Shown here piece after piece: positions 1-64,000 of a stretch of DNA of 64,000 bases. How positions within the stretch are numbered: the stretch's first letter is position 1; the number at the start of each line of letters is the position of its first letter. The stretch lies in IMG/VR virus record IMGVR_UViG_3300030433_002104, positions 32,001 to 96,000 of that record, one strand, 5' to 3'. The translations under genes were made by a program, and so were the position numbers. The notes under the pieces were generated by a model. The model was not told the origin of the DNA, ran no database searches, and was given only the letters and a program-made list of their open reading frames with translations. Source of the stretch: a virus. Lineage: Duplodnaviria > Caudoviricetes.

Positions 1-228
1 GACGTATCTGATGGTGAGGCAGCCTATCTAACCAAGTCAGCGGTTGGCAGGCTCGGAGCAGATAGAAGCCGAGACTGTATAACCGTTGGCAAACTAATTG
101 AAGGAGAAGTTCACAAGGTTATGTGGATGGCTCCAGAATTAATTGAAGAACTAAACACTGTAGATAAACTTGAAGATTGCATACAAGAAGCGTTGATATA
201 TCATGGCAAAAGAGAGAACAGAGAATAG
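1..228 (+). CDS. hypothetical protein, 5'-truncated by window edge
   Basis: Frame 1 is open from base 1 (DVSDGEAAYLTKSAVGRLG...) to TAG at 226-228 and overlaps the next start. Confidence 0.6.
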   Translation, partial: DVSDGEAAYLTKSAVGRLGADRSRDCITVGKLIEGEVHKVMWMAPELIEELNTVDKLEDCIQEALIYHGKRENRE

Positions 229-655
229 TAAATATCTATCGCCTTCCACTGGAGAATACTGTACATGTGCTCAGTACATAGCTGAGATAATGTGTACACG
301 TATGGCACAGAAAGAAAACGAAGGCACTCAAGCATATAAGTTTTGGAACACTAAGAAGTGGAAAAAGACTTATTCTTATCAAATAATTTTAGCAAATAGA
401 TTGATTAAAAAATTTGACTGCTCGGCTGTAATCAAAGCTCTCAACTCAAACGAGCTTAAACACGTTTATTCTTTGGGCTATCCAAAGTTAGAGCAAGTAA
501 TTGTTAAATATCAAAAAATAATTGAGCAACAACAGGCAGATTCTACTACTATAAATATACAGGAAGAACCGAAGAAGAGATCGGCTTCCTTCGGTAAGAA
601 ATCTAGCTTGCAAAGATTGAGAGGACTAAATGGCAAAGAAGAAGAAGGCAAATAA
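203..655 (+). CDS. hypothetical phage protein (basic, 150 aa)
   Basis: ORF overlaps both neighbours; no recognisable family motif. Confidence 0.6.
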   Translation: MAKERTENSKYLSPSTGEYCTCAQYIAEIMCTRMAQKENEGTQAYKFWNTKKWKKTYSYQIILANRLIKKFDCSAVIKALNSNELKHVYSLGYPKLEQVIVKYQKIIEQQQADSTTINIQEEPKKRSASFGKKSSLQRLRGLNGKEEEGK

Positions 656-1733
656 ATTTACTGAAGATGTTGTTAGTAACTCTGTCATATCAACCTACGG
701 AGATGTAGTCCGTACTGGCACAGAAGTTCTAGACAACCTGAACAATCTCAAGGTCATAGGCGTATCACCAGCACTAGACATCGCTTTAGGTGGTGGACTG
801 AGAGAAGGCAGTTGTGTGGTAATGACTGGAGACCCTAAGAGTGGTAAGACTACTACTGCTCTTCATTTTGCCGCCAAGTGTCAGGCTCTCGGTAAAAAGA
901 TTATTTATGCGAACACAGAAGGTAGGCTTGCCAAGCAAAACTTTGAAGGCATCAAAGGCTTAGACCCAGATAAGATTCTGATCGTAGAGTCCACTGATGA
1001 TAGAGTTTTGTCAGCGGAAGACTTCCTGAACATCATAGAGTATTATATAAACAATGATCCTGAGTGTTTGATTATTGTTGACTCTATGTCTAACATGGTT
1101 CCTAAAGATGAGCTAGAGGGCGAGGTTAGAACTGGCGTAAGAAATGCCTTGCCGAGATTGCTGTCAATGTTCTTCAAGCGTATTGGTGGGTCTGTCACAA
1201 AGAACAAGACTATCATCATCTGCATTACTCACAACATTGCAAATACTAGCGGTAGCAGGTATGCGCCAATGAAAATGGCAGACTGCGGGAATATGTTACA
1301 GTATCAAGCTGGAACTAATATGATTATTACGCACCGTGGAAAATGGCAAGTTCCAGCACAGACTGGCCCGCACGTTGGTCAAATTGCAAACTGGAACATC
1401 AAGACTTCCAATGCAGGTGGTATTCCAAACTCAACTGCTGAGAGCTGGATTAGATATGGAATAGGCCTAGACGAAGTACAGGAAGTTGTACAGATTGCCT
1501 GTGAGTTTAGATTTATTAAGACAGCGGGAGCTTGGTATACAATACAGTGTGCGATTGAGGACAAAGAAAACCCTGTCATCGCTAAGCTACTAAAAGATAA
1601 TGAAGTGGGAGAAAAAGAAGAAGACATTGAAAGATTCTTCAAGTTTCAAGGTGTTAACAATCTGTCAGAATTTCTCAACGAACACCCACAGATTTGTGAT
1701 TTTATTTACGACCAAATCAAGGAGTTGTTTTGA
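630..1733 (+). CDS. recA: RecA/UvsX-family recombinase
   Basis: SPALDIALGGG, Walker A GDPKSGKTT, Walker B LIIVDS, C-terminal AGAWY motif. Confidence 0.92.
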   Translation: MAKKKKANKFTEDVVSNSVISTYGDVVRTGTEVLDNLNNLKVIGVSPALDIALGGGLREGSCVVMTGDPKSGKTTTALHFAAKCQALGKKIIYANTEGRLAKQNFEGIKGLDPDKILIVESTDDRVLSAEDFLNIIEYYINNDPECLIIVDSMSNMVPKDELEGEVRTGVRNALPRLLSMFFKRIGGSVTKNKTIIICITHNIANTSGSRYAPMKMADCGNMLQYQAGTNMIITHRGKWQVPAQTGPHVGQIANWNIKTSNAGGIPNSTAESWIRYGIGLDEVQEVVQIACEFRFIKTAGAWYTIQCAIEDKENPVIAKLLKDNEVGEKEEDIERFFKFQGVNNLSEFLNEHPQICDFIYDQIKELF

Positions 1734-2152
1734 AGGTAATTGGTCTAAACGGTAGAGAGTACAATCTCAATCTACAAAAATATGATGTTAAAGCTAACGA
1801 TAAACGCAAGCGTTCAAAGCACCACATGAGGGCTAGAAAACTTATTAAAGAGGTTTATCACAGCTACAGAGTTTTGGAAGAGGTTAAACTGCCGGGAAGT
1901 ACCTCTACACATAAGCGATCCGTATTATATTTAGATTTTTTTATACCTAACATACGGAAAGCTGTAGAGGTGCACGGTAGACAGCATTATGAATACACAC
2001 CATTCTTCCATAAGAGCAAAGCTGATTTCATACTAGCGAAAGCTAGAGACGAAGATAAGATTGAGTGGTGCGAACTTAACAATATTGAAATAGTAACATT
2101 AAAATATTCTGGGAGTGATGATGAGTGGAGAAAATCAATTAAAGGCATCTGA
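1730..2152 (+). CDS. Vsr/DUF559-like PD-(D/E)XK endonuclease
   Basis: YLDFFIP...AVEVHGRQH...RDEDKIEWC pattern typical of Vsr-like nucleases. Confidence 0.7.
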   Translation: MKVIGLNGREYNLNLQKYDVKANDKRKRSKHHMRARKLIKEVYHSYRVLEEVKLPGSTSTHKRSVLYLDFFIPNIRKAVEVHGRQHYEYTPFFHKSKADFILAKARDEDKIEWCELNNIEIVTLKYSGSDDEWRKSIKGI

Positions 2153-2597
2153 TAGATTAGCCGACCATATAAAGTCTATTGAAGAATACATCAATCTTAC
2201 CAATGTATCTTACGCCACATTTAATGTAGAGTACATTGTCGCGTCTAATTTAACAAAAGAAGACATGGGTAAAATGACAACCCAAGAAATGTTTGACACG
2301 GCATATTTGTTGTATGGATATTCGACTTACATACAAGACGAAATTAACAAAAACAAAGTTGCATTGAATTGGTGTGAAGACCAGATCGAGAAACTTGTAG
2401 CGGCCAACCTAAACAACTTTGACCAGTATACAAAACATGATGTTAAGAGGCAGATTATTATTAAAGAAAATAGTTACGCTGCAAGTGTAGACTCCATGAG
2501 GGCTGTCGCAGAAGCGCGACTTCAGTGCTTAGAAGGAAAAGTCTACGAACTTAAAAGACAAGGAGACATCCTACTAGAAAGAGGTAAAAGACTATGA
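2115..2597 (+). CDS. helical protein, possible UvsY-like recombination mediator
   Basis: About 160 aa, coiled-coil character, two genes downstream of recA; assignment rests on size, character and context only. Confidence 0.4.
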   Translation: MMMSGENQLKASDRLADHIKSIEEYINLTNVSYATFNVEYIVASNLTKEDMGKMTTQEMFDTAYLLYGYSTYIQDEINKNKVALNWCEDQIEKLVAANLNNFDQYTKHDVKRQIIIKENSYAASVDSMRAVAEARLQCLEGKVYELKRQGDILLERGKRL

Positions 2598-2947
2598 ATC
2601 CAGAAGACATGAGTATAGAGGAACTTGAGGCTTTACTTGCTAAGAAAAAACAAAAGCCAGAAGAACCACAGGAAGAGATTAAAGAGGTAGGTAGTGACTT
2701 CTACGTCTCGATAAAAAACGAAAATCCTGACAGTAGAAAAAGACCTGTGAGAGGTGGTGAAAACACTTGGACTGACACTGGAGAACACAGAGATGTTGAA
2801 ACTCCAGATGTTGAGCTGACACCTAGAAATAGACCACCTTCTACCAAAGTAGAGAAGAGATGCCACATATGTGGTAAGAGCTTCAAGATTGACCCTTCAC
2901 TAATAAGTGGAGAATATATGAGATGTAATACCTGCACAGGAAGATAA
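2594..2947 (+). CDS. hypothetical protein with C-terminal zinc ribbon
   Basis: CHIC...CNTC at the C-terminus. Confidence 0.6.
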   Translation: MNPEDMSIEELEALLAKKKQKPEEPQEEIKEVGSDFYVSIKNENPDSRKRPVRGGENTWTDTGEHRDVETPDVELTPRNRPPSTKVEKRCHICGKSFKIDPSLISGEYMRCNTCTGR

Positions 2948-2949
2948 AC

Positions 2950-4440
2950 ATGGATTATAATTTGACAGATATTGGAGCTGAAAGGGCAGTGCTTGCTGGA
3001 CTTTTCCAATACGGTATTGATGCCTATGTTGAAGTTGCAGATATAGTTACGGCATCGTCCTTCGGACACGACAATAATCAGATTCTTTATAGTTGCGTAC
3101 AGCATGTAATAGAGAATAATTCCGAGGTAGATCTGCCGTCAATACTTTCCGCAGCCTCAGTGCTAAAGCACTCAGAAAGAATTGAAAACGATACAGAGCT
3201 ACAGTACATAAGATCACTGTTTGATTTTCCAGTTAATCAGGGTAATGTATTTAACTTTGCCGTACAGGTTAAGAAGTTTGAGTTCGCTAGGAATATCAAA
3301 AAACTGACAATGAAAATTCACAAGGACATGGATTCTGTGAATGGAACAGAGTCTATTGATGAGATCATTGGAAGAATAGAAGATCCAGTGATGGACTTCT
3401 TGAGAGAAGACGATGGTGGCGAAAGACCAGAAAAGATTGGTAAGGATGTAGATGAATACCTTGAATTTATCACTGAGAACAAGTGCGATGTAATTGGAAT
3501 ACCTTCTGGTTTTGATAGGTTTGATCATGCTATTGGCGGTGGCTTGAGACGTAAGTGCGTAGACTTAGTTGCGGCCAGACCAAAGGTTGGTAAGAGCGTA
3601 TTTGCTGACAACGTAGCACTTAACGTTGCCTCTGACGGCGTTCCGGTCTTAGTCTTAGATACTGAAATGTCTAAGGAAGATCACCTGAATAGAATTATAG
3701 CCAATCTTAGTGGTGTGCCAATTCAAGACGTAGCTACTGGTAAGTTTGTAGATGACGATGAGCAAAATCAACGTGTACATGAAGCAGTGGAACACATTTC
3801 AAATATACCGTATAATTATGTAAGTGTAGCTGGAAAACCATTTGAGCAAATACTCAACATTATTAAGAGATGGATTATCCAAGATGTAAAGATGGATGAG
3901 AACGGCAGGACAAATGACTGTGTTGTAGTCTACGATTATTTGAAGCTCATGTCGTCTAGCTCAATAACAAATAACATCCAAGAATACCAAGCGTTAGGCT
4001 TCCAGATTACGAATTTACACAACTTGGCAGTAAAGTTTGATTTCCCCTGTCTGTCGTTTGTTCAGCTAAACAGAGACGGAATCACTAAGGAATCAACAGA
4101 CGCTGTAAGTGGATCTGACAGGCTTATATGGCTGTGTACTTCTTTCTCCATATTCAAATCAAAGTCGCCAGAGGAGCTTGCTGAGGATGGCCCACAGGCC
4201 GGCAATAGAAAACTTGTACCCATCGTGTCAAGACATGGAGCTGGATTAAGCGATGGTGACTACATAAATATGAGGATGCTTGGAGAACACGCAAAGTTAG
4301 TAGAGCTAAAGACAAGAAATGAATTCAAATCACAACCTGTTGGTGACACTGGATTAATTGACGCAGAAGGTTTAGAAAAGGTAAACGAAGATGTCGAAGA
4401 AGATGGACTTGAAGAAGATCAAAAAGCTCCTTGGGAATAA
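2950..4440 (+). CDS. dnaB: replicative DNA helicase (DnaB family)
   Basis: N-terminal AERAVLAGL, Walker A AARPKVGKS, DTEMS, VVYDYL, QLNR motifs. Confidence 0.93.
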   Translation: MDYNLTDIGAERAVLAGLFQYGIDAYVEVADIVTASSFGHDNNQILYSCVQHVIENNSEVDLPSILSAASVLKHSERIENDTELQYIRSLFDFPVNQGNVFNFAVQVKKFEFARNIKKLTMKIHKDMDSVNGTESIDEIIGRIEDPVMDFLREDDGGERPEKIGKDVDEYLEFITENKCDVIGIPSGFDRFDHAIGGGLRRKCVDLVAARPKVGKSVFADNVALNVASDGVPVLVLDTEMSKEDHLNRIIANLSGVPIQDVATGKFVDDDEQNQRVHEAVEHISNIPYNYVSVAGKPFEQILNIIKRWIIQDVKMDENGRTNDCVVVYDYLKLMSSSSITNNIQEYQALGFQITNLHNLAVKFDFPCLSFVQLNRDGITKESTDAVSGSDRLIWLCTSFSIFKSKSPEELAEDGPQAGNRKLVPIVSRHGAGLSDGDYINMRMLGEHAKLVELKTRNEFKSQPVGDTGLIDAEGLEKVNEDVEEDGLEEDQKAPWE

Positions 4441-5419
4441 TATCGAAGTATTATTATCTGAGCTTGATGTTGACTTTGAAAAGAATGGCGAAAACATTAC
4501 CTGCGCATGTCCTGTTCACGGTGGTGATAACGCTAACGGATTCTCCTATTCAACACATAAGAATATATGGAGTTGTTGGTCTCGTAGATGTCAGGATGAT
4601 TTCTCAAATGATGTTATTGGACTAATACAAGGTATACTATCCAAAGAAGAGGAAGAAGATGTTGGGTTTAGCAAGGCTCTAACTTGGGCCTGCAAAATTC
4701 TAAATATTGACAATAGCTCAATTAATGTCGATAAGAAGACAGACGAGCAAGAAGATGGCTTTGTCAAAATGGTTAATATGTTTTCAAAGAAGATTGAAGG
4801 AAAAGACGATATACATGTCACGATAGATTGCGATATATCACACCCTTCAAAGTACTTCTACCAGAGAGGATTTGAAGACGACACACTTCTTCACTTTGAG
4901 GTTGGAGATTGTAATCAGAAAAAATCTTCAATGGTACAAAGAGCTATCATACCAATTCACAACCTAAGTGGTGATAAAGTTGTGGCATACATAGGTAGAT
5001 CTACTAAGGATTATATCAACCCTAAATTTTTGTTTACCAGAGGGTTTAACAAGAGGCAGTACTTATATAACTACCACAGAGCAATAGACAAGGCACAGGA
5101 GACATCTACTCTCTTTTTAACAGAAGGGCAAGGTGATGTTTGGAAACTTTATGAAGCTGGCGTTAAGAACGCTGTTGGGATATTCGGTAAATCAATAAGT
5201 CCAGAGCAGAAGAAGATACTTGAATCCAGCGGAGTAACTAGACTAATAGTTTTGACTGATAACGATCAGGCAGGAAGAGAATCAAAGATGCAGATACAAA
5301 GACAGATGAGTAGGATGTTTAAGGTAATTTTCCCACGCATGTCAAGAAAAGATGTAGGCGATATGACTACAGCTCAAATCAAAGATACTATCTTGCCAGA
5401 ATTGAAAGGTATGTATTAA
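4391..5419 (+). CDS. dnaG: DNA primase (CHC2 zinc finger + TOPRIM)
   Basis: CPVH...CWSRRC zinc finger, IIPIHN, GRS, TEGQGD and DNDQAG TOPRIM motifs. Confidence 0.9.
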   Translation: MSKKMDLKKIKKLLGNNIEVLLSELDVDFEKNGENITCACPVHGGDNANGFSYSTHKNIWSCWSRRCQDDFSNDVIGLIQGILSKEEEEDVGFSKALTWACKILNIDNSSINVDKKTDEQEDGFVKMVNMFSKKIEGKDDIHVTIDCDISHPSKYFYQRGFEDDTLLHFEVGDCNQKKSSMVQRAIIPIHNLSGDKVVAYIGRSTKDYINPKFLFTRGFNKRQYLYNYHRAIDKAQETSTLFLTEGQGDVWKLYEAGVKNAVGIFGKSISPEQKKILESSGVTRLIVLTDNDQAGRESKMQIQRQMSRMFKVIFPRMSRKDVGDMTTAQIKDTILPELKGMY

Positions 5420-6165
5420 TGAATATAATAGGAATATCTGGGAAAAAACAAGCGGGCAAGAACACAGCCGCCAACTACATTCATGGGCTTGTACTCAAGC
5501 AGTTGGGGATTATTGAAGACTTTGAGATTGATGGCAAAGGTCAGCTCGTCATTAAGACTTCTGTAGATGGTGATAGTGAATATGGCCTGTTAGACATAGC
5601 AAGAAGAGATGATGCTTTCGTTCAATACGCTAACCACAACATGTGGCCTCATGTAAAACTTTATAGCTTTGCCGATGGACTTAAGCAGTTGTGTATGGAA
5701 TTCTTTGGGCTATCTCATAGCCAAGTATATGGAACAGATGCAGACAAGAATACCAAGACCAAGATTATGTGGGAAGATATACCAACTTGGCAAAACAGCA
5801 GCCTAAATACTAACAGGGGAGCGATGACATCCAGAGAGCTCCTGCAATACTTCGGCACTGATGTAATGAGAAAAATGTACAACAACGTATGGGTAGATCA
5901 CGCTATTTCAACTATAAGGACTGAACAAAGCAGTCTGGCAATCATAGCTGATGTTAGATTCCCTAATGAGGTTGATGCTATAAGAAACGCTGGAGGTAAA
6001 GTAATTAGGCTTACCAGAAAGTTTCAGAGCGACTCACACTCTAGCGAAAACGCACTAGATGAAGACAACTACGACTGGGATAATTTTGATTATGTTATCA
6101 AGAACTCAAGCCCAGATATTCTCTTTAAAGAGATAAGAAATGTTTATAAAGAATTGGAGTTATAA
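5419..6165 (+). CDS. deoxynucleoside monophosphate kinase (T4 gp1-like)
   Basis: GISGKKQAGKNT P-loop, SFADGLK, RELLQYFGTD, IIADVRFPNE, HSSE motifs. Confidence 0.88.
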   Translation: MNIIGISGKKQAGKNTAANYIHGLVLKQLGIIEDFEIDGKGQLVIKTSVDGDSEYGLLDIARRDDAFVQYANHNMWPHVKLYSFADGLKQLCMEFFGLSHSQVYGTDADKNTKTKIMWEDIPTWQNSSLNTNRGAMTSRELLQYFGTDVMRKMYNNVWVDHAISTIRTEQSSLAIIADVRFPNEVDAIRNAGGKVIRLTRKFQSDSHSSENALDEDNYDWDNFDYVIKNSSPDILFKEIRNVYKELEL

Positions 6166-7178
6166 TGTTAGTAACGTATATTAGAAGTTCTAGCTTTAAC
6201 AACTACTCATACTGTCAGATGCAGTATTTCATCACCTACGTTCTGGGGCATCAGTCCGTGTCAGGTAAGAAAGCTCAGCTTGGTACTGTAGTTCATAAGG
6301 TTATGGAAGTACTCGCAGGCTGTCAGCATTTACAGCAAGACAATAAAAAGATGCTTCTCGCAGATGATGCTCTTGGCGACATCAAGTTTACACGTAAAAA
6401 ACTCAAGAGCGAGGACTTTGTAGAAGACATTCTTAAGCAAAGCTACGATTGGTATACCAGTAACTGTACTCATAAGTATACAAAATCTGATTACAAGTTT
6501 TGTCAGGATCTTACTAAGGAAGCTATCACTTACAACAACGGCTTGTTCGACCCTAGAAACAGGAAGATTGTTGCGGCAGAACCTCACTTTGACATAGAGA
6601 TCGAAGAGGACTGGGCAAAGTACGATTATGAAATGCCAGACGGACAAAAGATTACTGGAAATTTGGCAATAAAAGGGACGATAGACCTTGTAACTGAGGT
6701 AGAAGATGGTATAATCGAGGTAGTTGACTGGAAGACTGGGAGAAGAATTGACTGGGCGACTGGAGAAGAGAAGACATACGAGAAGTTATGTTCAGACCCC
6801 CAATTATTACTATATAATTATGCAATATCCAAGTTATTTCCTGACTATGAGCAGGCAATTATGACGATATTCTTTATTAGAGATGGCGGCCCGTTCTCAA
6901 TGTGCTTTGATAAGAAAGATCAAGAGAAATTTTTAGAGATGCTAAAGCTAAGATTTCAGCAGATTAGTAGGAATCAGGAGCCTAAACCTATGTCTTACTC
7001 AAGAAACCATTGGAAGTGCAACAAGCTATGCCACTTCTACAAGAACAACTGGGAAGGCACAGACCAAAATATGTGTATACATATAGAGGAGCACCTTAAA
7101 AAACACGGAATGGACGAAACCGTGAAAAAGTGTACTGCCAAAGGATTTAGCGTGGGCCACTATGAGGCTCCCGGATAA
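6165..7178 (+). CDS. PD-(D/E)XK exonuclease, Cas4/AddB-like, probable Fe-S cluster
   Basis: N-terminal Cys, GTVVHKVME, GTIDLV, VVDWKTG, QLLLY, C-terminal CNKLCHF...C. Confidence 0.85.
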   Translation: MLVTYIRSSSFNNYSYCQMQYFITYVLGHQSVSGKKAQLGTVVHKVMEVLAGCQHLQQDNKKMLLADDALGDIKFTRKKLKSEDFVEDILKQSYDWYTSNCTHKYTKSDYKFCQDLTKEAITYNNGLFDPRNRKIVAAEPHFDIEIEEDWAKYDYEMPDGQKITGNLAIKGTIDLVTEVEDGIIEVVDWKTGRRIDWATGEEKTYEKLCSDPQLLLYNYAISKLFPDYEQAIMTIFFIRDGGPFSMCFDKKDQEKFLEMLKLRFQQISRNQEPKPMSYSRNHWKCNKLCHFYKNNWEGTDQNMCIHIEEHLKKHGMDETVKKCTAKGFSVGHYEAPG

Positions 7179-7188
7179 GGAAAATACT

Positions 7189-7686
7189 ATGATTCAAGTA
7201 GAAATCACAGAGGAAATGAAGAAAAGAGCATGGGCCAAATCCCGTGAAATGGGAGTTATAAAAAACTCTATCATGAAGGGTGATGGCAACATAGCTGGCT
7301 TTATAGGAGAAGAGGTAGCCAACGTAGTTATTGAAGGCAATATAAGCAATACTTATGACTACGACATTGTAGATAAAAACGACATCAAGTACGATGTTAA
7401 AACAAAAAGATGCACCTCAGAACCAAAGCCGTACTATGATTGCTCAGTTGCTAATTTTAATACAAAGCAACAATGTGACAGATATGTTTTTGTAAGAGTA
7501 GAAAACAAAAATAGAAGATGGGGAAGGGCTTGGGTTCTTGGTTGGCTCGGGCACGACGAATATTTTGAAAAGTCCCGACATTTAAAGAAGGGGCAGATAG
7601 ACCCCTCAAATAATTTTGTTGTACGAGCAGATTGTCACAATGTTGCAATTTCAGAACTCAACAAATTTAGGAGATCAAAATGTTAG
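7189..7686 (+). CDS. putative PD-(D/E)XK restriction-endonuclease-like protein
   Basis: GFIGEE...YDYDIV...YDVKTK; ATG 7189 follows AAGGA (ORF track start 7162). Confidence 0.6.
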   Translation: MIQVEITEEMKKRAWAKSREMGVIKNSIMKGDGNIAGFIGEEVANVVIEGNISNTYDYDIVDKNDIKYDVKTKRCTSEPKPYYDCSVANFNTKQQCDRYVFVRVENKNRRWGRAWVLGWLGHDEYFEKSRHLKKGQIDPSNNFVVRADCHNVAISELNKFRRSKC

Positions 7687-8939
7687 ACTTCATATACGAT
7701 AGAAGAAATTTTTTGCGAGTAGGGAGTATTGGCGCTGGATTAAGTGCCGTTGGGTTATCTGATTACGCCTTAGCTCAAGATGCTCTGTCGTATGAAGATA
7801 AAGCCGTTGTTTGGGTGTGGCTTGGAGGAGGGCCAACTCAGTTTGAAACATTCCACGCCCCTAACGATACAGTTCCAACTGAATGGCAACCAATCAATGG
7901 AGCTATTCATGATCCAAAAACAAATATCACTCTTGGCGCTGACTGGACAGAGCTAGCTAAACACACAAGCAAGCTAAATGTTGTCAACTCTTTTAGCCAT
8001 AAAGATTCATCTCATAGACAAGGTACTCACTTCATGATGACTGGGCACTACAACCCAGAAAGAACAACAACATCTATAGCTAAGTATCCATCTTTTGGTT
8101 CTATTGTTTCCGCTGTTTATGGCACGAATCACCCCCAGAATGGAGTGCCAACATATGTCAAACAAGGTAAAATAGAAGGTGATGAAGGCGCTTGGCTTGG
8201 TGGAGCATACAAGCCTTTCGATCCATCAAATAAAGACAACCTTACACCAAGAATTGAAATCGACAGATTTAGCAATAGAAAACAACTCTTGGGAGCTATA
8301 GGCTCAGCGGCCAAAGATATATCTGGAGCAGGCGCTGAATCAGTTGGGTTTTACAAAGGTCAGGCTTATGATGTTATTCTTGGCTCAGCCAAAGATGCGT
8401 TCGCAACAGACAAAGAAACGGAACAAACTAAAGCTTTGTATGGGTCAGAAAAAGCGAATGATATTGGCGAACAAATGTTGCTAGCTCGTCGTCTTGTGGA
8501 GCATGGCACAAGATTTGTCACTCTTCATTATGGCGGATGGGACATGCATAGCAATATTTCAGACGCACTTAAGAAAAGGGTGTCTCCAATCGACAAGGCT
8601 ATCGCAGGATTCCTAGAAGACCTAGATCAACGAGGGCTAAGTAATAAAGTATTGCTCGTGGTAACTGGAGAGTTTGGGAGAACAAAGATTAACGCCAACG
8701 CTGGCAGAGACCACTGGCCTGCAATTACGCCAATGATGATGGCTGGTGGAGATTATCAAACTGGCAGAACTATCGGTGCATCTGACAGATCTTATAGCCC
8801 AGTTGAAAATCCTGTAGGCCCACTTGACTTACAGGCAACACTGTTTGACCACTTTGGGATAGAAAAGGGAATTCAACGCGTGGACAACGGCGGTCGCCCA
8901 AGATATTTATTAGAAGGAGAAGCTAAGGTAATATTATAA
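7680..8939 (+). CDS. DUF1501 family protein with Tat signal
   Basis: RRNFLRVG twin-arginine signal, WLGGGPTQFETF, LLARRLVEHG, GGWDMH, GEFGRT, GRDHWP. Confidence 0.88.
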   Translation: MLDFIYDRRNFLRVGSIGAGLSAVGLSDYALAQDALSYEDKAVVWVWLGGGPTQFETFHAPNDTVPTEWQPINGAIHDPKTNITLGADWTELAKHTSKLNVVNSFSHKDSSHRQGTHFMMTGHYNPERTTTSIAKYPSFGSIVSAVYGTNHPQNGVPTYVKQGKIEGDEGAWLGGAYKPFDPSNKDNLTPRIEIDRFSNRKQLLGAIGSAAKDISGAGAESVGFYKGQAYDVILGSAKDAFATDKETEQTKALYGSEKANDIGEQMLLARRLVEHGTRFVTLHYGGWDMHSNISDALKKRVSPIDKAIAGFLEDLDQRGLSNKVLLVVTGEFGRTKINANAGRDHWPAITPMMMAGGDYQTGRTIGASDRSYSPVENPVGPLDLQATLFDHFGIEKGIQRVDNGGRPRYLLEGEAKVIL

Positions 8940-9721
8940 TGGATGAACACACCAAAGTCTGCATAGTGGGAAAATCTAGTAGTCTTTCGGGTAAAAAACT
9001 AGGAAGTGTAATAGACTCTCATGACTTAATAACTAGGATAAATTTCAAGAACAGTCATGACCACGATGAGTCGTTATATACGCAAGACATTGGTGAAAGG
9101 ACACACCATATAGTTGCACACCCAAAAGTAGTTAGACATTATGTTAACAACGCTGTAGATGATCTAATCAAAAACTTGAAATCTATTGAAGATTCTGAAT
9201 ATGGAAAGAAGATTTTCATTATCACATACAGCAAGGAATTTTGGGATGTTGATGGGGACTATCCGCCTAAACCTTATCGGCTTCCAAAAGATCCACCAAA
9301 TATATTTACAAAAAAGGAAAAAGACCGATGCATTAGAGATTTTTGGGGTATGTGCTGGGACTTAGGAGTAGTTATTGAAAAATGTTACTACTCAGAAATG
9401 ACAAGAAACATACATGACATGATGGCTTACTTTTATGATAAACCTCTTGGCCATCCTCATGGATTATTCACCGGGACTGCAACAGTACTAGACTACACAA
9501 AAAAATACAAGAATATTAGTATAGCAGGACTGGGGAATGAATCAACATATTCACACGATAAAATAAATTTCAGAAAAGACAAAAACAGATATTACGGAAA
9601 GACTAGACCTCTAGCGGCAAACATAAGGCTGGAGTACGATCAGTTTTTTATCAGGCAGGCTATCAAGTCTGGAAGAATCAATAGGTTAGATGATGAAAAT
9701 TGTAATACCATTCAAGTTTGA
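8939..9721 (+). CDS. GT29 sialyltransferase-like protein
   Basis: Sialylmotif L-like CIVGKSSSLSGKKLGSVIDSHDLITRIN...YTQDIGERT, S-like FTGTATV...ISIAGLG, motif III-like RYY. Confidence 0.72.
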   Translation: MDEHTKVCIVGKSSSLSGKKLGSVIDSHDLITRINFKNSHDHDESLYTQDIGERTHHIVAHPKVVRHYVNNAVDDLIKNLKSIEDSEYGKKIFIITYSKEFWDVDGDYPPKPYRLPKDPPNIFTKKEKDRCIRDFWGMCWDLGVVIEKCYYSEMTRNIHDMMAYFYDKPLGHPHGLFTGTATVLDYTKKYKNISIAGLGNESTYSHDKINFRKDKNRYYGKTRPLAANIRLEYDQFFIRQAIKSGRINRLDDENCNTIQV

Positions 9722-10352
9722 CTCTACTAGACTACCAAATAAAAACATCATAGAGTTTGCAGACGGAAAGTCTTTGTTAGACATTAGCGTTGAGAACTTT
9801 AAAAAACATAACCATGAAGTATTTTTAGCGTGTGAGGATAGAGGAGAGACATATGATCTCCTTAAAAAGTATGATGCACAGCATATACCACTCAGCGACA
9901 CATCGAATCAGTGGCTAAACGTTTTAATTGAGCTCTCAGAAAGTTTGAATAAAAAGTTTTCGCCAAAAGAAGCAGTTTGTTTCTGGCAATGCATAATGCC
10001 ATTGTTTTGGCTGTATAATGATATAGAAGTTTTTTTTGACTTTGCAAAGGAAAATATAGGTAAATACGAGTCGGTAATCCCCGTCTATGAGTTTAAAGAC
10101 TATCTTGTAGATGAAAACTTGCAAGGCTTAAATTTTGGCCCCGGAAGCTGGCATGTGCCTTCTCAAAACTTACCAAAGATTTATTATATAACACCAATGT
10201 GCGTGACGACACCAAGCGTGTTACACAAATATAGATATACATACTCACCAAACTCTGTATTGTGGACGGCAAAAGGGCCGTATATTGATATAGACACGCA
10301 GGAAGAATTTAATATAGCCAAACTAATATGGAACGATCATCAACAAAGGTAA
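9690..10352 (+). CDS. CMP-nonulosonate/CMP-Kdo synthetase-like cytidylyltransferase
   Basis: IVIPFKFDSTRLPNKNI...GKSLL N-terminal signature, SQNLP, DIDTQEEF. Confidence 0.8.
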   Translation: MMKIVIPFKFDSTRLPNKNIIEFADGKSLLDISVENFKKHNHEVFLACEDRGETYDLLKKYDAQHIPLSDTSNQWLNVLIELSESLNKKFSPKEAVCFWQCIMPLFWLYNDIEVFFDFAKENIGKYESVIPVYEFKDYLVDENLQGLNFGPGSWHVPSQNLPKIYYITPMCVTTPSVLHKYRYTYSPNSVLWTAKGPYIDIDTQEEFNIAKLIWNDHQQR

Positions 10353-10393
10353 ATTATAGTTATAAAAGACTTAATAGTTCAGGAGAATCATTA

Positions 10394-11425
10394 ATGACTA
10401 AGAATTATATTAGTGAAATAGACAAAGTTTATTATGAAAATACATATGGAACTTCAGAAGAAATTACTGAAGATAACTTCCATATCCCCTCAGAAGAAGA
10501 CTATGTTTCTGCTGAAGAGGTGTACCACGAAGAGTCTGAAGTAGAAGAGTGGGATATTTCAGAAGCAAAGCCCGGCCTTTGGGAAAACATTCGCAAGAAG
10601 AAAGAAAGGGAAGGCAAAAACTATAAGCCAGCCAAGACAGAGAAAGAAGGCAGGCCGAGCCAAGAAGAACTTAAGAAAGCTCAATCTGACAAGCCCGGCC
10701 CAAAAGATCCTCGTAGAACTCCTGCGCCTAAAAAGGATCAAAAGAAAGGCTCAAAAAAGAATAAGCCTGACAGTGCCAAAAACCCCAGCGGAAAGATCAC
10801 GTTTAGCAAAGAGGTTACTGCTCAACTTTCTAAAAAGGTAAAGGAACACAACGCTAAAGGCAAAGGCTCAAAAGCTACGCTTGGTATGCTTAAAGCTGTG
10901 TACCGTAGAGGTGCTGGAGCTTACTCTACTAGTCACGCTCCAAAGATGAGTCGTCATGGGTGGGCTATTGCTAGAGTAAATGCGTTCTTGACACTACTAA
11001 GAACTGGTAAACCTTCTAACTCTGCTTATACCCAAGACAATGATCTCTTGCCAAAGGGTCATCCTAAAAAATCAAAAGCCGCCTATCAGTATGAAAACCC
11101 AAAAACTGGCGAGTTATTTAACTACTCCAGAAAAGGAATATACAAGAAAGATGGCGTAAACCTTGTTTACAAAGGTAAGGCCGCAGAATATCAAGGCAGA
11201 AAAGTTAAACTTGGCAAGCCATTCAGAACTCCTGATGGGCCAAAAAAGTTTTCTGTATATGTAAAGAACGATAAAGGAAATGTTGTTAAAGTTAACTTTG
11301 GAGATCCTAATATGGAAATCAAGAAGGATAATCCAAAACGTCGTAAAAGTTTTAGAGCAAGACACAAGTGTGATACTCCCGGCCCTCGCTGGAAGGCACG
11401 ATACTGGTCTTGCAGAAAATGGTAA
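10394..11425 (+). CDS. modular Lys/Arg-rich phage protein (acidic N-terminus plus several basic viral modules)
   Basis: AGGAG before ATG 10394; modules PGLWENIRKKK, AVYRRGAGAY...WAIARVNAFL, AEYQGRKV...FGDPNM...RRKSFRARHKC...ARYWSC resemble small basic domains of marine phages and large DNA viruses. Confidence 0.7.
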   Translation: MTKNYISEIDKVYYENTYGTSEEITEDNFHIPSEEDYVSAEEVYHEESEVEEWDISEAKPGLWENIRKKKEREGKNYKPAKTEKEGRPSQEELKKAQSDKPGPKDPRRTPAPKKDQKKGSKKNKPDSAKNPSGKITFSKEVTAQLSKKVKEHNAKGKGSKATLGMLKAVYRRGAGAYSTSHAPKMSRHGWAIARVNAFLTLLRTGKPSNSAYTQDNDLLPKGHPKKSKAAYQYENPKTGELFNYSRKGIYKKDGVNLVYKGKAAEYQGRKVKLGKPFRTPDGPKKFSVYVKNDKGNVVKVNFGDPNMEIKKDNPKRRKSFRARHKCDTPGPRWKARYWSCRKW

Positions 11426-11436
11426 GAGGTGCTACA

Positions 11437-11598
11437 ATGAAAACGTTACTTAGTTTTATTTTTGTTTTTGGTGTTATGATGACGCTTGGTTGTATGGACG
11501 GACAGCCCTTACCTTGCGAAATATGTGAAGGGGATTGCCCCTGCTCAGATGGAACTTGCATCTGTGATATTAATTGTACATGTCCAAATTGCGCCTAA
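11437..11598 (+). CDS. small Cys-rich lipoprotein (metallothionein-like tail)
   Basis: GAGG before ATG; MKT plus hydrophobic core plus TLGC lipobox; nine further Cys in CxxC/CxC motifs. Confidence 0.65.
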   Translation: MKTLLSFIFVFGVMMTLGCMDGQPLPCEICEGDCPCSDGTCICDINCTCPNCA

Positions 11599-11648
11599 TA
11601 CGTTGACCCTAATCAGGCAACAGCGCGCAGTATTATAGGAGTAATTTT

Positions 11649-12860
11649 ATGGACAGGCGAAGTTTTTTAGCTGGATTTTCTTCTCTTCCACTGGTAGACT
11701 TGTTAAGTGCTAATGCAGAAGAAATGCGGAAGAATAATAAATCCGCTATACTATTATGGATGGGTGGTGGCCCTTCGACTATGGATCTTTGGGACTTAAA
11801 GCCGGAAGCGCCTACAGGCGGGCCATTTAGACAAATATCCACAACTGGAGACGTGCAGATATGCGAACACTTGCCTTTAATGGCAAAGCAAATGCACAAT
11901 ATGGCAATCATCCGATCCATGAGTACCCGTGAAGCTGACCACATGCGTGGGCGGTATTACATGCACACTGGCTATGTTCCCAACCCCAGTATTGAGCACC
12001 CTAGCTATGGTGCTGTATTATCGCATCAGCTACACAGAAATAATCTAGATATTCCGCAATTCGTCTCAGTCGGAGGAGGAAGTATTGGCGGAGGGTTTTT
12101 AGGTATGAACTATTCACCATTCGTTGTTAACAGCGATGGCAGAGTTCGCAACCTAGACATAAAACCTGACGCAAGATTCCTGCAAAGAGCTTATGCATTA
12201 GATGTCATCGAAAATGGTTTTATTAACCAGAAGAGAGGCTCTATGGCTAAAGATCACAGAGATGTTTTGAGACAGGCATTTAGCTTGCTAACCAGCGAAC
12301 AAATGGAAGCGTTCAAGGTTGCAGGTGAGCCTGATGCGGTTAAAGATAGATATGGAGACAACAACTTCGGCAAGTCATGCCTAATGGCTAGAAGGCTTGT
12401 CGAGGTTGGAGTCCCTTTTATAGAAGTAAACTTGGGAGGCTGGGACAATCACCAGAACATATTCCCAACATTAAGAGACAATAAATTGCCCATGCTGGAT
12501 CAAGGCATGAGCGCACTAATCGAGGATTTAGAACAAAGAGGGCTTCTGGAGGATACAGCTATAATCTGGATGGGCGAATTTAGTCGCACGCCTCGTATCA
12601 ACCAAAATGCTGGCCGTGACCATTGGGCACGAAGCTGGAGTGTTGTCGTTGGAGGAGCTGGTATGAACGGTGGCATTGCCATCGGTGAAACTAACTCAGA
12701 CGGCACACGGGTTGAGACAGAACCATACAGCTCACAAGATGTTATGGCTTCTGTATGTAAAGCTCTTGGTATATCCTTGACAACTACATTCACGAGTAAG
12801 AACGGCAGACCTATGAAGATAGCTAATTCAGGAAAAGTAATTACTGATCTATTTTCTTAA
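11649..12860 (+). CDS. DUF1501 family protein with Tat signal (second paralog)
   Basis: AGGAG SD; DRRSFLAG, WMGGGPSTMDLWDLKP, CLMARRLVEVGV, GGWDNH, GEFSRTP, GRDHW. Confidence 0.9.
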   Translation: MDRRSFLAGFSSLPLVDLLSANAEEMRKNNKSAILLWMGGGPSTMDLWDLKPEAPTGGPFRQISTTGDVQICEHLPLMAKQMHNMAIIRSMSTREADHMRGRYYMHTGYVPNPSIEHPSYGAVLSHQLHRNNLDIPQFVSVGGGSIGGGFLGMNYSPFVVNSDGRVRNLDIKPDARFLQRAYALDVIENGFINQKRGSMAKDHRDVLRQAFSLLTSEQMEAFKVAGEPDAVKDRYGDNNFGKSCLMARRLVEVGVPFIEVNLGGWDNHQNIFPTLRDNKLPMLDQGMSALIEDLEQRGLLEDTAIIWMGEFSRTPRINQNAGRDHWARSWSVVVGGAGMNGGIAIGETNSDGTRVETEPYSSQDVMASVCKALGISLTTTFTSKNGRPMKIANSGKVITDLFS

Positions 12861-12869
12861 GGTGTAAAA

Positions 12870-13184
12870 ATGAATTTCTTCAAGAACGCTGTTTATGTAC
12901 TCGTATTTATTAATTTAGTAAGTTTAGGTTTTAATGGCTGGATGTACAAGGAGCTACATGAGCCTGATATTATTATGGCCTCAGACCCTGCGCTCCGCAC
13001 TCTAATCGAAGAATGTAGAGCTAGAGATACCCACATATTAAAGGCCATACTTCTAACTCATCATCGCCTTGGTATTCATCCGCCAATGCAACAAGATATG
13101 TGCCCAGCATGTGAGGAAATGAAGGGTAATGTTGCAGAGGACAATACCAAAACTATTAAAACTATAAAATATCTTGAAAACTAG
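12870..13184 (+). CDS. membrane-anchored hypothetical protein with His/Cys cluster
   Basis: N-terminal hydrophobic helix; THHRLGIH...CPAC. Confidence 0.6.
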   Translation: MNFFKNAVYVLVFINLVSLGFNGWMYKELHEPDIIMASDPALRTLIEECRARDTHILKAILLTHHRLGIHPPMQQDMCPACEEMKGNVAEDNTKTIKTIKYLEN

Positions 13185-13189
13185 TGTTT

Positions 13190-13240
13190 TATACGCTTGA
13201 TTTGACTATAATATAATAACGGGATAATTACCCGTACTAA
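13190..13240 (+). promoter_or_regulatory. putative promoter plus palindromic operator upstream of the dnaE block
   Basis: AT-rich intergenic gap with TTGA...CTATAATATAAT, followed by the inverted repeat ACGGG-ATAATTA-CCCGT (13219-13235). Confidence 0.5.
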
Positions 13241-13268
13241 TATTGAAACTTGTATTGAAGGATTAATT

Positions 13269-14900
13269 ATGGACTGGGCTCCACTGTGCAACTATACGCA
13301 CTACAGTTTACTAAAAGGATACTCAAAGCCAGCACAGCTGGCGGCTAAGTGTAAAGAAAACGGTTACAAGTTCTGCGGCATTGCTGATTATAAGTCAGTT
13401 TCGGGGGCCGTGAACTTTGTTAAGTCTTGTAAAAAGCATGGCGTTAAACCTATCATTGGTTGTAGCTTTGACGGATTCACGCTTTTTGCTAAGAATATAG
13501 AGGGCTGGTTCGACCTCATCAAGCTAATCTCTAGCCTAGATGAGGAAGGCCAGTTATCTCAAAAATATCTTATCTCCATCTGCTCTAAAGGCAACTTAAT
13601 TTCTGTTGCAAAAGATGAGAAACTATCCCCAATTTCTGGCGACGACTTCTATAAAAAGACGGAATGGCTCAGAGACATCTATTACTGCGAAAAAAGTGAC
13701 GCAGAACTCCACAGAATTTTACTATGTTCTAGTATGAAAAAGACGCTGCCAAAAGTTTACTCAGCGCTAAAAAAACATGAAGAAATTGACAACAAAGAGT
13801 TCTTCATATCAAACGAATTTCATATGCCTAACAGAACAGAAATCTGCGAGCTAGTAGGTGAAGAGGGTGAACAGGCGGTAACTGAAATTTGTGAAAAATG
13901 TGAAGACTTCGACATCCTAAGAAAGCCATCTCTTCCTACATTTAAGACACCAACAGGAGAGTCTGAAGAAGAGTATCTAAAACAGCTATGTAGAGAAGGT
14001 TGGAGAGACCTATTAATAAATGCTGACAAAGTAAAGGACGAAGATAAAAAGCAACAATACCTAGAACGATTTAAGTCTGAATTTGACGTTATCAACGATG
14101 CTAATCTTTTCGGGTATTTCCTGATCGTCCGTGACATCATTAATTATGTAGAAAGCAAGGGATGGCTATCTGGGCCGGGGCGAGGTTCTGCGGCGGGCTG
14201 CTTAATCTCATACCTCATTGGTATCACTAAGATTGATCCTATTGAGTTTGATCTACTCTTTGAGAGATTTTATAATAGCGGAAGAAATACAGAAGACCAC
14301 GTTTCGTTGCCAGATATTGATATTGACGTGCCGGGCAAGAAACGCGATGAAATAATAACATACCTCAAAGACACATATGGTCATAACAGTGTTAGTCAGA
14401 TGCTTACATTCGGCAGACTTCAGGGTAGAAGTGCTATTAAAGAAGTGCTGAGAATGAATGAGGCTTGCTCATTTGGCGAGATGAACGAAATATCAAAAGT
14501 CATCCCAAACGAAGCAGATGTATCTGATCAGTTACAGGCTATGGATGAAGAAGATAGGTCTATTATAAAGTATGCACTTATTAATAATCATGAAGAACTC
14601 AGAGACTATTGTTTTGTAAATGACAATGGCGAACTTGAGGGTGATTATGCAAAATATTTTGAACAGGCGATAGAGATAGAGGGAACATTCAAGACTCAGG
14701 GAAAACACGCAGCGGGCGTTGTAATTTCTTCAGACAACCTGAATGAGTCATGCCCAATGGTTCCTCAAAGAAATAGTGATGAGAAAATTGTAGGTATTGA
14801 AATGACAGACTTAGAAGCATTAGGATATGTGAAGTTTGATGTTCTTGGTATCAACCTTTTAGACAAGATTATGAAAATAGAGGAATTTTTAGATGCATAG
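13269..14900 (+). CDS. dnaE: DNA polymerase III alpha, N-terminal part (degenerate PHP + palm/thumb)
   Basis: HYSLL, GPGRGSAAG, LLFERF, catalytic PDIDID, GKHAAGVV and KFDVLG; ends shortly after the third catalytic Asp. Confidence 0.92.
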   Translation: MDWAPLCNYTHYSLLKGYSKPAQLAAKCKENGYKFCGIADYKSVSGAVNFVKSCKKHGVKPIIGCSFDGFTLFAKNIEGWFDLIKLISSLDEEGQLSQKYLISICSKGNLISVAKDEKLSPISGDDFYKKTEWLRDIYYCEKSDAELHRILLCSSMKKTLPKVYSALKKHEEIDNKEFFISNEFHMPNRTEICELVGEEGEQAVTEICEKCEDFDILRKPSLPTFKTPTGESEEEYLKQLCREGWRDLLINADKVKDEDKKQQYLERFKSEFDVINDANLFGYFLIVRDIINYVESKGWLSGPGRGSAAGCLISYLIGITKIDPIEFDLLFERFYNSGRNTEDHVSLPDIDIDVPGKKRDEIITYLKDTYGHNSVSQMLTFGRLQGRSAIKEVLRMNEACSFGEMNEISKVIPNEADVSDQLQAMDEEDRSIIKYALINNHEELRDYCFVNDNGELEGDYAKYFEQAIEIEGTFKTQGKHAAGVVISSDNLNESCPMVPQRNSDEKIVGIEMTDLEALGYVKFDVLGINLLDKIMKIEEFLDA

Positions 14901-15567
14901 AGATTATATTGTATTCGACTTTGAAACTGGTTCTAGAAACCCAAGAAAAACACAGCCAACACAGATTGCGGCTTTGGCTCTAGATGGTAGAAACTTCAAA
15001 CTAAAGGGAACCTTTAATAGTGAAATCCGTCCAATCTTGGATGATGAAAAGGCTATCGAGATGGGCTTTGACCCACTAGAGGATGAGGCACTTCGCATCA
15101 CAGGTAAGAACAGGGATGATCTGGCTAAAGCACCTATGCCAAAGACGGTATGGAAGAAGTTCTGTAACTTTGTTAATCAATACAATTGGAAGGGCACACA
15201 GTTTTTTGCTCCTATCCCAGCAGGCTTTAATATTATTGGCTTTGATATGATTATCATCGACCGTCTATGTAAGGCATACGGCCCATACGACAAAGAGCGA
15301 GAGCAGCAAAAGCTCTTTAATAAAATATATAAAGTAGACATGATGGATAATATGTTTATGTGGACTGAAGGAGATCCAGCTGTGAAGTCTATTAGTATGG
15401 ATTCACTTAGGGATAGAATGGGGCTGAGCAAAGAAAATGCCCACGATGCCCTGCAGGACGTAAAGGATACAGCGAACATAATGATTAAATTTATGAAAAC
15501 ACATAGATCTGTATACAGAAACTTAACTATTGATAAAGCATTTGCGGACGGCGAACTATATGTCTAG
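14893..15567 (+). CDS. dnaQ: DEDDh 3'-5' exonuclease (DnaQ/epsilon-like)
   Basis: ExoI VFDFETG, ExoII GFNIIGFD, ExoIII HDALQD. Confidence 0.88.
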   Translation: MHRDYIVFDFETGSRNPRKTQPTQIAALALDGRNFKLKGTFNSEIRPILDDEKAIEMGFDPLEDEALRITGKNRDDLAKAPMPKTVWKKFCNFVNQYNWKGTQFFAPIPAGFNIIGFDMIIIDRLCKAYGPYDKEREQQKLFNKIYKVDMMDNMFMWTEGDPAVKSISMDSLRDRMGLSKENAHDALQDVKDTANIMIKFMKTHRSVYRNLTIDKAFADGELYV

Positions 15568-17131
15568 AGAGATTGATTATAACTGCGATAAAACTTGGGA
15601 TCTTTTCCACGAAGGCAAGACCAAAGGCGTGTTCCAGTTAGAAAGTAACTTGGGTAAATCTTGGTCTAAGAAATTAAAACCAAGTAATATGGAAGAGCTA
15701 TCAGCTCTAATTGCACTAATTAGGCCGGGATGTCTAAAAGCCATCTCTGATGGCAAGTCAATGACCCAGAGATACATTGATAGAAAACATGGCTTAGAAG
15801 ATGTAGAATATCTACATGAATCTTTGGAAGAAATACTAAAACCAACGTATGGGGTTCTAGTTTACCAAGAGCAATCTATGAGAATTGCACAAAAACTAGC
15901 AGGGTTTAATCTCCAAGAAGCCGACGTTTTAAGAAAAGCGATTGGTAAGAAGAAGGCAGACCTGATGGCCGAGGTGAAGAAAGACTTTATCAAAGGTTGC
16001 AAGAAAGAAAAGATTGTATCAGAAGAAATAGCAGAAGAGATATTCGGATGGATTGAAAAGTCATCTAGGTATTCTTTTAATAAGTCTCATGCAGTTGCTT
16101 ACGGTATGTGTTCTTACTGGAGTGCATACCATAAAGTACATAATACTGAAGAGTTCTTTCTAGCCTATTTATACCACTCAAACGAAAAGCAGGACGCTCA
16201 CGAAGAAGTATATGAGCTTGTAACAGACGCAAAGCTTTTCGATATAGAAGTAAAGACTCCTAACATCACCAACTTCTCAGAAAAGTTCAGCATGGAAAAG
16301 GGCAAGATATACTTTGGTGTTAAGGATATAAAGTCTTTGACCGGCAAGACTGGAGATAAGGTTGTGGCTGGAATAGCTGAACTAAAAGATGAGCTAGGTA
16401 AATCCACCAAGAGTTTTAGTTGGTTAGAAGTATTACTATTTCTAAGTACAAAAATAAACTCTACAGCTTTTAAGGCTTTGGCGTCAGTTGGTTTCTTCAG
16501 GGGTTTCAAAGATAGAATCTCTAGGAATAGGGCGCTGTATGAATATGAAATCTTTCGTGGATTAACAAAGGCTGAGCAGACATGGGTCAGAGAAAATTAC
16601 AAGTCAAAGAGATGGCCCGACCTAGCTAGCTGCTTGCAAGACCTTGCCCCCACAAAGAAAGAAGGTGGCGGAACTAGCAAAGTAGAGAGGAGTCAATATG
16701 TACAAAACGAGATCCACTTTCTGCAAAACCCTCCTTATGACTTGTCGGACGACCCATCTTGGGTGGTAGATCAGGAAGTTAAATTCTTAGGCTGTCCAGT
16801 GTCAATGGCAAAGATAGAGGCATCAGATACATCTGCCGCAAATACTAGTTGTAAAGAAATAGTAGACGGCAAAAAGGGTAAAAACCTACTAGTCGCTGGC
16901 AATATTAAAAGAGTAGCTGACTACAGGATTAGCAAGGGCAAATCCAAGGGGAAATACATGAGCTTCTTGACAATAGAAGATGAAAGCTGTTTACTAGACA
17001 GTGTAATAGTTTTCCCAGAATGTAGAGATAAATATCAATACCTACTGTACGAAGGTAACAACCTACTGTTTGGCGGATCGGTCTCTAAACAGGACGATAG
17101 TTTTGTAGTAAATAATATTTTTGAAATTTAA
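15560..17131 (+). CDS. dnaE: DNA polymerase III alpha, C-terminal part (fingers, HhH, OB fold)
   Basis: GVFQLES, ALIRPG, TYGVLVYQEQ, ADVLRKAIGKK, YSFNKSHAVAY, OB fold KSKGKYMSFLTIED; ATG 15560 overlaps the exonuclease stop (ORF track start 15530). Confidence 0.92.
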   Translation: MSREIDYNCDKTWDLFHEGKTKGVFQLESNLGKSWSKKLKPSNMEELSALIALIRPGCLKAISDGKSMTQRYIDRKHGLEDVEYLHESLEEILKPTYGVLVYQEQSMRIAQKLAGFNLQEADVLRKAIGKKKADLMAEVKKDFIKGCKKEKIVSEEIAEEIFGWIEKSSRYSFNKSHAVAYGMCSYWSAYHKVHNTEEFFLAYLYHSNEKQDAHEEVYELVTDAKLFDIEVKTPNITNFSEKFSMEKGKIYFGVKDIKSLTGKTGDKVVAGIAELKDELGKSTKSFSWLEVLLFLSTKINSTAFKALASVGFFRGFKDRISRNRALYEYEIFRGLTKAEQTWVRENYKSKRWPDLASCLQDLAPTKKEGGGTSKVERSQYVQNEIHFLQNPPYDLSDDPSWVVDQEVKFLGCPVSMAKIEASDTSAANTSCKEIVDGKKGKNLLVAGNIKRVADYRISKGKSKGKYMSFLTIEDESCLLDSVIVFPECRDKYQYLLYEGNNLLFGGSVSKQDDSFVVNNIFEI

Positions 17132-17139
17132 TGTGCTTT

Positions 17140-17185
17140 AGGTATTAGTTCTTGCTAATATAATAAGGTACGGGGATATAAACGG
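17140..17185 (+). promoter_or_regulatory. putative promoter upstream of ssb and the glycan cluster
   Basis: Intergenic gap containing CTAATATAATAA...CGGGGATA, similar to the 13205-13227 sequence. Confidence 0.4.
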
Positions 17186-17196
17186 AAAGTAATAAT

Positions 17197-17514
17197 ATGA
17201 ATTTTTGTTCTTTTACTGGGTTCTTAGTTGATGACCCAAAGTTGGAAGATGATAATAACGTGAGTCTACTAAGGTTCACCATCGTGTGCTATACGTATAG
17301 AAAGACGAAAAGCACTGGAGAAAAAAGCAGGATTCCAACATTCATGAGCTGCGAGGCTTGGCATACTGGCGCTGAGACAATAGCTAAGTTCGCAAAAAAA
17401 GGTACTAAGATACACATCCATGCCTCGGCTAGGAATCCAGCCAAAGGTAAATCTGGGATAGTATTCAGAGTTAATGAGTTTGACATTATAAACCAAGAGG
17501 CATCAGATGCGTAA
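17197..17514 (+). CDS. ssb: single-stranded DNA-binding protein (OB fold, no long tail)
   Basis: MN...TGFLVDDPKL, CEAW...AETIAKFAKKG SSB signature. Confidence 0.78.
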   Translation: MNFCSFTGFLVDDPKLEDDNNVSLLRFTIVCYTYRKTKSTGEKSRIPTFMSCEAWHTGAETIAKFAKKGTKIHIHASARNPAKGKSGIVFRVNEFDIINQEASDA

Positions 17515-19168
17515 GAAACGAATTTTATTCTGTAGTGAAGCTACTTTTCTAAACACGGGTTATGCTACATATACAAGAGAGATCTTGAACTATCTTCATT
17601 CTACAGGCAAATATGAAATTGCTGAGATGGGATGTTATGGAATGATAGGAGACCCTAAAGCTGCGGACATACCTTGGAAGTTTTATGGTGTAGTACCACC
17701 AGAGAATTTTCCCGAAGAGAAGAAAAAAGAGTACCACTCTAAACCTACAAACCAGTTTGGAGAATGGATATTTGAGGAAGTGTGTTTAGACTTCATGCCA
17801 GATATTGTCTGTGATATTCGTGACTTCTGGATGCTAGACTTTGCAGAACGATCTCCCTATAGAGATTATTTTAAGTGGTGCATAATGCCAACTGTTGATG
17901 CTAGACCACAAGCAAGACAGTGGATAGCCACTTATGAGGGAGCTGATGCCTGTCTATCATATTCTGATTGGGCTGGTGGTATTTTGGAGGATCAATCCGG
18001 TGGGAAGATAAACTATATAGGATGTGCTCCTCCATCTGCTCACCCTGCGTATCAACCTGTAGAAGATAAGGACATGCACAAAGTAAATGTTGGAATTGAC
18101 CCTGCCTTCAAGGTTATTGGGACTGTCATGAGGAATCAGCGTAGAAAGCTTTTCCCAGACTTGTTTGAAGCGTTTAGAAAGTTCTTAGACGCATCGGAAG
18201 ATAAAAATTATTACCTATACTGTCACACTAGTTACCCAGACTTAGGCTGGGATATACCAGAGCTGATCCATCAAAATGAGTTGGCATCTAAAGTTATGCT
18301 GACATACATATGTAAAGAAACTGGCAGGCCGTTTCCTTCTTTATTTAAAGGGGCAGTAATTCAATCCCCATTTACTGGAAGACGCAGTGCTGTTGTGTGC
18401 AGTGTTAAAGATGGGGCGACTTATGAAGATTTAGCTTCAATTATCAACACGTTTGATGTCTATATTCAGTATGCAAACTCAGAAGGTTTTGGACTTCCTC
18501 AAGTAGAAGCAGCTGCCTGTGGAGTGCCTGTCATGTCAACAGACTACTCAGCGATGGAAAGCGAAGTGCGTAAACTTGGAGGCGTACCGCTAAAGCCAAG
18601 AGCTTTATACAAAGAACTTGAAACTGGCTGTTACAGGGCAGTGCCCGACAACGACAACACCGCTAAAGAACTATTGAAGTTCTTCTCGCTTAGTCAGGAA
18701 GAAAGAGACGAGCTTGGTAAGACTGCTCGTAAAAACTTTGAAGAAAAGTACCAATGGCATTTGAGCGGTGCGATGTGGGAAAACTACTTCGACAGTGTAG
18801 AAATTCTTCCAATAGAGCAGACTTGGTTATCTCCACCCAAGATTAGACAGCCAGAGCCAAAGCCTCAAGAACTACCTCAAAATGTAACGCATCAAGGTCT
18901 AGCAAAATGGCTTATATCTAGCGTATTATGCGAGCCAGAAAAGCTTGACAGTTTTACGGAGGCAAGGCTGTGTAGAGATTTATCCTATCAAAGCTCAACG
19001 GGAACCACTGGAGGAATGTACTACAACGAAAGCTCGGCAGCTTTTGACGGCGCAGCTACTAGGAACCCATTCAACTTTGATATTGCATATAACCACTTGA
19101 AGGCTTTGTGTGAGAGAAGAAATCACTGGGAACAAGTTAGATGGCAAAGGATGCAGAATATTAGATGA
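17507..19168 (+). CDS. GT4 (GT-B) glycosyltransferase, large
   Basis: TGYATY, MRNQRRK, SEGFGLPQVEAAACGVPV (EX7E). Confidence 0.88.
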   Translation: MRKKRILFCSEATFLNTGYATYTREILNYLHSTGKYEIAEMGCYGMIGDPKAADIPWKFYGVVPPENFPEEKKKEYHSKPTNQFGEWIFEEVCLDFMPDIVCDIRDFWMLDFAERSPYRDYFKWCIMPTVDARPQARQWIATYEGADACLSYSDWAGGILEDQSGGKINYIGCAPPSAHPAYQPVEDKDMHKVNVGIDPAFKVIGTVMRNQRRKLFPDLFEAFRKFLDASEDKNYYLYCHTSYPDLGWDIPELIHQNELASKVMLTYICKETGRPFPSLFKGAVIQSPFTGRRSAVVCSVKDGATYEDLASIINTFDVYIQYANSEGFGLPQVEAAACGVPVMSTDYSAMESEVRKLGGVPLKPRALYKELETGCYRAVPDNDNTAKELLKFFSLSQEERDELGKTARKNFEEKYQWHLSGAMWENYFDSVEILPIEQTWLSPPKIRQPEPKPQELPQNVTHQGLAKWLISSVLCEPEKLDSFTEARLCRDLSYQSSTGTTGGMYYNESSAAFDGAATRNPFNFDIAYNHLKALCERRNHWEQVRWQRMQNIR

Positions 19169-19977
19169 TAAGTTTTATTGTACAAGGGCCAGTGTCAGAA
19201 TCTACACAAAACACAGTAGACTCTATACTGGAACATTATCCAGACTCGGAAATAATCTTAGCGTCTACCAATGGAGTAACAGATGTAGACAATGTAGACA
19301 AGATACACTTGGATGGTCATGATGAAGAAGTAATACTAAATAAACAAATACTCAGCAGTAGAGCTGTAAACAAAGCTAAGTTTGATGTAGCCTGCAAGGT
19401 AAGAAACGATATTGTTTTTACAAATAACAACTTAATGAATTTCGTCAATGGTGAGTTACTTTCGCAGGAGCCTCATCAGAGACTGGAAACCCATCGCTTG
19501 TTTGACAGGCTTGTTCTTTCCAGTAATTACTTTTTCTGCAACCCAGAAACATCAGGGTTTTACTATCATCCATCGGACTGGATTTTCTTAGGACTTACAT
19601 CAGACCTGAAAAAACTCTTCAACATTCCGCTGCAAGACCCAAAGGAAAACGTTTACTACTTGGAAGAAGAGGTGGTATTACCTTTTGGGGACGTGATCAC
19701 TGGCGAAAGAATGAAATATAGACCAGAGCAATATATATTTGTAACTGCTCTAAATGAGGCTGGCTTCGATGTATCTCTTGACTACGAATACCAAAAACCA
19801 GAAGATCAATTGTCGGCTTATAGATTTATAGCAAACAATTTTTATATATCAGACGCAGGAGAGGACTCTGGATTTCACTGTTCCAAGTATCCGCGCAACG
19901 TGGGAGAACACCCACATCTACTAAACAATCATCAATGTAACCTATTAAGAGAAGCTATGCTAGAGGAAGTTAAATGA
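19165..19977 (+). CDS. WavE-like LPS synthesis protein
   Basis: ISFIVQGP, EIILAST, KVRND, YHPSDWIFLG, PEQYI match the WavE family pattern. Confidence 0.7.
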   Translation: MISFIVQGPVSESTQNTVDSILEHYPDSEIILASTNGVTDVDNVDKIHLDGHDEEVILNKQILSSRAVNKAKFDVACKVRNDIVFTNNNLMNFVNGELLSQEPHQRLETHRLFDRLVLSSNYFFCNPETSGFYYHPSDWIFLGLTSDLKKLFNIPLQDPKENVYYLEEEVVLPFGDVITGERMKYRPEQYIFVTALNEAGFDVSLDYEYQKPEDQLSAYRFIANNFYISDAGEDSGFHCSKYPRNVGEHPHLLNNHQCNLLREAMLEEVK

Positions 19978-21089
19978 AGGTTTTATATATAGCACATTAC
20001 AAAGAAGGCACTGGCTGGTCGCAAGCAGCTATTGATTATATACTTGCGATGGACTCTGTAGGGATTGACGTAGCTTGTCGCAATGTTTCTCTAACTGGAG
20101 CCAACGCCGAAGTCCCTCAAAGGATTTTAGAGCTAGAACAGAAGGATATATCAGACGCTGAGGTATGTATCCAACACGTTTTACCGCACCATTTGGTGGG
20201 CTCAGATAAGTTTAAAAAGAACATAGCACTCTTTGTCTCTGAGACATCAAGTATTAAGATGAATCCTTGGTTTGTACATTTAGAACAGATGGATGAGGTG
20301 TGGGTTCCAAGTGAACACCTTTGGGATAGTATGTCTCAGGACAATATAAATGCTGTCGTCAAGGTAGTACCGCACGCATTTGAGATGTCAAAGTATAAAA
20401 AGAAATATCCTCAAATGTTAAACCAACAAACAGACGGTACATTTAAGTTCTATTATATTGGCGATCTTAACCAGCGTAAAAATATCGAATCAATACTTAG
20501 ATGCTTCCATAGCGAGTTTGATGTTTCTGAGCCAGCGTCTCTCATACTAAAAGTAAACAAGTTCGGGCACGATCCACAGCAAGTCCATCAGGTTGTTGAT
20601 GGTATATCTCAAAAAATAAAGCATGAGCTACGGATGTACGATGACGTAAGAATGTACAAACAGGAAGCAGTTCTCTCGTCAAGAATACCAGAAGAAGACC
20701 TATACGGCTTACACCAATACTGCGATTGTTTTATATGTCCATCTCATGGCGAAGCGTGGTCTATCCCATCGTTTGATGCTATGGCCTTTGGCAACACCCC
20801 AATCTGTAGTGATTTTGGTGGCCCTAGAGATTTTATAGATAAAGACAACAAGAATACTGGATGGGTTGTTTCAGGTGTGGATTCCGTATGCACTTACACT
20901 GACGCAGCTTTCAAAGAAATATTTACTGGAAGAGAAACTTGGGTAACGCCAAACGAGTCTGAGATTAAAAGAGCTATGAGATATTACTATGAGAATAGAA
21001 ATGATAGCTCAGATGGGCTAGAAAGAGCTGAGCAGTTCTCTTACGAAAACGTAGGCAATTTAATTAAGGAATTTTTAGGTGGTAAGTAG
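19974..21089 (+). CDS. GT4 glycosyltransferase
   Basis: TGWSQAA, VWVPS, RKNI, PSHGEAWSIPSFDAMAFG. Confidence 0.85.
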   Translation: MKVLYIAHYKEGTGWSQAAIDYILAMDSVGIDVACRNVSLTGANAEVPQRILELEQKDISDAEVCIQHVLPHHLVGSDKFKKNIALFVSETSSIKMNPWFVHLEQMDEVWVPSEHLWDSMSQDNINAVVKVVPHAFEMSKYKKKYPQMLNQQTDGTFKFYYIGDLNQRKNIESILRCFHSEFDVSEPASLILKVNKFGHDPQQVHQVVDGISQKIKHELRMYDDVRMYKQEAVLSSRIPEEDLYGLHQYCDCFICPSHGEAWSIPSFDAMAFGNTPICSDFGGPRDFIDKDNKNTGWVVSGVDSVCTYTDAAFKEIFTGRETWVTPNESEIKRAMRYYYENRNDSSDGLERAEQFSYENVGNLIKEFLGGK

Positions 21090-22104
21090 TCATAAAATTA
21101 GAATACCAGCATTGCCTCCATCGGTGGAGACAAGAAATATAATCAGCAAGGTTGGAGAGAGTAAAAAAGATAAATATACAATCTTGACTTTTCCGACGCA
21201 CGAAAGATATGAAACGGGACTGGCTAAAACAGGTCACGACTTCTATGCTTTCAGGTCTGAAGGTTTAAAGGACTGGAATACAAATTATGGGCAAGTACCG
21301 CCCAACTATTACCTACTTCCACCTGAGTCTATCTTTAACGGTATACAGTTTGATTTCATCCTGTCTCAGAGTAAGTTTGGTCAGTTCCAAACCGCAAAAC
21401 TTTTACAGGAGCGATTAGGAGTTCCTTTAGTGTCTTTGGAGCACACGCTGCCTACATCAAATGTAAAGCCAGAGTGGTTAGAAGAAATCAGAACTATGTC
21501 TGGAGATATTGACGTTTTTATCTCAGAGTATTCTAGAGACGAATGGAAAATTAATAGCACAAAGTCTGAGGTAGTTCATCACTGTGTAGACTCGGAATTG
21601 TTTAAGCCATCAGATGTTGAACAATCGCCATATGTTTTGAGCGTTGTCAACGACTTTAGAGGTAGAGACTATTGTTGTAACTATTCAGGATGGGAGCGAG
21701 TGACTGAAGGATTAGAGACAAAGGTGGTAGGGGAAAATGGAGATTTGGGAAGCCCCGCAGAGTCAGTAGAAAAACTTGTCGAAGAATATAATAGTGCGCA
21801 AGTTTTCCTTAATACATCCACGGTTAGTCCAATCCCAACCGCCCTCTTGGAAGCAATGTCTTGCGGATGCGCTGTAGTTACAACCGCCACATGTATGATA
21901 CCTGAAATAGTTAAAAATGGTGTGAATGGTTTTATCTCTAACGATGAAAAGGAATTGCGTGGATATATAGAACAATTATTGGAAGACGAAGAATTAAGAA
22001 ACAAACTTGGACAAGAAGCGAGAAAGACAATACTGGAAGACTTTTCAGAACAACGTTTTCTTGAATCTTGGGCAGACATATTTGACAAAGCTTACGGAGT
22101 ATAA
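21079..22104 (+). CDS. GT4 glycosyltransferase
   Basis: VFISEY, LLEAMSCGCAVV, PEIVKNGVNGF, LGQEARK. Confidence 0.85.
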   Translation: MVSSHKIRIPALPPSVETRNIISKVGESKKDKYTILTFPTHERYETGLAKTGHDFYAFRSEGLKDWNTNYGQVPPNYYLLPPESIFNGIQFDFILSQSKFGQFQTAKLLQERLGVPLVSLEHTLPTSNVKPEWLEEIRTMSGDIDVFISEYSRDEWKINSTKSEVVHHCVDSELFKPSDVEQSPYVLSVVNDFRGRDYCCNYSGWERVTEGLETKVVGENGDLGSPAESVEKLVEEYNSAQVFLNTSTVSPIPTALLEAMSCGCAVVTTATCMIPEIVKNGVNGFISNDEKELRGYIEQLLEDEELRNKLGQEARKTILEDFSEQRFLESWADIFDKAYGV

Positions 22105-22106
22105 AA

Positions 22107-22529
22107 ATGAAATTACATATAGTAAACCCAGAACAAGATGTGATTGAAGGCTATGAGCGCGTTGATGTAGTCAACGGAGCTATAGACTTATCACAGTATG
22201 CTGAAAATGAGTGCGACTTTATTCTAGCATCTGACTCTCTAAACGGCATGAGTATAGAACAGGCTCATCAAGCAGTTTTTGAGATTACTAAAAAGATGCG
22301 AAGAAATGCCAAGCTAGTTATTGGAGGGCTAGACATTAGACTCGTTGCCAGACACATAGTGCGTGGCGGCTGGAATACGCCAGAGGCGAACCAGAATATC
22401 TTTTCTAACAGCTCCTGCTTGGATGTTAATTATACTAGAAATTTATTAGCAAGCTGTGGACTTACAATAGAATCAACTAGAGTTTTAGGATTATCTTATG
22501 AAATCGAAGCAACAAGAAAGCTGGGCTAA
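22107..22529 (+). CDS. degenerate methyltransferase-like protein
   Basis: ENECDFILASDSL...KKMRRNAKLVI...LLASCGL resembles the C-terminal half of a class I MTase; no GxG motif. Confidence 0.4.
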   Translation: MKLHIVNPEQDVIEGYERVDVVNGAIDLSQYAENECDFILASDSLNGMSIEQAHQAVFEITKKMRRNAKLVIGGLDIRLVARHIVRGGWNTPEANQNIFSNSSCLDVNYTRNLLASCGLTIESTRVLGLSYEIEATRKLG

Positions 22530-23247
22530 AACCTCTTGCAGAGAGTGCAATCTTGCAGTATTTGAGGGCAACAAGCAAACAGGATGTCAGGCCAAAAGGT
22601 TAAAAAAGTTTGCGAGCATAGTTCACTCGTATGATGATGAAAAAGAGTTCTACGTTATAAACGACGCTTGCAACTATTATTCGTCCACAGAAACCATGGA
22701 ACAAGTTGTACAGAGGAAAAAAGTCAAATTCGGCATTGTTGTAAACGTAGATGAAAAGAACATAAATCTAGAAGCTACAGTTAATTCCATTGTCAATTCT
22801 GGATACCAGTCAGATAAGATGTCTGTTATCATAGTACATAGAGGCAATACTAACGAAGATATTAAAAAAGCTGTAATATCTGGACTGAAAACGCTAGAGG
22901 ATAAAGACATACCTTGCATTGCTGTGGCATTGGCAAAGCACGCCGATATTGACTATGAGTCTTTTAAGCACACTAATGGATGCAACTATTGCTGCAGGGT
23001 TTATGCAGGACAGTTGATATATCCGAACACTTTTGCGTTTATTAACAATCATCTTAATTTGAGCCTTGGCAAGAGTGTCTACTTTAGACAGCCAGAGGAG
23101 CCAAACAACATTAATATCATACTAAGAAAAGTTATTTCTCTTAGGTATTTGAATTATGGTAACTATTCTGATTTTGAACAGGGCGTAGCTGAAGAAGCAA
23201 AACAAGAGAATTTGTATATAGAAATAAAAGATGCGAAGAAACACTAA
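22498..23247 (+). CDS. hypothetical protein, Cys-rich N-terminus plus degenerate GT2-like domain
   Basis: CRECN...C...C; FGIVV...LEATVNSIV...MSVIIV GT-A-like start; no DxD. Confidence 0.45.
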   Translation: MKSKQQESWAKTSCRECNLAVFEGNKQTGCQAKRLKKFASIVHSYDDEKEFYVINDACNYYSSTETMEQVVQRKKVKFGIVVNVDEKNINLEATVNSIVNSGYQSDKMSVIIVHRGNTNEDIKKAVISGLKTLEDKDIPCIAVALAKHADIDYESFKHTNGCNYCCRVYAGQLIYPNTFAFINNHLNLSLGKSVYFRQPEEPNNINIILRKVISLRYLNYGNYSDFEQGVAEEAKQENLYIEIKDAKKH

Positions 23248-24004
23248 TTTTATAACGTCGCCAAGAGAGAAGGCTTCGGGCGAAAGGGTTGATGACTTTG
23301 TTAGCATCATACTTTTGTCGGAGAACTGCGGCTATAGAATGAAATCATACGGGCCAATACCGCTCCTAAAGATAGGCGGCAAGTGCTTAATTGATACGCA
23401 AATAGAAGAAATACAAAGTGTTTTTTCAGAGTTTGAAATTATACTATGCAGTGGCTTTGGGTCTACAAAAATAGCAAAGTATATCAGAGAGCAATACCCA
23501 GCGTTGAACATTAGGATAGTAGAAAACCAATTATATGAGTATTCAAATTCCTGTGAAAGTTTAAGACTATGTTTAAATAACACAACTAACAATAAAGTCC
23601 TAGTTTGTAACGGCGAACTAATGATAAATAGGGATGTATTGTCGCTTATAAGTTTGAAATCTTCTTTTATAGTCTCAGAATCTGTTGACAATGACAATTT
23701 AGAAGTTGGAGTTACTATCAACGAACGAGGACATACTGAGAATTTTTGCTATGGTATTGAAAACACTTGGTCAGAAATACTATTCTTGCATGAAAAGAGT
23801 ATCGTAGAAACCATACGCGCTATAATATCAGACGCTGAGTATAAGAACAAATTTATCTTTGAGGCGCTCAACGAGCTAAGCAGGACAAAGCACAGGCTAT
23901 CAGTAGTAGAAAACAACATCGCACCAATAACCAAAATAAATAACATAAAAACTTATCATCAAATTAGGAAGACAAATGAAAGCACTAATACAAAACTACA
24001 TTAA
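23231..24004 (+). CDS. nucleotidyltransferase-like protein (LicC/MobA-like), signature degenerate
   Basis: IILLSENCGYRMKSYGPIPLLKIGGKCLI, VEN..Y..SNSCESL, VCNGE. Confidence 0.65.
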   Translation: MRRNTNFITSPREKASGERVDDFVSIILLSENCGYRMKSYGPIPLLKIGGKCLIDTQIEEIQSVFSEFEIILCSGFGSTKIAKYIREQYPALNIRIVENQLYEYSNSCESLRLCLNNTTNNKVLVCNGELMINRDVLSLISLKSSFIVSESVDNDNLEVGVTINERGHTENFCYGIENTWSEILFLHEKSIVETIRAIISDAEYKNKFIFEALNELSRTKHRLSVVENNIAPITKINNIKTYHQIRKTNESTNTKLH

Positions 24005-24851
24005 TGGCGAGAGTACAGAGGCTGGCTATATTACTGAGTGTTTAAATAGAGCCGGTGTAGAGGCTCAGTTATGGGCAGATGGAATGAGTGCATACGACAA
24101 GATGGACTTGTTTTCTCCAGATGTCGTGTTTGCACACTATATGTTTCTTACAGGAGACATTATACGGTATTTGTCAAATAGCCAGATACAGATTGTTATC
24201 AACGTGACAGGCATACAACAGCATGAGCTGGATACTATTGTGAAAGAGATTAAGGATAAAAATGTTAACTGCCCATTCATGTTTAGCAATCTTCCTAGAG
24301 AGGCTATCAAGGTTAAGACAAATGACATTAAGATCCACAGCATAATGAGCGCTGCCGATGTATTCTTAACATCTACTGATTACTTTGATAACTTTGACAT
24401 AGATCTAGGCATTGTATCAGATTATGATGCAACATCTAAGTTTTCTGAAGATACGGCAGACATTCGGAGCTGGCACTTCCTTAGCACATCACCAGACTTA
24501 CAGTCTTCAGACATACTAGCGCCAATACAGCAAATGCCTAGCCTATATCCTAGATACAAAAAGATAATTGTTACGGTAGACGGGCCAAGAATTCCACAAC
24601 ATTTCTTTGACGCAATTATGCATGGTAATGAAGTATCGTTTAAAAGCAAATACAACATGCAAGACGAGGTGTCGCAAAAAGTTATTGCTAAGCTACTAGG
24701 AGAAGACAGCAGCAAGTGGAAATCTTCTGTGGAAAAGAAGCATACATGCATTAATAGAGTTGACAAGCTCTTATCGCTGCTAGGTGTAAAGGATGTTGCC
24801 AAAAATATAGGAAAGGCTAAAAATGATAACAGTAATACTCAATGGCTATAA
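23976..24851 (+). CDS. hypothetical protein, possibly divergent GT-B/CgeB-like
   Basis: PDVVF, RIPQHFFDA, C-terminal KHTCINRV; lies within the glycan cluster. Confidence 0.4.
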   Translation: MKALIQNYINGESTEAGYITECLNRAGVEAQLWADGMSAYDKMDLFSPDVVFAHYMFLTGDIIRYLSNSQIQIVINVTGIQQHELDTIVKEIKDKNVNCPFMFSNLPREAIKVKTNDIKIHSIMSAADVFLTSTDYFDNFDIDLGIVSDYDATSKFSEDTADIRSWHFLSTSPDLQSSDILAPIQQMPSLYPRYKKIIVTVDGPRIPQHFFDAIMHGNEVSFKSKYNMQDEVSQKVIAKLLGEDSSKWKSSVEKKHTCINRVDKLLSLLGVKDVAKNIGKAKNDNSNTQWL

Positions 24852-25563
24852 AAGACCGCAAGCATTAAAAGAGCAATACGAGGCACTTAAAAAACAAACG
24901 TTTGATGATTTTAAGGTGATGCTTTGGTGCAACTATGACGAAGACTCATACGACAAGTTTCCTAAAGAAGTAGTAGAGAACTGCACAACTGCGATGTGTA
25001 ACGAAAACCTTGGTGTTTGGGCTAGGTTTGCATATGCTTTAAATGCTGAAACCAAGTACATATGTATGCTTGACGATGATACAATTCCCGGAAGTAAGTG
25101 GCTGGAAAACTGCGTAACAACCATGCAGACACACTTGGGACTGTTGGGTTGTCGTGGCGTGAGAATGACAGGTGATGATTACGCAAATTATCCGGCTTGT
25201 CAGTACGAGGCTTTTGGAGCTGCCAATCCTAGCAACGAAGTAGAGCCTGTAGATATTATGGGGCACTGTTGGTTCTTTGAAAGAGAGTGGTTAAGGGCGT
25301 ACTGGGCAGACATGCCTAGCACACGACTGACTGCTGGCGGAGAAGACATGCACTTTTCATATGTGCTACAAAAGCACTATGGGCTAAAGACTTATGTTCC
25401 TCCTCATCCAGCGGACGACATGGAAATGTGGGGCTCAACAGATCCACAGAAGTATGGAGAAGATATGTCAGCAACTTCGCGTACTGGATTAGGGCACGCA
25501 CAGGCAAATGCATATTGGAAATTCATAGTTTCCACAGGATACACTTTAGTAAAGGATATGTAA
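24823..25563 (+). CDS. GT-A (GT2-like) glycosyltransferase
   Basis: ITVILNGYKRP, YICMLDDD, GEDMHFS. Confidence 0.82.
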   Translation: MITVILNGYKRPQALKEQYEALKKQTFDDFKVMLWCNYDEDSYDKFPKEVVENCTTAMCNENLGVWARFAYALNAETKYICMLDDDTIPGSKWLENCVTTMQTHLGLLGCRGVRMTGDDYANYPACQYEAFGAANPSNEVEPVDIMGHCWFFEREWLRAYWADMPSTRLTAGGEDMHFSYVLQKHYGLKTYVPPHPADDMEMWGSTDPQKYGEDMSATSRTGLGHAQANAYWKFIVSTGYTLVKDM

Positions 25564-26591
25564 TGTTAGTTATATCATTTGGAACTAGGCCGGAATGGAT
25601 TAAGATCAAACCTGTAATAGACAAGATACAAGGTAAAATACCATTTAAACTGCTCTTTACTGGGCAGCATACATCTCTAATAGATAGTAGCATAGAAAAT
25701 TACGACTATCAAACTTTAAGGATTGACGATTCGTTAGGCGGCTGTAGGCTAGATGCGATAGTCTGCTCAGTGTTAGATAACCTAAGTACATTAGATGAGG
25801 CGTCCGCAGTCATGGTGCAGGGCGACACTACTTCAGCTTTTGCTGTGGCTTTGGGCGCTTTTCATAGAGGTATCCCAGTCATTCATCTTGAGGCAGGACT
25901 AAGAACATTTGATAAATTTAATCCGTATCCAGAAGAATTCAATAGGTGCTCTATTTCTTCTATGGCAGACATACACCTGTGCCCAACCATATCTTCTGCA
26001 CACAACGTTATGAGACACAACAATTCAAACGAAGGCGTACACGTTGTTGGCAACACAGTATTAGACAATCTTGTAGATTACAAGGTAAAATCTGAAGACT
26101 TTGTTCTTGTCACAATGCATCGCAGAGAGAACCACAAAATGATACAAGACTGGTTTATCCAGATCAATCATTTAGCCGCAACTACGCCAGACCTAGAATT
26201 TATCCTTCCTCTTCACCCAAACCCAAACGTGAGAAAGTACGAATACCTACTCACAGATGTTACGGTTGTAGACCCACTTCCTTATCACGAGTGCATAGAT
26301 CTTGTAAGTAGATGCAAGTTTCTCATAACAGATAGTGGAGGTTTGCAGGAGGAATCAAGCTTTTTTGGCAAGCGCTGTATAGTTTGTAGAAAAGTGTCTG
26401 AAAGGACTGAAGGGGTAGGAGACTTTGCCTTTATGTGCCTAACACCGGAAGACCTTCCCGGTCTCTATGAAAAAGTGTTAGAGGCTTGTGGTATAAAAGA
26501 AATAGTTACTTTACCGTGCCCATATGGAGATGGGTATGCAGCAGAAAAGATATTAGAAATACTGGAGGACGTAGAATGTCTAAGAAAGTAG
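25563..26591 (+). CDS. wecB: UDP-N-acetylglucosamine 2-epimerase (non-hydrolysing)
   Basis: FGTRPE, TGQH, VQGDT, HLEAGLRT, PEEFNR, HRREN, TDSGGLQEE, PYGDG; ATG 25563 overlaps the upstream TAA. Confidence 0.93.
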   Translation: MLVISFGTRPEWIKIKPVIDKIQGKIPFKLLFTGQHTSLIDSSIENYDYQTLRIDDSLGGCRLDAIVCSVLDNLSTLDEASAVMVQGDTTSAFAVALGAFHRGIPVIHLEAGLRTFDKFNPYPEEFNRCSISSMADIHLCPTISSAHNVMRHNNSNEGVHVVGNTVLDNLVDYKVKSEDFVLVTMHRRENHKMIQDWFIQINHLAATTPDLEFILPLHPNPNVRKYEYLLTDVTVVDPLPYHECIDLVSRCKFLITDSGGLQEESSFFGKRCIVCRKVSERTEGVGDFAFMCLTPEDLPGLYEKVLEACGIKEIVTLPCPYGDGYAAEKILEILEDVECLRK

Positions 26592-27550
26592 TGGTTTTTG
26601 GTGGTGGCGGATTTGTGGGTTCAAGGCTCTGCCCAGCACTGCAAGACAAGTATGACCTGACAATAGTTGACACATTCTGGTTTTGGGATAGTGTTGAAGA
26701 ATATAAAGAAAAAGTCGGGATCACAGCTAAGTGTATCCAAGAAGATACTAGGGATAAAGGAATATCCAAGATAATTAATAACGCGGATGCAGTTATAAAC
26801 CTGTCGTGCTTATCTAATGACACGAGCTCCGACATAAACTATAACTTTACGCATGATGTTAGTTACAACGGCGTTATGAACGTTGTCGATAATTGTATTA
26901 GAAAGAAGATTCCTAAACTAATACAGACATCCACCACGAGCGTATATGGCATCAAGCAAGGCAAGCTAGTTACTGAAAAAGAAATTCCTGAACCAATTAC
27001 ACAATATGCGAAAATAAAAGCAGAGATAGACCATGTTTTGAGCTATTATATGGTATACGGAAATACTGGTATTACTTCGCTTAGACCGGCTACGCTTTAC
27101 GGATACTCACCAAGACTCAGACTTGACATCATGGTGAATACCATGCTAGACAGGGCCATCCGTGATAACAAGCTAATGGTTGAGGGTGGAGAACAATGCA
27201 GGCCGTGCCTACATGTTGATGATTTGTGCTTAGCTTATGCTGAGTGCTTAGAAAATCCAAACTCCAACGGCAAGATTTATAATGTCACTAATGAGAATTA
27301 CTCTGTAAACCAAGTTGTTGATCTTATAAAGCAAGCAGTACCAGAGGTAGAGATTCACTATCAACACGTATTAGACCAAAGGTCATACAAAACAAGTTCA
27401 GCACTGATCAAAAAAGACTTAGGCTTGAAGTTTAGGAAAAAGCTAAAAACTTCAATCAAGAAGTTATACCAAGAGATTAAGTATGGTCATCACGACCGCA
27501 GCAAAACCATTAATTTAAGAGTAATCAAAGGAGTCCTCAAGAATGGCTAG
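26576..27550 (+). CDS. NAD-dependent sugar epimerase/dehydratase (extended SDR)
   Basis: GGGGFVG, STTSVYG, YAKIK (YxxxK), LRPATLYG, RPCLHVDD; GGAGG upstream of ATG 26576. Confidence 0.88.
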   Translation: MSKKVVVFGGGGFVGSRLCPALQDKYDLTIVDTFWFWDSVEEYKEKVGITAKCIQEDTRDKGISKIINNADAVINLSCLSNDTSSDINYNFTHDVSYNGVMNVVDNCIRKKIPKLIQTSTTSVYGIKQGKLVTEKEIPEPITQYAKIKAEIDHVLSYYMVYGNTGITSLRPATLYGYSPRLRLDIMVNTMLDRAIRDNKLMVEGGEQCRPCLHVDDLCLAYAECLENPNSNGKIYNVTNENYSVNQVVDLIKQAVPEVEIHYQHVLDQRSYKTSSALIKKDLGLKFRKKLKTSIKKLYQEIKYGHHDRSKTINLRVIKGVLKNG

Positions 27551-28355
27551 TATGAGCACACCGCCATCAAAAACGCCAGAAGCTGACTTTGAGGTAATTA
27601 AGTCAATGCTTTCCAACGGCGAAAACTTTTCCTTGTCTAGATTCTCAGACGGTGAATTGTTGGTGTGTAACGGTATTGAGGTAGCGATGCAGTCTGGCCA
27701 TAATCAAATTGGCGAGGCTACATTTCATGCGGACAATAGCAAAGATGACATTAAGCATTTTGACCCTAAATTACACGGTGAGACACAAAAGAGGCTGTAC
27801 AAGGCTTTATTATATAATGCGCCCAACTATTTTAAGGGGTTGAACTGCTATTGCTGTACCGCTAAAATGTGGAGCCCAGCATTAGTGACTAGAGAAAGAC
27901 AGTTTGCGGGGTTTGATGTGTCTAGGCTGACTTGGGCCAATGTCCTCATAAACTCAAACTACAAAAGATTTATGGATGAGATTGTACCAATACTAAAGAC
28001 TAGAAAGCTTTACATGGTCGTGAATGAAAATGCAGACTTAGACGCTTCTGAGTTTAACATAGAGCGTGCGTTTAGAGTTGGTCAAAACTGTATGGTAAAT
28101 GACATTGGCTTGATAGATGAAATTAAATCATATATAGATGATAACAGCGTCGTTGATGGCGTGTTCTTATGTGCGGCTTCTAGCCTATCCAACATGATTA
28201 TACATGAGTGTCACATGCATAACACAAATAATACATATATTGATATTGGTTCATCACTCAACCCACTACTGCCGGGAATCGGAAGTAGAAGAGAATATAT
28301 GAAGCAACTAACCGGAGACATTCAACAAATGGAGAGCTGTAGATGGGGCTGGTAG
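27543..28355 (+). CDS. GT-D fold (DUF1792-like) glycosyltransferase
   Basis: SLSRFSDGE and YIDIGS motifs. Confidence 0.68.
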   Translation: MASMSTPPSKTPEADFEVIKSMLSNGENFSLSRFSDGELLVCNGIEVAMQSGHNQIGEATFHADNSKDDIKHFDPKLHGETQKRLYKALLYNAPNYFKGLNCYCCTAKMWSPALVTRERQFAGFDVSRLTWANVLINSNYKRFMDEIVPILKTRKLYMVVNENADLDASEFNIERAFRVGQNCMVNDIGLIDEIKSYIDDNSVVDGVFLCAASSLSNMIIHECHMHNTNNTYIDIGSSLNPLLPGIGSRREYMKQLTGDIQQMESCRWGW

Positions 28356-28723
28356 AATGTACATATGACTACTGGGGTTTTGTATTAGAAGTAAGAAACC
28401 TGACGAGCAAAGCGTTCTTTGTAAAAAGCCACATAACTAAGGCAGAGCACTTTGACTTTATGTTAAAAAATTATCAAACTTATAGGATTTGTATTGACGA
28501 CGAAGGAACACCTATGGGGTTTGTAGCGCATGTAGACAATGATATTAGAATAGCTACACATCCAAAATTTCAAAAGAGAGGCGTAGCTAAGTTTATGCTA
28601 ACAGAATTTATGGCTGAGTTTCCAGAAGCTGTCGCCAAAGTAAAACACGATAATATTGCAAGCCTTAACCTTTTTGAGTCTTGCGGTTTTCAAGTAGATT
28701 ATTATGGATTGAAAAAATGCTAA
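28343..28723 (+). CDS. GNAT N-acetyltransferase (PseH-like)
   Basis: HPKFQKRGVA acetyl-CoA motif, NIASLNLFESCGF. Confidence 0.82.
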   Translation: MGLVECTYDYWGFVLEVRNLTSKAFFVKSHITKAEHFDFMLKNYQTYRICIDDEGTPMGFVAHVDNDIRIATHPKFQKRGVAKFMLTEFMAEFPEAVAKVKHDNIASLNLFESCGFQVDYYGLKKC

Positions 28724-29358
28724 GACACCCACATGAAATTGTAAAATGGTTTGAAGAAGAAGTTGCTCACTATACAGGCGCTAAGTACGCGGTCGCAGTA
28801 GATAACTGCACTAATGCAATACGTATGTGCTGTGAGTATTTACAGGTTAAAGAAGTTACTATACCTAGCAAAACTTATTTGTCAGTGCCGCAGTCTATTA
28901 TACAGGCCGGCGGCAGAGTTAAGCTAGAAGAATTGGAATGGCAAGGCATATACCAACTTAAGCCATATCCAATTTATGACGCAGCTAAAAGGTTTACGTC
29001 AGAAATGTACATAGAAGGCACACTCATGTGTTTATCGTTTGGCATTAAAAAGAACCTTAAGCTGGGAAAGGGTGGAATGATTCTGACGGACAATATTGAT
29101 GCAGTTGAAGCCCTTAAAAAACTTAGGTGGTCAGGACGACACGAGTCTACGCCTATGCCCGAAGACGAAGTAAACGATATGGGTTACAATAGTTATATTA
29201 CGCCAGAGTGGGCGGCCAGAGGCCTCATGTTGCTGAGTGTGTACCCAGAACACCACTCAGACCAACACGAAGAAGGCGGGTATCCTGATCTAGCTAGATA
29301 TGGATTTATGAAAAAACACAGCAAAAATAACGGAATTGGTTTTAATGAAACAAGATAA
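28717..29358 (+). CDS. DegT/DnrJ/EryC1/StrS sugar aminotransferase, short form
   Basis: FEEEVAHYTGAKYAVAVDNCTNA, YDAA, SFGIKKNL.LGKGGMILTD, MGYN. Confidence 0.83.
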   Translation: MLRHPHEIVKWFEEEVAHYTGAKYAVAVDNCTNAIRMCCEYLQVKEVTIPSKTYLSVPQSIIQAGGRVKLEELEWQGIYQLKPYPIYDAAKRFTSEMYIEGTLMCLSFGIKKNLKLGKGGMILTDNIDAVEALKKLRWSGRHESTPMPEDEVNDMGYNSYITPEWAARGLMLLSVYPEHHSDQHEEGGYPDLARYGFMKKHSKNNGIGFNETR

Positions 29359-30079
29359 AAGAGTAGCTCTTTGTTTACACGGATATTTTGATTCCCAGCA
29401 GGATGGAAACTCAAAAGGTCTAGACGGGTATCAACACTTACTTAATCGTGTTTACAGCAAATGCGATCCAGATGTATTCATCCACAGCTGGCAACCAGAA
29501 CTGTCTCAACAAATAAACGACATATATAAACCAAAGGCTTTTGTATATCAGCCTCAGATAGACTTCATGCCATTTGCGAGAGAAAGAAATTTGTACTCGC
29601 TGCCTCAAGCGTGTCCGCCAATGAGACGCACGCCGGAAGTAATAATGTCACACTTCTATTCTGTACAGGAATCGTTCAAACTGTGTTACGGAACAGGAAA
29701 GGAATACGATATAATTATAAAAGCTAGATTTGACATCGGACGAATCAATAGAAATCCAGATTCAATTCCCGTGCAGTGTATCACGTTTGACCCGACATTA
29801 GATATGTCAACTGTCAAAATGGCAGACTGGAACATGTTTGATCAAGGCCCAGCAGACATGTGGTTTTATGGAGACCAGAAAGTCATGTCAAGTTTCGCAG
29901 GGATATTTCACGACTTATACAATGAGTTTTATTTAGACAGTGAATTTCACAAGTGGGTTCAAGAAAAACCGTGCTTTAATGTTAATGACTTATCAAACGC
30001 AGTTGCGTTTTACCACTGGTGGTTTAAAAAGCATAACCTGTGGGATACCAAAGATGCGTTAGAATGTGAGTTTGAATAA
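29345..30079 (+). CDS. putative glycosyltransferase-like protein
   Basis: VALCLHG, DVFIHSW, YDIIIKARFD, DMWFYG pattern common in polysaccharide loci. Confidence 0.6.
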   Translation: MKQDKRVALCLHGYFDSQQDGNSKGLDGYQHLLNRVYSKCDPDVFIHSWQPELSQQINDIYKPKAFVYQPQIDFMPFARERNLYSLPQACPPMRRTPEVIMSHFYSVQESFKLCYGTGKEYDIIIKARFDIGRINRNPDSIPVQCITFDPTLDMSTVKMADWNMFDQGPADMWFYGDQKVMSSFAGIFHDLYNEFYLDSEFHKWVQEKPCFNVNDLSNAVAFYHWWFKKHNLWDTKDALECEFE

Positions 30080-30804
30080 TGGACGTAGCAGTATATTCAC
30101 ACATAGAGTACAGTGATTGTTGGCCAGCCTTCTTTGGCGAATTCAATAAGTATTGTACGGTAGACTTTGACAACAAGTATATATTTTCTAACGAGCTAGA
30201 TGGCTCAGAAGATAACAGCTTTCAACATATTGCATATAATGATAGCGAGGCTTACACGGATAGGCTTCTGTCCTGCCTTAAGCAGTTGGGTCGAGGCAAA
30301 GTTCTGTTCACACATGAAGACATGATACTATGCGATACAGTAGATGAAAATTATCTGAAAGAAGCTGAAGCGGCTGTAGGTGACGTAGATTTCGTAAAAC
30401 TACTAAAAGGCGGTAGCCCAAAGGACACAAGGGAAGATATAAAATATAAATCAAGTAAAGTATTAAAATATTGTAGACACACATTTGATTATGTATTCGC
30501 AATACAACCAACTATATGGAAAACAGAGAGACTAATAGAACTTCTAGAGAACAATCTAGGACAGAGTATATGGGAATTTGAGACGGTAGGGCAGGAATAT
30601 TGTAGGAAAGCCAACTACAAAGGACTGTATTCATTCCACAGGGACGATGTTCAGCGTGGACATTTTCACTGGCACTCTACCGTCTACCCATATATTGCCA
30701 CAGCAATTCATAAAGGAAAGTGGGTCACTAGCGAGTACCCCGCAGAGCTAAACAATTTGTTTACTGAATACAACATAAACCCTGAAATTAGAGGAACCAC
30801 ATAA
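30079..30804 (+). CDS. putative GT-A glycosyltransferase
   Basis: YSDCW, VLFTHEDMIL, QPTIWK, SIWEFE, KGKW. Confidence 0.6.
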   Translation: MDVAVYSHIEYSDCWPAFFGEFNKYCTVDFDNKYIFSNELDGSEDNSFQHIAYNDSEAYTDRLLSCLKQLGRGKVLFTHEDMILCDTVDENYLKEAEAAVGDVDFVKLLKGGSPKDTREDIKYKSSKVLKYCRHTFDYVFAIQPTIWKTERLIELLENNLGQSIWEFETVGQEYCRKANYKGLYSFHRDDVQRGHFHWHSTVYPYIATAIHKGKWVTSEYPAELNNLFTEYNINPEIRGTT

Positions 30805-31505
30805 TGCCTAGAAGCTGGCTAAAAAATGACTACAGAAAGTCGTCAGAGTACAAAGAAAATCTCAAACACTTTTATGCTATGGGTACATCTAATCATTCAG
30901 AACATAACAAGAACCCAGATTACTGGGACATATTAATAAGCGACCTGACAAGCTCACCAAACAGCTGGAGTAGAAAAGTATTTTTGGACTTTGGCTGTGG
31001 GAAAGGCAGAAACATTGTAAACGCAAAAAACCTTTGCAATTGGGATAAACTTATTGGAGTTGACATAAGCAGTGAAAATATAGAATACTGCAAAAATAAT
31101 TTAGGTTATGCAGGTGTGGAATGGTATGAAAACGAAGGAGGTAATGTACCACTTTCGGATGAATCTGTTGACTTTGCTTTATCAACTATAGTTTTGCAGC
31201 ATATATGCCAACATGATCTAAGGGTGCAGATAAAGAAAGAGATTTACAGAGTTTTGAAGAACGGAGGAGTTTTCTCATTTCAAATGGGATTTGATGGGAA
31301 AAACACTCATAGTAAAAACCACGCATATCACGCCAATTTTGCAGCCAAAGGTTCCAATGGACAAGATGATGTTGGCGTTGAAAACGAAGAACAGCTAACA
31401 CACGACCTAGAAAAGATTGGGTTTAAAAACATAGAGCACAAAATAAAAACTTCTTATTCAGACGATCAACACAAACACTGGATTTATACGAGGTGTGAAA
31501 AATGA
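30804..31505 (+). CDS. class I SAM-dependent methyltransferase
   Basis: FLDFGCGKGR, GVDIS, VLQHI, RVLKNGG. Confidence 0.88.
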   Translation: MPRSWLKNDYRKSSEYKENLKHFYAMGTSNHSEHNKNPDYWDILISDLTSSPNSWSRKVFLDFGCGKGRNIVNAKNLCNWDKLIGVDISSENIEYCKNNLGYAGVEWYENEGGNVPLSDESVDFALSTIVLQHICQHDLRVQIKKEIYRVLKNGGVFSFQMGFDGKNTHSKNHAYHANFAAKGSNGQDDVGVENEEQLTHDLEKIGFKNIEHKIKTSYSDDQHKHWIYTRCEK

Positions 31506-32878
31506 TTAAACTTGTAGTATTTGATCTAGATGGTGTTTTAGTAGATGCAAGGGACTTGCACTATGACGCTATGAATTTAGCACTTGCTGATATAGCGCCC
31601 GAATGTGTTATCAGCAGAGAAGAGCACCTATCTACCTACGACGGGCTACCAACCAAGAAAAAGCTGGGACTATTAACAGAACACAAAGGTTTGTCGCAGG
31701 ACTTGTATAACGACATCTGGAAAGCGAAGCAAGCTAAAACAGTGCAGCTTATCAACAGTATGACCACTGACCATAGAATGGCACACACGTTGTCAGAACT
31801 GAAAAAGTCAGGATACAAAGTTTATGTCGGCTCTAACTCAGTTAAGCACACTATTAAAATGATGTTGCTACGTAGAGGGTTGATTGAATTTGTTGATGAA
31901 ATATTTTCCAACCAAGACGTTAATCATCCAAAGCCGCATCCAGAGATATATTTAAGGTGCATGGTTCATGCTGGAGTATCTCCAAACGAAACAATTATTA
32001 TTGAAGACTCACATGTTGGCAGAAAAGCCGCTATGGACTCTGGTGGCAATCTGTTTGCAGTAAAGAATCCAGACGATGTTATATTGGAAGATATAGTAGA
32101 AGAGATCAAAAAAATTGACAAAACACAAAAAGAAGTAAAGCCAAAATGGCAGGGTGGAAAAATGAATGTATTAATACCGATGGCTGGAGCTGGATCACGC
32201 TTTCAAAAGGCTGGATACACTTTCCCAAAACCGCTAATCGAAGTCAATGGCAAGCCCATGATTCAGGTGGTAGTAGAAAATATAAACGTAGACGCAAAGC
32301 ATATATTTGTAGTGCAGAAATCACACTATGAAAAGTACAACCTAAAAACCGTTTTAAATAACATTACTCCTGACTGTGAGATTGTTCAGGTAGACGGTGT
32401 TACTGAGGGAGCCGCTTGCACCACGTTGTTAGCAAAAGAGTTTATTAACAATGACCAGCCTCTACTAATGGCAAACTCAGACCAGTTTGTAGAATGGGAT
32501 TCAAATGAGTTCATGTACTCAATGGTGGGAGATAACATAGATGGTGGCATGTTAACCTTTAGGTCAAACCATCCAAAGTGGAGTTACGCAAAGTTGAACG
32601 ATGACGGCTTTGTGACAGAAGTCCAAGAAAAGAATCCAATCAGTGACATTGCAACCGTTGGAATCTATTACTGGGCTAAGGGGTCTGACTATGTTAGGTA
32701 TGCAGAGCAGATGATAGACAACGACATTCGTGTTAATAATGAATTTTATGTATGTCCGGTTTTTAATGAAGCCATCGCTGATAATAAAAAATTAAAGATA
32801 TTTGACATCGAAAAAATGTGGGGCTTGGGAACTCCAGAGGACTTAAACTATTTTTTGGAGAACAAGAACGATGCATAA
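31502..32878 (+). CDS. HAD phosphatase fused to a sugar nucleotidyltransferase
   Basis: FDLDGVLVD, KPHPEIY, IEDS; then IPMAGAGSRF...PKPLI, ANSDQ, VNNEFYVCP, GLGTPEDL. Confidence 0.88.
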   Translation: MIKLVVFDLDGVLVDARDLHYDAMNLALADIAPECVISREEHLSTYDGLPTKKKLGLLTEHKGLSQDLYNDIWKAKQAKTVQLINSMTTDHRMAHTLSELKKSGYKVYVGSNSVKHTIKMMLLRRGLIEFVDEIFSNQDVNHPKPHPEIYLRCMVHAGVSPNETIIIEDSHVGRKAAMDSGGNLFAVKNPDDVILEDIVEEIKKIDKTQKEVKPKWQGGKMNVLIPMAGAGSRFQKAGYTFPKPLIEVNGKPMIQVVVENINVDAKHIFVVQKSHYEKYNLKTVLNNITPDCEIVQVDGVTEGAACTTLLAKEFINNDQPLLMANSDQFVEWDSNEFMYSMVGDNIDGGMLTFRSNHPKWSYAKLNDDGFVTEVQEKNPISDIATVGIYYWAKGSDYVRYAEQMIDNDIRVNNEFYVCPVFNEAIADNKKLKIFDIEKMWGLGTPEDLNYFLENKNDA

Positions 32879-33638
32879 GTTTAAGTTATACATAGTAACA
32901 TACAATCATGAAGAGGCTCTGGACAGATGTTTAAAGTCCATTAGTAATAGTGATATACATTTATATAGTAACGAAATTAATATTATAAACAATTATGGAA
33001 GATTGAAAATTCCAAACACTTATGGCCTAGAGGTCAACATATTAGATAATGTTCTTAGGCCAGACCACTCCACCGGACATCTTGGCAGGAACTGGAACCA
33101 AGCAATCATAAATGGTTTTGGAGATTTGAGAAATCCACAATGTGAGTTTGTAGTATGCCTTCAGGTAGACACAGAAGTGCTGCCGGAATGTTTCTCTAGG
33201 TTAGAAAGGTATCATTCAGAAGGCTACGAATATATACAAGAAGGAAGGGGAGACCAGTTTATGAGTTGGTCGCCAAAAGGAGTGGTTGAGATTGGGCTTT
33301 TTGACGAAAGAATATGTGGAATAGGATTTCAAGAAGGAGAATATTTTAGTAGGGCTAAGAAGTTTCTTAGTGCTGGTACGTCGTTAAATGATAGAGGGCA
33401 CAACATGTTTCACAATGCTATACCCGAAAAACTGGTCGCAGACTATGGTGACAGCATATGTGTTGGCTTGTTTCACCCTTTATATCAGGCTTTACAGCAG
33501 AACTCAATAAACGGCGGAAGTAGGTATTTTATGTACCCATTTTTTGAAAAGGACTTAAGTGAAAATCTAATGAGAGACTTGGGGTATGTGGGCTGGCAAG
33601 AGCTGACCAAACATAGAGACAAAACTTTTTTAAAATAG
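32871..33638 (+). CDS. putative GT-A glycosyltransferase
   Basis: IVTYNH, RNWNQAI, CLQVD, IGLFDER...GFQE. Confidence 0.65.
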   Translation: MHKFKLYIVTYNHEEALDRCLKSISNSDIHLYSNEINIINNYGRLKIPNTYGLEVNILDNVLRPDHSTGHLGRNWNQAIINGFGDLRNPQCEFVVCLQVDTEVLPECFSRLERYHSEGYEYIQEGRGDQFMSWSPKGVVEIGLFDERICGIGFQEGEYFSRAKKFLSAGTSLNDRGHNMFHNAIPEKLVADYGDSICVGLFHPLYQALQQNSINGGSRYFMYPFFEKDLSENLMRDLGYVGWQELTKHRDKTFLK

Positions 33639-33663
33639 CATACACATAAATGGAGAGTCATAA

Positions 33664-33981
33664 ATGACTAAAAACCTAAAGGACATGATTGGCGGATGGT
33701 TTATCGGAGACTTTGAACCAACCGCATGGAGGACGGCGGGACTTGAAGTGGCCGTTAAAGAGTACAAGGCTGGAGACAAAGAGCCAAAACATTTACATAA
33801 AATAGCAATAGAGTTTACGGTAATAGTAAGAGGCAAAGTTGTAATGAACGGCGTTGAGTACGGGGAAGGAGACATTATTCGTATTGACGCAGGAAAAGCT
33901 ACAGACTTTGAAGCCTTAGAAGATACAATCACAGTAGTAGTCAAAAAACCATCCGTAAAAGGAGATAAATATCTAGTATGA
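33664..33981 (+). CDS. cupin-fold protein
   Basis: GGWFIGDFEP, HLHKIAIEFTVIVRG, PSVKGDKY. Confidence 0.78.
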   Translation: MTKNLKDMIGGWFIGDFEPTAWRTAGLEVAVKEYKAGDKEPKHLHKIAIEFTVIVRGKVVMNGVEYGEGDIIRIDAGKATDFEALEDTITVVVKKPSVKGDKYLV

Positions 33982-34409
33982 AAATTATATCACATAGAGG
34001 AAATTTAGACGGGCCACAGGAACAGGACAATGTTATAAGTGAGCTCGAAAGAGTCTCTAAAGACATGCTTGTCGAAGTTGACGTGTGGCACATGGAGCAT
34101 GGTTGGTATCTTGGTCACGACGGGCCAGAAAGAGCCATCTCATTTGATTTTATTACAAACCCAAACTTTATTTTACACGCCAAGAATTTAGACGCTTTGT
34201 ATAAACTGACAGGCACAAACCTACATTATTTTTGGCATCAAGAAGACGATTTTACACTAACATCTAAACAAATTATATGGACTTATCCTAAAAAAGAAGT
34301 CACCAATCGCTCTATCATTGTCTGCCAGACATTGGAAGAAGTAGAGGAATATAAGACTAAAGACATTTGGGGTATTTGCACAGACTATGTAAAGGACGCA
34401 CAGCGATGA
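33978..34409 (+). CDS. glycerophosphodiester phosphodiesterase-like protein (short)
   Basis: IISHRGN, VEVDVW, LGHD, HAKN, GICTDY. Confidence 0.75.
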   Translation: MKIISHRGNLDGPQEQDNVISELERVSKDMLVEVDVWHMEHGWYLGHDGPERAISFDFITNPNFILHAKNLDALYKLTGTNLHYFWHQEDDFTLTSKQIIWTYPKKEVTNRSIIVCQTLEEVEEYKTKDIWGICTDYVKDAQR

Positions 34410-34852
34410 ATATAGGCATTTATTTTAATAATACATCAGAATCAGAACCGTTATACAAAGCGCTACAGAGCGTAAATGAGGGCCTCTCAGAGGGTACTCT
34501 TAGGGACGCAAGTATATTTTATGACGACTCTGGCCCAAATAGCATACCGTCAAAATGTGGTTTCTTTGACGCTGTAGAACTATGGCATTTTACAGGGGAT
34601 TTAATAACCACTTCTTTAAGTACTACCAACAAGGTTCGCAATATTGTGAATAAGTTTGATACTGTATTTTACTACGGATGGTATGACGAAAGAGATCCAC
34701 TAGAATTAATCAAAGTAGCTAACGACAAAAACGTTAAAGTTGTGTGCAATAGCCAGACTAGTAAAAACCAATTTACTAGACTTACTGGTCAAGAGCCAGA
34801 CGCTGTAGTACAAGACTTTGACCTAGAAAAAATCATAGAGGTGAAAAAATGA
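34406..34852 (+). CDS. hypothetical protein (possible GT-B half domain)
   Basis: ATGA overlap with both neighbours; alpha/beta character only. Confidence 0.5.
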   Translation: MNIGIYFNNTSESEPLYKALQSVNEGLSEGTLRDASIFYDDSGPNSIPSKCGFFDAVELWHFTGDLITTSLSTTNKVRNIVNKFDTVFYYGWYDERDPLELIKVANDKNVKVVCNSQTSKNQFTRLTGQEPDAVVQDFDLEKIIEVKK

Positions 34853-35616
34853 ACGAGACAAAAATTGTCGAACTGTATGAGTCTGGAGAATATAGTACTT
34901 ATCAAATAGCTGAGAAGTACAAGACCTATCCAAATAAAATTAGACGTATACTTGTCAAGCACGGCGTACAGATGAAGTCTAAAAGTCAGGCGCAGAAGTC
35001 TGCCCTTGCCAACGGGAGGGCCAAACACCCAACTAAAGGAACTGTTAGAAGCAAGGAAGACCGCCTTAAGATTAGTGCTACAGTGAAAAAATACTGGAGC
35101 AACATGAGTAAAGAGGAGTACGAGCACAGATGTAAAGAAGCACAGACTCGCTGGTATAGTATGCCAGAAGAGCAACGTGCAGAAATTACCGCACTTGCTA
35201 TAGAAGCTGTTAGGAAAGCCGGCAAGGAAGGTTCAAAGATGGAAAAGTTCCTTCTAGAAGAGCTTACTAATCTAGGGTATAGAGTAGAATTTCACAAAAA
35301 AGATCTAATTCCCAATGAAAAATTAGAAATAGATTTGTATATTCCTGCTCTTAAGACTATAATAGAGATAGACGGGCCTTCTCACTTTCTGCCCATTTGG
35401 GGTGAAGAGAAACTCCAGAAGCAAATCAAGGCAGACGACCAGAAGACAGGTCTAGTATTGAGTAAAGGATTCGTGGTTCTTCGTATTAAAAATATGCTTG
35501 ACCACGTTACACTTGCAGCAAAGAATAAAATGATTACTAGTGTCGTTGCCAAGTTAAACGATATTAATAATAAATTCCCAAGGAAGTCAAAGAGGTTTAT
35601 TGAGATAGAATTATGA
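34849..35616 (+). CDS. HTH plus Vsr/DUF559-type endonuclease, homing-endonuclease-like
   Basis: STYQIAEKY HTH, basic NUMOD-like middle (SKEDRLKISA), SKMEK...EIDLYIP...IEIDGPSHF. Confidence 0.72.
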   Translation: MNETKIVELYESGEYSTYQIAEKYKTYPNKIRRILVKHGVQMKSKSQAQKSALANGRAKHPTKGTVRSKEDRLKISATVKKYWSNMSKEEYEHRCKEAQTRWYSMPEEQRAEITALAIEAVRKAGKEGSKMEKFLLEELTNLGYRVEFHKKDLIPNEKLEIDLYIPALKTIIEIDGPSHFLPIWGEEKLQKQIKADDQKTGLVLSKGFVVLRIKNMLDHVTLAAKNKMITSVVAKLNDINNKFPRKSKRFIEIEL

Positions 35617-36383
35617 CAAAGGAACAAGAAATGCAAGATATGTTATTTGAAACTGTAGAGTTGGAAACACCATCTAATACGGATACTTCTGTTACTGATG
35701 TTATTGCGTCAGATGCTCCAGCAATGACCGATCCTGAATGGAACGATTATGTGATGGGCATGTTTACAGACAAAGAGATGTATAATGGCAACCCTCTAGT
35801 AAACGGATTACGACGTGTGGCCGAAGTTGTTTTAGGGCCAATCGTTTATAGTGGGCCAACTCAGGTTTTCCCACCTCAGCGAGACGACCATCATGGACGT
35901 GCAACTGTGGTGTTTACTGTTGAGTTCCAAAATGGAATGAGATTTTCTGAAGTGGCAGATTGTTGGGAGGGCAACACGGACGATATGTTCTGTGCTTATG
36001 CAATCGCAACAGCCAGCACTCGCGCTGAAGGTAGAGCACTACGTAAAGCGTTGCGAATTAAAGCTGTAGCCGCAGAAGAGATGACTAAGAAAGATACAGC
36101 AAAGATTGTGCGTGAGCTCTCTGCTAAGAAAGAAAGCTCAGACGGTGGATATGACGACTCAAGCCGTATGTCTGATGCACAATCCAACTTTATTGATGTA
36201 AAGTGTCGTCAACTAAATGTTAACGGTACTACCCTACTTGCTAGTGTGTTCAATGTCAGCAGCAGTCGCAAAATATCTAAAAAGGTTGCTAGCGACATTA
36301 TTGATAGACTCAATACATACCAGCAAGATAAGAGTAGTATCCCTGAAGAAGTAATTGGCTATATAGAGGAGTGGCGTGAATAA
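35613..36383 (+). CDS. Rad52/Sak-like single-strand annealing protein
   Basis: GLRRVAE, ATVVFTV, ATASTRAEGRALRKAL, C-terminal SDAQ...ASDIIDRL helical module. Confidence 0.62.
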   Translation: MTKEQEMQDMLFETVELETPSNTDTSVTDVIASDAPAMTDPEWNDYVMGMFTDKEMYNGNPLVNGLRRVAEVVLGPIVYSGPTQVFPPQRDDHHGRATVVFTVEFQNGMRFSEVADCWEGNTDDMFCAYAIATASTRAEGRALRKALRIKAVAAEEMTKKDTAKIVRELSAKKESSDGGYDDSSRMSDAQSNFIDVKCRQLNVNGTTLLASVFNVSSSRKISKKVASDIIDRLNTYQQDKSSIPEEVIGYIEEWRE

Positions 36384-36718
36384 TGAAAATTACATACACC
36401 ACAAACAACAAGCGCATTAGCGCTGAAATTGAAGGTGACTCTCACAGAGACATCTTTGAACAAATCAGTAAGTTCCAAGAAGTATTTGAACAGAACGTCT
36501 GTGGCAAATGTGGATCGGACAATATTAAATTTGTAGTACGAACTGTCGATGACAATCAGTATTACGAACTACGATGTGCTGACTGTGGAGCGAGACTCTC
36601 GTTCGGAGCAAACAAGAAAGGTGGTGGTCTATTTCCAAAGCGTAAGGATAGCGATGGTAATTGGCTCCCTGATTCTGGGTGGGTCAAATGGAACCCCAAA
36701 ACTGAGAAGAACGAATAG
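36383..36718 (+). CDS. hypothetical zinc-ribbon protein
   Basis: CGKC...CADC; TAATG overlap with the upstream gene. Confidence 0.65.
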   Translation: MKITYTTNNKRISAEIEGDSHRDIFEQISKFQEVFEQNVCGKCGSDNIKFVVRTVDDNQYYELRCADCGARLSFGANKKGGGLFPKRKDSDGNWLPDSGWVKWNPKTEKNE

Positions 36719-36726
36719 TTTCAAAA

Positions 36727-36746
36727 GGAGCGCCGCAAGGCGCTTC
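36727..36746. terminator. GC-rich hairpin with GCAA tetraloop
   Basis: GGAGCGCC-GCAA-GGCGCTTC preceded by AAAA (U-tract on the - strand). Confidence 0.6.
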
Positions 36747-36763
36747 TACTCCACAAAATAAAG

Positions 36764-36794
36764 AAAGCCCCAATCCGCGAGGAAAGGGGCTTTT
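36764..36794. terminator. probable bidirectional intrinsic terminator
   Basis: AAAGCCCC-AA-TCC-GCGA-GGA-AA-GGGGCTTTT between convergent gene blocks, with A and T tracts on either side. Confidence 0.78.
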
Positions 36795-36815
36795 AATCTT
36801 TAATCAGGTTTTTAA

Positions 36816-37538
36816 TTATAGGTACTCTACAGTAAAGTAAAGTCCAAAATTAGTCTTGCTCCCTATGGAGTGAGGGGAAGCACTGATAGCAACATACCAA
36901 TCATGTCGTGTGCTCTCGTGAGCACTACCAGCTGTGGTGGTATAACCTTTAGCAGTGTCAGTATCGGTGCTATTAGTATTCAACCCACTCATTCCGGGAG
37001 ATGATGTGAATGTCATATCAGCAGGTGTGGCACTGTCTTCAGAATCAAACTCAACCCAAGTATTGTCAGCTCTACCTCTAAAATTGAGATTGCTAACACT
37101 TTGGAGTGCTGAAGGATGTCTAACCTCATATACCATAGTAGAAACCTCACTAGCATGGGTGTTAATGTCGTTTCTATCAAAGATTCTCAACTTACAGTTC
37201 TGCACTTTTACAGCTGTAGTATGAGTAAATCTAACGTTTAATGGAGCAAGATAGTTTGGCAAGTTTGCCAAGTCTGCTATAGAAGCTCCATCAGCCAAGA
37301 CTCCAGAAGTACCTTTATCGTACTTATTGTTGTGCAACTGAATATAATCAGTGGCTGTACCATCAGAGTTCGTGGTAAAAGTAGTATCTTGGAAAGTGTC
37401 TACAGGTACAGAAATACCGTATCCACCCCCATAAAAACCAAGGCCAGAACCAGCCGTGTGGTTTATTTTTACATATCCAGCGTCACCACTAGTGCTCGTA
37501 GCGGTAACGTTATTCGCATAAAAGTTAATTTCAGCCAT
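36816..37538 (-). CDS. putative virion structural protein (240 aa, beta-rich)
   Basis: Thr/Ser/Gly-rich; AGGAG SD; own upstream promoter-like element; last gene of the structural block. Confidence 0.6.
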   Translation of the reverse strand: MAEINFYANNVTATSTSGDAGYVKINHTAGSGLGFYGGGYGISVPVDTFQDTTFTTNSDGTATDYIQLHNNKYDKGTSGVLADGASIADLANLPNYLAPLNVRFTHTTAVKVQNCKLRIFDRNDINTHASEVSTMVYEVRHPSALQSVSNLNFRGRADNTWVEFDSEDSATPADMTFTSSPGMSGLNTNSTDTDTAKGYTTTAGSAHESTRHDWYVAISASPHSIGSKTNFGLYFTVEYL

Positions 37539-37559
37539 TTTTTTACTCCTGATTAAAGA

Positions 37560-37585
37560 CTGTATCTATAATAGTATACACTTAA
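37560..37585 (-). promoter_or_regulatory. putative late promoter
   Basis: - strand AAGTGTATACTATTATAGATACA in the intergenic gap, about 10 nt upstream of AGGAG. Confidence 0.45.
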
Positions 37586-37603
37586 AATTGTTGTTTATAT
37601 TAG

Positions 37604-40600
37604 TTATAGAGTGCTTAATTCTAGCCTCATAAATTGTACTTTGTTTATATCTTTCAATAATCCTTTATTTACGGAATCATATCCATTGTAAGATAATACA
37701 GTGGTAATATCATTGTGATAATGGAAAAATACGTCATAACTCTTAAAAGTACCGTTAGATCCGGGAAGAGGCAAAGACACCTGATTGCTTAGATCCTCCT
37801 GTCTACCTACGGCTTCATTTTCGTCTGAAGGAACAGGAAGACTGATACGCTGAGGCGTGCTCTGGCCAGTCCTTGGCGCAGCATCTGTTAGATCTTTATA
37901 TATAACTGTTCCGCTCTTAGCCAGTATAAAGGCTCCTGTGCCCTCACAGCCGGGATCTGGACTAGCTACTACTTTTGGTGATTCAAACGTCGCAGAAAGC
38001 TGATCATTCTGCCAATTACTAGGCAAAAAGTCGTCTGATACAAAATCCTTACCTTCGCTTACTATCTTAAATTCTTGTATACTTCCATTGGCTCCAATCT
38101 CTGTTACTCTTATTTGAGCTCCGCTTCCAGTCCCGCCTTGGAATGTAAGAGTATCTCCAACTTTGTATCCTGTGCCTGTCTGAGGAACTGCGGGATTTCC
38201 GCCTGTAGGTAATGAAACCAAGACCTCAATGTCCGCTCTTGTTATGCCCACAGTTGGCAATGTATATGTAAACGGTAACAACATTCCCCTTCTAATAGTA
38301 GATACTTTCCACAATTCAAAAGGAGCTGTCAGGCCTTGAGTAGAAACATTATTTGCGTACAGTGTTGTGCCTTGGACAAGCTGAGGCCACTCTCTCGTAT
38401 CATTACCTTCACCAACTAAAGTAGGCACTCTATAATCCACAGTTTCACTTATGAGTTCTCTGGTATATTTAACACCCTCCCAGTCAAATCCACCGTCTGG
38501 ATTTTCATCTGTTGGCCCTTCTGTAATAGGTGCTGTTAGTAATTCTCCGGGATTGAAATGCATAACTGCAAAATATCTAGCGTCAAAAAGAGTTTGATCG
38601 TCTGGCCAAGATTCAAATACTCTTGCGAACAAATGTTCTCCACCAAAAGATTGTATCTCATTACTAGGAGCTCCCCAGCTTCCAAGCTCATCGCCAGTGA
38701 TGTTAGGCTTGTAAGTTGGCAATCCTCTACTAGATATGCTAGTACAAACAAGATTATTAGAAGCCGTAGTTAAATTAGCTCTAGAAGTTATAATCCCCAC
38801 ACAGTCTGCTGTATCGTCAAACCAGCATTGTCTAGGCCCAATAATTCCATCATCACTAAAATTGCTTCTATGGCGAACATATCCGTCAAACGGAAAGCCC
38901 GGCTCTAGCTTTACCGTATAATACGTATCAGCTTGATTGCGGTTTGAGTAGGCTCCAACGAGACCATGATTTGGATTATTGGGAGTATTCTGAGCTGAAG
39001 TGCCAATAGCCCCATAAGCATATGTATCTATCTGAGCTACGCCTTCATTTTCAGGCTCCATGAATTCAATATCAAAATTACTTGTTCCGCCGGCAGCATT
39101 TGGTGCAGAGCCCATTGGAGCTCCTTCTTCTTCACCCGGTTCGCCAGTTCCGCCTCCAGTATTATCTCCATAAGCCTGCTCAGTAGAGTCTCCGGGAGTT
39201 ATTACAAATTCATGGTTTCTACCTATTCTAAATATTTGATCTCCACGTCTGCCGCCAAAGTTATTATAAGTTTCTACATAATCAGAACCAGCCGGATAGA
39301 CTGTCGGATCTGCTTTGGGTATCGCTGCAGAGCCCAACAAAGTAGATGGGTTATTGAGCTCAATCATGTTGTATTCAGTAGCCAAAGGATAGTGTGACAA
39401 TCTTTTTATTGTAACATTGTCTAACTGCGTGCCTTTGCCATTATAATCAAACCAATACCAACCAGCTCCTTTTAGCTCATCCCTGCCGTGAGGGTATACC
39501 GACAGCGAATATGAACTATAGGGAGTGTTTAGTTTTTCGTAGGCAATATGCCACCAATTTTCAAAAAATGTAACGCCACTAAAAGCCCTGTGGTTATCTT
39601 GTAGCGCATAAACCTGATCAGCGCTATCAAAAGCCCCAATCCACTCCGCTGTTAAAGGCATAAACGTTAACTTGTTAGACACTGGCTCCAAGTCATACGT
39701 GCTATCAAAAGCATACTGGGTAATACGTGTCTGGCCAAGATCGTTTCCATTTTCATCTTGCTGTGCGTCTTGATCCTCTGGCAACTCATAGGCCCAGCAT
39801 TGTCTGTCCTGAATAGAAAACTTAACTCCGTTTACGTCGTAGTATTTTCTAGCAAAATATTTTTTCATGTTAAGAGCTAGTTTATTAGGCTTCAGGCCCT
39901 TACCATTTCCCCAGTCTACCGTTAGTGATGCCTGACCTGCCGTGGGGTCTTCAAGTGCTCTTTTGGGGTCGTAACCTATATATGTGTCATCGCCATCAGA
40001 GTCAGAAAAATTAGTTCCCAACGCTTCTGTGTCTGCAGGGTTGTTAGGGTCATTGTATAATCCGGGATTAACAATATTAGCTAAATTTACCATCCTATGA
40101 AAATCATTAATTGGAGATCCATACTTGCCGCTTGGTGAAGCATTAGTTCCTATATCTGCGGGCAAATGTGTTAGATTAATATCCCCGTTTGAATAGATCT
40201 TATCTAGACTTAATACTGTATTGTTTTTCTTAATCCCATAGCTATAGCCAGCCGTATCGTCTGATCCAGTGAATCCACCTTCTGGTCTGGAACTAGGCTT
40301 AAGGTAAAGATCGCCAAAGTGGGAAGAGTCAACAGTGGTCGTGTTTGCATTTGAGCACACTTGAGAGAGGGTGGAATTGTTGCTTCTTTTAGTTACTAAC
40401 TTAGTCACGCTGGAATCAGTATAGCCTTCAGTAAATAAAGCCCCCCAAAACGGGTGATAGTTGTCAAAGTTTTCATCTGACGGGTCTTCTATCTTTCCTC
40501 CAGATTCATCAAAGCTTGGGTTATTAAGAGAGATCCAGTCCGCTGCATTGTGGCCATTCCACCTATGACTTAGCATGTCAAATGAGGTAACGTTGAGATA

Positions 40601-43012
40601 CCTTCTACTACCTACGAATTTTTTACTAACTGAATTTTTTAGCCACTTAAAAGTTTTGATTTGAGGAAATGCATCACGCTCAACTCCGCATACGCCTTCA
40701 AATTTTTCTACGAGCGCATCAGCATACGATTTTGCATATGACGCAATTGGGCCAAACTCAACACATCTTCTTTGGTTTGAAAGTATGTTGCCATCTTTTA
40801 AGCACATTACGTTTTGAGATGTTTGGCAAGCCATTACTGAGTAAAACCAATTTTTGCTGTTTTGCCATTCGGCAAGCTTTTCCCCGCTATCTACCCCAGC
40901 TACACCACCGCTGAATAATCTAGCCCAATAATCAGTAGGGCCTCCAGTAACTGCACTGCTGCTTGTCCTACGTCTGGTAACACAGTCTACTAAAACAGGA
41001 AGATTGGCTGTATACAGACCGCCGTCGCTAGGCCAGCTATTTATATTATGATTACTCTGTGCAGGCGGTGCGTCTAATTTTAATCTCCCATCATAACTAG
41101 GGTGGCTAGGATCACCCGCTGGCGTACTTGTGTCTTCTCCAAGAACACCTGCAAAAGTTTTCATAGCCGCCTCAAAATCATCATATGAACCTCCATTACT
41201 CAGAGCCTCAGCGGCGTCTCTAAGGTCTTGAAGCGCATCTCCACATTCGTCTGAAGGTGTAAAGCACGGGCTGGGAACGCTACTTACTTTAGTCTTTACA
41301 TAAACCCCATTGTTTGCTTCTATTCTAGGCGCAGGTTGAAAGCTGTCAGTATTTGTAGAGCCTTCAGTTTGCTCTGTACAGTTGCTGTTTGCAGTTCCAG
41401 TCGGAACTGGATCAGTTTCTGTCGTGTTGGGTAACTGCACTGTGCCGTTAGTGTTTCTTGGGTCGTTGGCAGCGTCTAATCCTGCATTATTTGATGCATC
41501 AGCCCCATAAACACCTTCTATAGCATCTACCATACTATCATAAAAACTAAATCTAAATAAAGACTCATACTGTGTTGGTGTTATAGAAGTTGACAACTCT
41601 GCATTGTATTGTTCTTCAAAATAATGTCTGTCATCTTTAAAGTATGAATCTCTGTCAGCAATCAAATATTGGAAGTTCCACTTACCCACAGAGCCAAACT
41701 GTGGAACATCGTCGTCGCCAAAGTCCATTGGAATCCACTCGTCGTCAATCCTTTGCAACATAACAACACGGCCAACTGGAAAAGACCTCTGAGACCTATT
41801 AACTACTAGTAGCTTGTCTTTCTTGTCATCCTCGCAGCCATTGCCTTTGTTGGAAAACACTGGGCCAAACATGTAAGGATTGCCCTGATTCACGGTCATT
41901 GGTATAGCATAGCCGCTAGCAAAATATCCCATGTACGTATTGGAATCCTCTGGCATAGGAAAGCCGCCAGTGGTATCAAAATTAGCGGGCATTGGGTTAA
42001 CTTTTACGGCGGATATTGGCGTAAGTATTTTAGCAAGAACCTGTCTAGTGCCTGCTTCAGCCCTTCCAGTGTTAGGATTATAATATACGTCAAGCTCTGC
42101 AGTTACATTGTTGGCTGGATTGTCTGGCCCGCCCGGATCTAGCTGTGGAAACTCTCCGGGATTGCCAGTGAAAGGCCTGTTGCCAGCGTAAGCAGTTCCC
42201 CAAGGGTGTGTAGGAACAAAGTTAAATTTAGGAGAGCCTTTACCAACTAGTGTTCTAGAATGGCCTCTAGGAGATTGTTGATCATAGAATCGCATCTCAA
42301 AGTTTGCAGTGCTTCTAATTTCACACAAACTTCCACTTACAGTCGCGTTTGTTACATTGTCAGCATTAAGTATAAAGTCAAAAGGCTTTGACCATCTCAT
42401 GCATCCAGATAAACTTGTTTGAACACCAGTTATAAATTTATTTTTGAGATTTTTTCTCTGTACTACTTCTGCTGAATCACCAGCTTTAATTGCAGTATAT
42501 CCTAAATTGTACTCCTCAGCAACAAGCGTAGCCGCCTCTATAGAAGTAAAAGCCCCTAAACCAAGCTCTGTTCTAGTCTTACCGATGGGTACAAAATGCT
42601 TGTCAAACTCAGACTCAGCTCCACTGGCCATCATATCAGTACAAAGAATACCAAACACAGGGTCATCTTTAACCCACCCAAACTCTTTATAATTTTTAGT
42701 AGCTATGTCAAACATCATAAAGGTTGGATGATTGGTTGGATCTCCATTGTTAAAACCATCCAGCATTAAGTAGTCTGCGGCTTCTGCCAATATTTTAGGC
42801 TGATCATCTAATAAGTCCTGCACATCTCTGCTCGGATCTATAATCTTAACAGTCGAATTTTTTTCTTTCATCCTGTCAAATTTTGCGCGTATATCGCCAG
42901 CACAAAAAGTAGATAAACCTGCTTCTTCAAACGAAACATTGTCCGTAGTTATAGAAGTAAAGGTTTTCTTTTCTTCTTGCATTGATTGTCCGGTGAATAA
43001 GTTTCTTCTCAC
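37604..43012 (-). CDS. large virion (tail/baseplate) protein, 1802 aa
   Basis: GTG start with AGGAG; C-terminal GTGYKVGDTLTFQGGTGSGAQIRV motif typical of phage baseplate/tail proteins; structural-gene context. Confidence 0.62.
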   Translation of the reverse strand: MRRNLFTGQSMQEEKKTFTSITTDNVSFEEAGLSTFCAGDIRAKFDRMKEKNSTVKIIDPSRDVQDLLDDQPKILAEAADYLMLDGFNNGDPTNHPTFMMFDIATKNYKEFGWVKDDPVFGILCTDMMASGAESEFDKHFVPIGKTRTELGLGAFTSIEAATLVAEEYNLGYTAIKAGDSAEVVQRKNLKNKFITGVQTSLSGCMRWSKPFDFILNADNVTNATVSGSLCEIRSTANFEMRFYDQQSPRGHSRTLVGKGSPKFNFVPTHPWGTAYAGNRPFTGNPGEFPQLDPGGPDNPANNVTAELDVYYNPNTGRAEAGTRQVLAKILTPISAVKVNPMPANFDTTGGFPMPEDSNTYMGYFASGYAIPMTVNQGNPYMFGPVFSNKGNGCEDDKKDKLLVVNRSQRSFPVGRVVMLQRIDDEWIPMDFGDDDVPQFGSVGKWNFQYLIADRDSYFKDDRHYFEEQYNAELSTSITPTQYESLFRFSFYDSMVDAIEGVYGADASNNAGLDAANDPRNTNGTVQLPNTTETDPVPTGTANSNCTEQTEGSTNTDSFQPAPRIEANNGVYVKTKVSSVPSPCFTPSDECGDALQDLRDAAEALSNGGSYDDFEAAMKTFAGVLGEDTSTPAGDPSHPSYDGRLKLDAPPAQSNHNINSWPSDGGLYTANLPVLVDCVTRRRTSSSAVTGGPTDYWARLFSGGVAGVDSGEKLAEWQNSKNWFYSVMACQTSQNVMCLKDGNILSNQRRCVEFGPIASYAKSYADALVEKFEGVCGVERDAFPQIKTFKWLKNSVSKKFVGSRRYLNVTSFDMLSHRWNGHNAADWISLNNPSFDESGGKIEDPSDENFDNYHPFWGALFTEGYTDSSVTKLVTKRSNNSTLSQVCSNANTTTVDSSHFGDLYLKPSSRPEGGFTGSDDTAGYSYGIKKNNTVLSLDKIYSNGDINLTHLPADIGTNASPSGKYGSPINDFHRMVNLANIVNPGLYNDPNNPADTEALGTNFSDSDGDDTYIGYDPKRALEDPTAGQASLTVDWGNGKGLKPNKLALNMKKYFARKYYDVNGVKFSIQDRQCWAYELPEDQDAQQDENGNDLGQTRITQYAFDSTYDLEPVSNKLTFMPLTAEWIGAFDSADQVYALQDNHRAFSGVTFFENWWHIAYEKLNTPYSSYSLSVYPHGRDELKGAGWYWFDYNGKGTQLDNVTIKRLSHYPLATEYNMIELNNPSTLLGSAAIPKADPTVYPAGSDYVETYNNFGGRRGDQIFRIGRNHEFVITPGDSTEQAYGDNTGGGTGEPGEEEGAPMGSAPNAAGGTSNFDIEFMEPENEGVAQIDTYAYGAIGTSAQNTPNNPNHGLVGAYSNRNQADTYYTVKLEPGFPFDGYVRHRSNFSDDGIIGPRQCWFDDTADCVGIITSRANLTTASNNLVCTSISSRGLPTYKPNITGDELGSWGAPSNEIQSFGGEHLFARVFESWPDDQTLFDARYFAVMHFNPGELLTAPITEGPTDENPDGGFDWEGVKYTRELISETVDYRVPTLVGEGNDTREWPQLVQGTTLYANNVSTQGLTAPFELWKVSTIRRGMLLPFTYTLPTVGITRADIEVLVSLPTGGNPAVPQTGTGYKVGDTLTFQGGTGSGAQIRVTEIGANGSIQEFKIVSEGKDFVSDDFLPSNWQNDQLSATFESPKVVASPDPGCEGTGAFILAKSGTVIYKDLTDAAPRTGQSTPQRISLPVPSDENEAVGRQEDLSNQVSLPLPGSNGTFKSYDVFFHYHNDITTVLSYNGYDSVNKGLLKDINKVQFMRLELSTL

Positions 43013-43023
43013 TTGATATCTCC

Positions 43024-46000
43024 TTACTCAAATCCTGTGAACTGTTCGCCATACAGTCCGCCGTTATCTGTTTTGTTCTTTTGGTTTCTAAATGTATGAT
43101 TTGGATTAGTCATATTTGGATGTATTTCTTCTGAAGATGGTGAGAAAAACTGTGACATGTCACCACCAGCAGAATTGAAAAATACCTTATCCCTAGCTGC
43201 TCTATCCGGCAGCATCCCTAGCCCTCTATTTACAAAATCTGGAGAAAGTATAGAAGTCTCGGACTCAAATGTTTCCGTAGTTCTAGGGTTTCCATCAAGA
43301 GTTAACACATCACTTGCTCTGGACTTGACTTGGGATACGATCATAGAATTAACAGGCGTATCGCCCTTTTGCAATGAATCCGTAACCTCTAATGCAGTCT
43401 GTATAAATTTGAATTGATCAAATATCTCAGTGTACTCAGTAGATGTAGCTTCCTGAATAACATGATTTCTGATAAGAAGATTTTTCTGATCTCTTATCTT
43501 TTGCCTTTCTCTATTAACTCTATCTAATAAAACTTCGTGTTGTTTTTTTAGTTTGCCAAACTTAGGTGTAAACAAGTCCATCTTTACTGACGTTTTTATG
43601 CCATTAGTTCCAACGTCTACATTTATATCTGTTACTAAAGGGCCTCCGTCAGTCAGTGCTTTTCCTAGTGAGTTGCCTCTAGGTATACCGACATATGAGA
43701 AACTACCTCTTTCAGAAAACAGTTGCAGACTATTGGCGAAAGCCGCTTTTAATGACCCTGCATCATTTAAAAGGCCATATCCGCCAAAGTTCCAAGGGGC
43801 TAAATTTTCATCTTTTTCAAACTCTACCTTGCCACCTAAATTATTGTAACGAGCTACTCTTGGGTTTGATTCTAAATAACCATATTCTGAGTCATTAAGG
43901 AATGATGATATCCAAGGGCCATAACACCTTTCAGTGGATTGCATTGGTAGCGCAACCATATCTGGATAAACTGGTGATGCAAAAGTATAGTCTGTACCAC
44001 GAGGGTCAGCAAGGCTAAACTTTTCCATTGCCGCTTTGTATGCAGAAAAAGCATTTTGGGCAGTACCCAGAGATGCAGTGCTACAAAGACCAGCTATATT
44101 TATATTTACGTTTCCATTCCATCCCGGCTTGCTAAACTGTGGAATCTTTACACTATCCATAGTCAAGAAGTGTTTAATCAATGTACCATTGTAGGATTGG
44201 TGAGGCCCGTCTTTCATGCGAGAATCTATTGTCGGAGTAATCCTACCCGGAACAGTGATAATTGCATAAACGTGATCATTGTCTAGACTCTTCAAGTCAG
44301 TCTGAACAATATTACCTATAAACTTTTTATTGTTTGCACCAATCGCGCTTGTAACTGGAGACCTGTTAAAATCAGTCCATGGAACCAAATCCTGATCTTG
44401 ATCTCTATCGTCCTCTGGAATTTTGTCAGAATCGCCTGTTGGCCCTGCGCCACCAGTTGATCTATGAGGAACCCAGTGAGGTTCATAATAAGGTATTGTC
44501 CACTCAAATTCACAAGTGTCCCTATTGTATATTCTACGAGGAGCTTCTATAGCACCTATATCTTCTACATATCTTCCAAATACAACCGTGTCTTGTGTAG
44601 ATAATTTTGGAGGCATGTATAGTTTTTCATCTACTTGAACCTTTACATAAGCAACGCTCTTTGGCAAAGCTTTTAATAGTGCCGCACTGTCAAATGAGTG
44701 CCACTTATCTTCATCCATGTTATCCAGCGCATGTACAACATCTGGAATCAACTGGCCGTCAGCAGTAACGACTTGCTGAGTCATACTGTCTTTGGGAACA
44801 CCTTTAAAGTTCAAAAACTGGCTATTATCAAAACGAACGTATGCAGAAACCCTACCATTATCTGAGTAGAAGTTAGTGCCGTCAACTGGGAATAGATAGC
44901 TCTTACATGCGGGAGGCAGAAACATTTGGTTAGCAATAGCAGCAGCCGCAGCTTGTTTATTTGCCTTATGGTTAGCAGCAACATTTCCAAACATTTGATG
45001 CGGTAATACGGTCTGTGGATTTATATGATAGTCAAAATATCCGCCTTGATTATTTGGTCTATAGTTATGTTTCCATGTGTCTGATATAGGGTCATAATTA
45101 TTTTTAAGAGCGCCGTAAGTATAGACACCCTTGAGGTCTTCTATAGTCTGCAATTTGGTCTGGAACTCTTGTGTAAAATAATAGTTAGGGTCTTTATTGA
45201 CTGGCTCAGGCTTGAATCCAAACGGGCCACTCAACACTTCACCCCAAGGCGCAATCTGTATATTATTGCCGTAGTTTAAATTTGTGACCTTTGGTATTTT
45301 TACTAGGAAAGTTTTACCTAGATGTTTATCAGCTACGCCTTTGACAAAGTTATAAACCTTGAGCGCATTTTCCATCGTCCTTTCACCGAGCCTGTTAATT
45401 AGCTTGCCCATTTGTTTTGTTCTTGATAGTGTATGCTCAAGAACAGCAAGCTGAGCTTCAAGTCTTTCAGTGGTATTTTGTGCCTCTTCAATCGTGTTCG
45501 CAGCTACTTGAGTTCCGTCATCTACGCCGCCGCCGCCAGCTACATCTGTATCTTGAACTTCAACTGTTTTGTTTACTTCTTTTCCTCTGTTAGCAACTTC
45601 TTTATGAAACTTTTCAGCCCATTCTAGTATTGTCTGGTTTGCTTTTCTTGCTTTCTCCAATGCCTCGGCTCCGTCTGTTGGGGCTCCAGCAGCATTTAGC
45701 TGAGAAAAAATGTCGTTCCAGTCTGAATCAAAAGATTCAATTACATTCTCAGCAGCGTCCAATCTTTGCAGCGTAGTTGCATATTCCGTAGCTATCTTTT
45801 TCATTTGTGTGGTTATTTTTGCAACACCGGCTTCAGCTATACCAATGCGCTGCGCTCTCTTGTAGTACAACGGATACCCAAAAGGAGGGCTACAAGCACT
45901 AGCAGGCAAACCCTTTTCGTTAACATAGTCTTTATCAGATCTAAACACACATCTAGGAACGGTAACGGCATAGTTATTAGATATTCCCTCCTTGACCTGT

Positions 46001-48069
46001 GTCCCCAAAGCCTCGGCTCTAGCTTGAGATTCTTCATCGTCTGCAAAGCTAACGGTATTCAACAGACTTCTTTGTATAATGTCGTCTTGCTCAGTGGATT
46101 CCATATAAACTTCGCTGTACTCCAATAGGAAATTTTTCCACCTTTCAAATGAAACTAAGGCGCATCTAAGCTCCATTTCTGTAGCAACATAGTAATTATC
46201 TACACCATTAGCCTCTAAAGATTGGGCGTCTAACAATATCTGCTGATAAGAACCCCAGCCTCTAGGTATAGTCACAGCATCCTTACCTAAGAAGCCATAA
46301 AAAGGAAGAACCTGCTGCTGCAAAGAAGCCTCTAACGTCCACTGTGACGCCATCTTTTCAGCCTGATTATTGGGCACGCCGAGACCTCGTTTTCTAAGCT
46401 CAGCAAAGTCTCTATCATTGGTAGTCTCAAAAAAGTGCATTTTGACTTCTTGAGCACCAACAACAAATTTGTCTACAGGTTGATTAGTTAACTCGTATCC
46501 TAAGTCTCTGTTTGTTATATTTACGCCGGACTCTGACTCTAGCTGATCTAAATAATTTTTTACAACGCCATAATTTGGTTCAGCGGATCTGTCTATAGAA
46601 TCAATCCTAATTATACCTGCTACAACCTGCTGTTGATTACCTGTATATATTCTATCTTGATTGTAAGCATATAGCCAATCACAATAAGGATGGTCTATAA
46701 CCGGCAAAAGAGATACAAACAAATCTCTATTCGTTGCATCACATACTTCCTGACATAAAGAAAGTAAGTCTGTCTGAGCAAAATCTATATTATACATAGA
46801 TGGAATCAAGTCAATGGGCAAACCTGTAAAGTCAACTACATACTTGAACCCTCTAAAATTAATTTCTGTACCAAAAGCATCTTGATATTCTTGAGGCAAA
46901 GCACCGTTATAGCCAAGGATAGCTTCTATAGCTTGTGTTATTCTATAGAAAGGCATACCTTTTTCTGAACTTCTTGACATACCTTCACCAGTCACAGGGA
47001 AAATAGGTGCTATTCTGTCTGGAAGCATAGATTGTACGGGGTTTGTAGATATATAAACATCTGCCGTGCCTAACGATTCAGTTGGTAATGGAACTTCAAC
47101 ACCATCTATAGCAGTAACTCTGTCAACGAATGTAACCGTGCCATCTGGGTTTATAACTTTGGAAAGCAAAGTTTTCTTAGCTAAAGTATTGAGCCTTAAA
47201 TTTAACTCGTCGCTAGGGTCATATTCCAAAAATCCAAACACGTTTATCATGTTTTGTGACCCGTAATTGCTACCCGCATAGTCTTTCAGTATAACACTTA
47301 CATTTGAAAGTATCTCTCTAGGATCTACAACATTTACAGAGTATGCTGGGCCTCCAGTGGCTGATTTATTTTCATTCGTGTTTTGTAGTATGCCGCCAAA
47401 TACTAGGTGATCTCTTCCTCTGTCTGAGCCATATATCTTTCTGTATTCATTTATCCATATATTGTCACCACTACCAGAAAAACCATCGCCACCTTTGACG
47501 CCAGAGAAGTATGCCGTGTCGTATGGAGCTACATTTCCGGCTTCCGGCCTAATGTCTATTTGACCATCTTTTCCAAACTTAAACTCGTCTGCTGGGCCAA
47601 AAGCTTTAGGGGCTAGATAAGAACTGTAGTTCAAGTCTACTGGGTCTCTGGAGGCTCTAAAAAGATTCTGGCCATGTAGAATATCCAGTGTAGAAGTGAA
47701 TGATTCAGGAACAGTAGCATGACTTTTGCCAAACTTAAAAAATACAGGACTACCCACAACCGGAGGAGCAAAAGAATCTCTAGCTCCATTATGGTAAACA
47801 TCATCGCCAAGTCCATATGATTTACCGTCGGATTGATTGTACTTATCTTCTACAAGAGAAACGCTAACAGAAGAACTACTGCCACCAAAGCCACCCTTAA
47901 TAGAAAAATTCTTAATAGAGGCACCTAAGAAGGTCTGCTGGGCGAAGCCTTCATTCTCATACGTCCATCCTCCGGCAGAATACGATGTTGGTATTGCACC
48001 ACTAGAAGGCCATTTCAAAACGTATAATCCACTTCCTTCAACTATTGAATTAGTCGTCATTTTCTTCAT
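43024..48069 (-). CDS. large virion protein, possible tail-tip/baseplate hub, 1681 aa
   Basis: FGGILQ...YSVNVVDPR and C-terminal VTDINVDVGTNGIKTSV resemble hub-type beta modules; downstream of the tape measure gene. Confidence 0.55.
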   Translation of the reverse strand: MKKMTTNSIVEGSGLYVLKWPSSGAIPTSYSAGGWTYENEGFAQQTFLGASIKNFSIKGGFGGSSSSVSVSLVEDKYNQSDGKSYGLGDDVYHNGARDSFAPPVVGSPVFFKFGKSHATVPESFTSTLDILHGQNLFRASRDPVDLNYSSYLAPKAFGPADEFKFGKDGQIDIRPEAGNVAPYDTAYFSGVKGGDGFSGSGDNIWINEYRKIYGSDRGRDHLVFGGILQNTNENKSATGGPAYSVNVVDPREILSNVSVILKDYAGSNYGSQNMINVFGFLEYDPSDELNLRLNTLAKKTLLSKVINPDGTVTFVDRVTAIDGVEVPLPTESLGTADVYISTNPVQSMLPDRIAPIFPVTGEGMSRSSEKGMPFYRITQAIEAILGYNGALPQEYQDAFGTEINFRGFKYVVDFTGLPIDLIPSMYNIDFAQTDLLSLCQEVCDATNRDLFVSLLPVIDHPYCDWLYAYNQDRIYTGNQQQVVAGIIRIDSIDRSAEPNYGVVKNYLDQLESESGVNITNRDLGYELTNQPVDKFVVGAQEVKMHFFETTNDRDFAELRKRGLGVPNNQAEKMASQWTLEASLQQQVLPFYGFLGKDAVTIPRGWGSYQQILLDAQSLEANGVDNYYVATEMELRCALVSFERWKNFLLEYSEVYMESTEQDDIIQRSLLNTVSFADDEESQARAEALGTQVKEGISNNYAVTVPRCVFRSDKDYVNEKGLPASACSPPFGYPLYYKRAQRIGIAEAGVAKITTQMKKIATEYATTLQRLDAAENVIESFDSDWNDIFSQLNAAGAPTDGAEALEKARKANQTILEWAEKFHKEVANRGKEVNKTVEVQDTDVAGGGGVDDGTQVAANTIEEAQNTTERLEAQLAVLEHTLSRTKQMGKLINRLGERTMENALKVYNFVKGVADKHLGKTFLVKIPKVTNLNYGNNIQIAPWGEVLSGPFGFKPEPVNKDPNYYFTQEFQTKLQTIEDLKGVYTYGALKNNYDPISDTWKHNYRPNNQGGYFDYHINPQTVLPHQMFGNVAANHKANKQAAAAAIANQMFLPPACKSYLFPVDGTNFYSDNGRVSAYVRFDNSQFLNFKGVPKDSMTQQVVTADGQLIPDVVHALDNMDEDKWHSFDSAALLKALPKSVAYVKVQVDEKLYMPPKLSTQDTVVFGRYVEDIGAIEAPRRIYNRDTCEFEWTIPYYEPHWVPHRSTGGAGPTGDSDKIPEDDRDQDQDLVPWTDFNRSPVTSAIGANNKKFIGNIVQTDLKSLDNDHVYAIITVPGRITPTIDSRMKDGPHQSYNGTLIKHFLTMDSVKIPQFSKPGWNGNVNINIAGLCSTASLGTAQNAFSAYKAAMEKFSLADPRGTDYTFASPVYPDMVALPMQSTERCYGPWISSFLNDSEYGYLESNPRVARYNNLGGKVEFEKDENLAPWNFGGYGLLNDAGSLKAAFANSLQLFSERGSFSYVGIPRGNSLGKALTDGGPLVTDINVDVGTNGIKTSVKMDLFTPKFGKLKKQHEVLLDRVNRERQKIRDQKNLLIRNHVIQEATSTEYTEIFDQFKFIQTALEVTDSLQKGDTPVNSMIVSQVKSRASDVLTLDGNPRTTETFESETSILSPDFVNRGLGMLPDRAARDKVFFNSAGGDMSQFFSPSSEEIHPNMTNPNHTFRNQKNKTDNGGLYGEQFTGFE

Positions 48070-48526
48070 CTCCTGTGTCTGCAGGTTCTGGCTCTCTGCT
48101 CACATAAGTGTTAAACAAGGCTAGTGATGCATTAGGTATAAATTTTGGAATGAACACTCCATAATCTATGTTGCCATTTATATCTATATTCGGGTTTGGG
48201 TTTGGAGTGTAATGTATATAAGAGTTAAAAACACCAAAGTTTTGTATGCCTGTTTCTTTGTGTTTAATAGAATTAGAAAAATCTTCAATAGGCTCCCATA
48301 CGCCGGACTCTGCTATAGTATTTAGTCCCGACATTGCTATAACACCAGACGGGCTATCGAAATATGTAGGAGTTTGATTGTGCCCAGATGGGTAGTTCAT
48401 ATGCTGTGAGAAATCAGCATACATAGCTTCACCAGACGCTAGAGCTATACCGCCAGAGGGGAAAGGTCTATCTATAGACGCATGTCCAAACTTTTGCTGC
48501 GAATTAAGAGGTTTGTAGCTAGCCAT
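48050..48526 (-). CDS. small Ser-Gly-rich putative virion protein
   Basis: Overlaps both neighbours; six SG dipeptides in the first 75 aa. Confidence 0.55.
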   Translation of the reverse strand: MASYKPLNSQQKFGHASIDRPFPSGGIALASGEAMYADFSQHMNYPSGHNQTPTYFDSPSGVIAMSGLNTIAESGVWEPIEDFSNSIKHKETGIQNFGVFNSYIHYTPNPNPNIDINGNIDYGVFIPKFIPNASLALFNTYVSREPEPADTGDEENDD

Positions 48527-50271
48527 TATCTATCCAATTCATAAGTCCAAGAGATGCTAAAACTATAAGAACCAGTTTTGGGAGACCAACTTTCGTTAGG
48601 AGCACTTATGAAATATTTTCTAACGCCGGGCTCTTCTTTGGGGCTCAAGCTAGTAATCAAATTTCTTAGCTGAGTTCTTGTTGGTTCTACTATGCTAGGT
48701 TTTTGTGTAACTAAACCCCTACCAGAAGCATAGTGTAGATCTGTATAATCCATCTGTAGTTCTATCTGTACATCTCTCTTATATTCCGTCCTACTGCCAA
48801 CGTACTGTAATACTGGGCCGGTTGCTCTGCCTATTACTGGCACAACAGAGAATACATCTCCCGGATAGGTATCATTGACAGATATGTTTTCTGATAACAC
48901 GCCAGATATTATGTTCGTGGGCCTGTTATCAAATTCCAAGCTGTATGTTATTTGTCCATTAAATTCATTCAAGCCTAAAGATATGGACTTGGGCTGCGAG
49001 TTCAATTCAAATGGTACTGAGTTTTGTGCCCTTCTATATATATCCGATGTTAATCCAAACTGTCCACTTTTTGATATTTCATGATATTTTTTAAGAGCAT
49101 TATCGTAAGCGCCACTGTTTTTGGGTAATTCTGCGCCGTAACCGCTGGGTGATACTTCGTTAAGGCCTGTAATTGTGCCGTCAATAGACACATTAACAAA
49201 TGCATTGTCAATACCCTTGCTAACAGACATGCTGTAGTCTTCGTAAGAGTCTCCACTAGCTAACAAGAATGTTTCACTTACGCTGAAGCTACCAGCCGCA
49301 ACATCAATGTCTTCAGTTCGTGTGTGGTTGAATCCTCTGTAAGCACTTACTAAATTTATAGTCCCACTGCCTAACTGATTATTGACACTAGGGTATGCGA
49401 GTGGAGAAGTGTTTGGATAATCAAGCACGCCACTTTTGGCTAAAAGGTTATTAATGACATAATTCTTTGCATTTTGCCAAGCAGGTATTTTATGCACCTG
49501 TCCTCCCGATGGGAAGTGGTGCGTCTTGCCTTGAGCAGAAATATTGTGTGTTATTCGGTACGACCTTGGGATAGAAAGATTCTCTGCTCTTTCGTCATCC
49601 ACTTCAATATTCCAGCTTTCAGAAAAGCTTTCAATAAACGCTCCACTTAACGCTATGACTTGTTCAGTTGTATGACCGTCGTTTGCTCCAGATATGGCGA
49701 TTTTTGAATCGGCAGGAAGTGGGTTGCCATCGTCATCTATTGTGAGGTTCTTATTAAGTAGCGTGTCGGCTTCTAGGGTAATCGTATAGTCACATCTGTT
49801 TATATACAAGCCATCTTGAAAATCTATAGAGACAACTCTTGGATAGCATATAACTGCTGGCTCATCGCCATGAACAGGCATAATTTCCAATCGCTGCCCG
49901 TCTATAGCAAACAAGGCCTTGATTGCTCTTTGTTTAGAGAATATAGCATCTAGCTTGGAGTTTTCTGGAACCGGCTGAACCTTTGGCCTGTTGTTTTCCG
50001 AGTGACCGCCCGTATTGTCAAACTGCCCATACGGGCCAGTTCCAGCTGGCGTTGTTCCATCAAAATAAGGAAATGGAGAATTATCCTGCATCTTAACTGC
50101 ATATGGACTTCCCCTGTCCTCTAGTATTGTACCAGTCAGTGTAATAGAATAAGTTATACCAACATTTTCACCACCAACCTTGTTTAGATTGGAGGCTATT
50201 GATACGAGAGGCGAAGGTCTTAAAGTACAAACCTGTGCATCGTCATTTTTGTAATATACTGATATTGGCAT
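48526..50271 (-). CDS. putative tail/baseplate structural protein, 581 aa
   Basis: Repeated beta modules (YSITLTG, YTITLEA, YRITHNISAQG, ITYSLEF, YSFSISWTY); tail-gene context. Confidence 0.55.
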   Translation of the reverse strand: MPISVYYKNDDAQVCTLRPSPLVSIASNLNKVGGENVGITYSITLTGTILEDRGSPYAVKMQDNSPFPYFDGTTPAGTGPYGQFDNTGGHSENNRPKVQPVPENSKLDAIFSKQRAIKALFAIDGQRLEIMPVHGDEPAVICYPRVVSIDFQDGLYINRCDYTITLEADTLLNKNLTIDDDGNPLPADSKIAISGANDGHTTEQVIALSGAFIESFSESWNIEVDDERAENLSIPRSYRITHNISAQGKTHHFPSGGQVHKIPAWQNAKNYVINNLLAKSGVLDYPNTSPLAYPSVNNQLGSGTINLVSAYRGFNHTRTEDIDVAAGSFSVSETFLLASGDSYEDYSMSVSKGIDNAFVNVSIDGTITGLNEVSPSGYGAELPKNSGAYDNALKKYHEISKSGQFGLTSDIYRRAQNSVPFELNSQPKSISLGLNEFNGQITYSLEFDNRPTNIISGVLSENISVNDTYPGDVFSVVPVIGRATGPVLQYVGSRTEYKRDVQIELQMDYTDLHYASGRGLVTQKPSIVEPTRTQLRNLITSLSPKEEPGVRKYFISAPNESWSPKTGSYSFSISWTYELDR

Positions 50272-53200
50272 TATTTACCTCTAATTCTCATATTCATCCT
50301 ACCTGTATTTATCACTGTTCCACTTATATGTAGGTTCATTGAGCCTGAAACAGATATTCCACTTGGGTTCCAAAGTGCCATATTCATAGTTCCAGAGGAC
50401 AAATTAGCAGAAGCAGTGTGCAGTCCTACAGTATTATACACACTGGCGGATTCTGGCCCTTGCATATAAAGATTTATATTCCCACTAGTATCAAACGGTT
50501 TCCCGCTAATATATACGTTAAGCGCGGAGAATTTAGTAGTACCTTCTGGGACAAGCCCTTGAACAGAAACAATGTACGGACGATGTTTTACAAACGCCTT
50601 ATCTCCTGACATGTCCCTACCAGACGCTTCTAGGAATATCTCACCCTGACTGTTAGAATATATTAATCCACTAGCACTATAGTTGACTGGCGTTCCGCTA
50701 ACTGGTTGATTTATTATCAATCCTACATTTGATATTCCACTGTTTGAACCATATACTTTGGCTTCAATGAATGAACCTGCTTGAGGGGTAATTTTTGGCT
50801 GTTCTCTAAGCATTGCATCATAAGTATAAGCAGCGCCAGCTTCTAAGACTGGTTCGTCTGATGCCACATTTCCACTCGCAAACATGTGATGAGGAGCACC
50901 AACAGCTAGTGTATAATCGCTGTCGGTTCTCTTGGCTCTGTAAAGAGCTACACTTTCTCCAAAGTGGTCTGACTCCGAGCCAGATATTGCAACAGGACTT
51001 GGGTCAGAAGTATATGATTTTTGCTTCCTAGCATTATTACCTTGAGCAACGATCTTTTCTGCATACTTCCATTCTTTCTCACCAGTCTTCCAGCTCTTGA
51101 GTTTATTTTCAAATGTAAACACAGCGCCGTTGTTTAGAACTGTCGTGCCGCTATTTGTTAGATCATCGACTCTTACGCCAGAAGTTCCTAAGTCATATAC
51201 ATTATGAGTTGGAATGTCAAAGGCAGCACCAAATGCTTTTCTAATAAACATTCCACTATCATATACATGCTCATGATAGTTTTCGTAATTGTGCTTAGGA
51301 GCTCCAACCACTAAGAAGTCTGCGTCCATACTAACAGAATATCCAAACTCGTCTGGAGAAATCATCATGTTTGAAAGATCTGTTCCATCGTAATTGTTTG
51401 TTCCAAGCAGTACCGCTGCGTCAACTAAGCTAGTGAAGTTAACAATACCAACATTTATGCTGCTAGGCTTAATCTTATTCTTATATTCCCAAGGCTCATA
51501 TCCACCATCGGAGCTAACGCCTGATCCAGTTCTCTCAAAGTGGAACACTGCTCCCGCACCACCTTTGCCACACAGCTCAATACCGCTGACCACGCCGGCT
51601 TCATCCTCACCAAAGAATGTTAGAGAAGACCATTCTTCTACCGTTTCTCCTTTATATCCATTGTAAGGAGTACCAACAACTAAATCATTATTGCTTAAAT
51701 CTATTGAAAATCCGAACAAGTCTCCGGGATATCCAGACTGGAATACATCTGAGTTTAAGTAGTCATAACCAGAAGCAAGCATGACGCTTGGTAATCCACC
51801 AGCTATCTTAGCATCAATGTCTGACGAGTGAGGCGAACCACTGAACAATGGAGCTCCACCAGTCAAGTCAGATACTCTACTGTAGAATTTGCTTATTTCT
51901 TTCTTCCTATCTCCCTCTTTTTCTGGAGGTGTAGGTCGTGCTATTGAGGCTACTGAAGGATTAATAGGCTCATCAAATGTCTGGCTACTAGGTCTGACGC
52001 TGACACCATCAAACAGAACGCCCAAGCCTTCTAAACCGCTAGCTGCGTAGAACCTGTATGGAGATCCTAACTCAGGAGCTTTAATCTTTTGAGTATGCTC
52101 AAAGTTTCTACCGTCCAGATTTTGGTAGCTATCAATCGCAAAATTGTTATTATCAAGATCTTCTGGGTACAGGCTTCTTATAAATTCATCTTGCTCTTCT
52201 GTTCTTCCTAAACAATCATTCTGGATTAGTGTTGCGTCACTTACTAGAACGATTCTAGACCTACTAGAGCCGGCTGGGAACGTAGAGAACTTCTCTACTT
52301 CTTCTGCTATGATTACTGGGCCGTCTGCTATTGTAGTCTCGCCGCATGAGCTGATCTTCACGCCACTATCACAGTACTTTGAAGCGTCGGTTTTGATCGC
52401 TTGGAACTTTTCTGGTATAGTAACAACTCTTTCTGGTACTACCTCTATAACCTTTTTCCAACCCACTAATACATTCTTAGTTTCCGTTGTAGTCTTAGTC
52501 TCAGTCTTAGATGTTATTGGTAGCAGACATCCAGATACAGATACCAATCTTACAGTACTTGGAGTATAGTTAAAGTCGTCTTTGTCACCGGCGTTCAAGT
52601 CGTTAGAGTCAAAGTACACACTTAAACTGTTGGATATAGCAGGCATCCTGAAATCAATGAACCCACTCTTGACCCTGCCAATTGGAGTTTTTGACATTGT
52701 GCCTGAAGACGTAACATTTTCAGAAACTGTGAATGGCTTGTCATTTTCATCAAAGTCTGTTAGACTAACGCCAAATGTATCTTCCTCGTTAGGATCTGGA
52801 CTGACATTTACACTGTCAGCAAACAGCCTAATTGGGAAGGCTTCTGTGTCATCTTCAGAGACCCAGTTATAATACAATCTATAACCAGAACCTGCAAGAA
52901 CTGGGGCTGTTAGAGTAGCCACTCCACCCTTTACTTGCCAGATCGTTTCAGTCCTTGTCTCTATGTCTCTAATTGCAAGCGTTGATCTTACAACGTAAGA
53001 AGCTGAACCCTCAACCTTTATTGGTATAAAGTCTCCAGTAGTTTGCGATGAATCAATATAGAAGTTTTTAACTACATGGTCTGTCTTACATCCTTTAATA
53101 ACTTCGCTGGCAGAATTAAGGACTTGGTTATTTGCACCGCGCATAGAATCCTGACCAATCGTAGCATATTTTTTCAGATTGTTGAGATATAAAGGTTTCA

Positions 53201-56200
53201 TATCTAAGCCAAGATCTGAACATAGTACATCTACATATCTAGCAATTGACTGATCTACATCATAAGTAATTACTAATGTTTTATTACCCTGATTTAGGAA
53301 GTCTTTGATATTTTCTATATCTTCTTCGCTAGCAAATCCATTTGGATTGGCAATCCAGCCTACGTCATAAAAATTGTTTATCACGCCTTCTACGTTCTCA
53401 GATATGCCGTGACCTTTAGATTCAAGCATAACTTTGATCACTGAATCATCTTTGGCTGATTTGAATGATGTTCTGCCAGTCCAGCCGCCAAGTTGCGCGA
53501 TACGACTCTTCTTGTCTGGGCAAGCCTTTCTTACCAAGTTGGTGTAGAACAGAATACTTTCATCGTTTCCAGCATAGAGGTTTTCCCTTTCCTCTGATGT
53601 CACAGAGGCAATAAGAACAACCTTAGATAGTTTATCAAGATATGCCCAGTTTTGTTCTGCCGCTACTGGAGATTGATTTATAACCTCTTTGTTTTCTTCA
53701 ATTGTATCGGACTTAGTTGAACCAATAGCCTGTATAACAGCGTCCCTTCCTAAATAAGCGTCTGGATCAATGTAATTAACCTGATTGAATGTAGTTATAC
53801 CACTATCTTCTGGCTCAATTAATTCAAATGCTTTTCCAATAGGATTGTCACTAAAGCTGTAAGTAGTTACTGTGGTGTTCTTTTCTGTGGTTCTCTTTTC
53901 GTAGACTGGAACCATAGTAATTTTTTCAAAAGAAGGATATACGATGCTAGAGGCTGGTATACGCTCAGCAGCTGCGACCAATGGTTTAGGTTCTTGATTT
54001 GGTCTAGCTATGACGCCCTGTAAGTCAGACTTTGGATCACAACCAGCTGAGCCATTGCCAAACACCCAAGGCCAGTTTATATACTCTTTTATCTTACGGC
54101 CTTTTTCGTCTGCACACTCTATTGCTTTTTGTGCTCTTAAATCTCCATTGCTTAGCATTGGAATAGGACAAGCCTTATTCAAAGAATCACACTCACCTGT
54201 GTAGGCATCTCCAAATCTAGCAACTATGTTATCCCACTCTGGAATATTCATTCTAATATCTGCAACACCCTTAGCGTAAATACCGCCTCTAGATATCTTG
54301 CTATCCCTTGAGTACTGTGGGTCTTTCGCAATGATAGTATTTGGCTTGCCAGACTCTGGACAATTGTACAGAGACTCATGTCGGTTTCTGGCTGGGTGCA
54401 GTCTCATCTCTGATCCTAGCTTTTCTAAGATCTCATTAAGGATGTCATTTGATTTAGAGTACACTCCGCCGTTTTCCCAAACCGGGTCGTTACCTACAAG
54501 TACCAAAGTTCTATCACCAAGAGCCATCCAATTCTTAATCTGACCAATTATTTCATCACTGGCAGCATCAACTTCTGGAGTAATAATAAATGCTAGCCCA
54601 GCATCTGTTGGTATAGATATGTCAGTGAACGCTGTTCTAGTGAATGACCTATTTACGCCATTAAATATGCCCGAAAGATCAAATGTTCCTGAAGCTTCGA
54701 GGTGCGGATTGAGCGATCTGTGCAAATTACCAAACTTGTAATATTCTACAACACCACTGTGTGGGTGATATTTTCTGGACTCAAATACTCTTACGGCTCC
54801 AGTATTTGTAGTAGATGCCCAGCCATCAAGAGCTGTGTAGGTGGTACTATCAGGTGGGAAGCCATACCCAAGATAGCCGCTAGGTCTGAAGTAAACATTC
54901 GTATCATCGTTTACATTAAAGCTATCTGTTGGAGCGCCAACCGCAACCATTGTACCGTCTTCATTGACTGCCACGCTGTAACCAAGCCTTGAAGAGCCAG
55001 TCAATTCTTCTGCAACAAATCCCCAAGTACCTGTGTAATTGATGTCATTGTAACCATAATTGTAGATGTTGCTGTATTCTTCTATGGCCATGTCGCCGCT
55101 TTGAGGTACAACCACGCCAACAGACTTAAAGAAGTCTTTGTCTCTTCTGTATTCAAACCTATCAGTGTCAGATAGTTCTGTGAATACTTTTCTAGCTGCT
55201 GCATCAGCACCGCTAACTGCGGCGTATGCATTGTAGTTGCTTAACTCGCTAGCATATGTACCTTTATCCGTTAACCAAGATACCAAGTGTTCATATATCT
55301 TAGCGGCATTTTCTGGCTTGTACTCAAACACCATACAGTTCTTTTCAGTCAAATATGGAGAGCCAATGGTTATTACTTCACAGTTTTCACTTATTGCCAC
55401 AGAGTGACCAAACCTATCAACTGGAACCCCAAGTGCTTCAGCGGGCGATTTTATCTCTTGTGTTAAGTCCCAAGTGCCCGATGCAATTCTCTCATAGACA
55501 TATACTCTACCACCACTTTCAGCGGGAGTGTTAAACTCTGCGAGTTCGGCGTTAACAAATTCAGGCCCGATTCCAGAGGCGAGTAATCCAGACCCACCAG
55601 TCACATCTAGGATGCCACTGTCCAATATATCGTTAATAACCGTAGTGGCGTAATGAGTCCAATCGTCTGGTATATTACCTTCTGGGTCTCTTTCATCATC
55701 TGTTAGGAAGTGCTCGTGGACAACTCCAGAACTTTGCTCGCCGTACCAGTTTACAATACCACTAGCAAAAGTATAGTCTTGATAGTAACCTTTGAATTGG
55801 TCGATTGCTGGTTCAACACTCTCACGACCAAACGAAGGCGTTGGGTCTACATAAATGCCTAGTATTGGTGGCAAGCCGCTATACGCCAAGTTGCCATCAT
55901 ATGGGAACGCCTTATTAAAGCCTTCCTTAATGCCGCTGAGTATGGAAGATGTGGTAGCTCCATCAACTCCGTTTCTGTCTATCTTCTGATGTATAACCCA
56001 AGATGGCAGTGCGGACAGGTCAGTTGAGAATGGCTTAGTTTCACAGACTATTAGTTTGATATCTATCTCTACGGCAGGATCTGCGTAGTATCTAAGGACT
56101 TGGTTCTTTGCCGCTATTTTATCTGTAATTTGCTTAATGTTCAGCGGCTTTGGATTAAACTCGTCTGTTATAACAATAGCGCCCAATGTTACGCCGGATA

Positions 56201-59200
56201 CTTCTATCTCATCGAATACTCCACTCCAAATTGCTCCCGGAGCTCCAACGACTGCAACCTCTCTGTCACCGCTACTTGCAATAGCAACAGAATGTCCAAA
56301 CTCTCTACCTTTTTGGCCAACCTGCCAAGCTCTTGTTTCTACATAGCTCCCTGCTACAAATGCACCAGATGGGTCTGCTTTATAGTAAGCATCTCGATAG
56401 CCAGAAGGAAGAACAAGTTTTTTGTCAAATTTCCAGTCGTGTTTAATTCCACCGCTAGGAGTGGTCTCTCTAACATAAGCAAATACTGCGCCAGCGTCTT
56501 CCAATGCGCCACTACCATTAACATCTAGCTGATGTTTAGGAGCACCAACTAACATGATTTTGTCACTTACTGAAACTGCTTTACCATAACTATCTCCCAG
56601 ATTTCTTCCAAAGTTTGAAAGTGGGTGTGGATAATCTCCAACAAGTTTGACACCAGAGAAGTTAAGATCTTCGTTAGTTCCATATTCCCATTCTTCCCAT
56701 TCTCTAGGTGGAGTAATGGCTTCAGTCGATCCAGTTTCGCCTTTAAGGGTTACTTGGTATGCAGTGTCTGGGGAAAGTCCATCATACTTTCTAATACCAT
56801 AGTAATCACCGCTATAAGAATACGCTAAATTAGTATAAGTTCTTTCAGCTCTAAATATTCCGCCTTCAACGCACTCTTCGCCTAACCACTGTGTTTCATG
56901 GGATACAACTTTGGATTCATTACACTTGTCTGTGCTTGAGCTACCGCAGGAACCATGACATATGATATCAACACCTCTAATTTCATCGTCTGCTGGCTTA
57001 GAAGCAAAAGTATTGTCATCTACAGTAATTTCTTTCCCGAAGTTAGTGCCATCCCACTTAAAGAAATTCACACCAGAATCCAAGGCATAACTAGTAGTGT
57101 GGAGTATACTAGTTCCAGATGCAGACTGAGATAATGCTATGTTACTTAGGAATAGATTCAAGTTTGAGCTAGGCGTCTGAGGGGCAAACAAAGTTACACC
57201 CATGGTGCCTGATGGGAATCTATTCTCCAGTGGTTCTGATCCGTTAGCATGTAATATTACACTTCCAGAGCTGCTAAACGAAGGCTTGGACACACTAAAT
57301 ACGGAGAGAGGCATCCTACTTTGGAAGCCAGAAAGTGCGGGCGTGAACATCGTCAAAGGTAAGCTACCACTAGACATTTCAAATGTATTGTGGAGATAAG
57401 CATTGATCTGAGTAAATGCTCTTGCCTCACCAGAGACAAACATATTCAGATTACCAGAAAGACCCGATATTGAAGCAAGATGTAAGTTCATAAGCCCATC
57501 AGCAGATGCGTTTCTTCCGCTGATAGCGATATTCATTGTTCCACTCACACCAGTTGGAGAGTACATGGTGTGCAAGAACATTCCTGATGTTCCGACTGTT
57601 CCCCAGAGATTATCAATCCCGCTACTTCCTAAGAAGTGTAGGTTCATAGTTTCTCTAGGTCTTAGTTCGCCACTGGTATGCATTATGATGCCGCTCATGC
57701 CTGCCGCATGTATACCAGAAGATTTAAGATACCCATGCTCAAGTCGGATGTGAGCGGAGTGAATGTCTAGCCTTGACTCAAACGCTCCACCAGATGGATA
57801 CACTAGGTCGTACTGTAAGAACATCTTGTCTATATCATTCGCATCATACTTGTGACCCATCTCTGTAAGATGTCTGCCAGTTGGATATACCGCCCAGCTT
57901 TCAGAGGTGTCAGTCAGGCTGTCGTAGTCGAATGTGCTGTCTATCCTGTGGATAAACCCAGAAGGCTCAAGATAGTGTATCGCTCTGTTGACGAGGCCAA
58001 AGTTTTCTGTTGCATAGTGACTTGGTTCTTGATTCTTTGTATAAAGGCTGACGATGAGTTTAGGGCCGACTTTGCCGTCACTCCATACAATATCGTTATT
58101 GGTCACATGCTCTATAACACTTTCTACGACAAGGGCTCTCTCAGAGAAGCTATATCCTCTAGGAAGTTCCTTTGATATTCTAGGGCCAATAGAGTGGAAT
58201 CTATCATGTGAATCAGTTAGATTAAATCTTAAGAAGTCATTTTCTATCTGAGTATGGTATGCAACACCACTGCTAACATTGACTGGCATTGCGTTGTCTG
58301 ATTTATCTATATAACTGACACCATCGTGCTTAATATTAAAGCGAACAAAGTCTCTACCCTCTCTCTTTGTGAATGAATCAAACGCAGGAGAGAAGTTGCC
58401 GTATTTGAACGCGCCAAGAGTCCAGTTTCTTGTATCTTCATTAAGCCTATCCCATAGCTTGTAATCATCTGAAGTGTATGCTTCACCAGAGTGCCAGAAT
58501 TTTAATCTATGATTTTCTAAGAATGATGCTGCATTTACTTGATACTTATCCAGCTGAGGCGTAACGGTAGGATCTTTTATATTTTCTTCGTTAGACAAAC
58601 CAAAGTCTGTAACGAACATATTCATGCCCACGCCAGAGCCCGGAGAGTTACCTAACTTAAGCGTGCTAGTTCCCAGATTAAGTTCCAAACCTGCACCGCC
58701 ACTAGCTCGTAGTGTATTCCAACTAGGGATAGATTCGTTGTCAGTATACAGCTTTAATGGGTATGGGTCTCCACTTTGATACGTGGCAATAACAGAAAGC
58801 GGGAAGTAGTAACCACTATATTCTACAGTATCAGTTACTTTATATGTAGTGCCGTTAGTTCCCTTTGCTATGAAAGTTAATAAATCATTTTCATATGCAA
58901 GCATGAACTCTAGGTCTTTTCCGTTGTCCCACTTAGAGACAAGAACACCAGACTGGAATAGGTCGTAAGAAGAACCGCTGACGCTTGCGTCGGGGCTAAA
59001 ACGAACAAACATACTAAATGCTTGATCTATATCAACGTCGCCAAAATCAATGTACGAATTTACGCCTGATAGTCTTACTGCGTTGTTAAAGCCGTCAGAA
59101 ATTCTTCCGTATAGCTCATGACTTTGGAAGTTATCCCCGCCATTTGCTAGAGCCGTCCAGTCTATGGTCTCGTAGGAATGAGTATGGGATGGCAGCTCTG

Positions 59201-61673
59201 CAGAGAATAGACTTGAGTTTTGGAATCGTAAGCCTATATTTTCTATATGATGAGTGCCATAATTAGAAGTTAGAGTACCAGTAAGTGTTCCTGCTCTTGG
59301 TAAAATACTTGTGCCGTTATCATAGTTAAAGTCAAAGTAGCCAGATACAAATGGGCTGTCTAGGTAATTCTTTTCGTAGCCAAGGCCAAACGCTGGGGCA
59401 AACGGCGTCGTTGCCTCACCCTCAATTCCTCGCCACCTTCTGGAATAATTAGATTTGAGTGTATCTGGAGTTTTGAAGCCGTGTGGAATACTTGCTATTT
59501 GTGAGAGAGGGGCAAAGCCAGAGCCAGTATTTAGCATTGAGTCAGAAGACTGTCTGCTAGTTGGATATAATTTTAATTCTTCACCAACCTTATTAGCATA
59601 TACCTGTATGCCCTCATAGCCAATGGTATGTAGCTTCATTGCGTGAGATGGTGCAAAGTTTACTACAAGTTTTATATCGGAGATTGATGCACCGCTTGGG
59701 AGTGGATAAATGTCTAGATTTATCTTCTCAAAGTATGAACTAGATGTGTAGTCATTTGAAACACCAAGAGTTACTGTATCAGCATATACTTTTAGAGGTA
59801 TTTCATATTCTGCAAAGCTAGTTGTATTAACGACAGGAGAAGGCAGTTTGTAGTGATCGCCACCGGCATTATTTGTGAGATTGGTTTCAAAGTATTCATC
59901 TGCACTAGATGGGGTCTCAGCAGAAATTGCACTTACATTAGAAGATAAGTTTCCAGTGGTAGTAGGTATAGTACCTGTACCCTCTGTGTTCTGCAAAAAT
60001 CCACCAGAAGCATTGGTAATATTTAATATCTTGTCATCGCTGTAGCCAACAACGTCTATTGCATAATCTCTAGATCCGACTGCTTTCTTAGCTGTAACCT
60101 TGAGAGAGACAGAATCAACAACAAAGAAGTTGTCAAAGATTGGAAGCGGGCCTTTGCCTGCTGTTTTGAAAGCGCCGCTAATTGGAACACCAAAACCAAA
60201 CTCCCCATCCATAAGGCCAAATACGCCCTTTGGTGTTTTGTGGCCAAACTCAAGAATTAGTTTGCCAGAATCTACAACTCCAAACGTAGATTGCAGATTA
60301 ATATAATCGCCGGTCGCTTCATTAGTAAGTACGTCTAATAATTTAGAAGCGCCTGTTGTGGTCTCATTAGTATAAGTAGAAGTGCCATCTTGCCAAACGC
60401 TACTAGATGTTGGATATATGCCAGTATCAAATGTAGCTAACTTAAACTGTGTTGGCTTAATCTCTCTTTGGAGTCGTGTACCAGTTGGCTCGACTTCCAA
60501 AAACATATTGAACTTTTGACCAACTCTAACATCGTATGCTCCACTATTACATATCTCTATAGCAGATATTCTAATAGAGTTGTTGGGATTTATATAACCT
60601 TGGAACGTAGTTCCTAAAGGTGAAGCTCCAATGCCTAAATAGTCATCATTGCCAATAACCGTTGGGTCATAGCCTAGATCATTTTCTTCAAATCCAAGGT
60701 CAAAACCCTCGTCAAAAGGATCGTCGAAATCATGTACTGTTACATCAATGTTTAATGTATATCCACTATCATCATTCAGCTTAGGAAAAAGATCGTCCCA
60801 AGTGTTTAAGGCAAACCTGTTCTCTGTGGGTTGAGCTACATACGTGGCCCAGTTTTTATTTGTTCCGGTTGAGAAGTCAGCATCACCGCGAACTACAATA
60901 TCCTCATATTTAATAATAAGATTGCCAGCAGGATCTTCTAGCTTCATATTATTCAGCGTATATTGAGGAGGAGTTTGGCTGACTCTATTTTCTATTGGAG
61001 CTGTCGCCCTGATAACTAAGCTACTATGCTCAGCAGTGATAGGCTTTGCAACTTCACATTTGTATCTGAATATACCTTCTGTCTGCACAGCGGAAGGCGT
61101 TATGAACGTAGCATTATCGTCTGATAGTATATTACTAATACCGCCCTGAAGATCATAATCTCCAGTATAAACACCTTCATCAATACTTGCATATAGGTTG
61201 CCACTTTGTATTAATTCGTTTACAAAATAGCTACCACTCATCACAGTTTCTATATCGCCAATAGGATATAATTTTTGTGAGCAAAGATAGTCTTTAAATG
61301 TTCCGTGAAATTTATCTGCTGTGACTTCAATATCAGTTATTGCTGAAAGTAACTGGTTTATACCATAGTCGGCGTTGGTATTGGCTGTAATTTCTACCTC
61401 TGCGGTAGGCTTGCCAAACAGTTGCAAGTCTCCAGTCAATCTAGGCAATCTGATCTGCTTACGCGGCTCTTCTACTGTAGTCTGTAGATAATTATTTGTG
61501 TCTAGCGTGGCAGAAAAATTTACTTCTTTTTTAAGAGGTGCCTCTATAGATGAACCTATGCTTATATTTTTAGCAATAAGCATTGTGGGTGCAGCACTAA
61601 GCTTCGCGCTTATAGAACCTGCGCTTGATGTCTCTTGTGATATTCTTTTTACACAAAGGCACTGTAGTGACAT
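50271..61673 (-). CDS. giant virion adhesin-like protein, 3800 aa (LamG-like domain, seven FG-GAP-like repeats)
   Basis: Uninterrupted 11.4 kb ORF; FSMFVRF...LVSKW LamG-like segment; seven (F/Y/L)G.SV...VG(A/S/T)P repeats. Confidence 0.72.
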   Translation of the reverse strand: MSLQCLCVKRISQETSSAGSISAKLSAAPTMLIAKNISIGSSIEAPLKKEVNFSATLDTNNYLQTTVEEPRKQIRLPRLTGDLQLFGKPTAEVEITANTNADYGINQLLSAITDIEVTADKFHGTFKDYLCSQKLYPIGDIETVMSGSYFVNELIQSGNLYASIDEGVYTGDYDLQGGISNILSDDNATFITPSAVQTEGIFRYKCEVAKPITAEHSSLVIRATAPIENRVSQTPPQYTLNNMKLEDPAGNLIIKYEDIVVRGDADFSTGTNKNWATYVAQPTENRFALNTWDDLFPKLNDDSGYTLNIDVTVHDFDDPFDEGFDLGFEENDLGYDPTVIGNDDYLGIGASPLGTTFQGYINPNNSIRISAIEICNSGAYDVRVGQKFNMFLEVEPTGTRLQREIKPTQFKLATFDTGIYPTSSSVWQDGTSTYTNETTTGASKLLDVLTNEATGDYINLQSTFGVVDSGKLILEFGHKTPKGVFGLMDGEFGFGVPISGAFKTAGKGPLPIFDNFFVVDSVSLKVTAKKAVGSRDYAIDVVGYSDDKILNITNASGGFLQNTEGTGTIPTTTGNLSSNVSAISAETPSSADEYFETNLTNNAGGDHYKLPSPVVNTTSFAEYEIPLKVYADTVTLGVSNDYTSSSYFEKINLDIYPLPSGASISDIKLVVNFAPSHAMKLHTIGYEGIQVYANKVGEELKLYPTSRQSSDSMLNTGSGFAPLSQIASIPHGFKTPDTLKSNYSRRWRGIEGEATTPFAPAFGLGYEKNYLDSPFVSGYFDFNYDNGTSILPRAGTLTGTLTSNYGTHHIENIGLRFQNSSLFSAELPSHTHSYETIDWTALANGGDNFQSHELYGRISDGFNNAVRLSGVNSYIDFGDVDIDQAFSMFVRFSPDASVSGSSYDLFQSGVLVSKWDNGKDLEFMLAYENDLLTFIAKGTNGTTYKVTDTVEYSGYYFPLSVIATYQSGDPYPLKLYTDNESIPSWNTLRASGGAGLELNLGTSTLKLGNSPGSGVGMNMFVTDFGLSNEENIKDPTVTPQLDKYQVNAASFLENHRLKFWHSGEAYTSDDYKLWDRLNEDTRNWTLGAFKYGNFSPAFDSFTKREGRDFVRFNIKHDGVSYIDKSDNAMPVNVSSGVAYHTQIENDFLRFNLTDSHDRFHSIGPRISKELPRGYSFSERALVVESVIEHVTNNDIVWSDGKVGPKLIVSLYTKNQEPSHYATENFGLVNRAIHYLEPSGFIHRIDSTFDYDSLTDTSESWAVYPTGRHLTEMGHKYDANDIDKMFLQYDLVYPSGGAFESRLDIHSAHIRLEHGYLKSSGIHAAGMSGIIMHTSGELRPRETMNLHFLGSSGIDNLWGTVGTSGMFLHTMYSPTGVSGTMNIAISGRNASADGLMNLHLASISGLSGNLNMFVSGEARAFTQINAYLHNTFEMSSGSLPLTMFTPALSGFQSRMPLSVFSVSKPSFSSSGSVILHANGSEPLENRFPSGTMGVTLFAPQTPSSNLNLFLSNIALSQSASGTSILHTTSYALDSGVNFFKWDGTNFGKEITVDDNTFASKPADDEIRGVDIICHGSCGSSSTDKCNESKVVSHETQWLGEECVEGGIFRAERTYTNLAYSYSGDYYGIRKYDGLSPDTAYQVTLKGETGSTEAITPPREWEEWEYGTNEDLNFSGVKLVGDYPHPLSNFGRNLGDSYGKAVSVSDKIMLVGAPKHQLDVNGSGALEDAGAVFAYVRETTPSGGIKHDWKFDKKLVLPSGYRDAYYKADPSGAFVAGSYVETRAWQVGQKGREFGHSVAIASSGDREVAVVGAPGAIWSGVFDEIEVSGVTLGAIVITDEFNPKPLNIKQITDKIAAKNQVLRYYADPAVEIDIKLIVCETKPFSTDLSALPSWVIHQKIDRNGVDGATTSSILSGIKEGFNKAFPYDGNLAYSGLPPILGIYVDPTPSFGRESVEPAIDQFKGYYQDYTFASGIVNWYGEQSSGVVHEHFLTDDERDPEGNIPDDWTHYATTVINDILDSGILDVTGGSGLLASGIGPEFVNAELAEFNTPAESGGRVYVYERIASGTWDLTQEIKSPAEALGVPVDRFGHSVAISENCEVITIGSPYLTEKNCMVFEYKPENAAKIYEHLVSWLTDKGTYASELSNYNAYAAVSGADAAARKVFTELSDTDRFEYRRDKDFFKSVGVVVPQSGDMAIEEYSNIYNYGYNDINYTGTWGFVAEELTGSSRLGYSVAVNEDGTMVAVGAPTDSFNVNDDTNVYFRPSGYLGYGFPPDSTTYTALDGWASTTNTGAVRVFESRKYHPHSGVVEYYKFGNLHRSLNPHLEASGTFDLSGIFNGVNRSFTRTAFTDISIPTDAGLAFIITPEVDAASDEIIGQIKNWMALGDRTLVLVGNDPVWENGGVYSKSNDILNEILEKLGSEMRLHPARNRHESLYNCPESGKPNTIIAKDPQYSRDSKISRGGIYAKGVADIRMNIPEWDNIVARFGDAYTGECDSLNKACPIPMLSNGDLRAQKAIECADEKGRKIKEYINWPWVFGNGSAGCDPKSDLQGVIARPNQEPKPLVAAAERIPASSIVYPSFEKITMVPVYEKRTTEKNTTVTTYSFSDNPIGKAFELIEPEDSGITTFNQVNYIDPDAYLGRDAVIQAIGSTKSDTIEENKEVINQSPVAAEQNWAYLDKLSKVVLIASVTSEERENLYAGNDESILFYTNLVRKACPDKKSRIAQLGGWTGRTSFKSAKDDSVIKVMLESKGHGISENVEGVINNFYDVGWIANPNGFASEEDIENIKDFLNQGNKTLVITYDVDQSIARYVDVLCSDLGLDMKPLYLNNLKKYATIGQDSMRGANNQVLNSASEVIKGCKTDHVVKNFYIDSSQTTGDFIPIKVEGSASYVVRSTLAIRDIETRTETIWQVKGGVATLTAPVLAGSGYRLYYNWVSEDDTEAFPIRLFADSVNVSPDPNEEDTFGVSLTDFDENDKPFTVSENVTSSGTMSKTPIGRVKSGFIDFRMPAISNSLSVYFDSNDLNAGDKDDFNYTPSTVRLVSVSGCLLPITSKTETKTTTETKNVLVGWKKVIEVVPERVVTIPEKFQAIKTDASKYCDSGVKISSCGETTIADGPVIIAEEVEKFSTFPAGSSRSRIVLVSDATLIQNDCLGRTEEQDEFIRSLYPEDLDNNNFAIDSYQNLDGRNFEHTQKIKAPELGSPYRFYAASGLEGLGVLFDGVSVRPSSQTFDEPINPSVASIARPTPPEKEGDRKKEISKFYSRVSDLTGGAPLFSGSPHSSDIDAKIAGGLPSVMLASGYDYLNSDVFQSGYPGDLFGFSIDLSNNDLVVGTPYNGYKGETVEEWSSLTFFGEDEAGVVSGIELCGKGGAGAVFHFERTGSGVSSDGGYEPWEYKNKIKPSSINVGIVNFTSLVDAAVLLGTNNYDGTDLSNMMISPDEFGYSVSMDADFLVVGAPKHNYENYHEHVYDSGMFIRKAFGAAFDIPTHNVYDLGTSGVRVDDLTNSGTTVLNNGAVFTFENKLKSWKTGEKEWKYAEKIVAQGNNARKQKSYTSDPSPVAISGSESDHFGESVALYRAKRTDSDYTLAVGAPHHMFASGNVASDEPVLEAGAAYTYDAMLREQPKITPQAGSFIEAKVYGSNSGISNVGLIINQPVSGTPVNYSASGLIYSNSQGEIFLEASGRDMSGDKAFVKHRPYIVSVQGLVPEGTTKFSALNVYISGKPFDTSGNINLYMQGPESASVYNTVGLHTASANLSSGTMNMALWNPSGISVSGSMNLHISGTVINTGRMNMRIRGK

Positions 61674-61688
61674 TTATTAATCCTTTAG

Positions 61689-64000
61689 TTATACTAAACT
61701 TTCGCTAAAAGAAGCGTTACCTGACTCGTCAAACCTGAGCGTTTTGATTTTCTCTCCGACATCTGCCATTAACTCTCCCTTTAACTCTTCCTTAAGTCCT
61801 GATAGGAAACTTCCACCATTTAGATTAACATTAACATTTGTAGTATCAAGTTTAATCTGGAACTTGGTGTTTTGTAATTTTTCTATGTTCTGAGCTAAAC
61901 TAGTATTAAATGTATTTAATCCCGTAATTAATTGTTTTACAACGTTTGGATCAATACCTGCTCCCATTTGTCCGCCCGAACCAATAGCTTCACCATTATT
62001 CATTCTTCTTAAAAGACTTCTGTTGTTTCCGGCGTTAGCTCCTCTGTTATTCACTACAACCTCTCCCGGTGTCAACATGGCTGGGACGGTATCAGTTCCT
62101 CTAGGCTTGAATAATTCTATTCCGTCTTTAGCATATACAGTTCCACCTCTGCTTAGAAGTTGGGCATTTGCCTGTTGCAGTCCACTGCTAAACATCACAT
62201 TAGCGTTATCAATTGCTATCTGCGCTGATTGAACTTGCATCTCTGCCATTGTTGTTTGACCGTCTGCTATAGTAGAGAGAGTACCGGCCAATGCTCTGTT
62301 CTGTGCTTTTAGTGATTCTTCTTGCATTGTTGTTCCCGCTAATAATGCGGCCATCCTTGGGTCTTCTATACCTCTAGCTCCAAGCGCAGCTCCAGCGGCT
62401 CTTTCTGCCACTCCACCTTGACCACCAAGCGACTGACCAAAAATGCTCTGAACACCATCTTCTTGCATTTTTTGTACATTCTCAAATGCGCCAGCAACCC
62501 CTTCAATACCAAAGAGTGATTGGGCCATTGCTTCATTTCCGGTGGCAATAAGGGCTGTGGCTCCAACGGACATGCTGTCTTTAAGGAACTTCTCTAAATC
62601 GCCAGCGATAGCTGCTTCAAGAGATTCTTTCTCAAGCGCATTTTTCTTCTTGAGTATCTCAAGCTCTTCTCTGTTTAACTGAATAAGTTGTTTTGTTACG
62701 GCGGCAAGGTCTTTTTGAGCTGCTTGCAATTCCTTTCTTCTATCGGCATCCATGCCTGAGCCACCCGCAAATGCACCGGGCTGACGACCTCGTGTCTCAA
62801 GCTCAGCAAATTGAGCTGTGATGGCTTGGGACATAGCACCTAGTTCTGCAGCGCTTCCAGTTGTAAGCTCACCAAGACCCAATCGGCTCGTGGCCAAGTT
62901 CATCTTATCAAGAGTAGCCTGCTTTCGCATTTCGCCGGTAACTGCACTTCCTCCAAACTCAGCCATAATTTCAGCGGCTTCAAGGTGAGCATCAATAGCA
63001 GCCCGCTGAGCTACTAATAACTTGCCCTCCATGTCAATTCTTTTCTTGGTCATCTTAGCAATTGTAGCTTCGTGCTTTTCTATCGCTTTGAATGCATTAA
63101 CTGCACCTGTACCAAGAGTGGAGAGGCCCTTATTTGCATCTTCCAAGAACTTAGTAAAGTCAAAACTGCCGCTCTTTATCAGAGATAGTGCTTTTTCATC
63201 TAACTTGGCGATGGCAGCTAACATCTGTCTACCTATGTCGCTATCGCGATCAACACCAAGTGTGCCTAGTATTGTTGACTCTAGCTCACCCTTAACAGCC
63301 TCGTCAGTCATGCCGGCTGTAATGTTACCCTCAAGAGCCTTGACAGCCTCTGGAAGTTTAGACTGTGCATCTGCTACCTCTCTTAATATATCTGTCTGTC
63401 TATTGATAGCATCGACTACTGGGCCAGATCCAATTCCAGCATTTCCTAGCGCACCAAGAGCTTCTCCTCTTAATCTTTCTATATTAGCAGCACCATCACC
63501 CATCGCAAAGTTCTTCAGATTTTCTTCCAGCGTTTTGATAGCTGGGCCTAATCGACTAGAACCTGACTCAAGGGACTTGACAAAGTTTTCTACACCTAAA
63601 GAAGCGGCGTTAAATGTATTGGTTGCTATTGCCGCATCAAAGTTTGCTTTTGCTGCCTGAGCCGCAGCCTGCGCCAAATTGAATGCTGACTGTGCGGCAT
63701 CTTTAATCTCAGTGCTTAATCCTGCAGAACTATTTGTCAATTCTTGAACTATCGAATCTAAGTGCGCCTGATCTTTGGCAAGACCACCCATACTGGCAGC
63801 AGCACCTAATACAGCAGCATCTAGTTCTTTAGTCGCCTTTGCTTGCTCATCTGGATTAATAATGTTGGCAAGTAATTCCCTATTTCTCTTGAAGTTATTA
63901 GCTAGATCAGTCAGAGCTTGCCCAGTTACCTGACCAGCATTTTTTATTGCTTCTAGCTGTACTTTTTGCCTATCTTTAAGCGAAGTCATTTCAGCCTTAG
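61689..64000 (-). CDS. tail tape measure protein, C-terminal part (start lies beyond the window)
   Basis: Ala/Leu/Gln-rich helical sequence with C-terminal GGTVY...GTDTVPAMLTPGEVVVN motif; frame stays open to the window edge. Confidence 0.82.
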   Translation of the reverse strand, partial: KAEMTSLKDRQKVQLEAIKNAGQVTGQALTDLANNFKRNRELLANIINPDEQAKATKELDAAVLGAAASMGGLAKDQAHLDSIVQELTNSSAGLSTEIKDAAQSAFNLAQAAAQAAKANFDAAIATNTFNAASLGVENFVKSLESGSSRLGPAIKTLEENLKNFAMGDGAANIERLRGEALGALGNAGIGSGPVVDAINRQTDILREVADAQSKLPEAVKALEGNITAGMTDEAVKGELESTILGTLGVDRDSDIGRQMLAAIAKLDEKALSLIKSGSFDFTKFLEDANKGLSTLGTGAVNAFKAIEKHEATIAKMTKKRIDMEGKLLVAQRAAIDAHLEAAEIMAEFGGSAVTGEMRKQATLDKMNLATSRLGLGELTTGSAAELGAMSQAITAQFAELETRGRQPGAFAGGSGMDADRRKELQAAQKDLAAVTKQLIQLNREELEILKKKNALEKESLEAAIAGDLEKFLKDSMSVGATALIATGNEAMAQSLFGIEGVAGAFENVQKMQEDGVQSIFGQSLGGQGGVAERAAGAALGARGIEDPRMAALLAGTTMQEESLKAQNRALAGTLSTIADGQTTMAEMQVQSAQIAIDNANVMFSSGLQQANAQLLSRGGTVYAKDGIELFKPRGTDTVPAMLTPGEVVVNNRGANAGNNRSLLRRMNNGEAIGSGGQMGAGIDPNVVKQLITGLNTFNTSLAQNIEKLQNTKFQIKLDTTNVNVNLNGGSFLSGLKEELKGELMADVGEKIKTLRFDESGNASFSESLV

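What the first reader, a model, noticed from the sequence alone, without database searches (positions are those of the whole stretch)
8939..10352. Eukaryote-type (GT29) sialyltransferase-like gene paired with a CMP-sugar synthetase in a phage
Seen: clear sialylmotif L-like and S-like segments and RYY (motif III-like), overlapping a cytidylyltransferase gene. The VS-motif His appears replaced (ANIRLE rather than HxxxxE), the L-motif Asn is Lys, and there is no membrane anchor. Established: GT29 uses CMP-activated nonulosonates and is mostly eukaryotic, with scattered bacterial and viral members. Inference: a two-gene donor-plus-transferase capping module for a sialic-acid-like or Kdo-like sugar, perhaps with altered chemistry.
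Basis: partly seen in the sequence, partly recalled or inferred. Interest (0 to 1): 0.75.

Follow-up and report, generated by a model that had tools for sequence, protein, structure and literature searches.

The report
Histidine-less phage sialyltransferase-like sugar module
An uncultured marine phage carries a tightly coupled gene pair, an enzyme that CMP-activates a sialic-acid- or Kdo-like sugar and a small soluble relative of sialyltransferases. The transferase belongs to a phage-only branch in which both histidines that do the chemistry in known family members have been replaced.

Summary
ORF A (8939-9721, 260 aa) passes Pfam GT29, and its model matches only solved sialyltransferases (GT29 Z 12-14, GT42 Z 11). 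ORF B (9690-10352, 220 aa) passes Pfam CTP_transf_3 and folds like CMP-Neu5Ac, CMP-Kdo, CMP-Kdn and CMP-Pse synthetases. The two genes overlap by 32 nt and neither product has a membrane segment.

The pairing recurs directly adjacent in at least ten other distinct metagenomic phage contexts, down to 28%/32% identity, and both genes are under purifying selection.

"Eukaryote-type" is not supported. This is a soluble phage branch, and no relative was found in 185,579 prokaryotic genomes.

ORF A belongs to a "VGK" group of 14 sequences. All 14 lack the VS-motif catalytic His (here A227), and ORF A's own HG subclade also lacks the motif-III His. 76 of 78 other GT29-like ORFs keep a His in the VS region. 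The subclade instead has invariant K12, at the CMP-phosphate-binding Asn position, and H174, beside the acceptor pocket.

"RYY" is not at the aligned motif III position. Sugar and acceptor are unknown: the record holds no NeuB or KdsA.

This scan has already noted phage GT29 plus CMP-synthetase pairs in at least 19 other genomes. The His-less subclade is the new element.

The parts
8939..9721 (+). ORF A: 260-aa soluble GT29-fold transferase homologue of the His-less VGK/HG subclade
   Evidence: Pfam PF00777 36.6 bits, gathering score 23. AF2 model pLDDT 74, pTM 0.78. Foldseek top 30 hits are all GT29. VIA Z 11.8-13.7 to GT29 chains. dN/dS 0.21-0.22.
8960..9121 (+). Sialylmotif L equivalent (residues 8-61). 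K12 (8972-8974) replaces the CMP-phosphate-binding Asn. S13, D26, H28, D29, R33 and N35 are kept.
   Evidence: Alignments to ST8SiaIII and ST3Gal-I. These residues are invariant in the subclade.
9458..9535 (+). Sialylmotif S equivalent (residues 174-199): HGLFTGT...AGLG. H174 (9458-9460) is invariant in this subclade only. The S-motif Cys is absent.
9560..9580 (+). Aligned position of sialylmotif III (residues 208-214, KINFRKD). No His or Tyr is present.
   Evidence: 17-residue spacing to the VS His in ST3Gal-I, ST8SiaIII and L011. Alignments. Loop pLDDT below 50.
9617..9634 (+). Sialylmotif VS equivalent (residues 227-232, ANIRLE). The catalytic-base His is replaced by A227; E232 is kept.
   Evidence: alignment to pig ST3Gal-I..
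9690..10352 (+). ORF B: 220-aa CMP-ulosonic acid synthetase homologue. Homologues begin MK, so the real start is probably the second ATG at 9693.
   Evidence: PF02348 28.8 bits, gathering score 22.6. AF2 pLDDT 86. The top-ranked Foldseek hits, down to about rank 40, are all CMP-Neu5Ac, CMP-Kdo, CMP-Kdn or CMP-Pse synthetases, TM 0.62-0.70. dN/dS 0.04-0.13.
9708..9746 (+). ORF B nucleotide-binding loop P7-F-K9-F-D-S12-T-R14-L-P-N-K18-N19
   Evidence: Invariant in 15 homologues. Aligns to the KdsB IPARFxSTRLPGK loop.
10287..10298 (+). ORF B D200-I-D202-T metal-binding motif
   Evidence: Invariant. Aligns to the GVDTEEDL segment of KdsB 2y6p.
9690..9721 (+). 32-nt overlap of A and B (translational coupling)
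   Evidence: Overlaps of 4-60 nt, or direct abutment, recur in the relatives.
17507..33638 (+). Phage glycan-building cluster, the inferred source of the acceptor glycan: three GT4, WavE, GT2, a WecB-type epimerase, an SDR, GT-D-like, GNAT, a short DegT, a methyltransferase and a HAD-nucleotidyltransferase
   Evidence: The link to A and B is inferred only.

Best explanation
ORF A and ORF B form a conserved, translationally coupled phage module that works in the cytoplasm of the infected cell.

ORF B condenses CTP with a 2-keto-3-deoxy ulosonic acid to give the CMP-sugar. The motifs lean towards a nine-carbon nonulosonic acid over Kdo. The sugar is probably supplied by the host or by the unsequenced third of the genome.

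ORF A is a soluble GT29-fold enzyme that binds this CMP-sugar through its intact L motif and transfers the sugar to an acceptor. The acceptor is most likely a glycan built by the phage's own glycosyltransferase cluster, on virion proteins or on an envelope precursor.

ORF A belongs to a phage-only subclade whose active site is rewired. The motif-III acid His and the VS base His are gone. K12 sits where an Asn normally hydrogen-bonds the CMP phosphate. H174 sits next to the acceptor-contacting residue that packs against the VS His site. These two are proposed to take over leaving-group stabilisation and base catalysis.

Shown: homology, fold, motif states, conserved adjacency, purifying selection. 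Inferred: activity, the roles of K12 and H174, sugar identity, acceptor.
For: Family and fold
- for A; for B.
- Full-length homology of the His-less subclade to canonical phage GT29s: hhalign probability 99.9%, E 6e-31.

Conserved adjacency
- B lies immediately downstream of a GT29-like gene in window/L036/L037, L003/L041, L017/L045, L011/12, L015/16, L018, L020/L048, L049, L026 and L090.
- L015 is a different genomic setting, next to SSB, ThyX, GT2 and sugar-isomerase genes.

Selection
- dN/dS is 0.21-0.22 for A and 0.04-0.13 for B.

Active-site pattern
- None of the 14 VGK-type ORFs has a His at the canonical VS position. 76 of 78 non-K ORFs have a His in that region.
- K12, K91, K128, H174 and G175 are invariant in the subclade.

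Literature
- In hST3Gal1, H299A, Y300A and H316A are inactive. N147 hydrogen-bonds the CMP phosphate. Y266 contacts the acceptor and neighbours V315/H316 (PMC6884586).

ORF B motifs
- The P-loop, Q100...P104 and D200-x-D202 are kept.
- The QCxxPL and DIDT motifs and the 220-aa length resemble NeuA/PseF more than KdsB's QGDEP.

Other
- Glycan genes accompany the pair in every longer contig.
- Neither protein has a TM segment.
Against: - Both His residues that are essential in characterised GT29 enzymes are missing, so ORF A could be inactive.
- The roles of K12 and H174 rest on alignment position and co-variation. I had no model coordinates, so no distances were measured.
- The VGK-to-no-His association reflects at most two independent clades.
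- A second VGK clade (L019 type) lacks H174.
- No ulosonate synthase (NeuB, KdsA) is in the 105-kb record or in five related viral records.
- The WecB-type epimerase is the non-hydrolysing kind, not NeuC.
- ORF B is far below every NCBIfam equivalog cut-off (PseF 31.7 against 205.7), so the sugar cannot be named.
- The module sits in the replication gene block, not beside structural genes.
Confidence: 0.6

Rival explanations
1. ORF A is a catalytically dead GT29-fold protein. It would act as a CMP-sugar- or glycan-binding subunit, chaperone or regulator that works with ORF B or with another transferase, rather than transferring sugar itself.
For: - The equivalents of H299 and H316 are absent (N210 or K208, and A227). 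Their Ala mutants are inactive in hST3Gal1.
- The cytosine-stacking Trp position is Ile.
- A evolves about five times faster than B at the protein level.
- The motif III loop is deleted in some members (L006, L007).
Against: - The donor-binding L-motif residues and T178-G179 stay invariant. New invariant residues (K12, H174, K91, K128) appear at or near the active site. This looks like replacement rather than decay.
- dN/dS of 0.22 is still purifying.
- Pairing with the synthetase persists from 95% down to 28% identity.
- No second GT29 that could do the chemistry is present in this genome.
Confidence: 0.22
2. The pair modifies a host envelope glycoconjugate rather than the virion. One route would add a Kdo-like or nonulosonic residue to lipid A-core or a capsule precursor at the inner face of the membrane, to block superinfection or alter the cell surface.
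For: - The module sits in an island bracketed by two Tat-signal DUF1501 envelope proteins, next to a lipoprotein-like and a membrane protein.
- A WavE (LPS core) homologue follows the pair in L003 and is present in the window's cluster.
- It appears co-transcribed with early and middle replication genes.
Against: - I saw no flippase, polymerase or lipid-carrier transferase among the cluster genes scanned.
- The phage looks lytic and large, with giant structural proteins.
- No host is known.
- This differs from the best explanation only in the acceptor.
Confidence: 0.12
3. The pair acts on DNA or nucleotides. A GT29-like enzyme would attach a CMP-activated sugar to a modified base, so the loss of the hydroxyl-activating His would reflect a different nucleophile.
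For: - The module keeps its position between dNMP kinase/PD-(D/E)XK nuclease and PolIII alpha in the window, L011 and L012. It also lies immediately upstream of a split PolIII-sized gene set in L017 and L026, where ORF sizes only were read.
- In L015 it lies near SSB and ThyX.
Against: - No thymidylate-synthase-type hydroxymethylase and no ThyX is in the 105-kb record.
- In L003, L007 and L015 the immediate neighbours are sugar genes.
- The conserved position is explained by shared synteny within one phage lineage.
Confidence: 0.05

Closest known systems
Soluble bacterial GT29-like sialyltransferase homologues (Petit et al. 2018, Sci Rep 8:2946, PMC5811610)
   Same: Short and cytoplasmic, with no transmembrane anchor and no conserved L-S disulfide pair. 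The sialylmotif L is recognisable and the function is uncharacterised.
   Different: Those 23 sequences are reported to keep all four sialylmotifs. ORF A lacks motif III and the VS His. ORF A's subclade was not found in 185,579 prokaryotic species genomes and is seen only on viral and metagenomic contigs.
Eukaryotic GT29 sialyltransferases (pig/human ST3Gal-I 2wml/2wnb, ST8SiaIII 5bo9, ST6GalNAc2 6apl, ST6Gal1)
   Same: GT-A variant 2 fold (Z 11.8-13.7, rmsd 3.0-4.1 A over 174-203 residues). L motif including Cys, Ser, IDxHD and RxN. T-G of motif S. Glu of motif VS.
   Different: No stem or TM segment and no S-motif Cys. The CMP-phosphate Asn is Lys (K12). The motif III His/Tyr are absent. The VS catalytic His is Ala (A227). 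There is an extra segment of roughly 50 residues (about 100-150) compared with the canonical phage forms.
Canonical phage GT29-like proteins paired with the same synthetase family (L011, L015, L018, L020; P0011-P0013)
   Same: Same size class, same gene order, and the same ORF B family downstream (58-67% identical to the window's B). Full-length homology, hhalign E 6e-31.
   Different: They keep HYWD (motif III) and a His in the VS region and have VGS rather than VGK. They are only about 25% identical to ORF A.
GT42 sialyltransferases CstI/CstII of Campylobacter jejuni
   Same: Same fold variant, soluble, bacterial, using a CMP-NulO donor (Z 10.8-11.5).
   Different: No sequence-level match. 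Pfam and PDB profile searches pick GT29 only.
CMP-ulosonic acid synthetases NeuA (1eyr), PseF (9ftc), CMP-Kdn synthetase (9t4z), KdsB (2y6p, 1vic)
   Same: Fold (TM 0.62-0.70). P-loop S-x-R-x-P-x-K, Q...P motif, D-x-D-T motif and a length of about 220 aa.
   Different: Under 20% identity. The first P-loop Arg is Lys (K9). It falls below every NCBIfam equivalog cut-off. The motifs mix KdsB-like STRLP with NeuA/PseF-like QCxxPL and DIDT. No relative was found in prokaryotic reference genomes.
GT29 genes of giant eukaryotic viruses (coccolithoviruses EhV-18/EhV-156, PMC5371807)
   Same: A virus-encoded GT29 homologue.
   Different: Those viruses infect eukaryotes. This is a tailed-phage-type genome with bacterial-style replication genes. 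I did not compare the sequences.

Membership tests
GT29 / Pfam PF00777 Glyco_transf_29 | Score above Pfam's gathering threshold | tested here: met
   36.6 bits against 23, but only over residues 6-69, the L motif. Relatives P0011 and P0020 match the profile at 55-271, and ORF A's subclade aligns to such forms over its full length.
GT29 / Pfam PF00777 Glyco_transf_29 | GT-A variant 2 fold as in solved GT29 structures | tested here: met
   Foldseek top 30 hits are all GT29, best E 8e-9. VIA Z 11.8-13.7. GT42 is close behind at Z about 11.
GT29 / Pfam PF00777 Glyco_transf_29 | Sialylmotif L with its invariant residues, including the CMP-phosphate Asn of VGN | tested here: inconclusive
   C8, S13, D26, H28, D29, R33 and N35 are present. 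The Asn is K12, though Ser occurs at this position in some known GT29s (PMC6884586).
GT29 / Pfam PF00777 Glyco_transf_29 | Sialylmotif S (P-S-T-G ... Cys ... G-F-G) and the invariant L-S disulfide | tested here: not met
   Only T178-G179 and G197 are kept. There is no S-motif Cys. Bacterial GT29 also lack it (PMC5811610).
GT29 / Pfam PF00777 Glyco_transf_29 | Sialylmotif III with the invariant His (catalytic acid) and Tyr | tested here: not met
   The aligned position reads K208-I-N-F-R-K with no His or Tyr. RYY lies 7 residues downstream. The loop has low confidence.
GT29 / Pfam PF00777 Glyco_transf_29 | Sialylmotif VS H-x4-E with His as catalytic base | tested here: not met
   A227-N-I-R-L-E232: the Glu is kept and the His is absent. 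The same holds in all 14 VGK-type ORFs.
GT29 / Pfam PF00777 Glyco_transf_29 | Transfer of a CMP-activated ulosonic acid with inversion | not testable with these tools
   Needs an enzyme assay.
Eukaryotic Golgi sialyltransferases (type II membrane GT29) | N-terminal membrane anchor and stem | tested here: not met
   The L motif starts at residue 8. Maximum KD19 is 0.78.
CMP-ulosonic acid synthetases / Pfam PF02348 CTP_transf_3 | Score above the gathering threshold, and the fold | tested here: met
   28.8 bits against 22.6. The top-ranked Foldseek hits, down to about rank 40, are all from this family, best E 2e-12, TM 0.69.
CMP-ulosonic acid synthetases / Pfam PF02348 CTP_transf_3 | Catalytic motifs: N-terminal P-loop Arg/Lys pair, Q...P motif, C-terminal Asp pair | tested here: met
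   K9 (conservative for Arg), S12, R14, K18, P104, D200 and D202 are invariant. Q100 is present in 13 of 15 homologues.
PseF / KdsB / NeuA equivalogs (NCBIfam TIGR03584, TIGR00466, PRK05450) | Score above the equivalog cut-off, which is what would name the sugar | tested here: not met
   PseF 31.7 against 205.7. KdsB subfamily models (PRK05450, PRK13368) score 18.5-21 against 193-255, and the KdsB equivalog TIGR00466 scores 16.7 against 155.2.

The most novel reading that the evidence does not exclude
The VGK/HG subclade is an active, phage-specific class of ulosonic-acid transferase that has moved its catalytic machinery within the GT29 fold. Lys12 would replace the motif-III His as leaving-group catalyst, and His174 would replace the VS His as base. 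This may come with a new acceptor type or linkage. The phage lineage would use it, with a dedicated and equally phage-specific CMP-sugar synthetase, to put an acidic sugar on its own virion glycans.
Probability: 0.35. Interest if true: 0.75.

Novelty: new variant of a known kind. Interest (0 to 1): 0.6.

Why it matters
GT29 is the textbook animal sialyltransferase family, and its mechanism is taken to rest on two histidines.

This is a conserved, selected natural lineage that lacks both, yet stays welded to a CMP-sugar synthetase. Either it shows that the fold can do the chemistry with other residues, which is useful for enzyme engineering and for reading other "dead-looking" GT29s such as the plant ones. 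Or it shows a new non-catalytic use of the fold.

It also adds to evidence that large marine phages make and attach acidic sugars. Phage-encoded GT29 was absent from the literature I could search. The sugar's role (virion shielding, adhesion or host-surface remodelling) is open.

The pair is small, soluble and easy to express, so the question can be tested directly.

Tried and rejected
- PHROGs and the cultured-phage collection gave nothing for A or B. The PolIII half finds only relatives at about 30% identity, so no host could be inferred.
- NeuB (PF03102) and KdsA (PF00793) were searched in the own record and in five related IMG/VR records and not found. All of these records are incomplete.
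- Thymidylate synthase/hydroxymethylase and ThyX were not found in the own record, so the DNA-modification reading gained no support.
- A genome-contig scan with A1 failed for lack of a conserved stretch. Scans with A2 and A4 ran and found no relative.
- RYY as motif III was rejected on spacing and on two alignments.
- E232/D234 as the alternative base was considered. E232 is Gln in P0007/L007b and His in L043, so it is not invariant.
- H61 (at the Y191 position) and H206 are not conserved in the subclade.
- I could not read model coordinates, so no distances to the donor site were measured.
- Complex prediction was not used. I make no claim that A and B bind each other.
- No phylogenetic tree against eukaryotic GT29 was built, because no eukaryotic sequences were available by reference.
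Full report
**What is there**

The window is part of a 105-kb IMG/VR virus record estimated 63% complete. The + strand carries RecA, DnaB, primase, dNMP kinase, a PD-(D/E)XK nuclease and a split PolIII alpha. A 16-kb glycan gene cluster follows. Giant structural ORFs lie on the - strand.

A runs 8939-9721 (260 aa) and B runs 9690-10352 (220 aa). They overlap by 32 nt and sit in a chain of abutting or overlapping genes. Neither has a hydrophobic segment; the maximum KD19 is 0.78 for A and 1.07 for B.

**ORF A is a real GT29 homologue**

- Pfam PF00777 scores 36.6 bits against a gathering score of 23, but only on the L motif.
- phmmer finds ST8SiaIII and ST3Gal-I.
- A family profile hits only GT29 chains in the PDB. 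ST3Gal-I scores E 4e-18 in two stretches that also cover S, III and VS.
- The AF2 model has pLDDT 74 and pTM 0.78. By Foldseek its first 30 hits are all GT29, followed by GT42.
- VIA gives Z 11.8-13.7 for GT29 and 10.8-11.5 for GT42, then a drop to unrelated folds.

**Motif states**

- L motif: C8, S13, I25-D26, H28-D29 and R33-x-N35 are present. The VGN Asn is K12.
- S motif: T178-G179 and G197 are kept. The Pro, Ser and Cys are not.
- VS motif: pig VHDGDFE aligns with AANIRLE, so the catalytic-base His is A227 and the Glu is E232.
- Motif III: in ST3Gal-I, ST8SiaIII and the canonical phage form L011, the motif III His lies 17 residues before the VS His. That places it at N210. hhalign places it at K208. 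Neither is His.

According to PMC6884586:
- H299 (motif III) is the catalytic acid and H316 (VS) the catalytic base of hST3Gal1.
- H299A, Y300A and H316A are inactive.
- N147 hydrogen-bonds the CMP phosphate at 2.7 A.
- Y266, just before motif S, contacts the acceptor and neighbours V315/H316.

**A His-less subclade, not a one-off**

HMMER against 1.84 billion representatives finds only 18 relatives. Viral and metagenome scans add many GT29-like ORFs. I aligned 123 unique ORFs to one HMM.

- 14 full-length ORFs have Lys at the VGN position. None has a His at the canonical VS position.
- Of 78 non-Lys ORFs, 71 have a His within 9 residues before the Glu column. Five more have it one or two residues later or in an insert. 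Only two (L119, L092) truly lack it.
- Eleven of the 14 Lys-type ORFs, including ORF A, form a subclade with an invariant H174-G175 just before the T-G of motif S. No non-Lys ORF has HG at that position.
- Within this subclade the invariant residues are C8, V10, G11, K12, S13, G18, G22, I25, D26, H28, D29, R33, N35, D50, G52, T55, K91, K128, H174, G175, G179, T180, N192, G197, F236 and G245.
- The subclade is homologous over its full length to canonical phage forms: hhalign probability 99.9%, E 6e-31.
- By position, K12 replaces the phosphate-binding Asn, and H174 precedes the residue equivalent to acceptor-contacting Y266.

I therefore propose that K12 and H174 replace the two lost histidines. 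This is inference. I could not read coordinates. The association also rests on at most two independent clades, and the second one (L019 type) has no H174.

**ORF B is a CMP-ulosonate synthetase homologue**

- PF02348 scores 28.8 bits against 22.6.
- The best NCBIfam hit is PseF over its full length, at 31.7 bits, far below the cut-off of 205.7. KdsB models hit the N-terminus.
- PDB profile hits are all KdsB.
- The AF2 model has pLDDT 86. The top-ranked Foldseek hits, down to about rank 40, are all CMP-Neu5Ac, CMP-Kdo, CMP-Kdn or CMP-Pse synthetases, with TM 0.62-0.70.
- Fifteen homologues (54-67% identical) keep P7, F8, K9, S12, R14, K18, N19, P104, D200, I201 and D202.
- The loop STRLPNK looks KdsB-like.
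- QCxxPL (rather than KdsB's QGDEP), DIDT, the 220-aa length and the better coverage of NeuA-type targets lean towards a nine-carbon acid.
- The sugar cannot be named.

**The pair is a module**

B lies directly downstream of a GT29-like gene, from a 60-nt overlap to direct abutment, in:
- the near-identical L036/L037
- L003/L041 (A 35-37%, B 55%)
- L017/L045 (A 28%, B 32%)
- L011/L012, L018, L020/L048 and L049
- L015/L016, L026 and L090

It lies within 0.5-2 kb in L002, L111 and L029.

L015 is a different setting, with SSB, ThyX, GT2 genes and a sugar isomerase.

B is far better conserved than A. L011's B is 67% identical to the window's, but its partner is a canonical His-bearing GT29 only 25% identical to ORF A. 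The same donor enzyme therefore serves both canonical and His-less transferases.

dN/dS against two close relatives is 0.21-0.22 for A and 0.04-0.13 for B.

**Not eukaryote-type**

- ESM Atlas neighbours are PF00777 clusters that are 68-100% Uroviricota.
- Neither the B family nor the VGKS subclade has a relative in 185,579 prokaryotic species genomes.
- Petit et al. 2018 described soluble bacterial GT29s without a TM segment or the disulfide Cys pair. They do not mention phages.
- My literature searches found GT29 listed in two coccolithoviruses but no paper on GT29 in tailed phages.
- This scan's own notes list such pairs in at least 19 other genomes.

**Sugar and acceptor**

- No NeuB or KdsA is present in the record or in five related viral records, all of which are incomplete.
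- The cluster's epimerase is WecB-type (241.6 bits against 210), not NeuC.
- Upstream of the window the genome has a eukaryote-type phosphomannomutase and a ManC-type cupin.
- Longer contigs carrying the pair always carry other glycan genes.
- No thymidylate-synthase-type enzyme supports a DNA-modification role.
- The acceptor is unknown. I rank a phage-built glycan on virion proteins first and a host envelope precursor second.

**Verdict**

It is a real, conserved donor-plus-transferase module of an uncultured marine phage lineage. It belongs to the soluble phage/prokaryote branch of GT29. Its transferase lies in a subclade that has lost both catalytic histidines and gained K12 and H174.

Noticed in passing
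window 10328-11425 (+): A 365-aa protein with net charge +36, matching DUF5824, DUF5754 and phrog_7595, overlaps the end of ORF B by 25 nt. A DUF5824 protein also follows the GT29 genes in L007 (5632-6600).
   Followed up: partly
window 7680-8939 and 11649-12860 (+): Two DUF1501 (sulfatase-like) proteins with twin-arginine-type N-termini bracket the island. DUF1501 genes also sit near the GT29 gene in L007, L011/L012 and L002.
   Followed up: partly
L007 3754-4479 and 4822-5601; L019 9995-10636, 10630-11184 and 7451-8149: Some relatives carry two or three GT29-like paralogues in tandem. L007 has two His-less copies split by a cupin gene. L019 has two VGK-type copies plus a VGN-type copy.
   Followed up: partly
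L043 1950-2738; L119 3-995; L092 2974-3639: In L043 the residue at the VS Glu position is His (TQTHYD). L119 and L092 are VGN-type GT29-like ORFs that also lack any His in the VS region, possibly a further independent loss.
   Followed up: no
window 13269-17131 (+); L011, L012: PolIII alpha is split into two genes with an exonuclease gene between them. The arrangement recurs in L011/L012 (Pfam-annotated), and L017 and L026 show the same ORF-size pattern, so it looks like a lineage trait.
   Followed up: no
window 17507-33638 (+): A large glycan cluster: three GT4, WavE, GT2, a WecB above its equivalog cut-off, an SDR, GT-D-like, GNAT, a methyltransferase and a HAD-nucleotidyltransferase fusion. 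The DegT-type aminotransferase at 28681-29358 is only 225 aa and matches just the N-terminal part of the profile.
   Followed up: partly
L038 9483-10172, 10751-12022, 17141-17803, 19182-19892 (genome upstream of the window): The phage also encodes a PAP2 phosphatase, an M19 membrane dipeptidase, a ManC-type cupin and a eukaryote-type phosphomannomutase. A PAP2 gene also precedes the DUF1501 genes in L007.
   Followed up: no
L002 8001-9624: A close relative on a 39-kb long-read contig has the GT29, ORF B and many neighbouring genes broken into pieces by frameshifts. These are most likely assembly errors, not pseudogenes.
   Followed up: no

Follow-up and report, generated by a model that had tools for sequence, protein, structure and literature searches.

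A DNA polymerase III alpha subunit encoded as two genes around a DEDDh exonuclease gene, without an intein, in an uncultured marine phage

C-family polymerases are the replicases of all bacterial chromosomes. PolC of the Firmicutes is a single chain in which a DEDDh exonuclease forms an in-frame domain inside the PHP domain. Contiguous DnaE, as in E. coli (2HNH, 5FKU) and T. aquaticus (2HPI), has the order PHP, palm, thumb, fingers, HhH and OB, and its DEDDh exonuclease, epsilon (DnaQ), is encoded separately. Cyanobacteria carry the catalytic subunit in two genes, with a split intein (Ssp, Npu), and in 'fractured' metagenomic dnaE genes trans-splicing mends the breaks, which carry Hint fragments (Dassa et al. 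2009, PMC2677866). Intein-free splits have been described for family-B polymerases, namely gp43A/gp43B of Aeromonas phages 25 and 44RR (Petrov et al. 2010, in the account given by PMC2988022) and DNAP-N/DNAP-C of PhiKZ (PMC13648687). According to these accounts, the fragments purify together and show activity, or else associate stably at 1:1 (PMC2988022, PMC13648687). Group 2.2 jumbo phages are predicted to encode an intein-free Pol III alpha-like module as two standalone proteins (Iyer et al. 2021, PMC7824862). The genes for these proteins lie far apart, the module is reduced to a minimal core that has neither PHP nor the other domains, and a family-B replicase is present beside it (PMC7824862). 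Naturally split C-family polymerases in the literature that we found are either intein-healed or minimal accessory modules. Intein-free split PolB of phages and intein-split DnaE are known already, and our literature search found no description of a dnaE whose N- and C-terminal halves flank an exonuclease gene.

We analyzed such a locus in a 64-kb stretch of DNA from an uncultured marine phage (hereafter the window). Here the Pol III alpha catalytic subunit is encoded by two ORFs rather than as one polypeptide; the ORF calls gave three overlapping cistrons in the order dnaE-N, DEDDh exonuclease, dnaE-C, and the two dnaE ORFs are held apart by a 672-nt gene in another frame. Each gene sits +1 relative to the one before it, with an 8-nt overlap. 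The features of the locus are as follows.

13188..13268, + strand: intergenic leader of the three-gene unit, with sigma-70-like hexamers, a hairpin and a Shine-Dalgarno sequence
13269..14900, + strand: dnaE-N, the N-terminal half of Pol III alpha (PHP, palm, thumb), 543 aa, from Pfam, phrog_405 and an alignment to 2HNH
14893..14900, + strand: junction 1, ATGCATAG, where the exonuclease start overlaps the dnaE-N stop
14893..15567, + strand: DnaQ-like DEDDh 3'-5' exonuclease, the presumed proofreader, 224 aa, from PF00929 and phrog_192
15560..15567, + strand: junction 2, ATGTCTAG, where dnaE-C starts within the last two exonuclease codons (Tyr-Val) and the stop
15560..17131, + strand: dnaE-C (fingers, HhH/beta-binding region, OB fold), 523 aa from its ATG, from Pfam, phrog_405 and an alignment to 5FKU
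17197..17514, + strand: SSB gene, outside the split and given for context (PF00436, 2.5e-8; phrog_44)

An initial annotation, made from the sequence alone, had described Pol III alpha in two genes with an exonuclease between them and no intein, and the ORFs and Pfam matches agreed. In dnaE-N, Pfam identified PHP (PF02811, 5.6e-14, residues 10-95) and DNA_pol3_alpha (PF07733, 2.7e-69), and the protein covered the phrog_405 profile up to position 612. Alignment to E. coli alpha (2HNH) placed its PDIDIDV and KFDVLG motifs opposite PDFDVDF and KFDFLG, so that DIDID and KFDVLG fall on D401/D403 and D555; the half does hold all three catalytic Asp, as had been claimed, and thereby the same triad as contiguous DnaE. 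Residues D349, D351, D353 and D524 were invariant in 37 sequences, and the PHP metal ligands (HxH and TDHG motifs) were replaced in the window's clade. The estimate that dnaE-N ends about 16 aa past KFDVLG was exact (16 aa), and this end corresponds to about residue 574 of E. coli alpha.

The phrog_405 profile resumed in dnaE-C from position 625. This protein matched DNA_pol3_finger (PF17657, 2.5e-49) and HHH_6 (PF14579, 7.3e-6), starts at about E. coli residue 585, and has its residue 9 opposite residue 593. GVFQLES begins at residue 23, consistent with the proposed start just before this motif at the palm/fingers boundary. In the 5FKU alignment dnaE-C covered residues 593-857 and, weakly, 981-1059 (i-E 0.74), the region of a weakly supported OB fold; PF01336 matched the orthologues. 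Compared with contiguous DnaE, the domain order is unchanged and the exonuclease is likewise a separate gene, but alpha is divided into two chains at about E. coli 574/585, with the exonuclease gene placed in the break.

The exonuclease between the halves is complete, as first described: it matched RNase_T (PF00929, E 1.9e-10), and D9, E11, D118, H184 and D189 (DEDDh) were invariant in 37 relatives. It belongs to phrog_192, annotated 'DNA polymerase exonuclease subunit', and had a pLDDT of 90.5 in an AF2 model apart from a low-confidence C-terminal tail, which is conserved and disordered (..KAFADGxLYV). Foldseek gave a probability of 1.0 to DnaQ-fold nucleases, with the DinG exonuclease domain, ExoI, the PolC exonuclease domain and RNase T as top matches. 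Similarity to E. coli epsilon was weak (TIGR01406, E 6e-4), and matches in GenBank phages were only 24-28% identical. The locus resembles PolC in encoding a DEDDh exonuclease within the span of a C-family polymerase gene; its position differs, as had been noted, being a separate cistron at the palm/fingers border, past the palm. PolC models matched the locus over small stretches only (E 4e-8 to 1e-4).

Synteny in related phages, a check proposed with the initial annotation, revealed the same N-exonuclease-C order at at least 77 viral loci (35-82% identity), and intact dnaE at 11 loci in the sample. The intact sisters comprise the P0001 group (L059-L061), the P0019 group (L062-L068) and the P0043/P0044 group (L107/L108), in which dnaE is a single ORF of 1052-1146 aa and the exonuclease gene lies either directly upstream of it or between two glycosyltransferase genes about 2 kb downstream. 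Replication-module synteny was kept with these sisters (DnaB, primase, dNMP kinase and PD-(D/E)xK nuclease, then dnaE and GT4 genes). Polymerase and exonuclease of the window were orthologous to those of the sisters, and matched the P0001 group at 54% (N), 47% (C) and 64% (exonuclease) identity. dN/dS was 0.05 for dnaE-N and 0.03 for both the exonuclease and dnaE-C, with synonymous sites saturated across the clade. No near-identical DNA was found among GenBank phages, the best cultured-phage relatives being about 30% identical with a contiguous dnaE, and none of 185,579 prokaryote species genomes held a close relative; cellular dnaE reached only 29%, and no prophage or host clue emerged. A P0001-based scan of IMG/VR returned zero loci.

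The reading that we consider probable is that the three-cistron unit encodes a replicative C-family polymerase in pieces, with the N and C proteins docking non-covalently and the exonuclease serving as their cognate proofreader. Alpha would be cut at the palm/fingers border in a short coil between two helices; in an AF2 model of the intact P0001 protein the break falls in coil 533-542, which is flanked by helices 521-532 and 543-551. The N protein would contribute PHP, palm with the three catalytic Asp, and thumb, and the C protein the fingers, the HhH DNA-binding region and the OB fold. Since neither half is expected to polymerize alone, the two would have to dock non-covalently to rebuild the active site, and from sequence such assembly is most likely. 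Counting against it, phage Aeh1 split NrdA has added docking peptides, whereas both dnaE halves lack them at the break (PMC3045599). As in gp43A/gp43B and PhiKZ, which are precedents for the docking proposed here, the pieces are encoded by adjacent genes without an intein. Those polymerases are of family B, so the likeness is one of analogy; they also carry the exonuclease domain within one fragment and have no partner gene in the break. Unlike the jumbo-phage module, the pieces here are adjacent and add up to a full-length DnaE, the only polymerase detected in the 105-kb contig, although the contig is only about 63% complete, so that a further polymerase could be encoded in the remainder. Searches of that contig detected neither PolA nor PolB nor a second exonuclease, and no clamp gene was seen.

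The least secure element of this reading is the third subunit: the exonuclease has a generic DnaQ fold, and synteny and co-phylogeny are what link it to the polymerase. We infer that it binds the polymerase as a proofreader and removes mismatched 3' ends, and it is co-inherited with the polymerase at whatever gene position. It is unlikely, though worth weighing, that alpha is in two pieces while the exonuclease is a free 3'-5' nuclease rather than a stably bound third subunit, acting in transient proofreading, recombination, repair or host-DNA turnover, with a gene that merely travels with dnaE. The fold and sequence suit such a nuclease, fitting ExoI, RNase T and the DinG exonuclease domain (the best solved matches) as well as the PolC exonuclease domain, and the upstream or 2-kb-downstream gene of the sisters indicates that the place between the halves is dispensable. 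However, the gene is single-copy and always 0-3 kb from dnaE in the relatives' loci, its tree mirrors the DnaE tree across upstream, middle and downstream positions, its DEDDh residues are invariant under purifying selection, and the annotation of PHROG 192 members is that of a polymerase exonuclease subunit. Degeneration of the PHP nuclease site in the clade would leave no other proofreader, making proofreading by the exonuclease all the more needed. A complex prediction for the N-half with the exonuclease (37-row alignments each) scored 0.00, a 'no answer' that counts neither for nor against binding.

A second alternative, that the halves are rejoined into one polypeptide by an unrecognized intein- or sortase-like ligation, a trans-splicing RNA, or programmed frameshifting or bypassing, is very improbable. 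The +1 frame steps with 8-nt overlaps superficially resemble a frameshift site, and phage replication genes often carry inteins and bypass-like elements (PMC2677866). Yet frame relations differ between relatives (e.g., 1,1,2; 1,3,1; 1,2,3), and in some split relatives either junction holds other genes, up to 3 kb, the spacers being unrelated genes or 1.8-3 kb long. A Pfam search of the three genes gave no Hint or intein family match down to E 0.01, and Rfam at a permissive threshold found no family and no intron across 12800-17600. No residue is missing at the break relative to intact P0001, and N and C together make 1066 aa, only 14 aa more than the 1052 aa of P0001, which leaves no room for intein fragments. 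Inteins were readily seen elsewhere: L056, a member of the same phage family with a gene of the fractured type (Dassa et al. 2009, PMC2677866), has two further dnaE breaks with split inteins, at N306/307 and about C173, plus free-standing nuclease ORFs, and its pieces, used as a positive control, gave Hint/Intein_splicing matches in plainly visible extra segments of about 95 and 35 aa. Because inteins can be detected in the same gene (L056, L069), their absence at the exonuclease break is a meaningful negative. The break also differs in position from that of cyanobacterial split dnaE, and with no Hint match the claimed lack of intein termini held; the cyanobacterial half models NF007079 and NF005616 aligned across the phage break rather than at it, the latter only from residue 172 of the C-half. 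In contrast to fractured dnaE, the gene between the halves is a putative proofreader rather than a homing endonuclease.

The split is genuine: the chance that it is an assembly or sequencing artifact (frameshift errors in one ORF) or a decaying pseudogene in one contig is negligible, given identical 543-, 224- and 523-aa products on several independent contigs (NCBI, JGI, ENA, Logan, Tara), an N protein of 543 aa in nearly all members listed of its 90% cluster (dozens of contigs), the same arrangement at the 77 loci, and strong purifying selection on both halves even though relatives with intact dnaE exist. All the refuting conditions named with the initial annotation (frameshift errors, splicing, relaxed selection) turned out in favor of its reading.

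Phylogenetic tests rejected the split forms as one clade (AU p 5e-28, on a 38-row subset of the 79-row set), so the arrangement changed more than once. The N-only tree placed the P0001-type intact genes beside the window's split clade (SH-aLRT 99), and an AU test on the C part rejected the alternative (p 2e-4). That these intact genes are N/C mosaics was not established, as the AU test permitted all eight intact rows together (p 0.147). With the exonuclease in three positions, the polyphyly of the split would follow from fission and re-fusion recurring at a single permissive loop or, alternatively, from a cassette of N-tail, exonuclease and C-head spreading between alleles by recombination. 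That fission is a reversible, perhaps transferable, state of the replicase rather than a one-off accident is a tentative suggestion to which we give limited credence. If it were true, a proofreader inside the break may have been selected, for example for fixed-ratio co-translation of exonuclease and polymerase halves or for gating replicase assembly, and the loop would give C-family polymerases a split site that is natural and portable.

These results point to a large, abundant group of aquatic phages in which a full-length DnaE apparently functions while divided between two chains that are not covalently joined. The split would show that the structure tolerates a cut between palm and fingers, the fingers being the moving part in nucleotide selection, and the break may offer a natural split site for engineering. 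The compact phage replicase is a subject for structural work, and sister lineages with intact, split and intein-fractured dnaE form a system for studying fission, fusion and gene-order evolution in an essential enzyme.

The initial annotation had also read the equal 8-nt overlaps at both junctions as suggestive of translational coupling. The overlaps are real but not special to the locus: stop and start codons usually overlap by 1-8 nt throughout this genome (17507/17514 and 32871/32878 are also 8 nt), so they carry no specific weight for coupling here. Tight overlaps nonetheless probably couple translation of the three genes, which would yield the three products together and in similar amounts. 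A GAGGA Shine-Dalgarno lies 9-13 nt 5' of junction 1, and a clear one was not found upstream of junction 2, whose ATG-in-YV layout is kept in the closest relatives. Among relatives, junctions had 4-, 8- or 11-nt overlaps, none, spacers or inserted genes.

In the leader, sigma-70-like hexamers (TTTATA-18-TATAAT) matched the promoter consensus no better than expected from shuffled sequence, as also held for the frequency of matches in a promoter/terminator scan. The leader further contains a short hairpin (13219-13235) and a GAAGGA Shine-Dalgarno 8 nt 5' of the dnaE-N ATG. The 104-aa ORF at 12870-13184, 5' of dnaE-N, was considered as a homing endonuclease and set aside; its Endonuclease_7 match was sub-threshold (E 0.0099), and it did not resemble the Endo VII-like ORF found as an insert in L021. 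A 270-aa gene (19165-19977) in the slot occupied by the exonuclease in the 'downstream' clade proved WavE-like, not an exonuclease relic. A motif resembling TAATATAATAA recurs past the unit at 17155, perhaps by chance: two or more matches arose in 27 of 100 shuffles. The SSB gene beyond it was not called in L059-L061 and is the conserved downstream neighbor of dnaE in both split and intact relatives (synteny in L062, L107 and L108).

DNA polymerase III alpha (dnaE) was encoded in two halves, dnaE-N and dnaE-C, with a DEDDh exonuclease gene (exo) between them, in the window, which spans bases 32001–96000 (64 kb) of a 105-kb IMG/VR viral contig with an estimated completeness of 63%.

13269–14900, plus strand: dnaE-N, 543 aa, PHP and Pol III alpha palm (PF07733, E 2.7e-69)
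14893–15567, plus strand: exo, 224 aa, RNase_T (PF00929)
15560–17131, plus strand: dnaE-C, 523 aa counted from ATG, Pol III finger domain (E 2.5e-49) and HHH_6

Domains were assigned using Pfam; along the full-length profile for phage DnaE, PHROG 405, dnaE-N reached position 612 and dnaE-C began at 625. Aligned to E. coli alpha, the catalytic aspartates of dnaE-N lie in PDIDIDV (D401/D403) and KFDVLG (D555), and the half ends 16 residues past KFDVLG, at about residue 574, with dnaE-C starting at about residue 585 and carrying GVFQLES at its own residue 23. The exonuclease residues D9, E11, D118, H184, and D189 are invariant, and the predicted fold is a DnaQ-type nuclease (pLDDT 90.5) with a disordered C-terminal tail. 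Start and stop codons overlap in ATGCATAG at 14893 and ATGTCTAG at 15560, where the terminal Tyr-Val codons of exo double as the dnaE-C start. The initial annotation, which had described these two ends, the complete exonuclease between them, and both overlaps, was correct in all elements of its observation. The exonuclease tail (window 15500–15567, residues 205–224) holds a conserved motif, ..(D/E/K)x(A/S)F.., with a nearly invariant F217, and is a possible binding peptide for the polymerase or the clamp.

In all split lineages, dnaE-N stops just past the helix ..LLDKIMKI.. and dnaE-C begins ahead of ..DYxCxKTW... The alignment to E. coli alpha places this break at the palm-to-fingers transition, and in an AF2 model (pLDDT 89.6) of P0001, a relative with an intact dnaE, it maps to a 10-residue coil (533–542) flanked by helices 521–532 and 543–551. 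PHROGs v4 contains DnaE fragments with breaks elsewhere, none of them at the position of the window's break.

The fission of dnaE is real, ancient, widespread, and maintained by selection. Exact 543-, 224-, and 523-aa products were found on several contigs (NCBI, JGI, ENA, Logan, and Tara data), and nearly all members listed in the 90%-identity cluster of dnaE-N, from dozens of contigs, were 543 aa long. We sampled loci from two IMG/VR scans plus contigs fetched for intact relatives; among the 88 loci with both halves, the order N-exo-C recurred in 77 and dnaE was contiguous in 11. Identity of dnaE-N to that of the window ranged from 35% to 82% across split loci, in which the frame relations among the three genes varied and junctions ran from overlaps of 4, 8, or 11 nt to 160–220-nt spacers, with others as long as 1.8 kb (L085) or 3 kb (L106). 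Median pairwise dN/dS, from pairs without saturated synonymous sites only, was 0.05 for dnaE-N, 0.03 for exo, and 0.03 for dnaE-C, so that none of the three genes appears to be under relaxed selection. The shared products, varying frames and junctions, and low dN/dS exclude an assembly error, a recent pseudogene, or a fixed frameshift.

The N-exo and exo-C junctions of relatives were insertion hot spots, and some held whole extra genes (an Endo VII-type HNH, an FkbM methyltransferase, an HTH protein, a glycosyltransferase-like protein, and several others), most inserts overlapping a neighbor's start or stop. In divergent split subclades, the 160–220-nt N-exo gap was filled by small ORFs of two families (58–87 aa, each with conserved Cys pairs). 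Homologs of these ORFs were absent from the window and its clade (L002–L057), and they are therefore dispensable for the split enzyme. L numbers denote viral loci, with positions in the locus after the colon.

Junction inserts (N-exo and exo-C): L021:8265-8654, L036:7623-8297, L054:7667-8317, L056:4283-4981, L019:8297-8779
Small ORFs in the N-exo gap: L071:6896-7111, L073:6902-7123, L079:6859-7035, L075:6868-7053, and others

Rejoining of the halves by RNA or protein splicing found no support at the locus: Pfam identified no Hint or intein domain in the three window proteins, and no Rfam family matched even at E <= 1. The halves add up to 1066 aa versus 1052 aa in the closest intact relative, and beyond a few, no residues are missing or added at the junction. 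The absence of an intein noted in the initial annotation thus held, and its interpretation was correct in outline, gene fission being upheld by the loci, the dN/dS, and the lack of splicing elements. Locus L056 served as a positive control, with two further dnaE breaks (N306/307 and ~C173) whose flanking ORFs are extended by ~95 residues at the C-terminus and ~35 at the N-terminus, with similarity to Hint/Intein_splicing; its exonuclease junctions lacked inteins despite those at its other breaks. Inteins thus occur commonly in this family's dnaE (L056, L069) and can be detected there, yet the exonuclease break has none.

In L056 (748-7826), dnaE lies in four pieces plus exo, with the split-intein-like extensions at N306/307 and ~C173 and free-standing ORFs of 277 aa (nuclease-like, with weak Phage_endo_I/PD-(D/E)xK matches) and 297 aa between pieces, matching the arrangement that Dassa et al. 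2009 described as "fractured genes" (PMC2677866). In the P0019 group, one otherwise uninterrupted dnaE (L069:2626-3743) has a ~1.1-kb in-frame insert before invariant Ser307, at the split-intein site of L056 (N306/307), that is presumably a contiguous intein. In Cellulophaga phage phi13:1 (L058, record 31606-35206), dnaE is annotated as two abutting genes (525 and 673 aa, 1 nt apart), a type seen in cultured Cellulophaga phages (Cbastvirus) with nothing encoded between the pieces; the break lies elsewhere, at about residue 420–430 of the window's dnaE-N, and may reflect either a frameshift or a separate fission.

Relatives with full-length dnaE were 50–54% identical. In the P0001 and P0019 groups, an orthologous exo (64% and 44% identity to that of the window, respectively) lies immediately upstream of dnaE, in modules whose gene order otherwise matches the window. 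Genes for DnaB, primase, dNMP kinase, and a PD-(D/E)xK nuclease lie upstream, and glycosyltransferase genes lie downstream, with SSB ahead of them in both the window and the P0019 group. In P0042, P0043, and P0044, exo lies ~2 kb downstream of dnaE, between two glycosyltransferase genes. The exonuclease was single-copy at each locus. In the window, a ~5.5-kb block (7680–13184) including two DUF1501 paralogs and other genes separates a conserved 165-aa gene from dnaE-N; the intact sister L059 has exo there.

In a maximum likelihood analysis of N+C (LG+G4, 79 rows, bacterial DnaE as the root), all phage sequences were united (SH-aLRT 100), with split rows basal and both intact groups nested among them. 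Constraining split rows to one clade cost 143 log-likelihood units (AU p 5e-28) in a 38-row subset, the tested group having been named only after the tree was viewed. The exonuclease tree mirrored the polymerase relationships, with downstream copies next to the split group L075/L079/L091/L093 and upstream ones next to the window's group; exo was thus inherited together with the polymerase in each gene order, as would be expected of a cognate partner. The arrangement therefore changed at least twice, either through one fission and one or two re-fusions, with exo in different places, or through several fissions at the same loop. Mosaicism of P0001-type genes was hinted at by an N-only tree and not established by AU tests.

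Nucleotidyl transfer requires both the palm and the fingers, so dnaE-N and dnaE-C must associate, most likely non-covalently, to form an active polymerase. The break adds no docking peptides, and association would therefore use the native inter-domain interface, as in intein-free split family-B polymerases: in Aeromonas phages 25/44RR, the fragments are active and purify together (PMC2988022), and in PhiKZ, the two pieces of the polymerase assemble into a stable 1:1 complex (PMC13648687). In the window's clade and the P0001 group, PHP motifs are replaced (PLHxH by PLCNY and TDHG by ADYK; window 13269–13600, residues 5–70) and ~19 residues are deleted after GCE. With these motifs lost, proofreading by the PHP domain is unlikely, which leaves the DEDDh enzyme as the sole candidate, a putative proofreader and subunit of the split replicase. 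Divergent split clades retain intact PHP metal-ligand motifs and exo too. The 105-kb contig yielded no PolA, PolB, second exonuclease, or beta clamp. Non-covalent assembly of the halves with exo as a subunit is a candidate model, inferred from sequence.

Full-text literature searches turned up no account of an intein-free split DnaE that is full-length and has a proofreader gene in the break, and the N-exo-C arrangement occurred in no cultured phage of the GenBank set and no prokaryote genome searched. Known split cyanobacterial DnaE and fractured metagenomic dnaE carry inteins (PMC2677866), whereas the window's break lacks an intein; the split Pol III-like module of jumbo phages is minimal (PMC7824862), whereas the window's DnaE is full-length.

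Good Shine-Dalgarno sequences precede dnaE-N and exo; none is obvious at dnaE-C, whose ATG is embedded in the last exo codons, an arrangement that would fit termination-reinitiation coupling. Since overlaps are the rule throughout this genome, we only infer such coupling. An intergenic (A/C)TAATATAATAA motif occurs on both sides of the unit, immediately ahead of dnaE-N and immediately past dnaE-C:

13208–13219: ATAATATAATAA at 13208
17155–17166: CTAATATAATAA at 17155

After each copy comes a short GC hairpin or a G-rich stretch. The motif is a possible phage promoter flanking the unit at both ends, and a count of two copies is not above chance.
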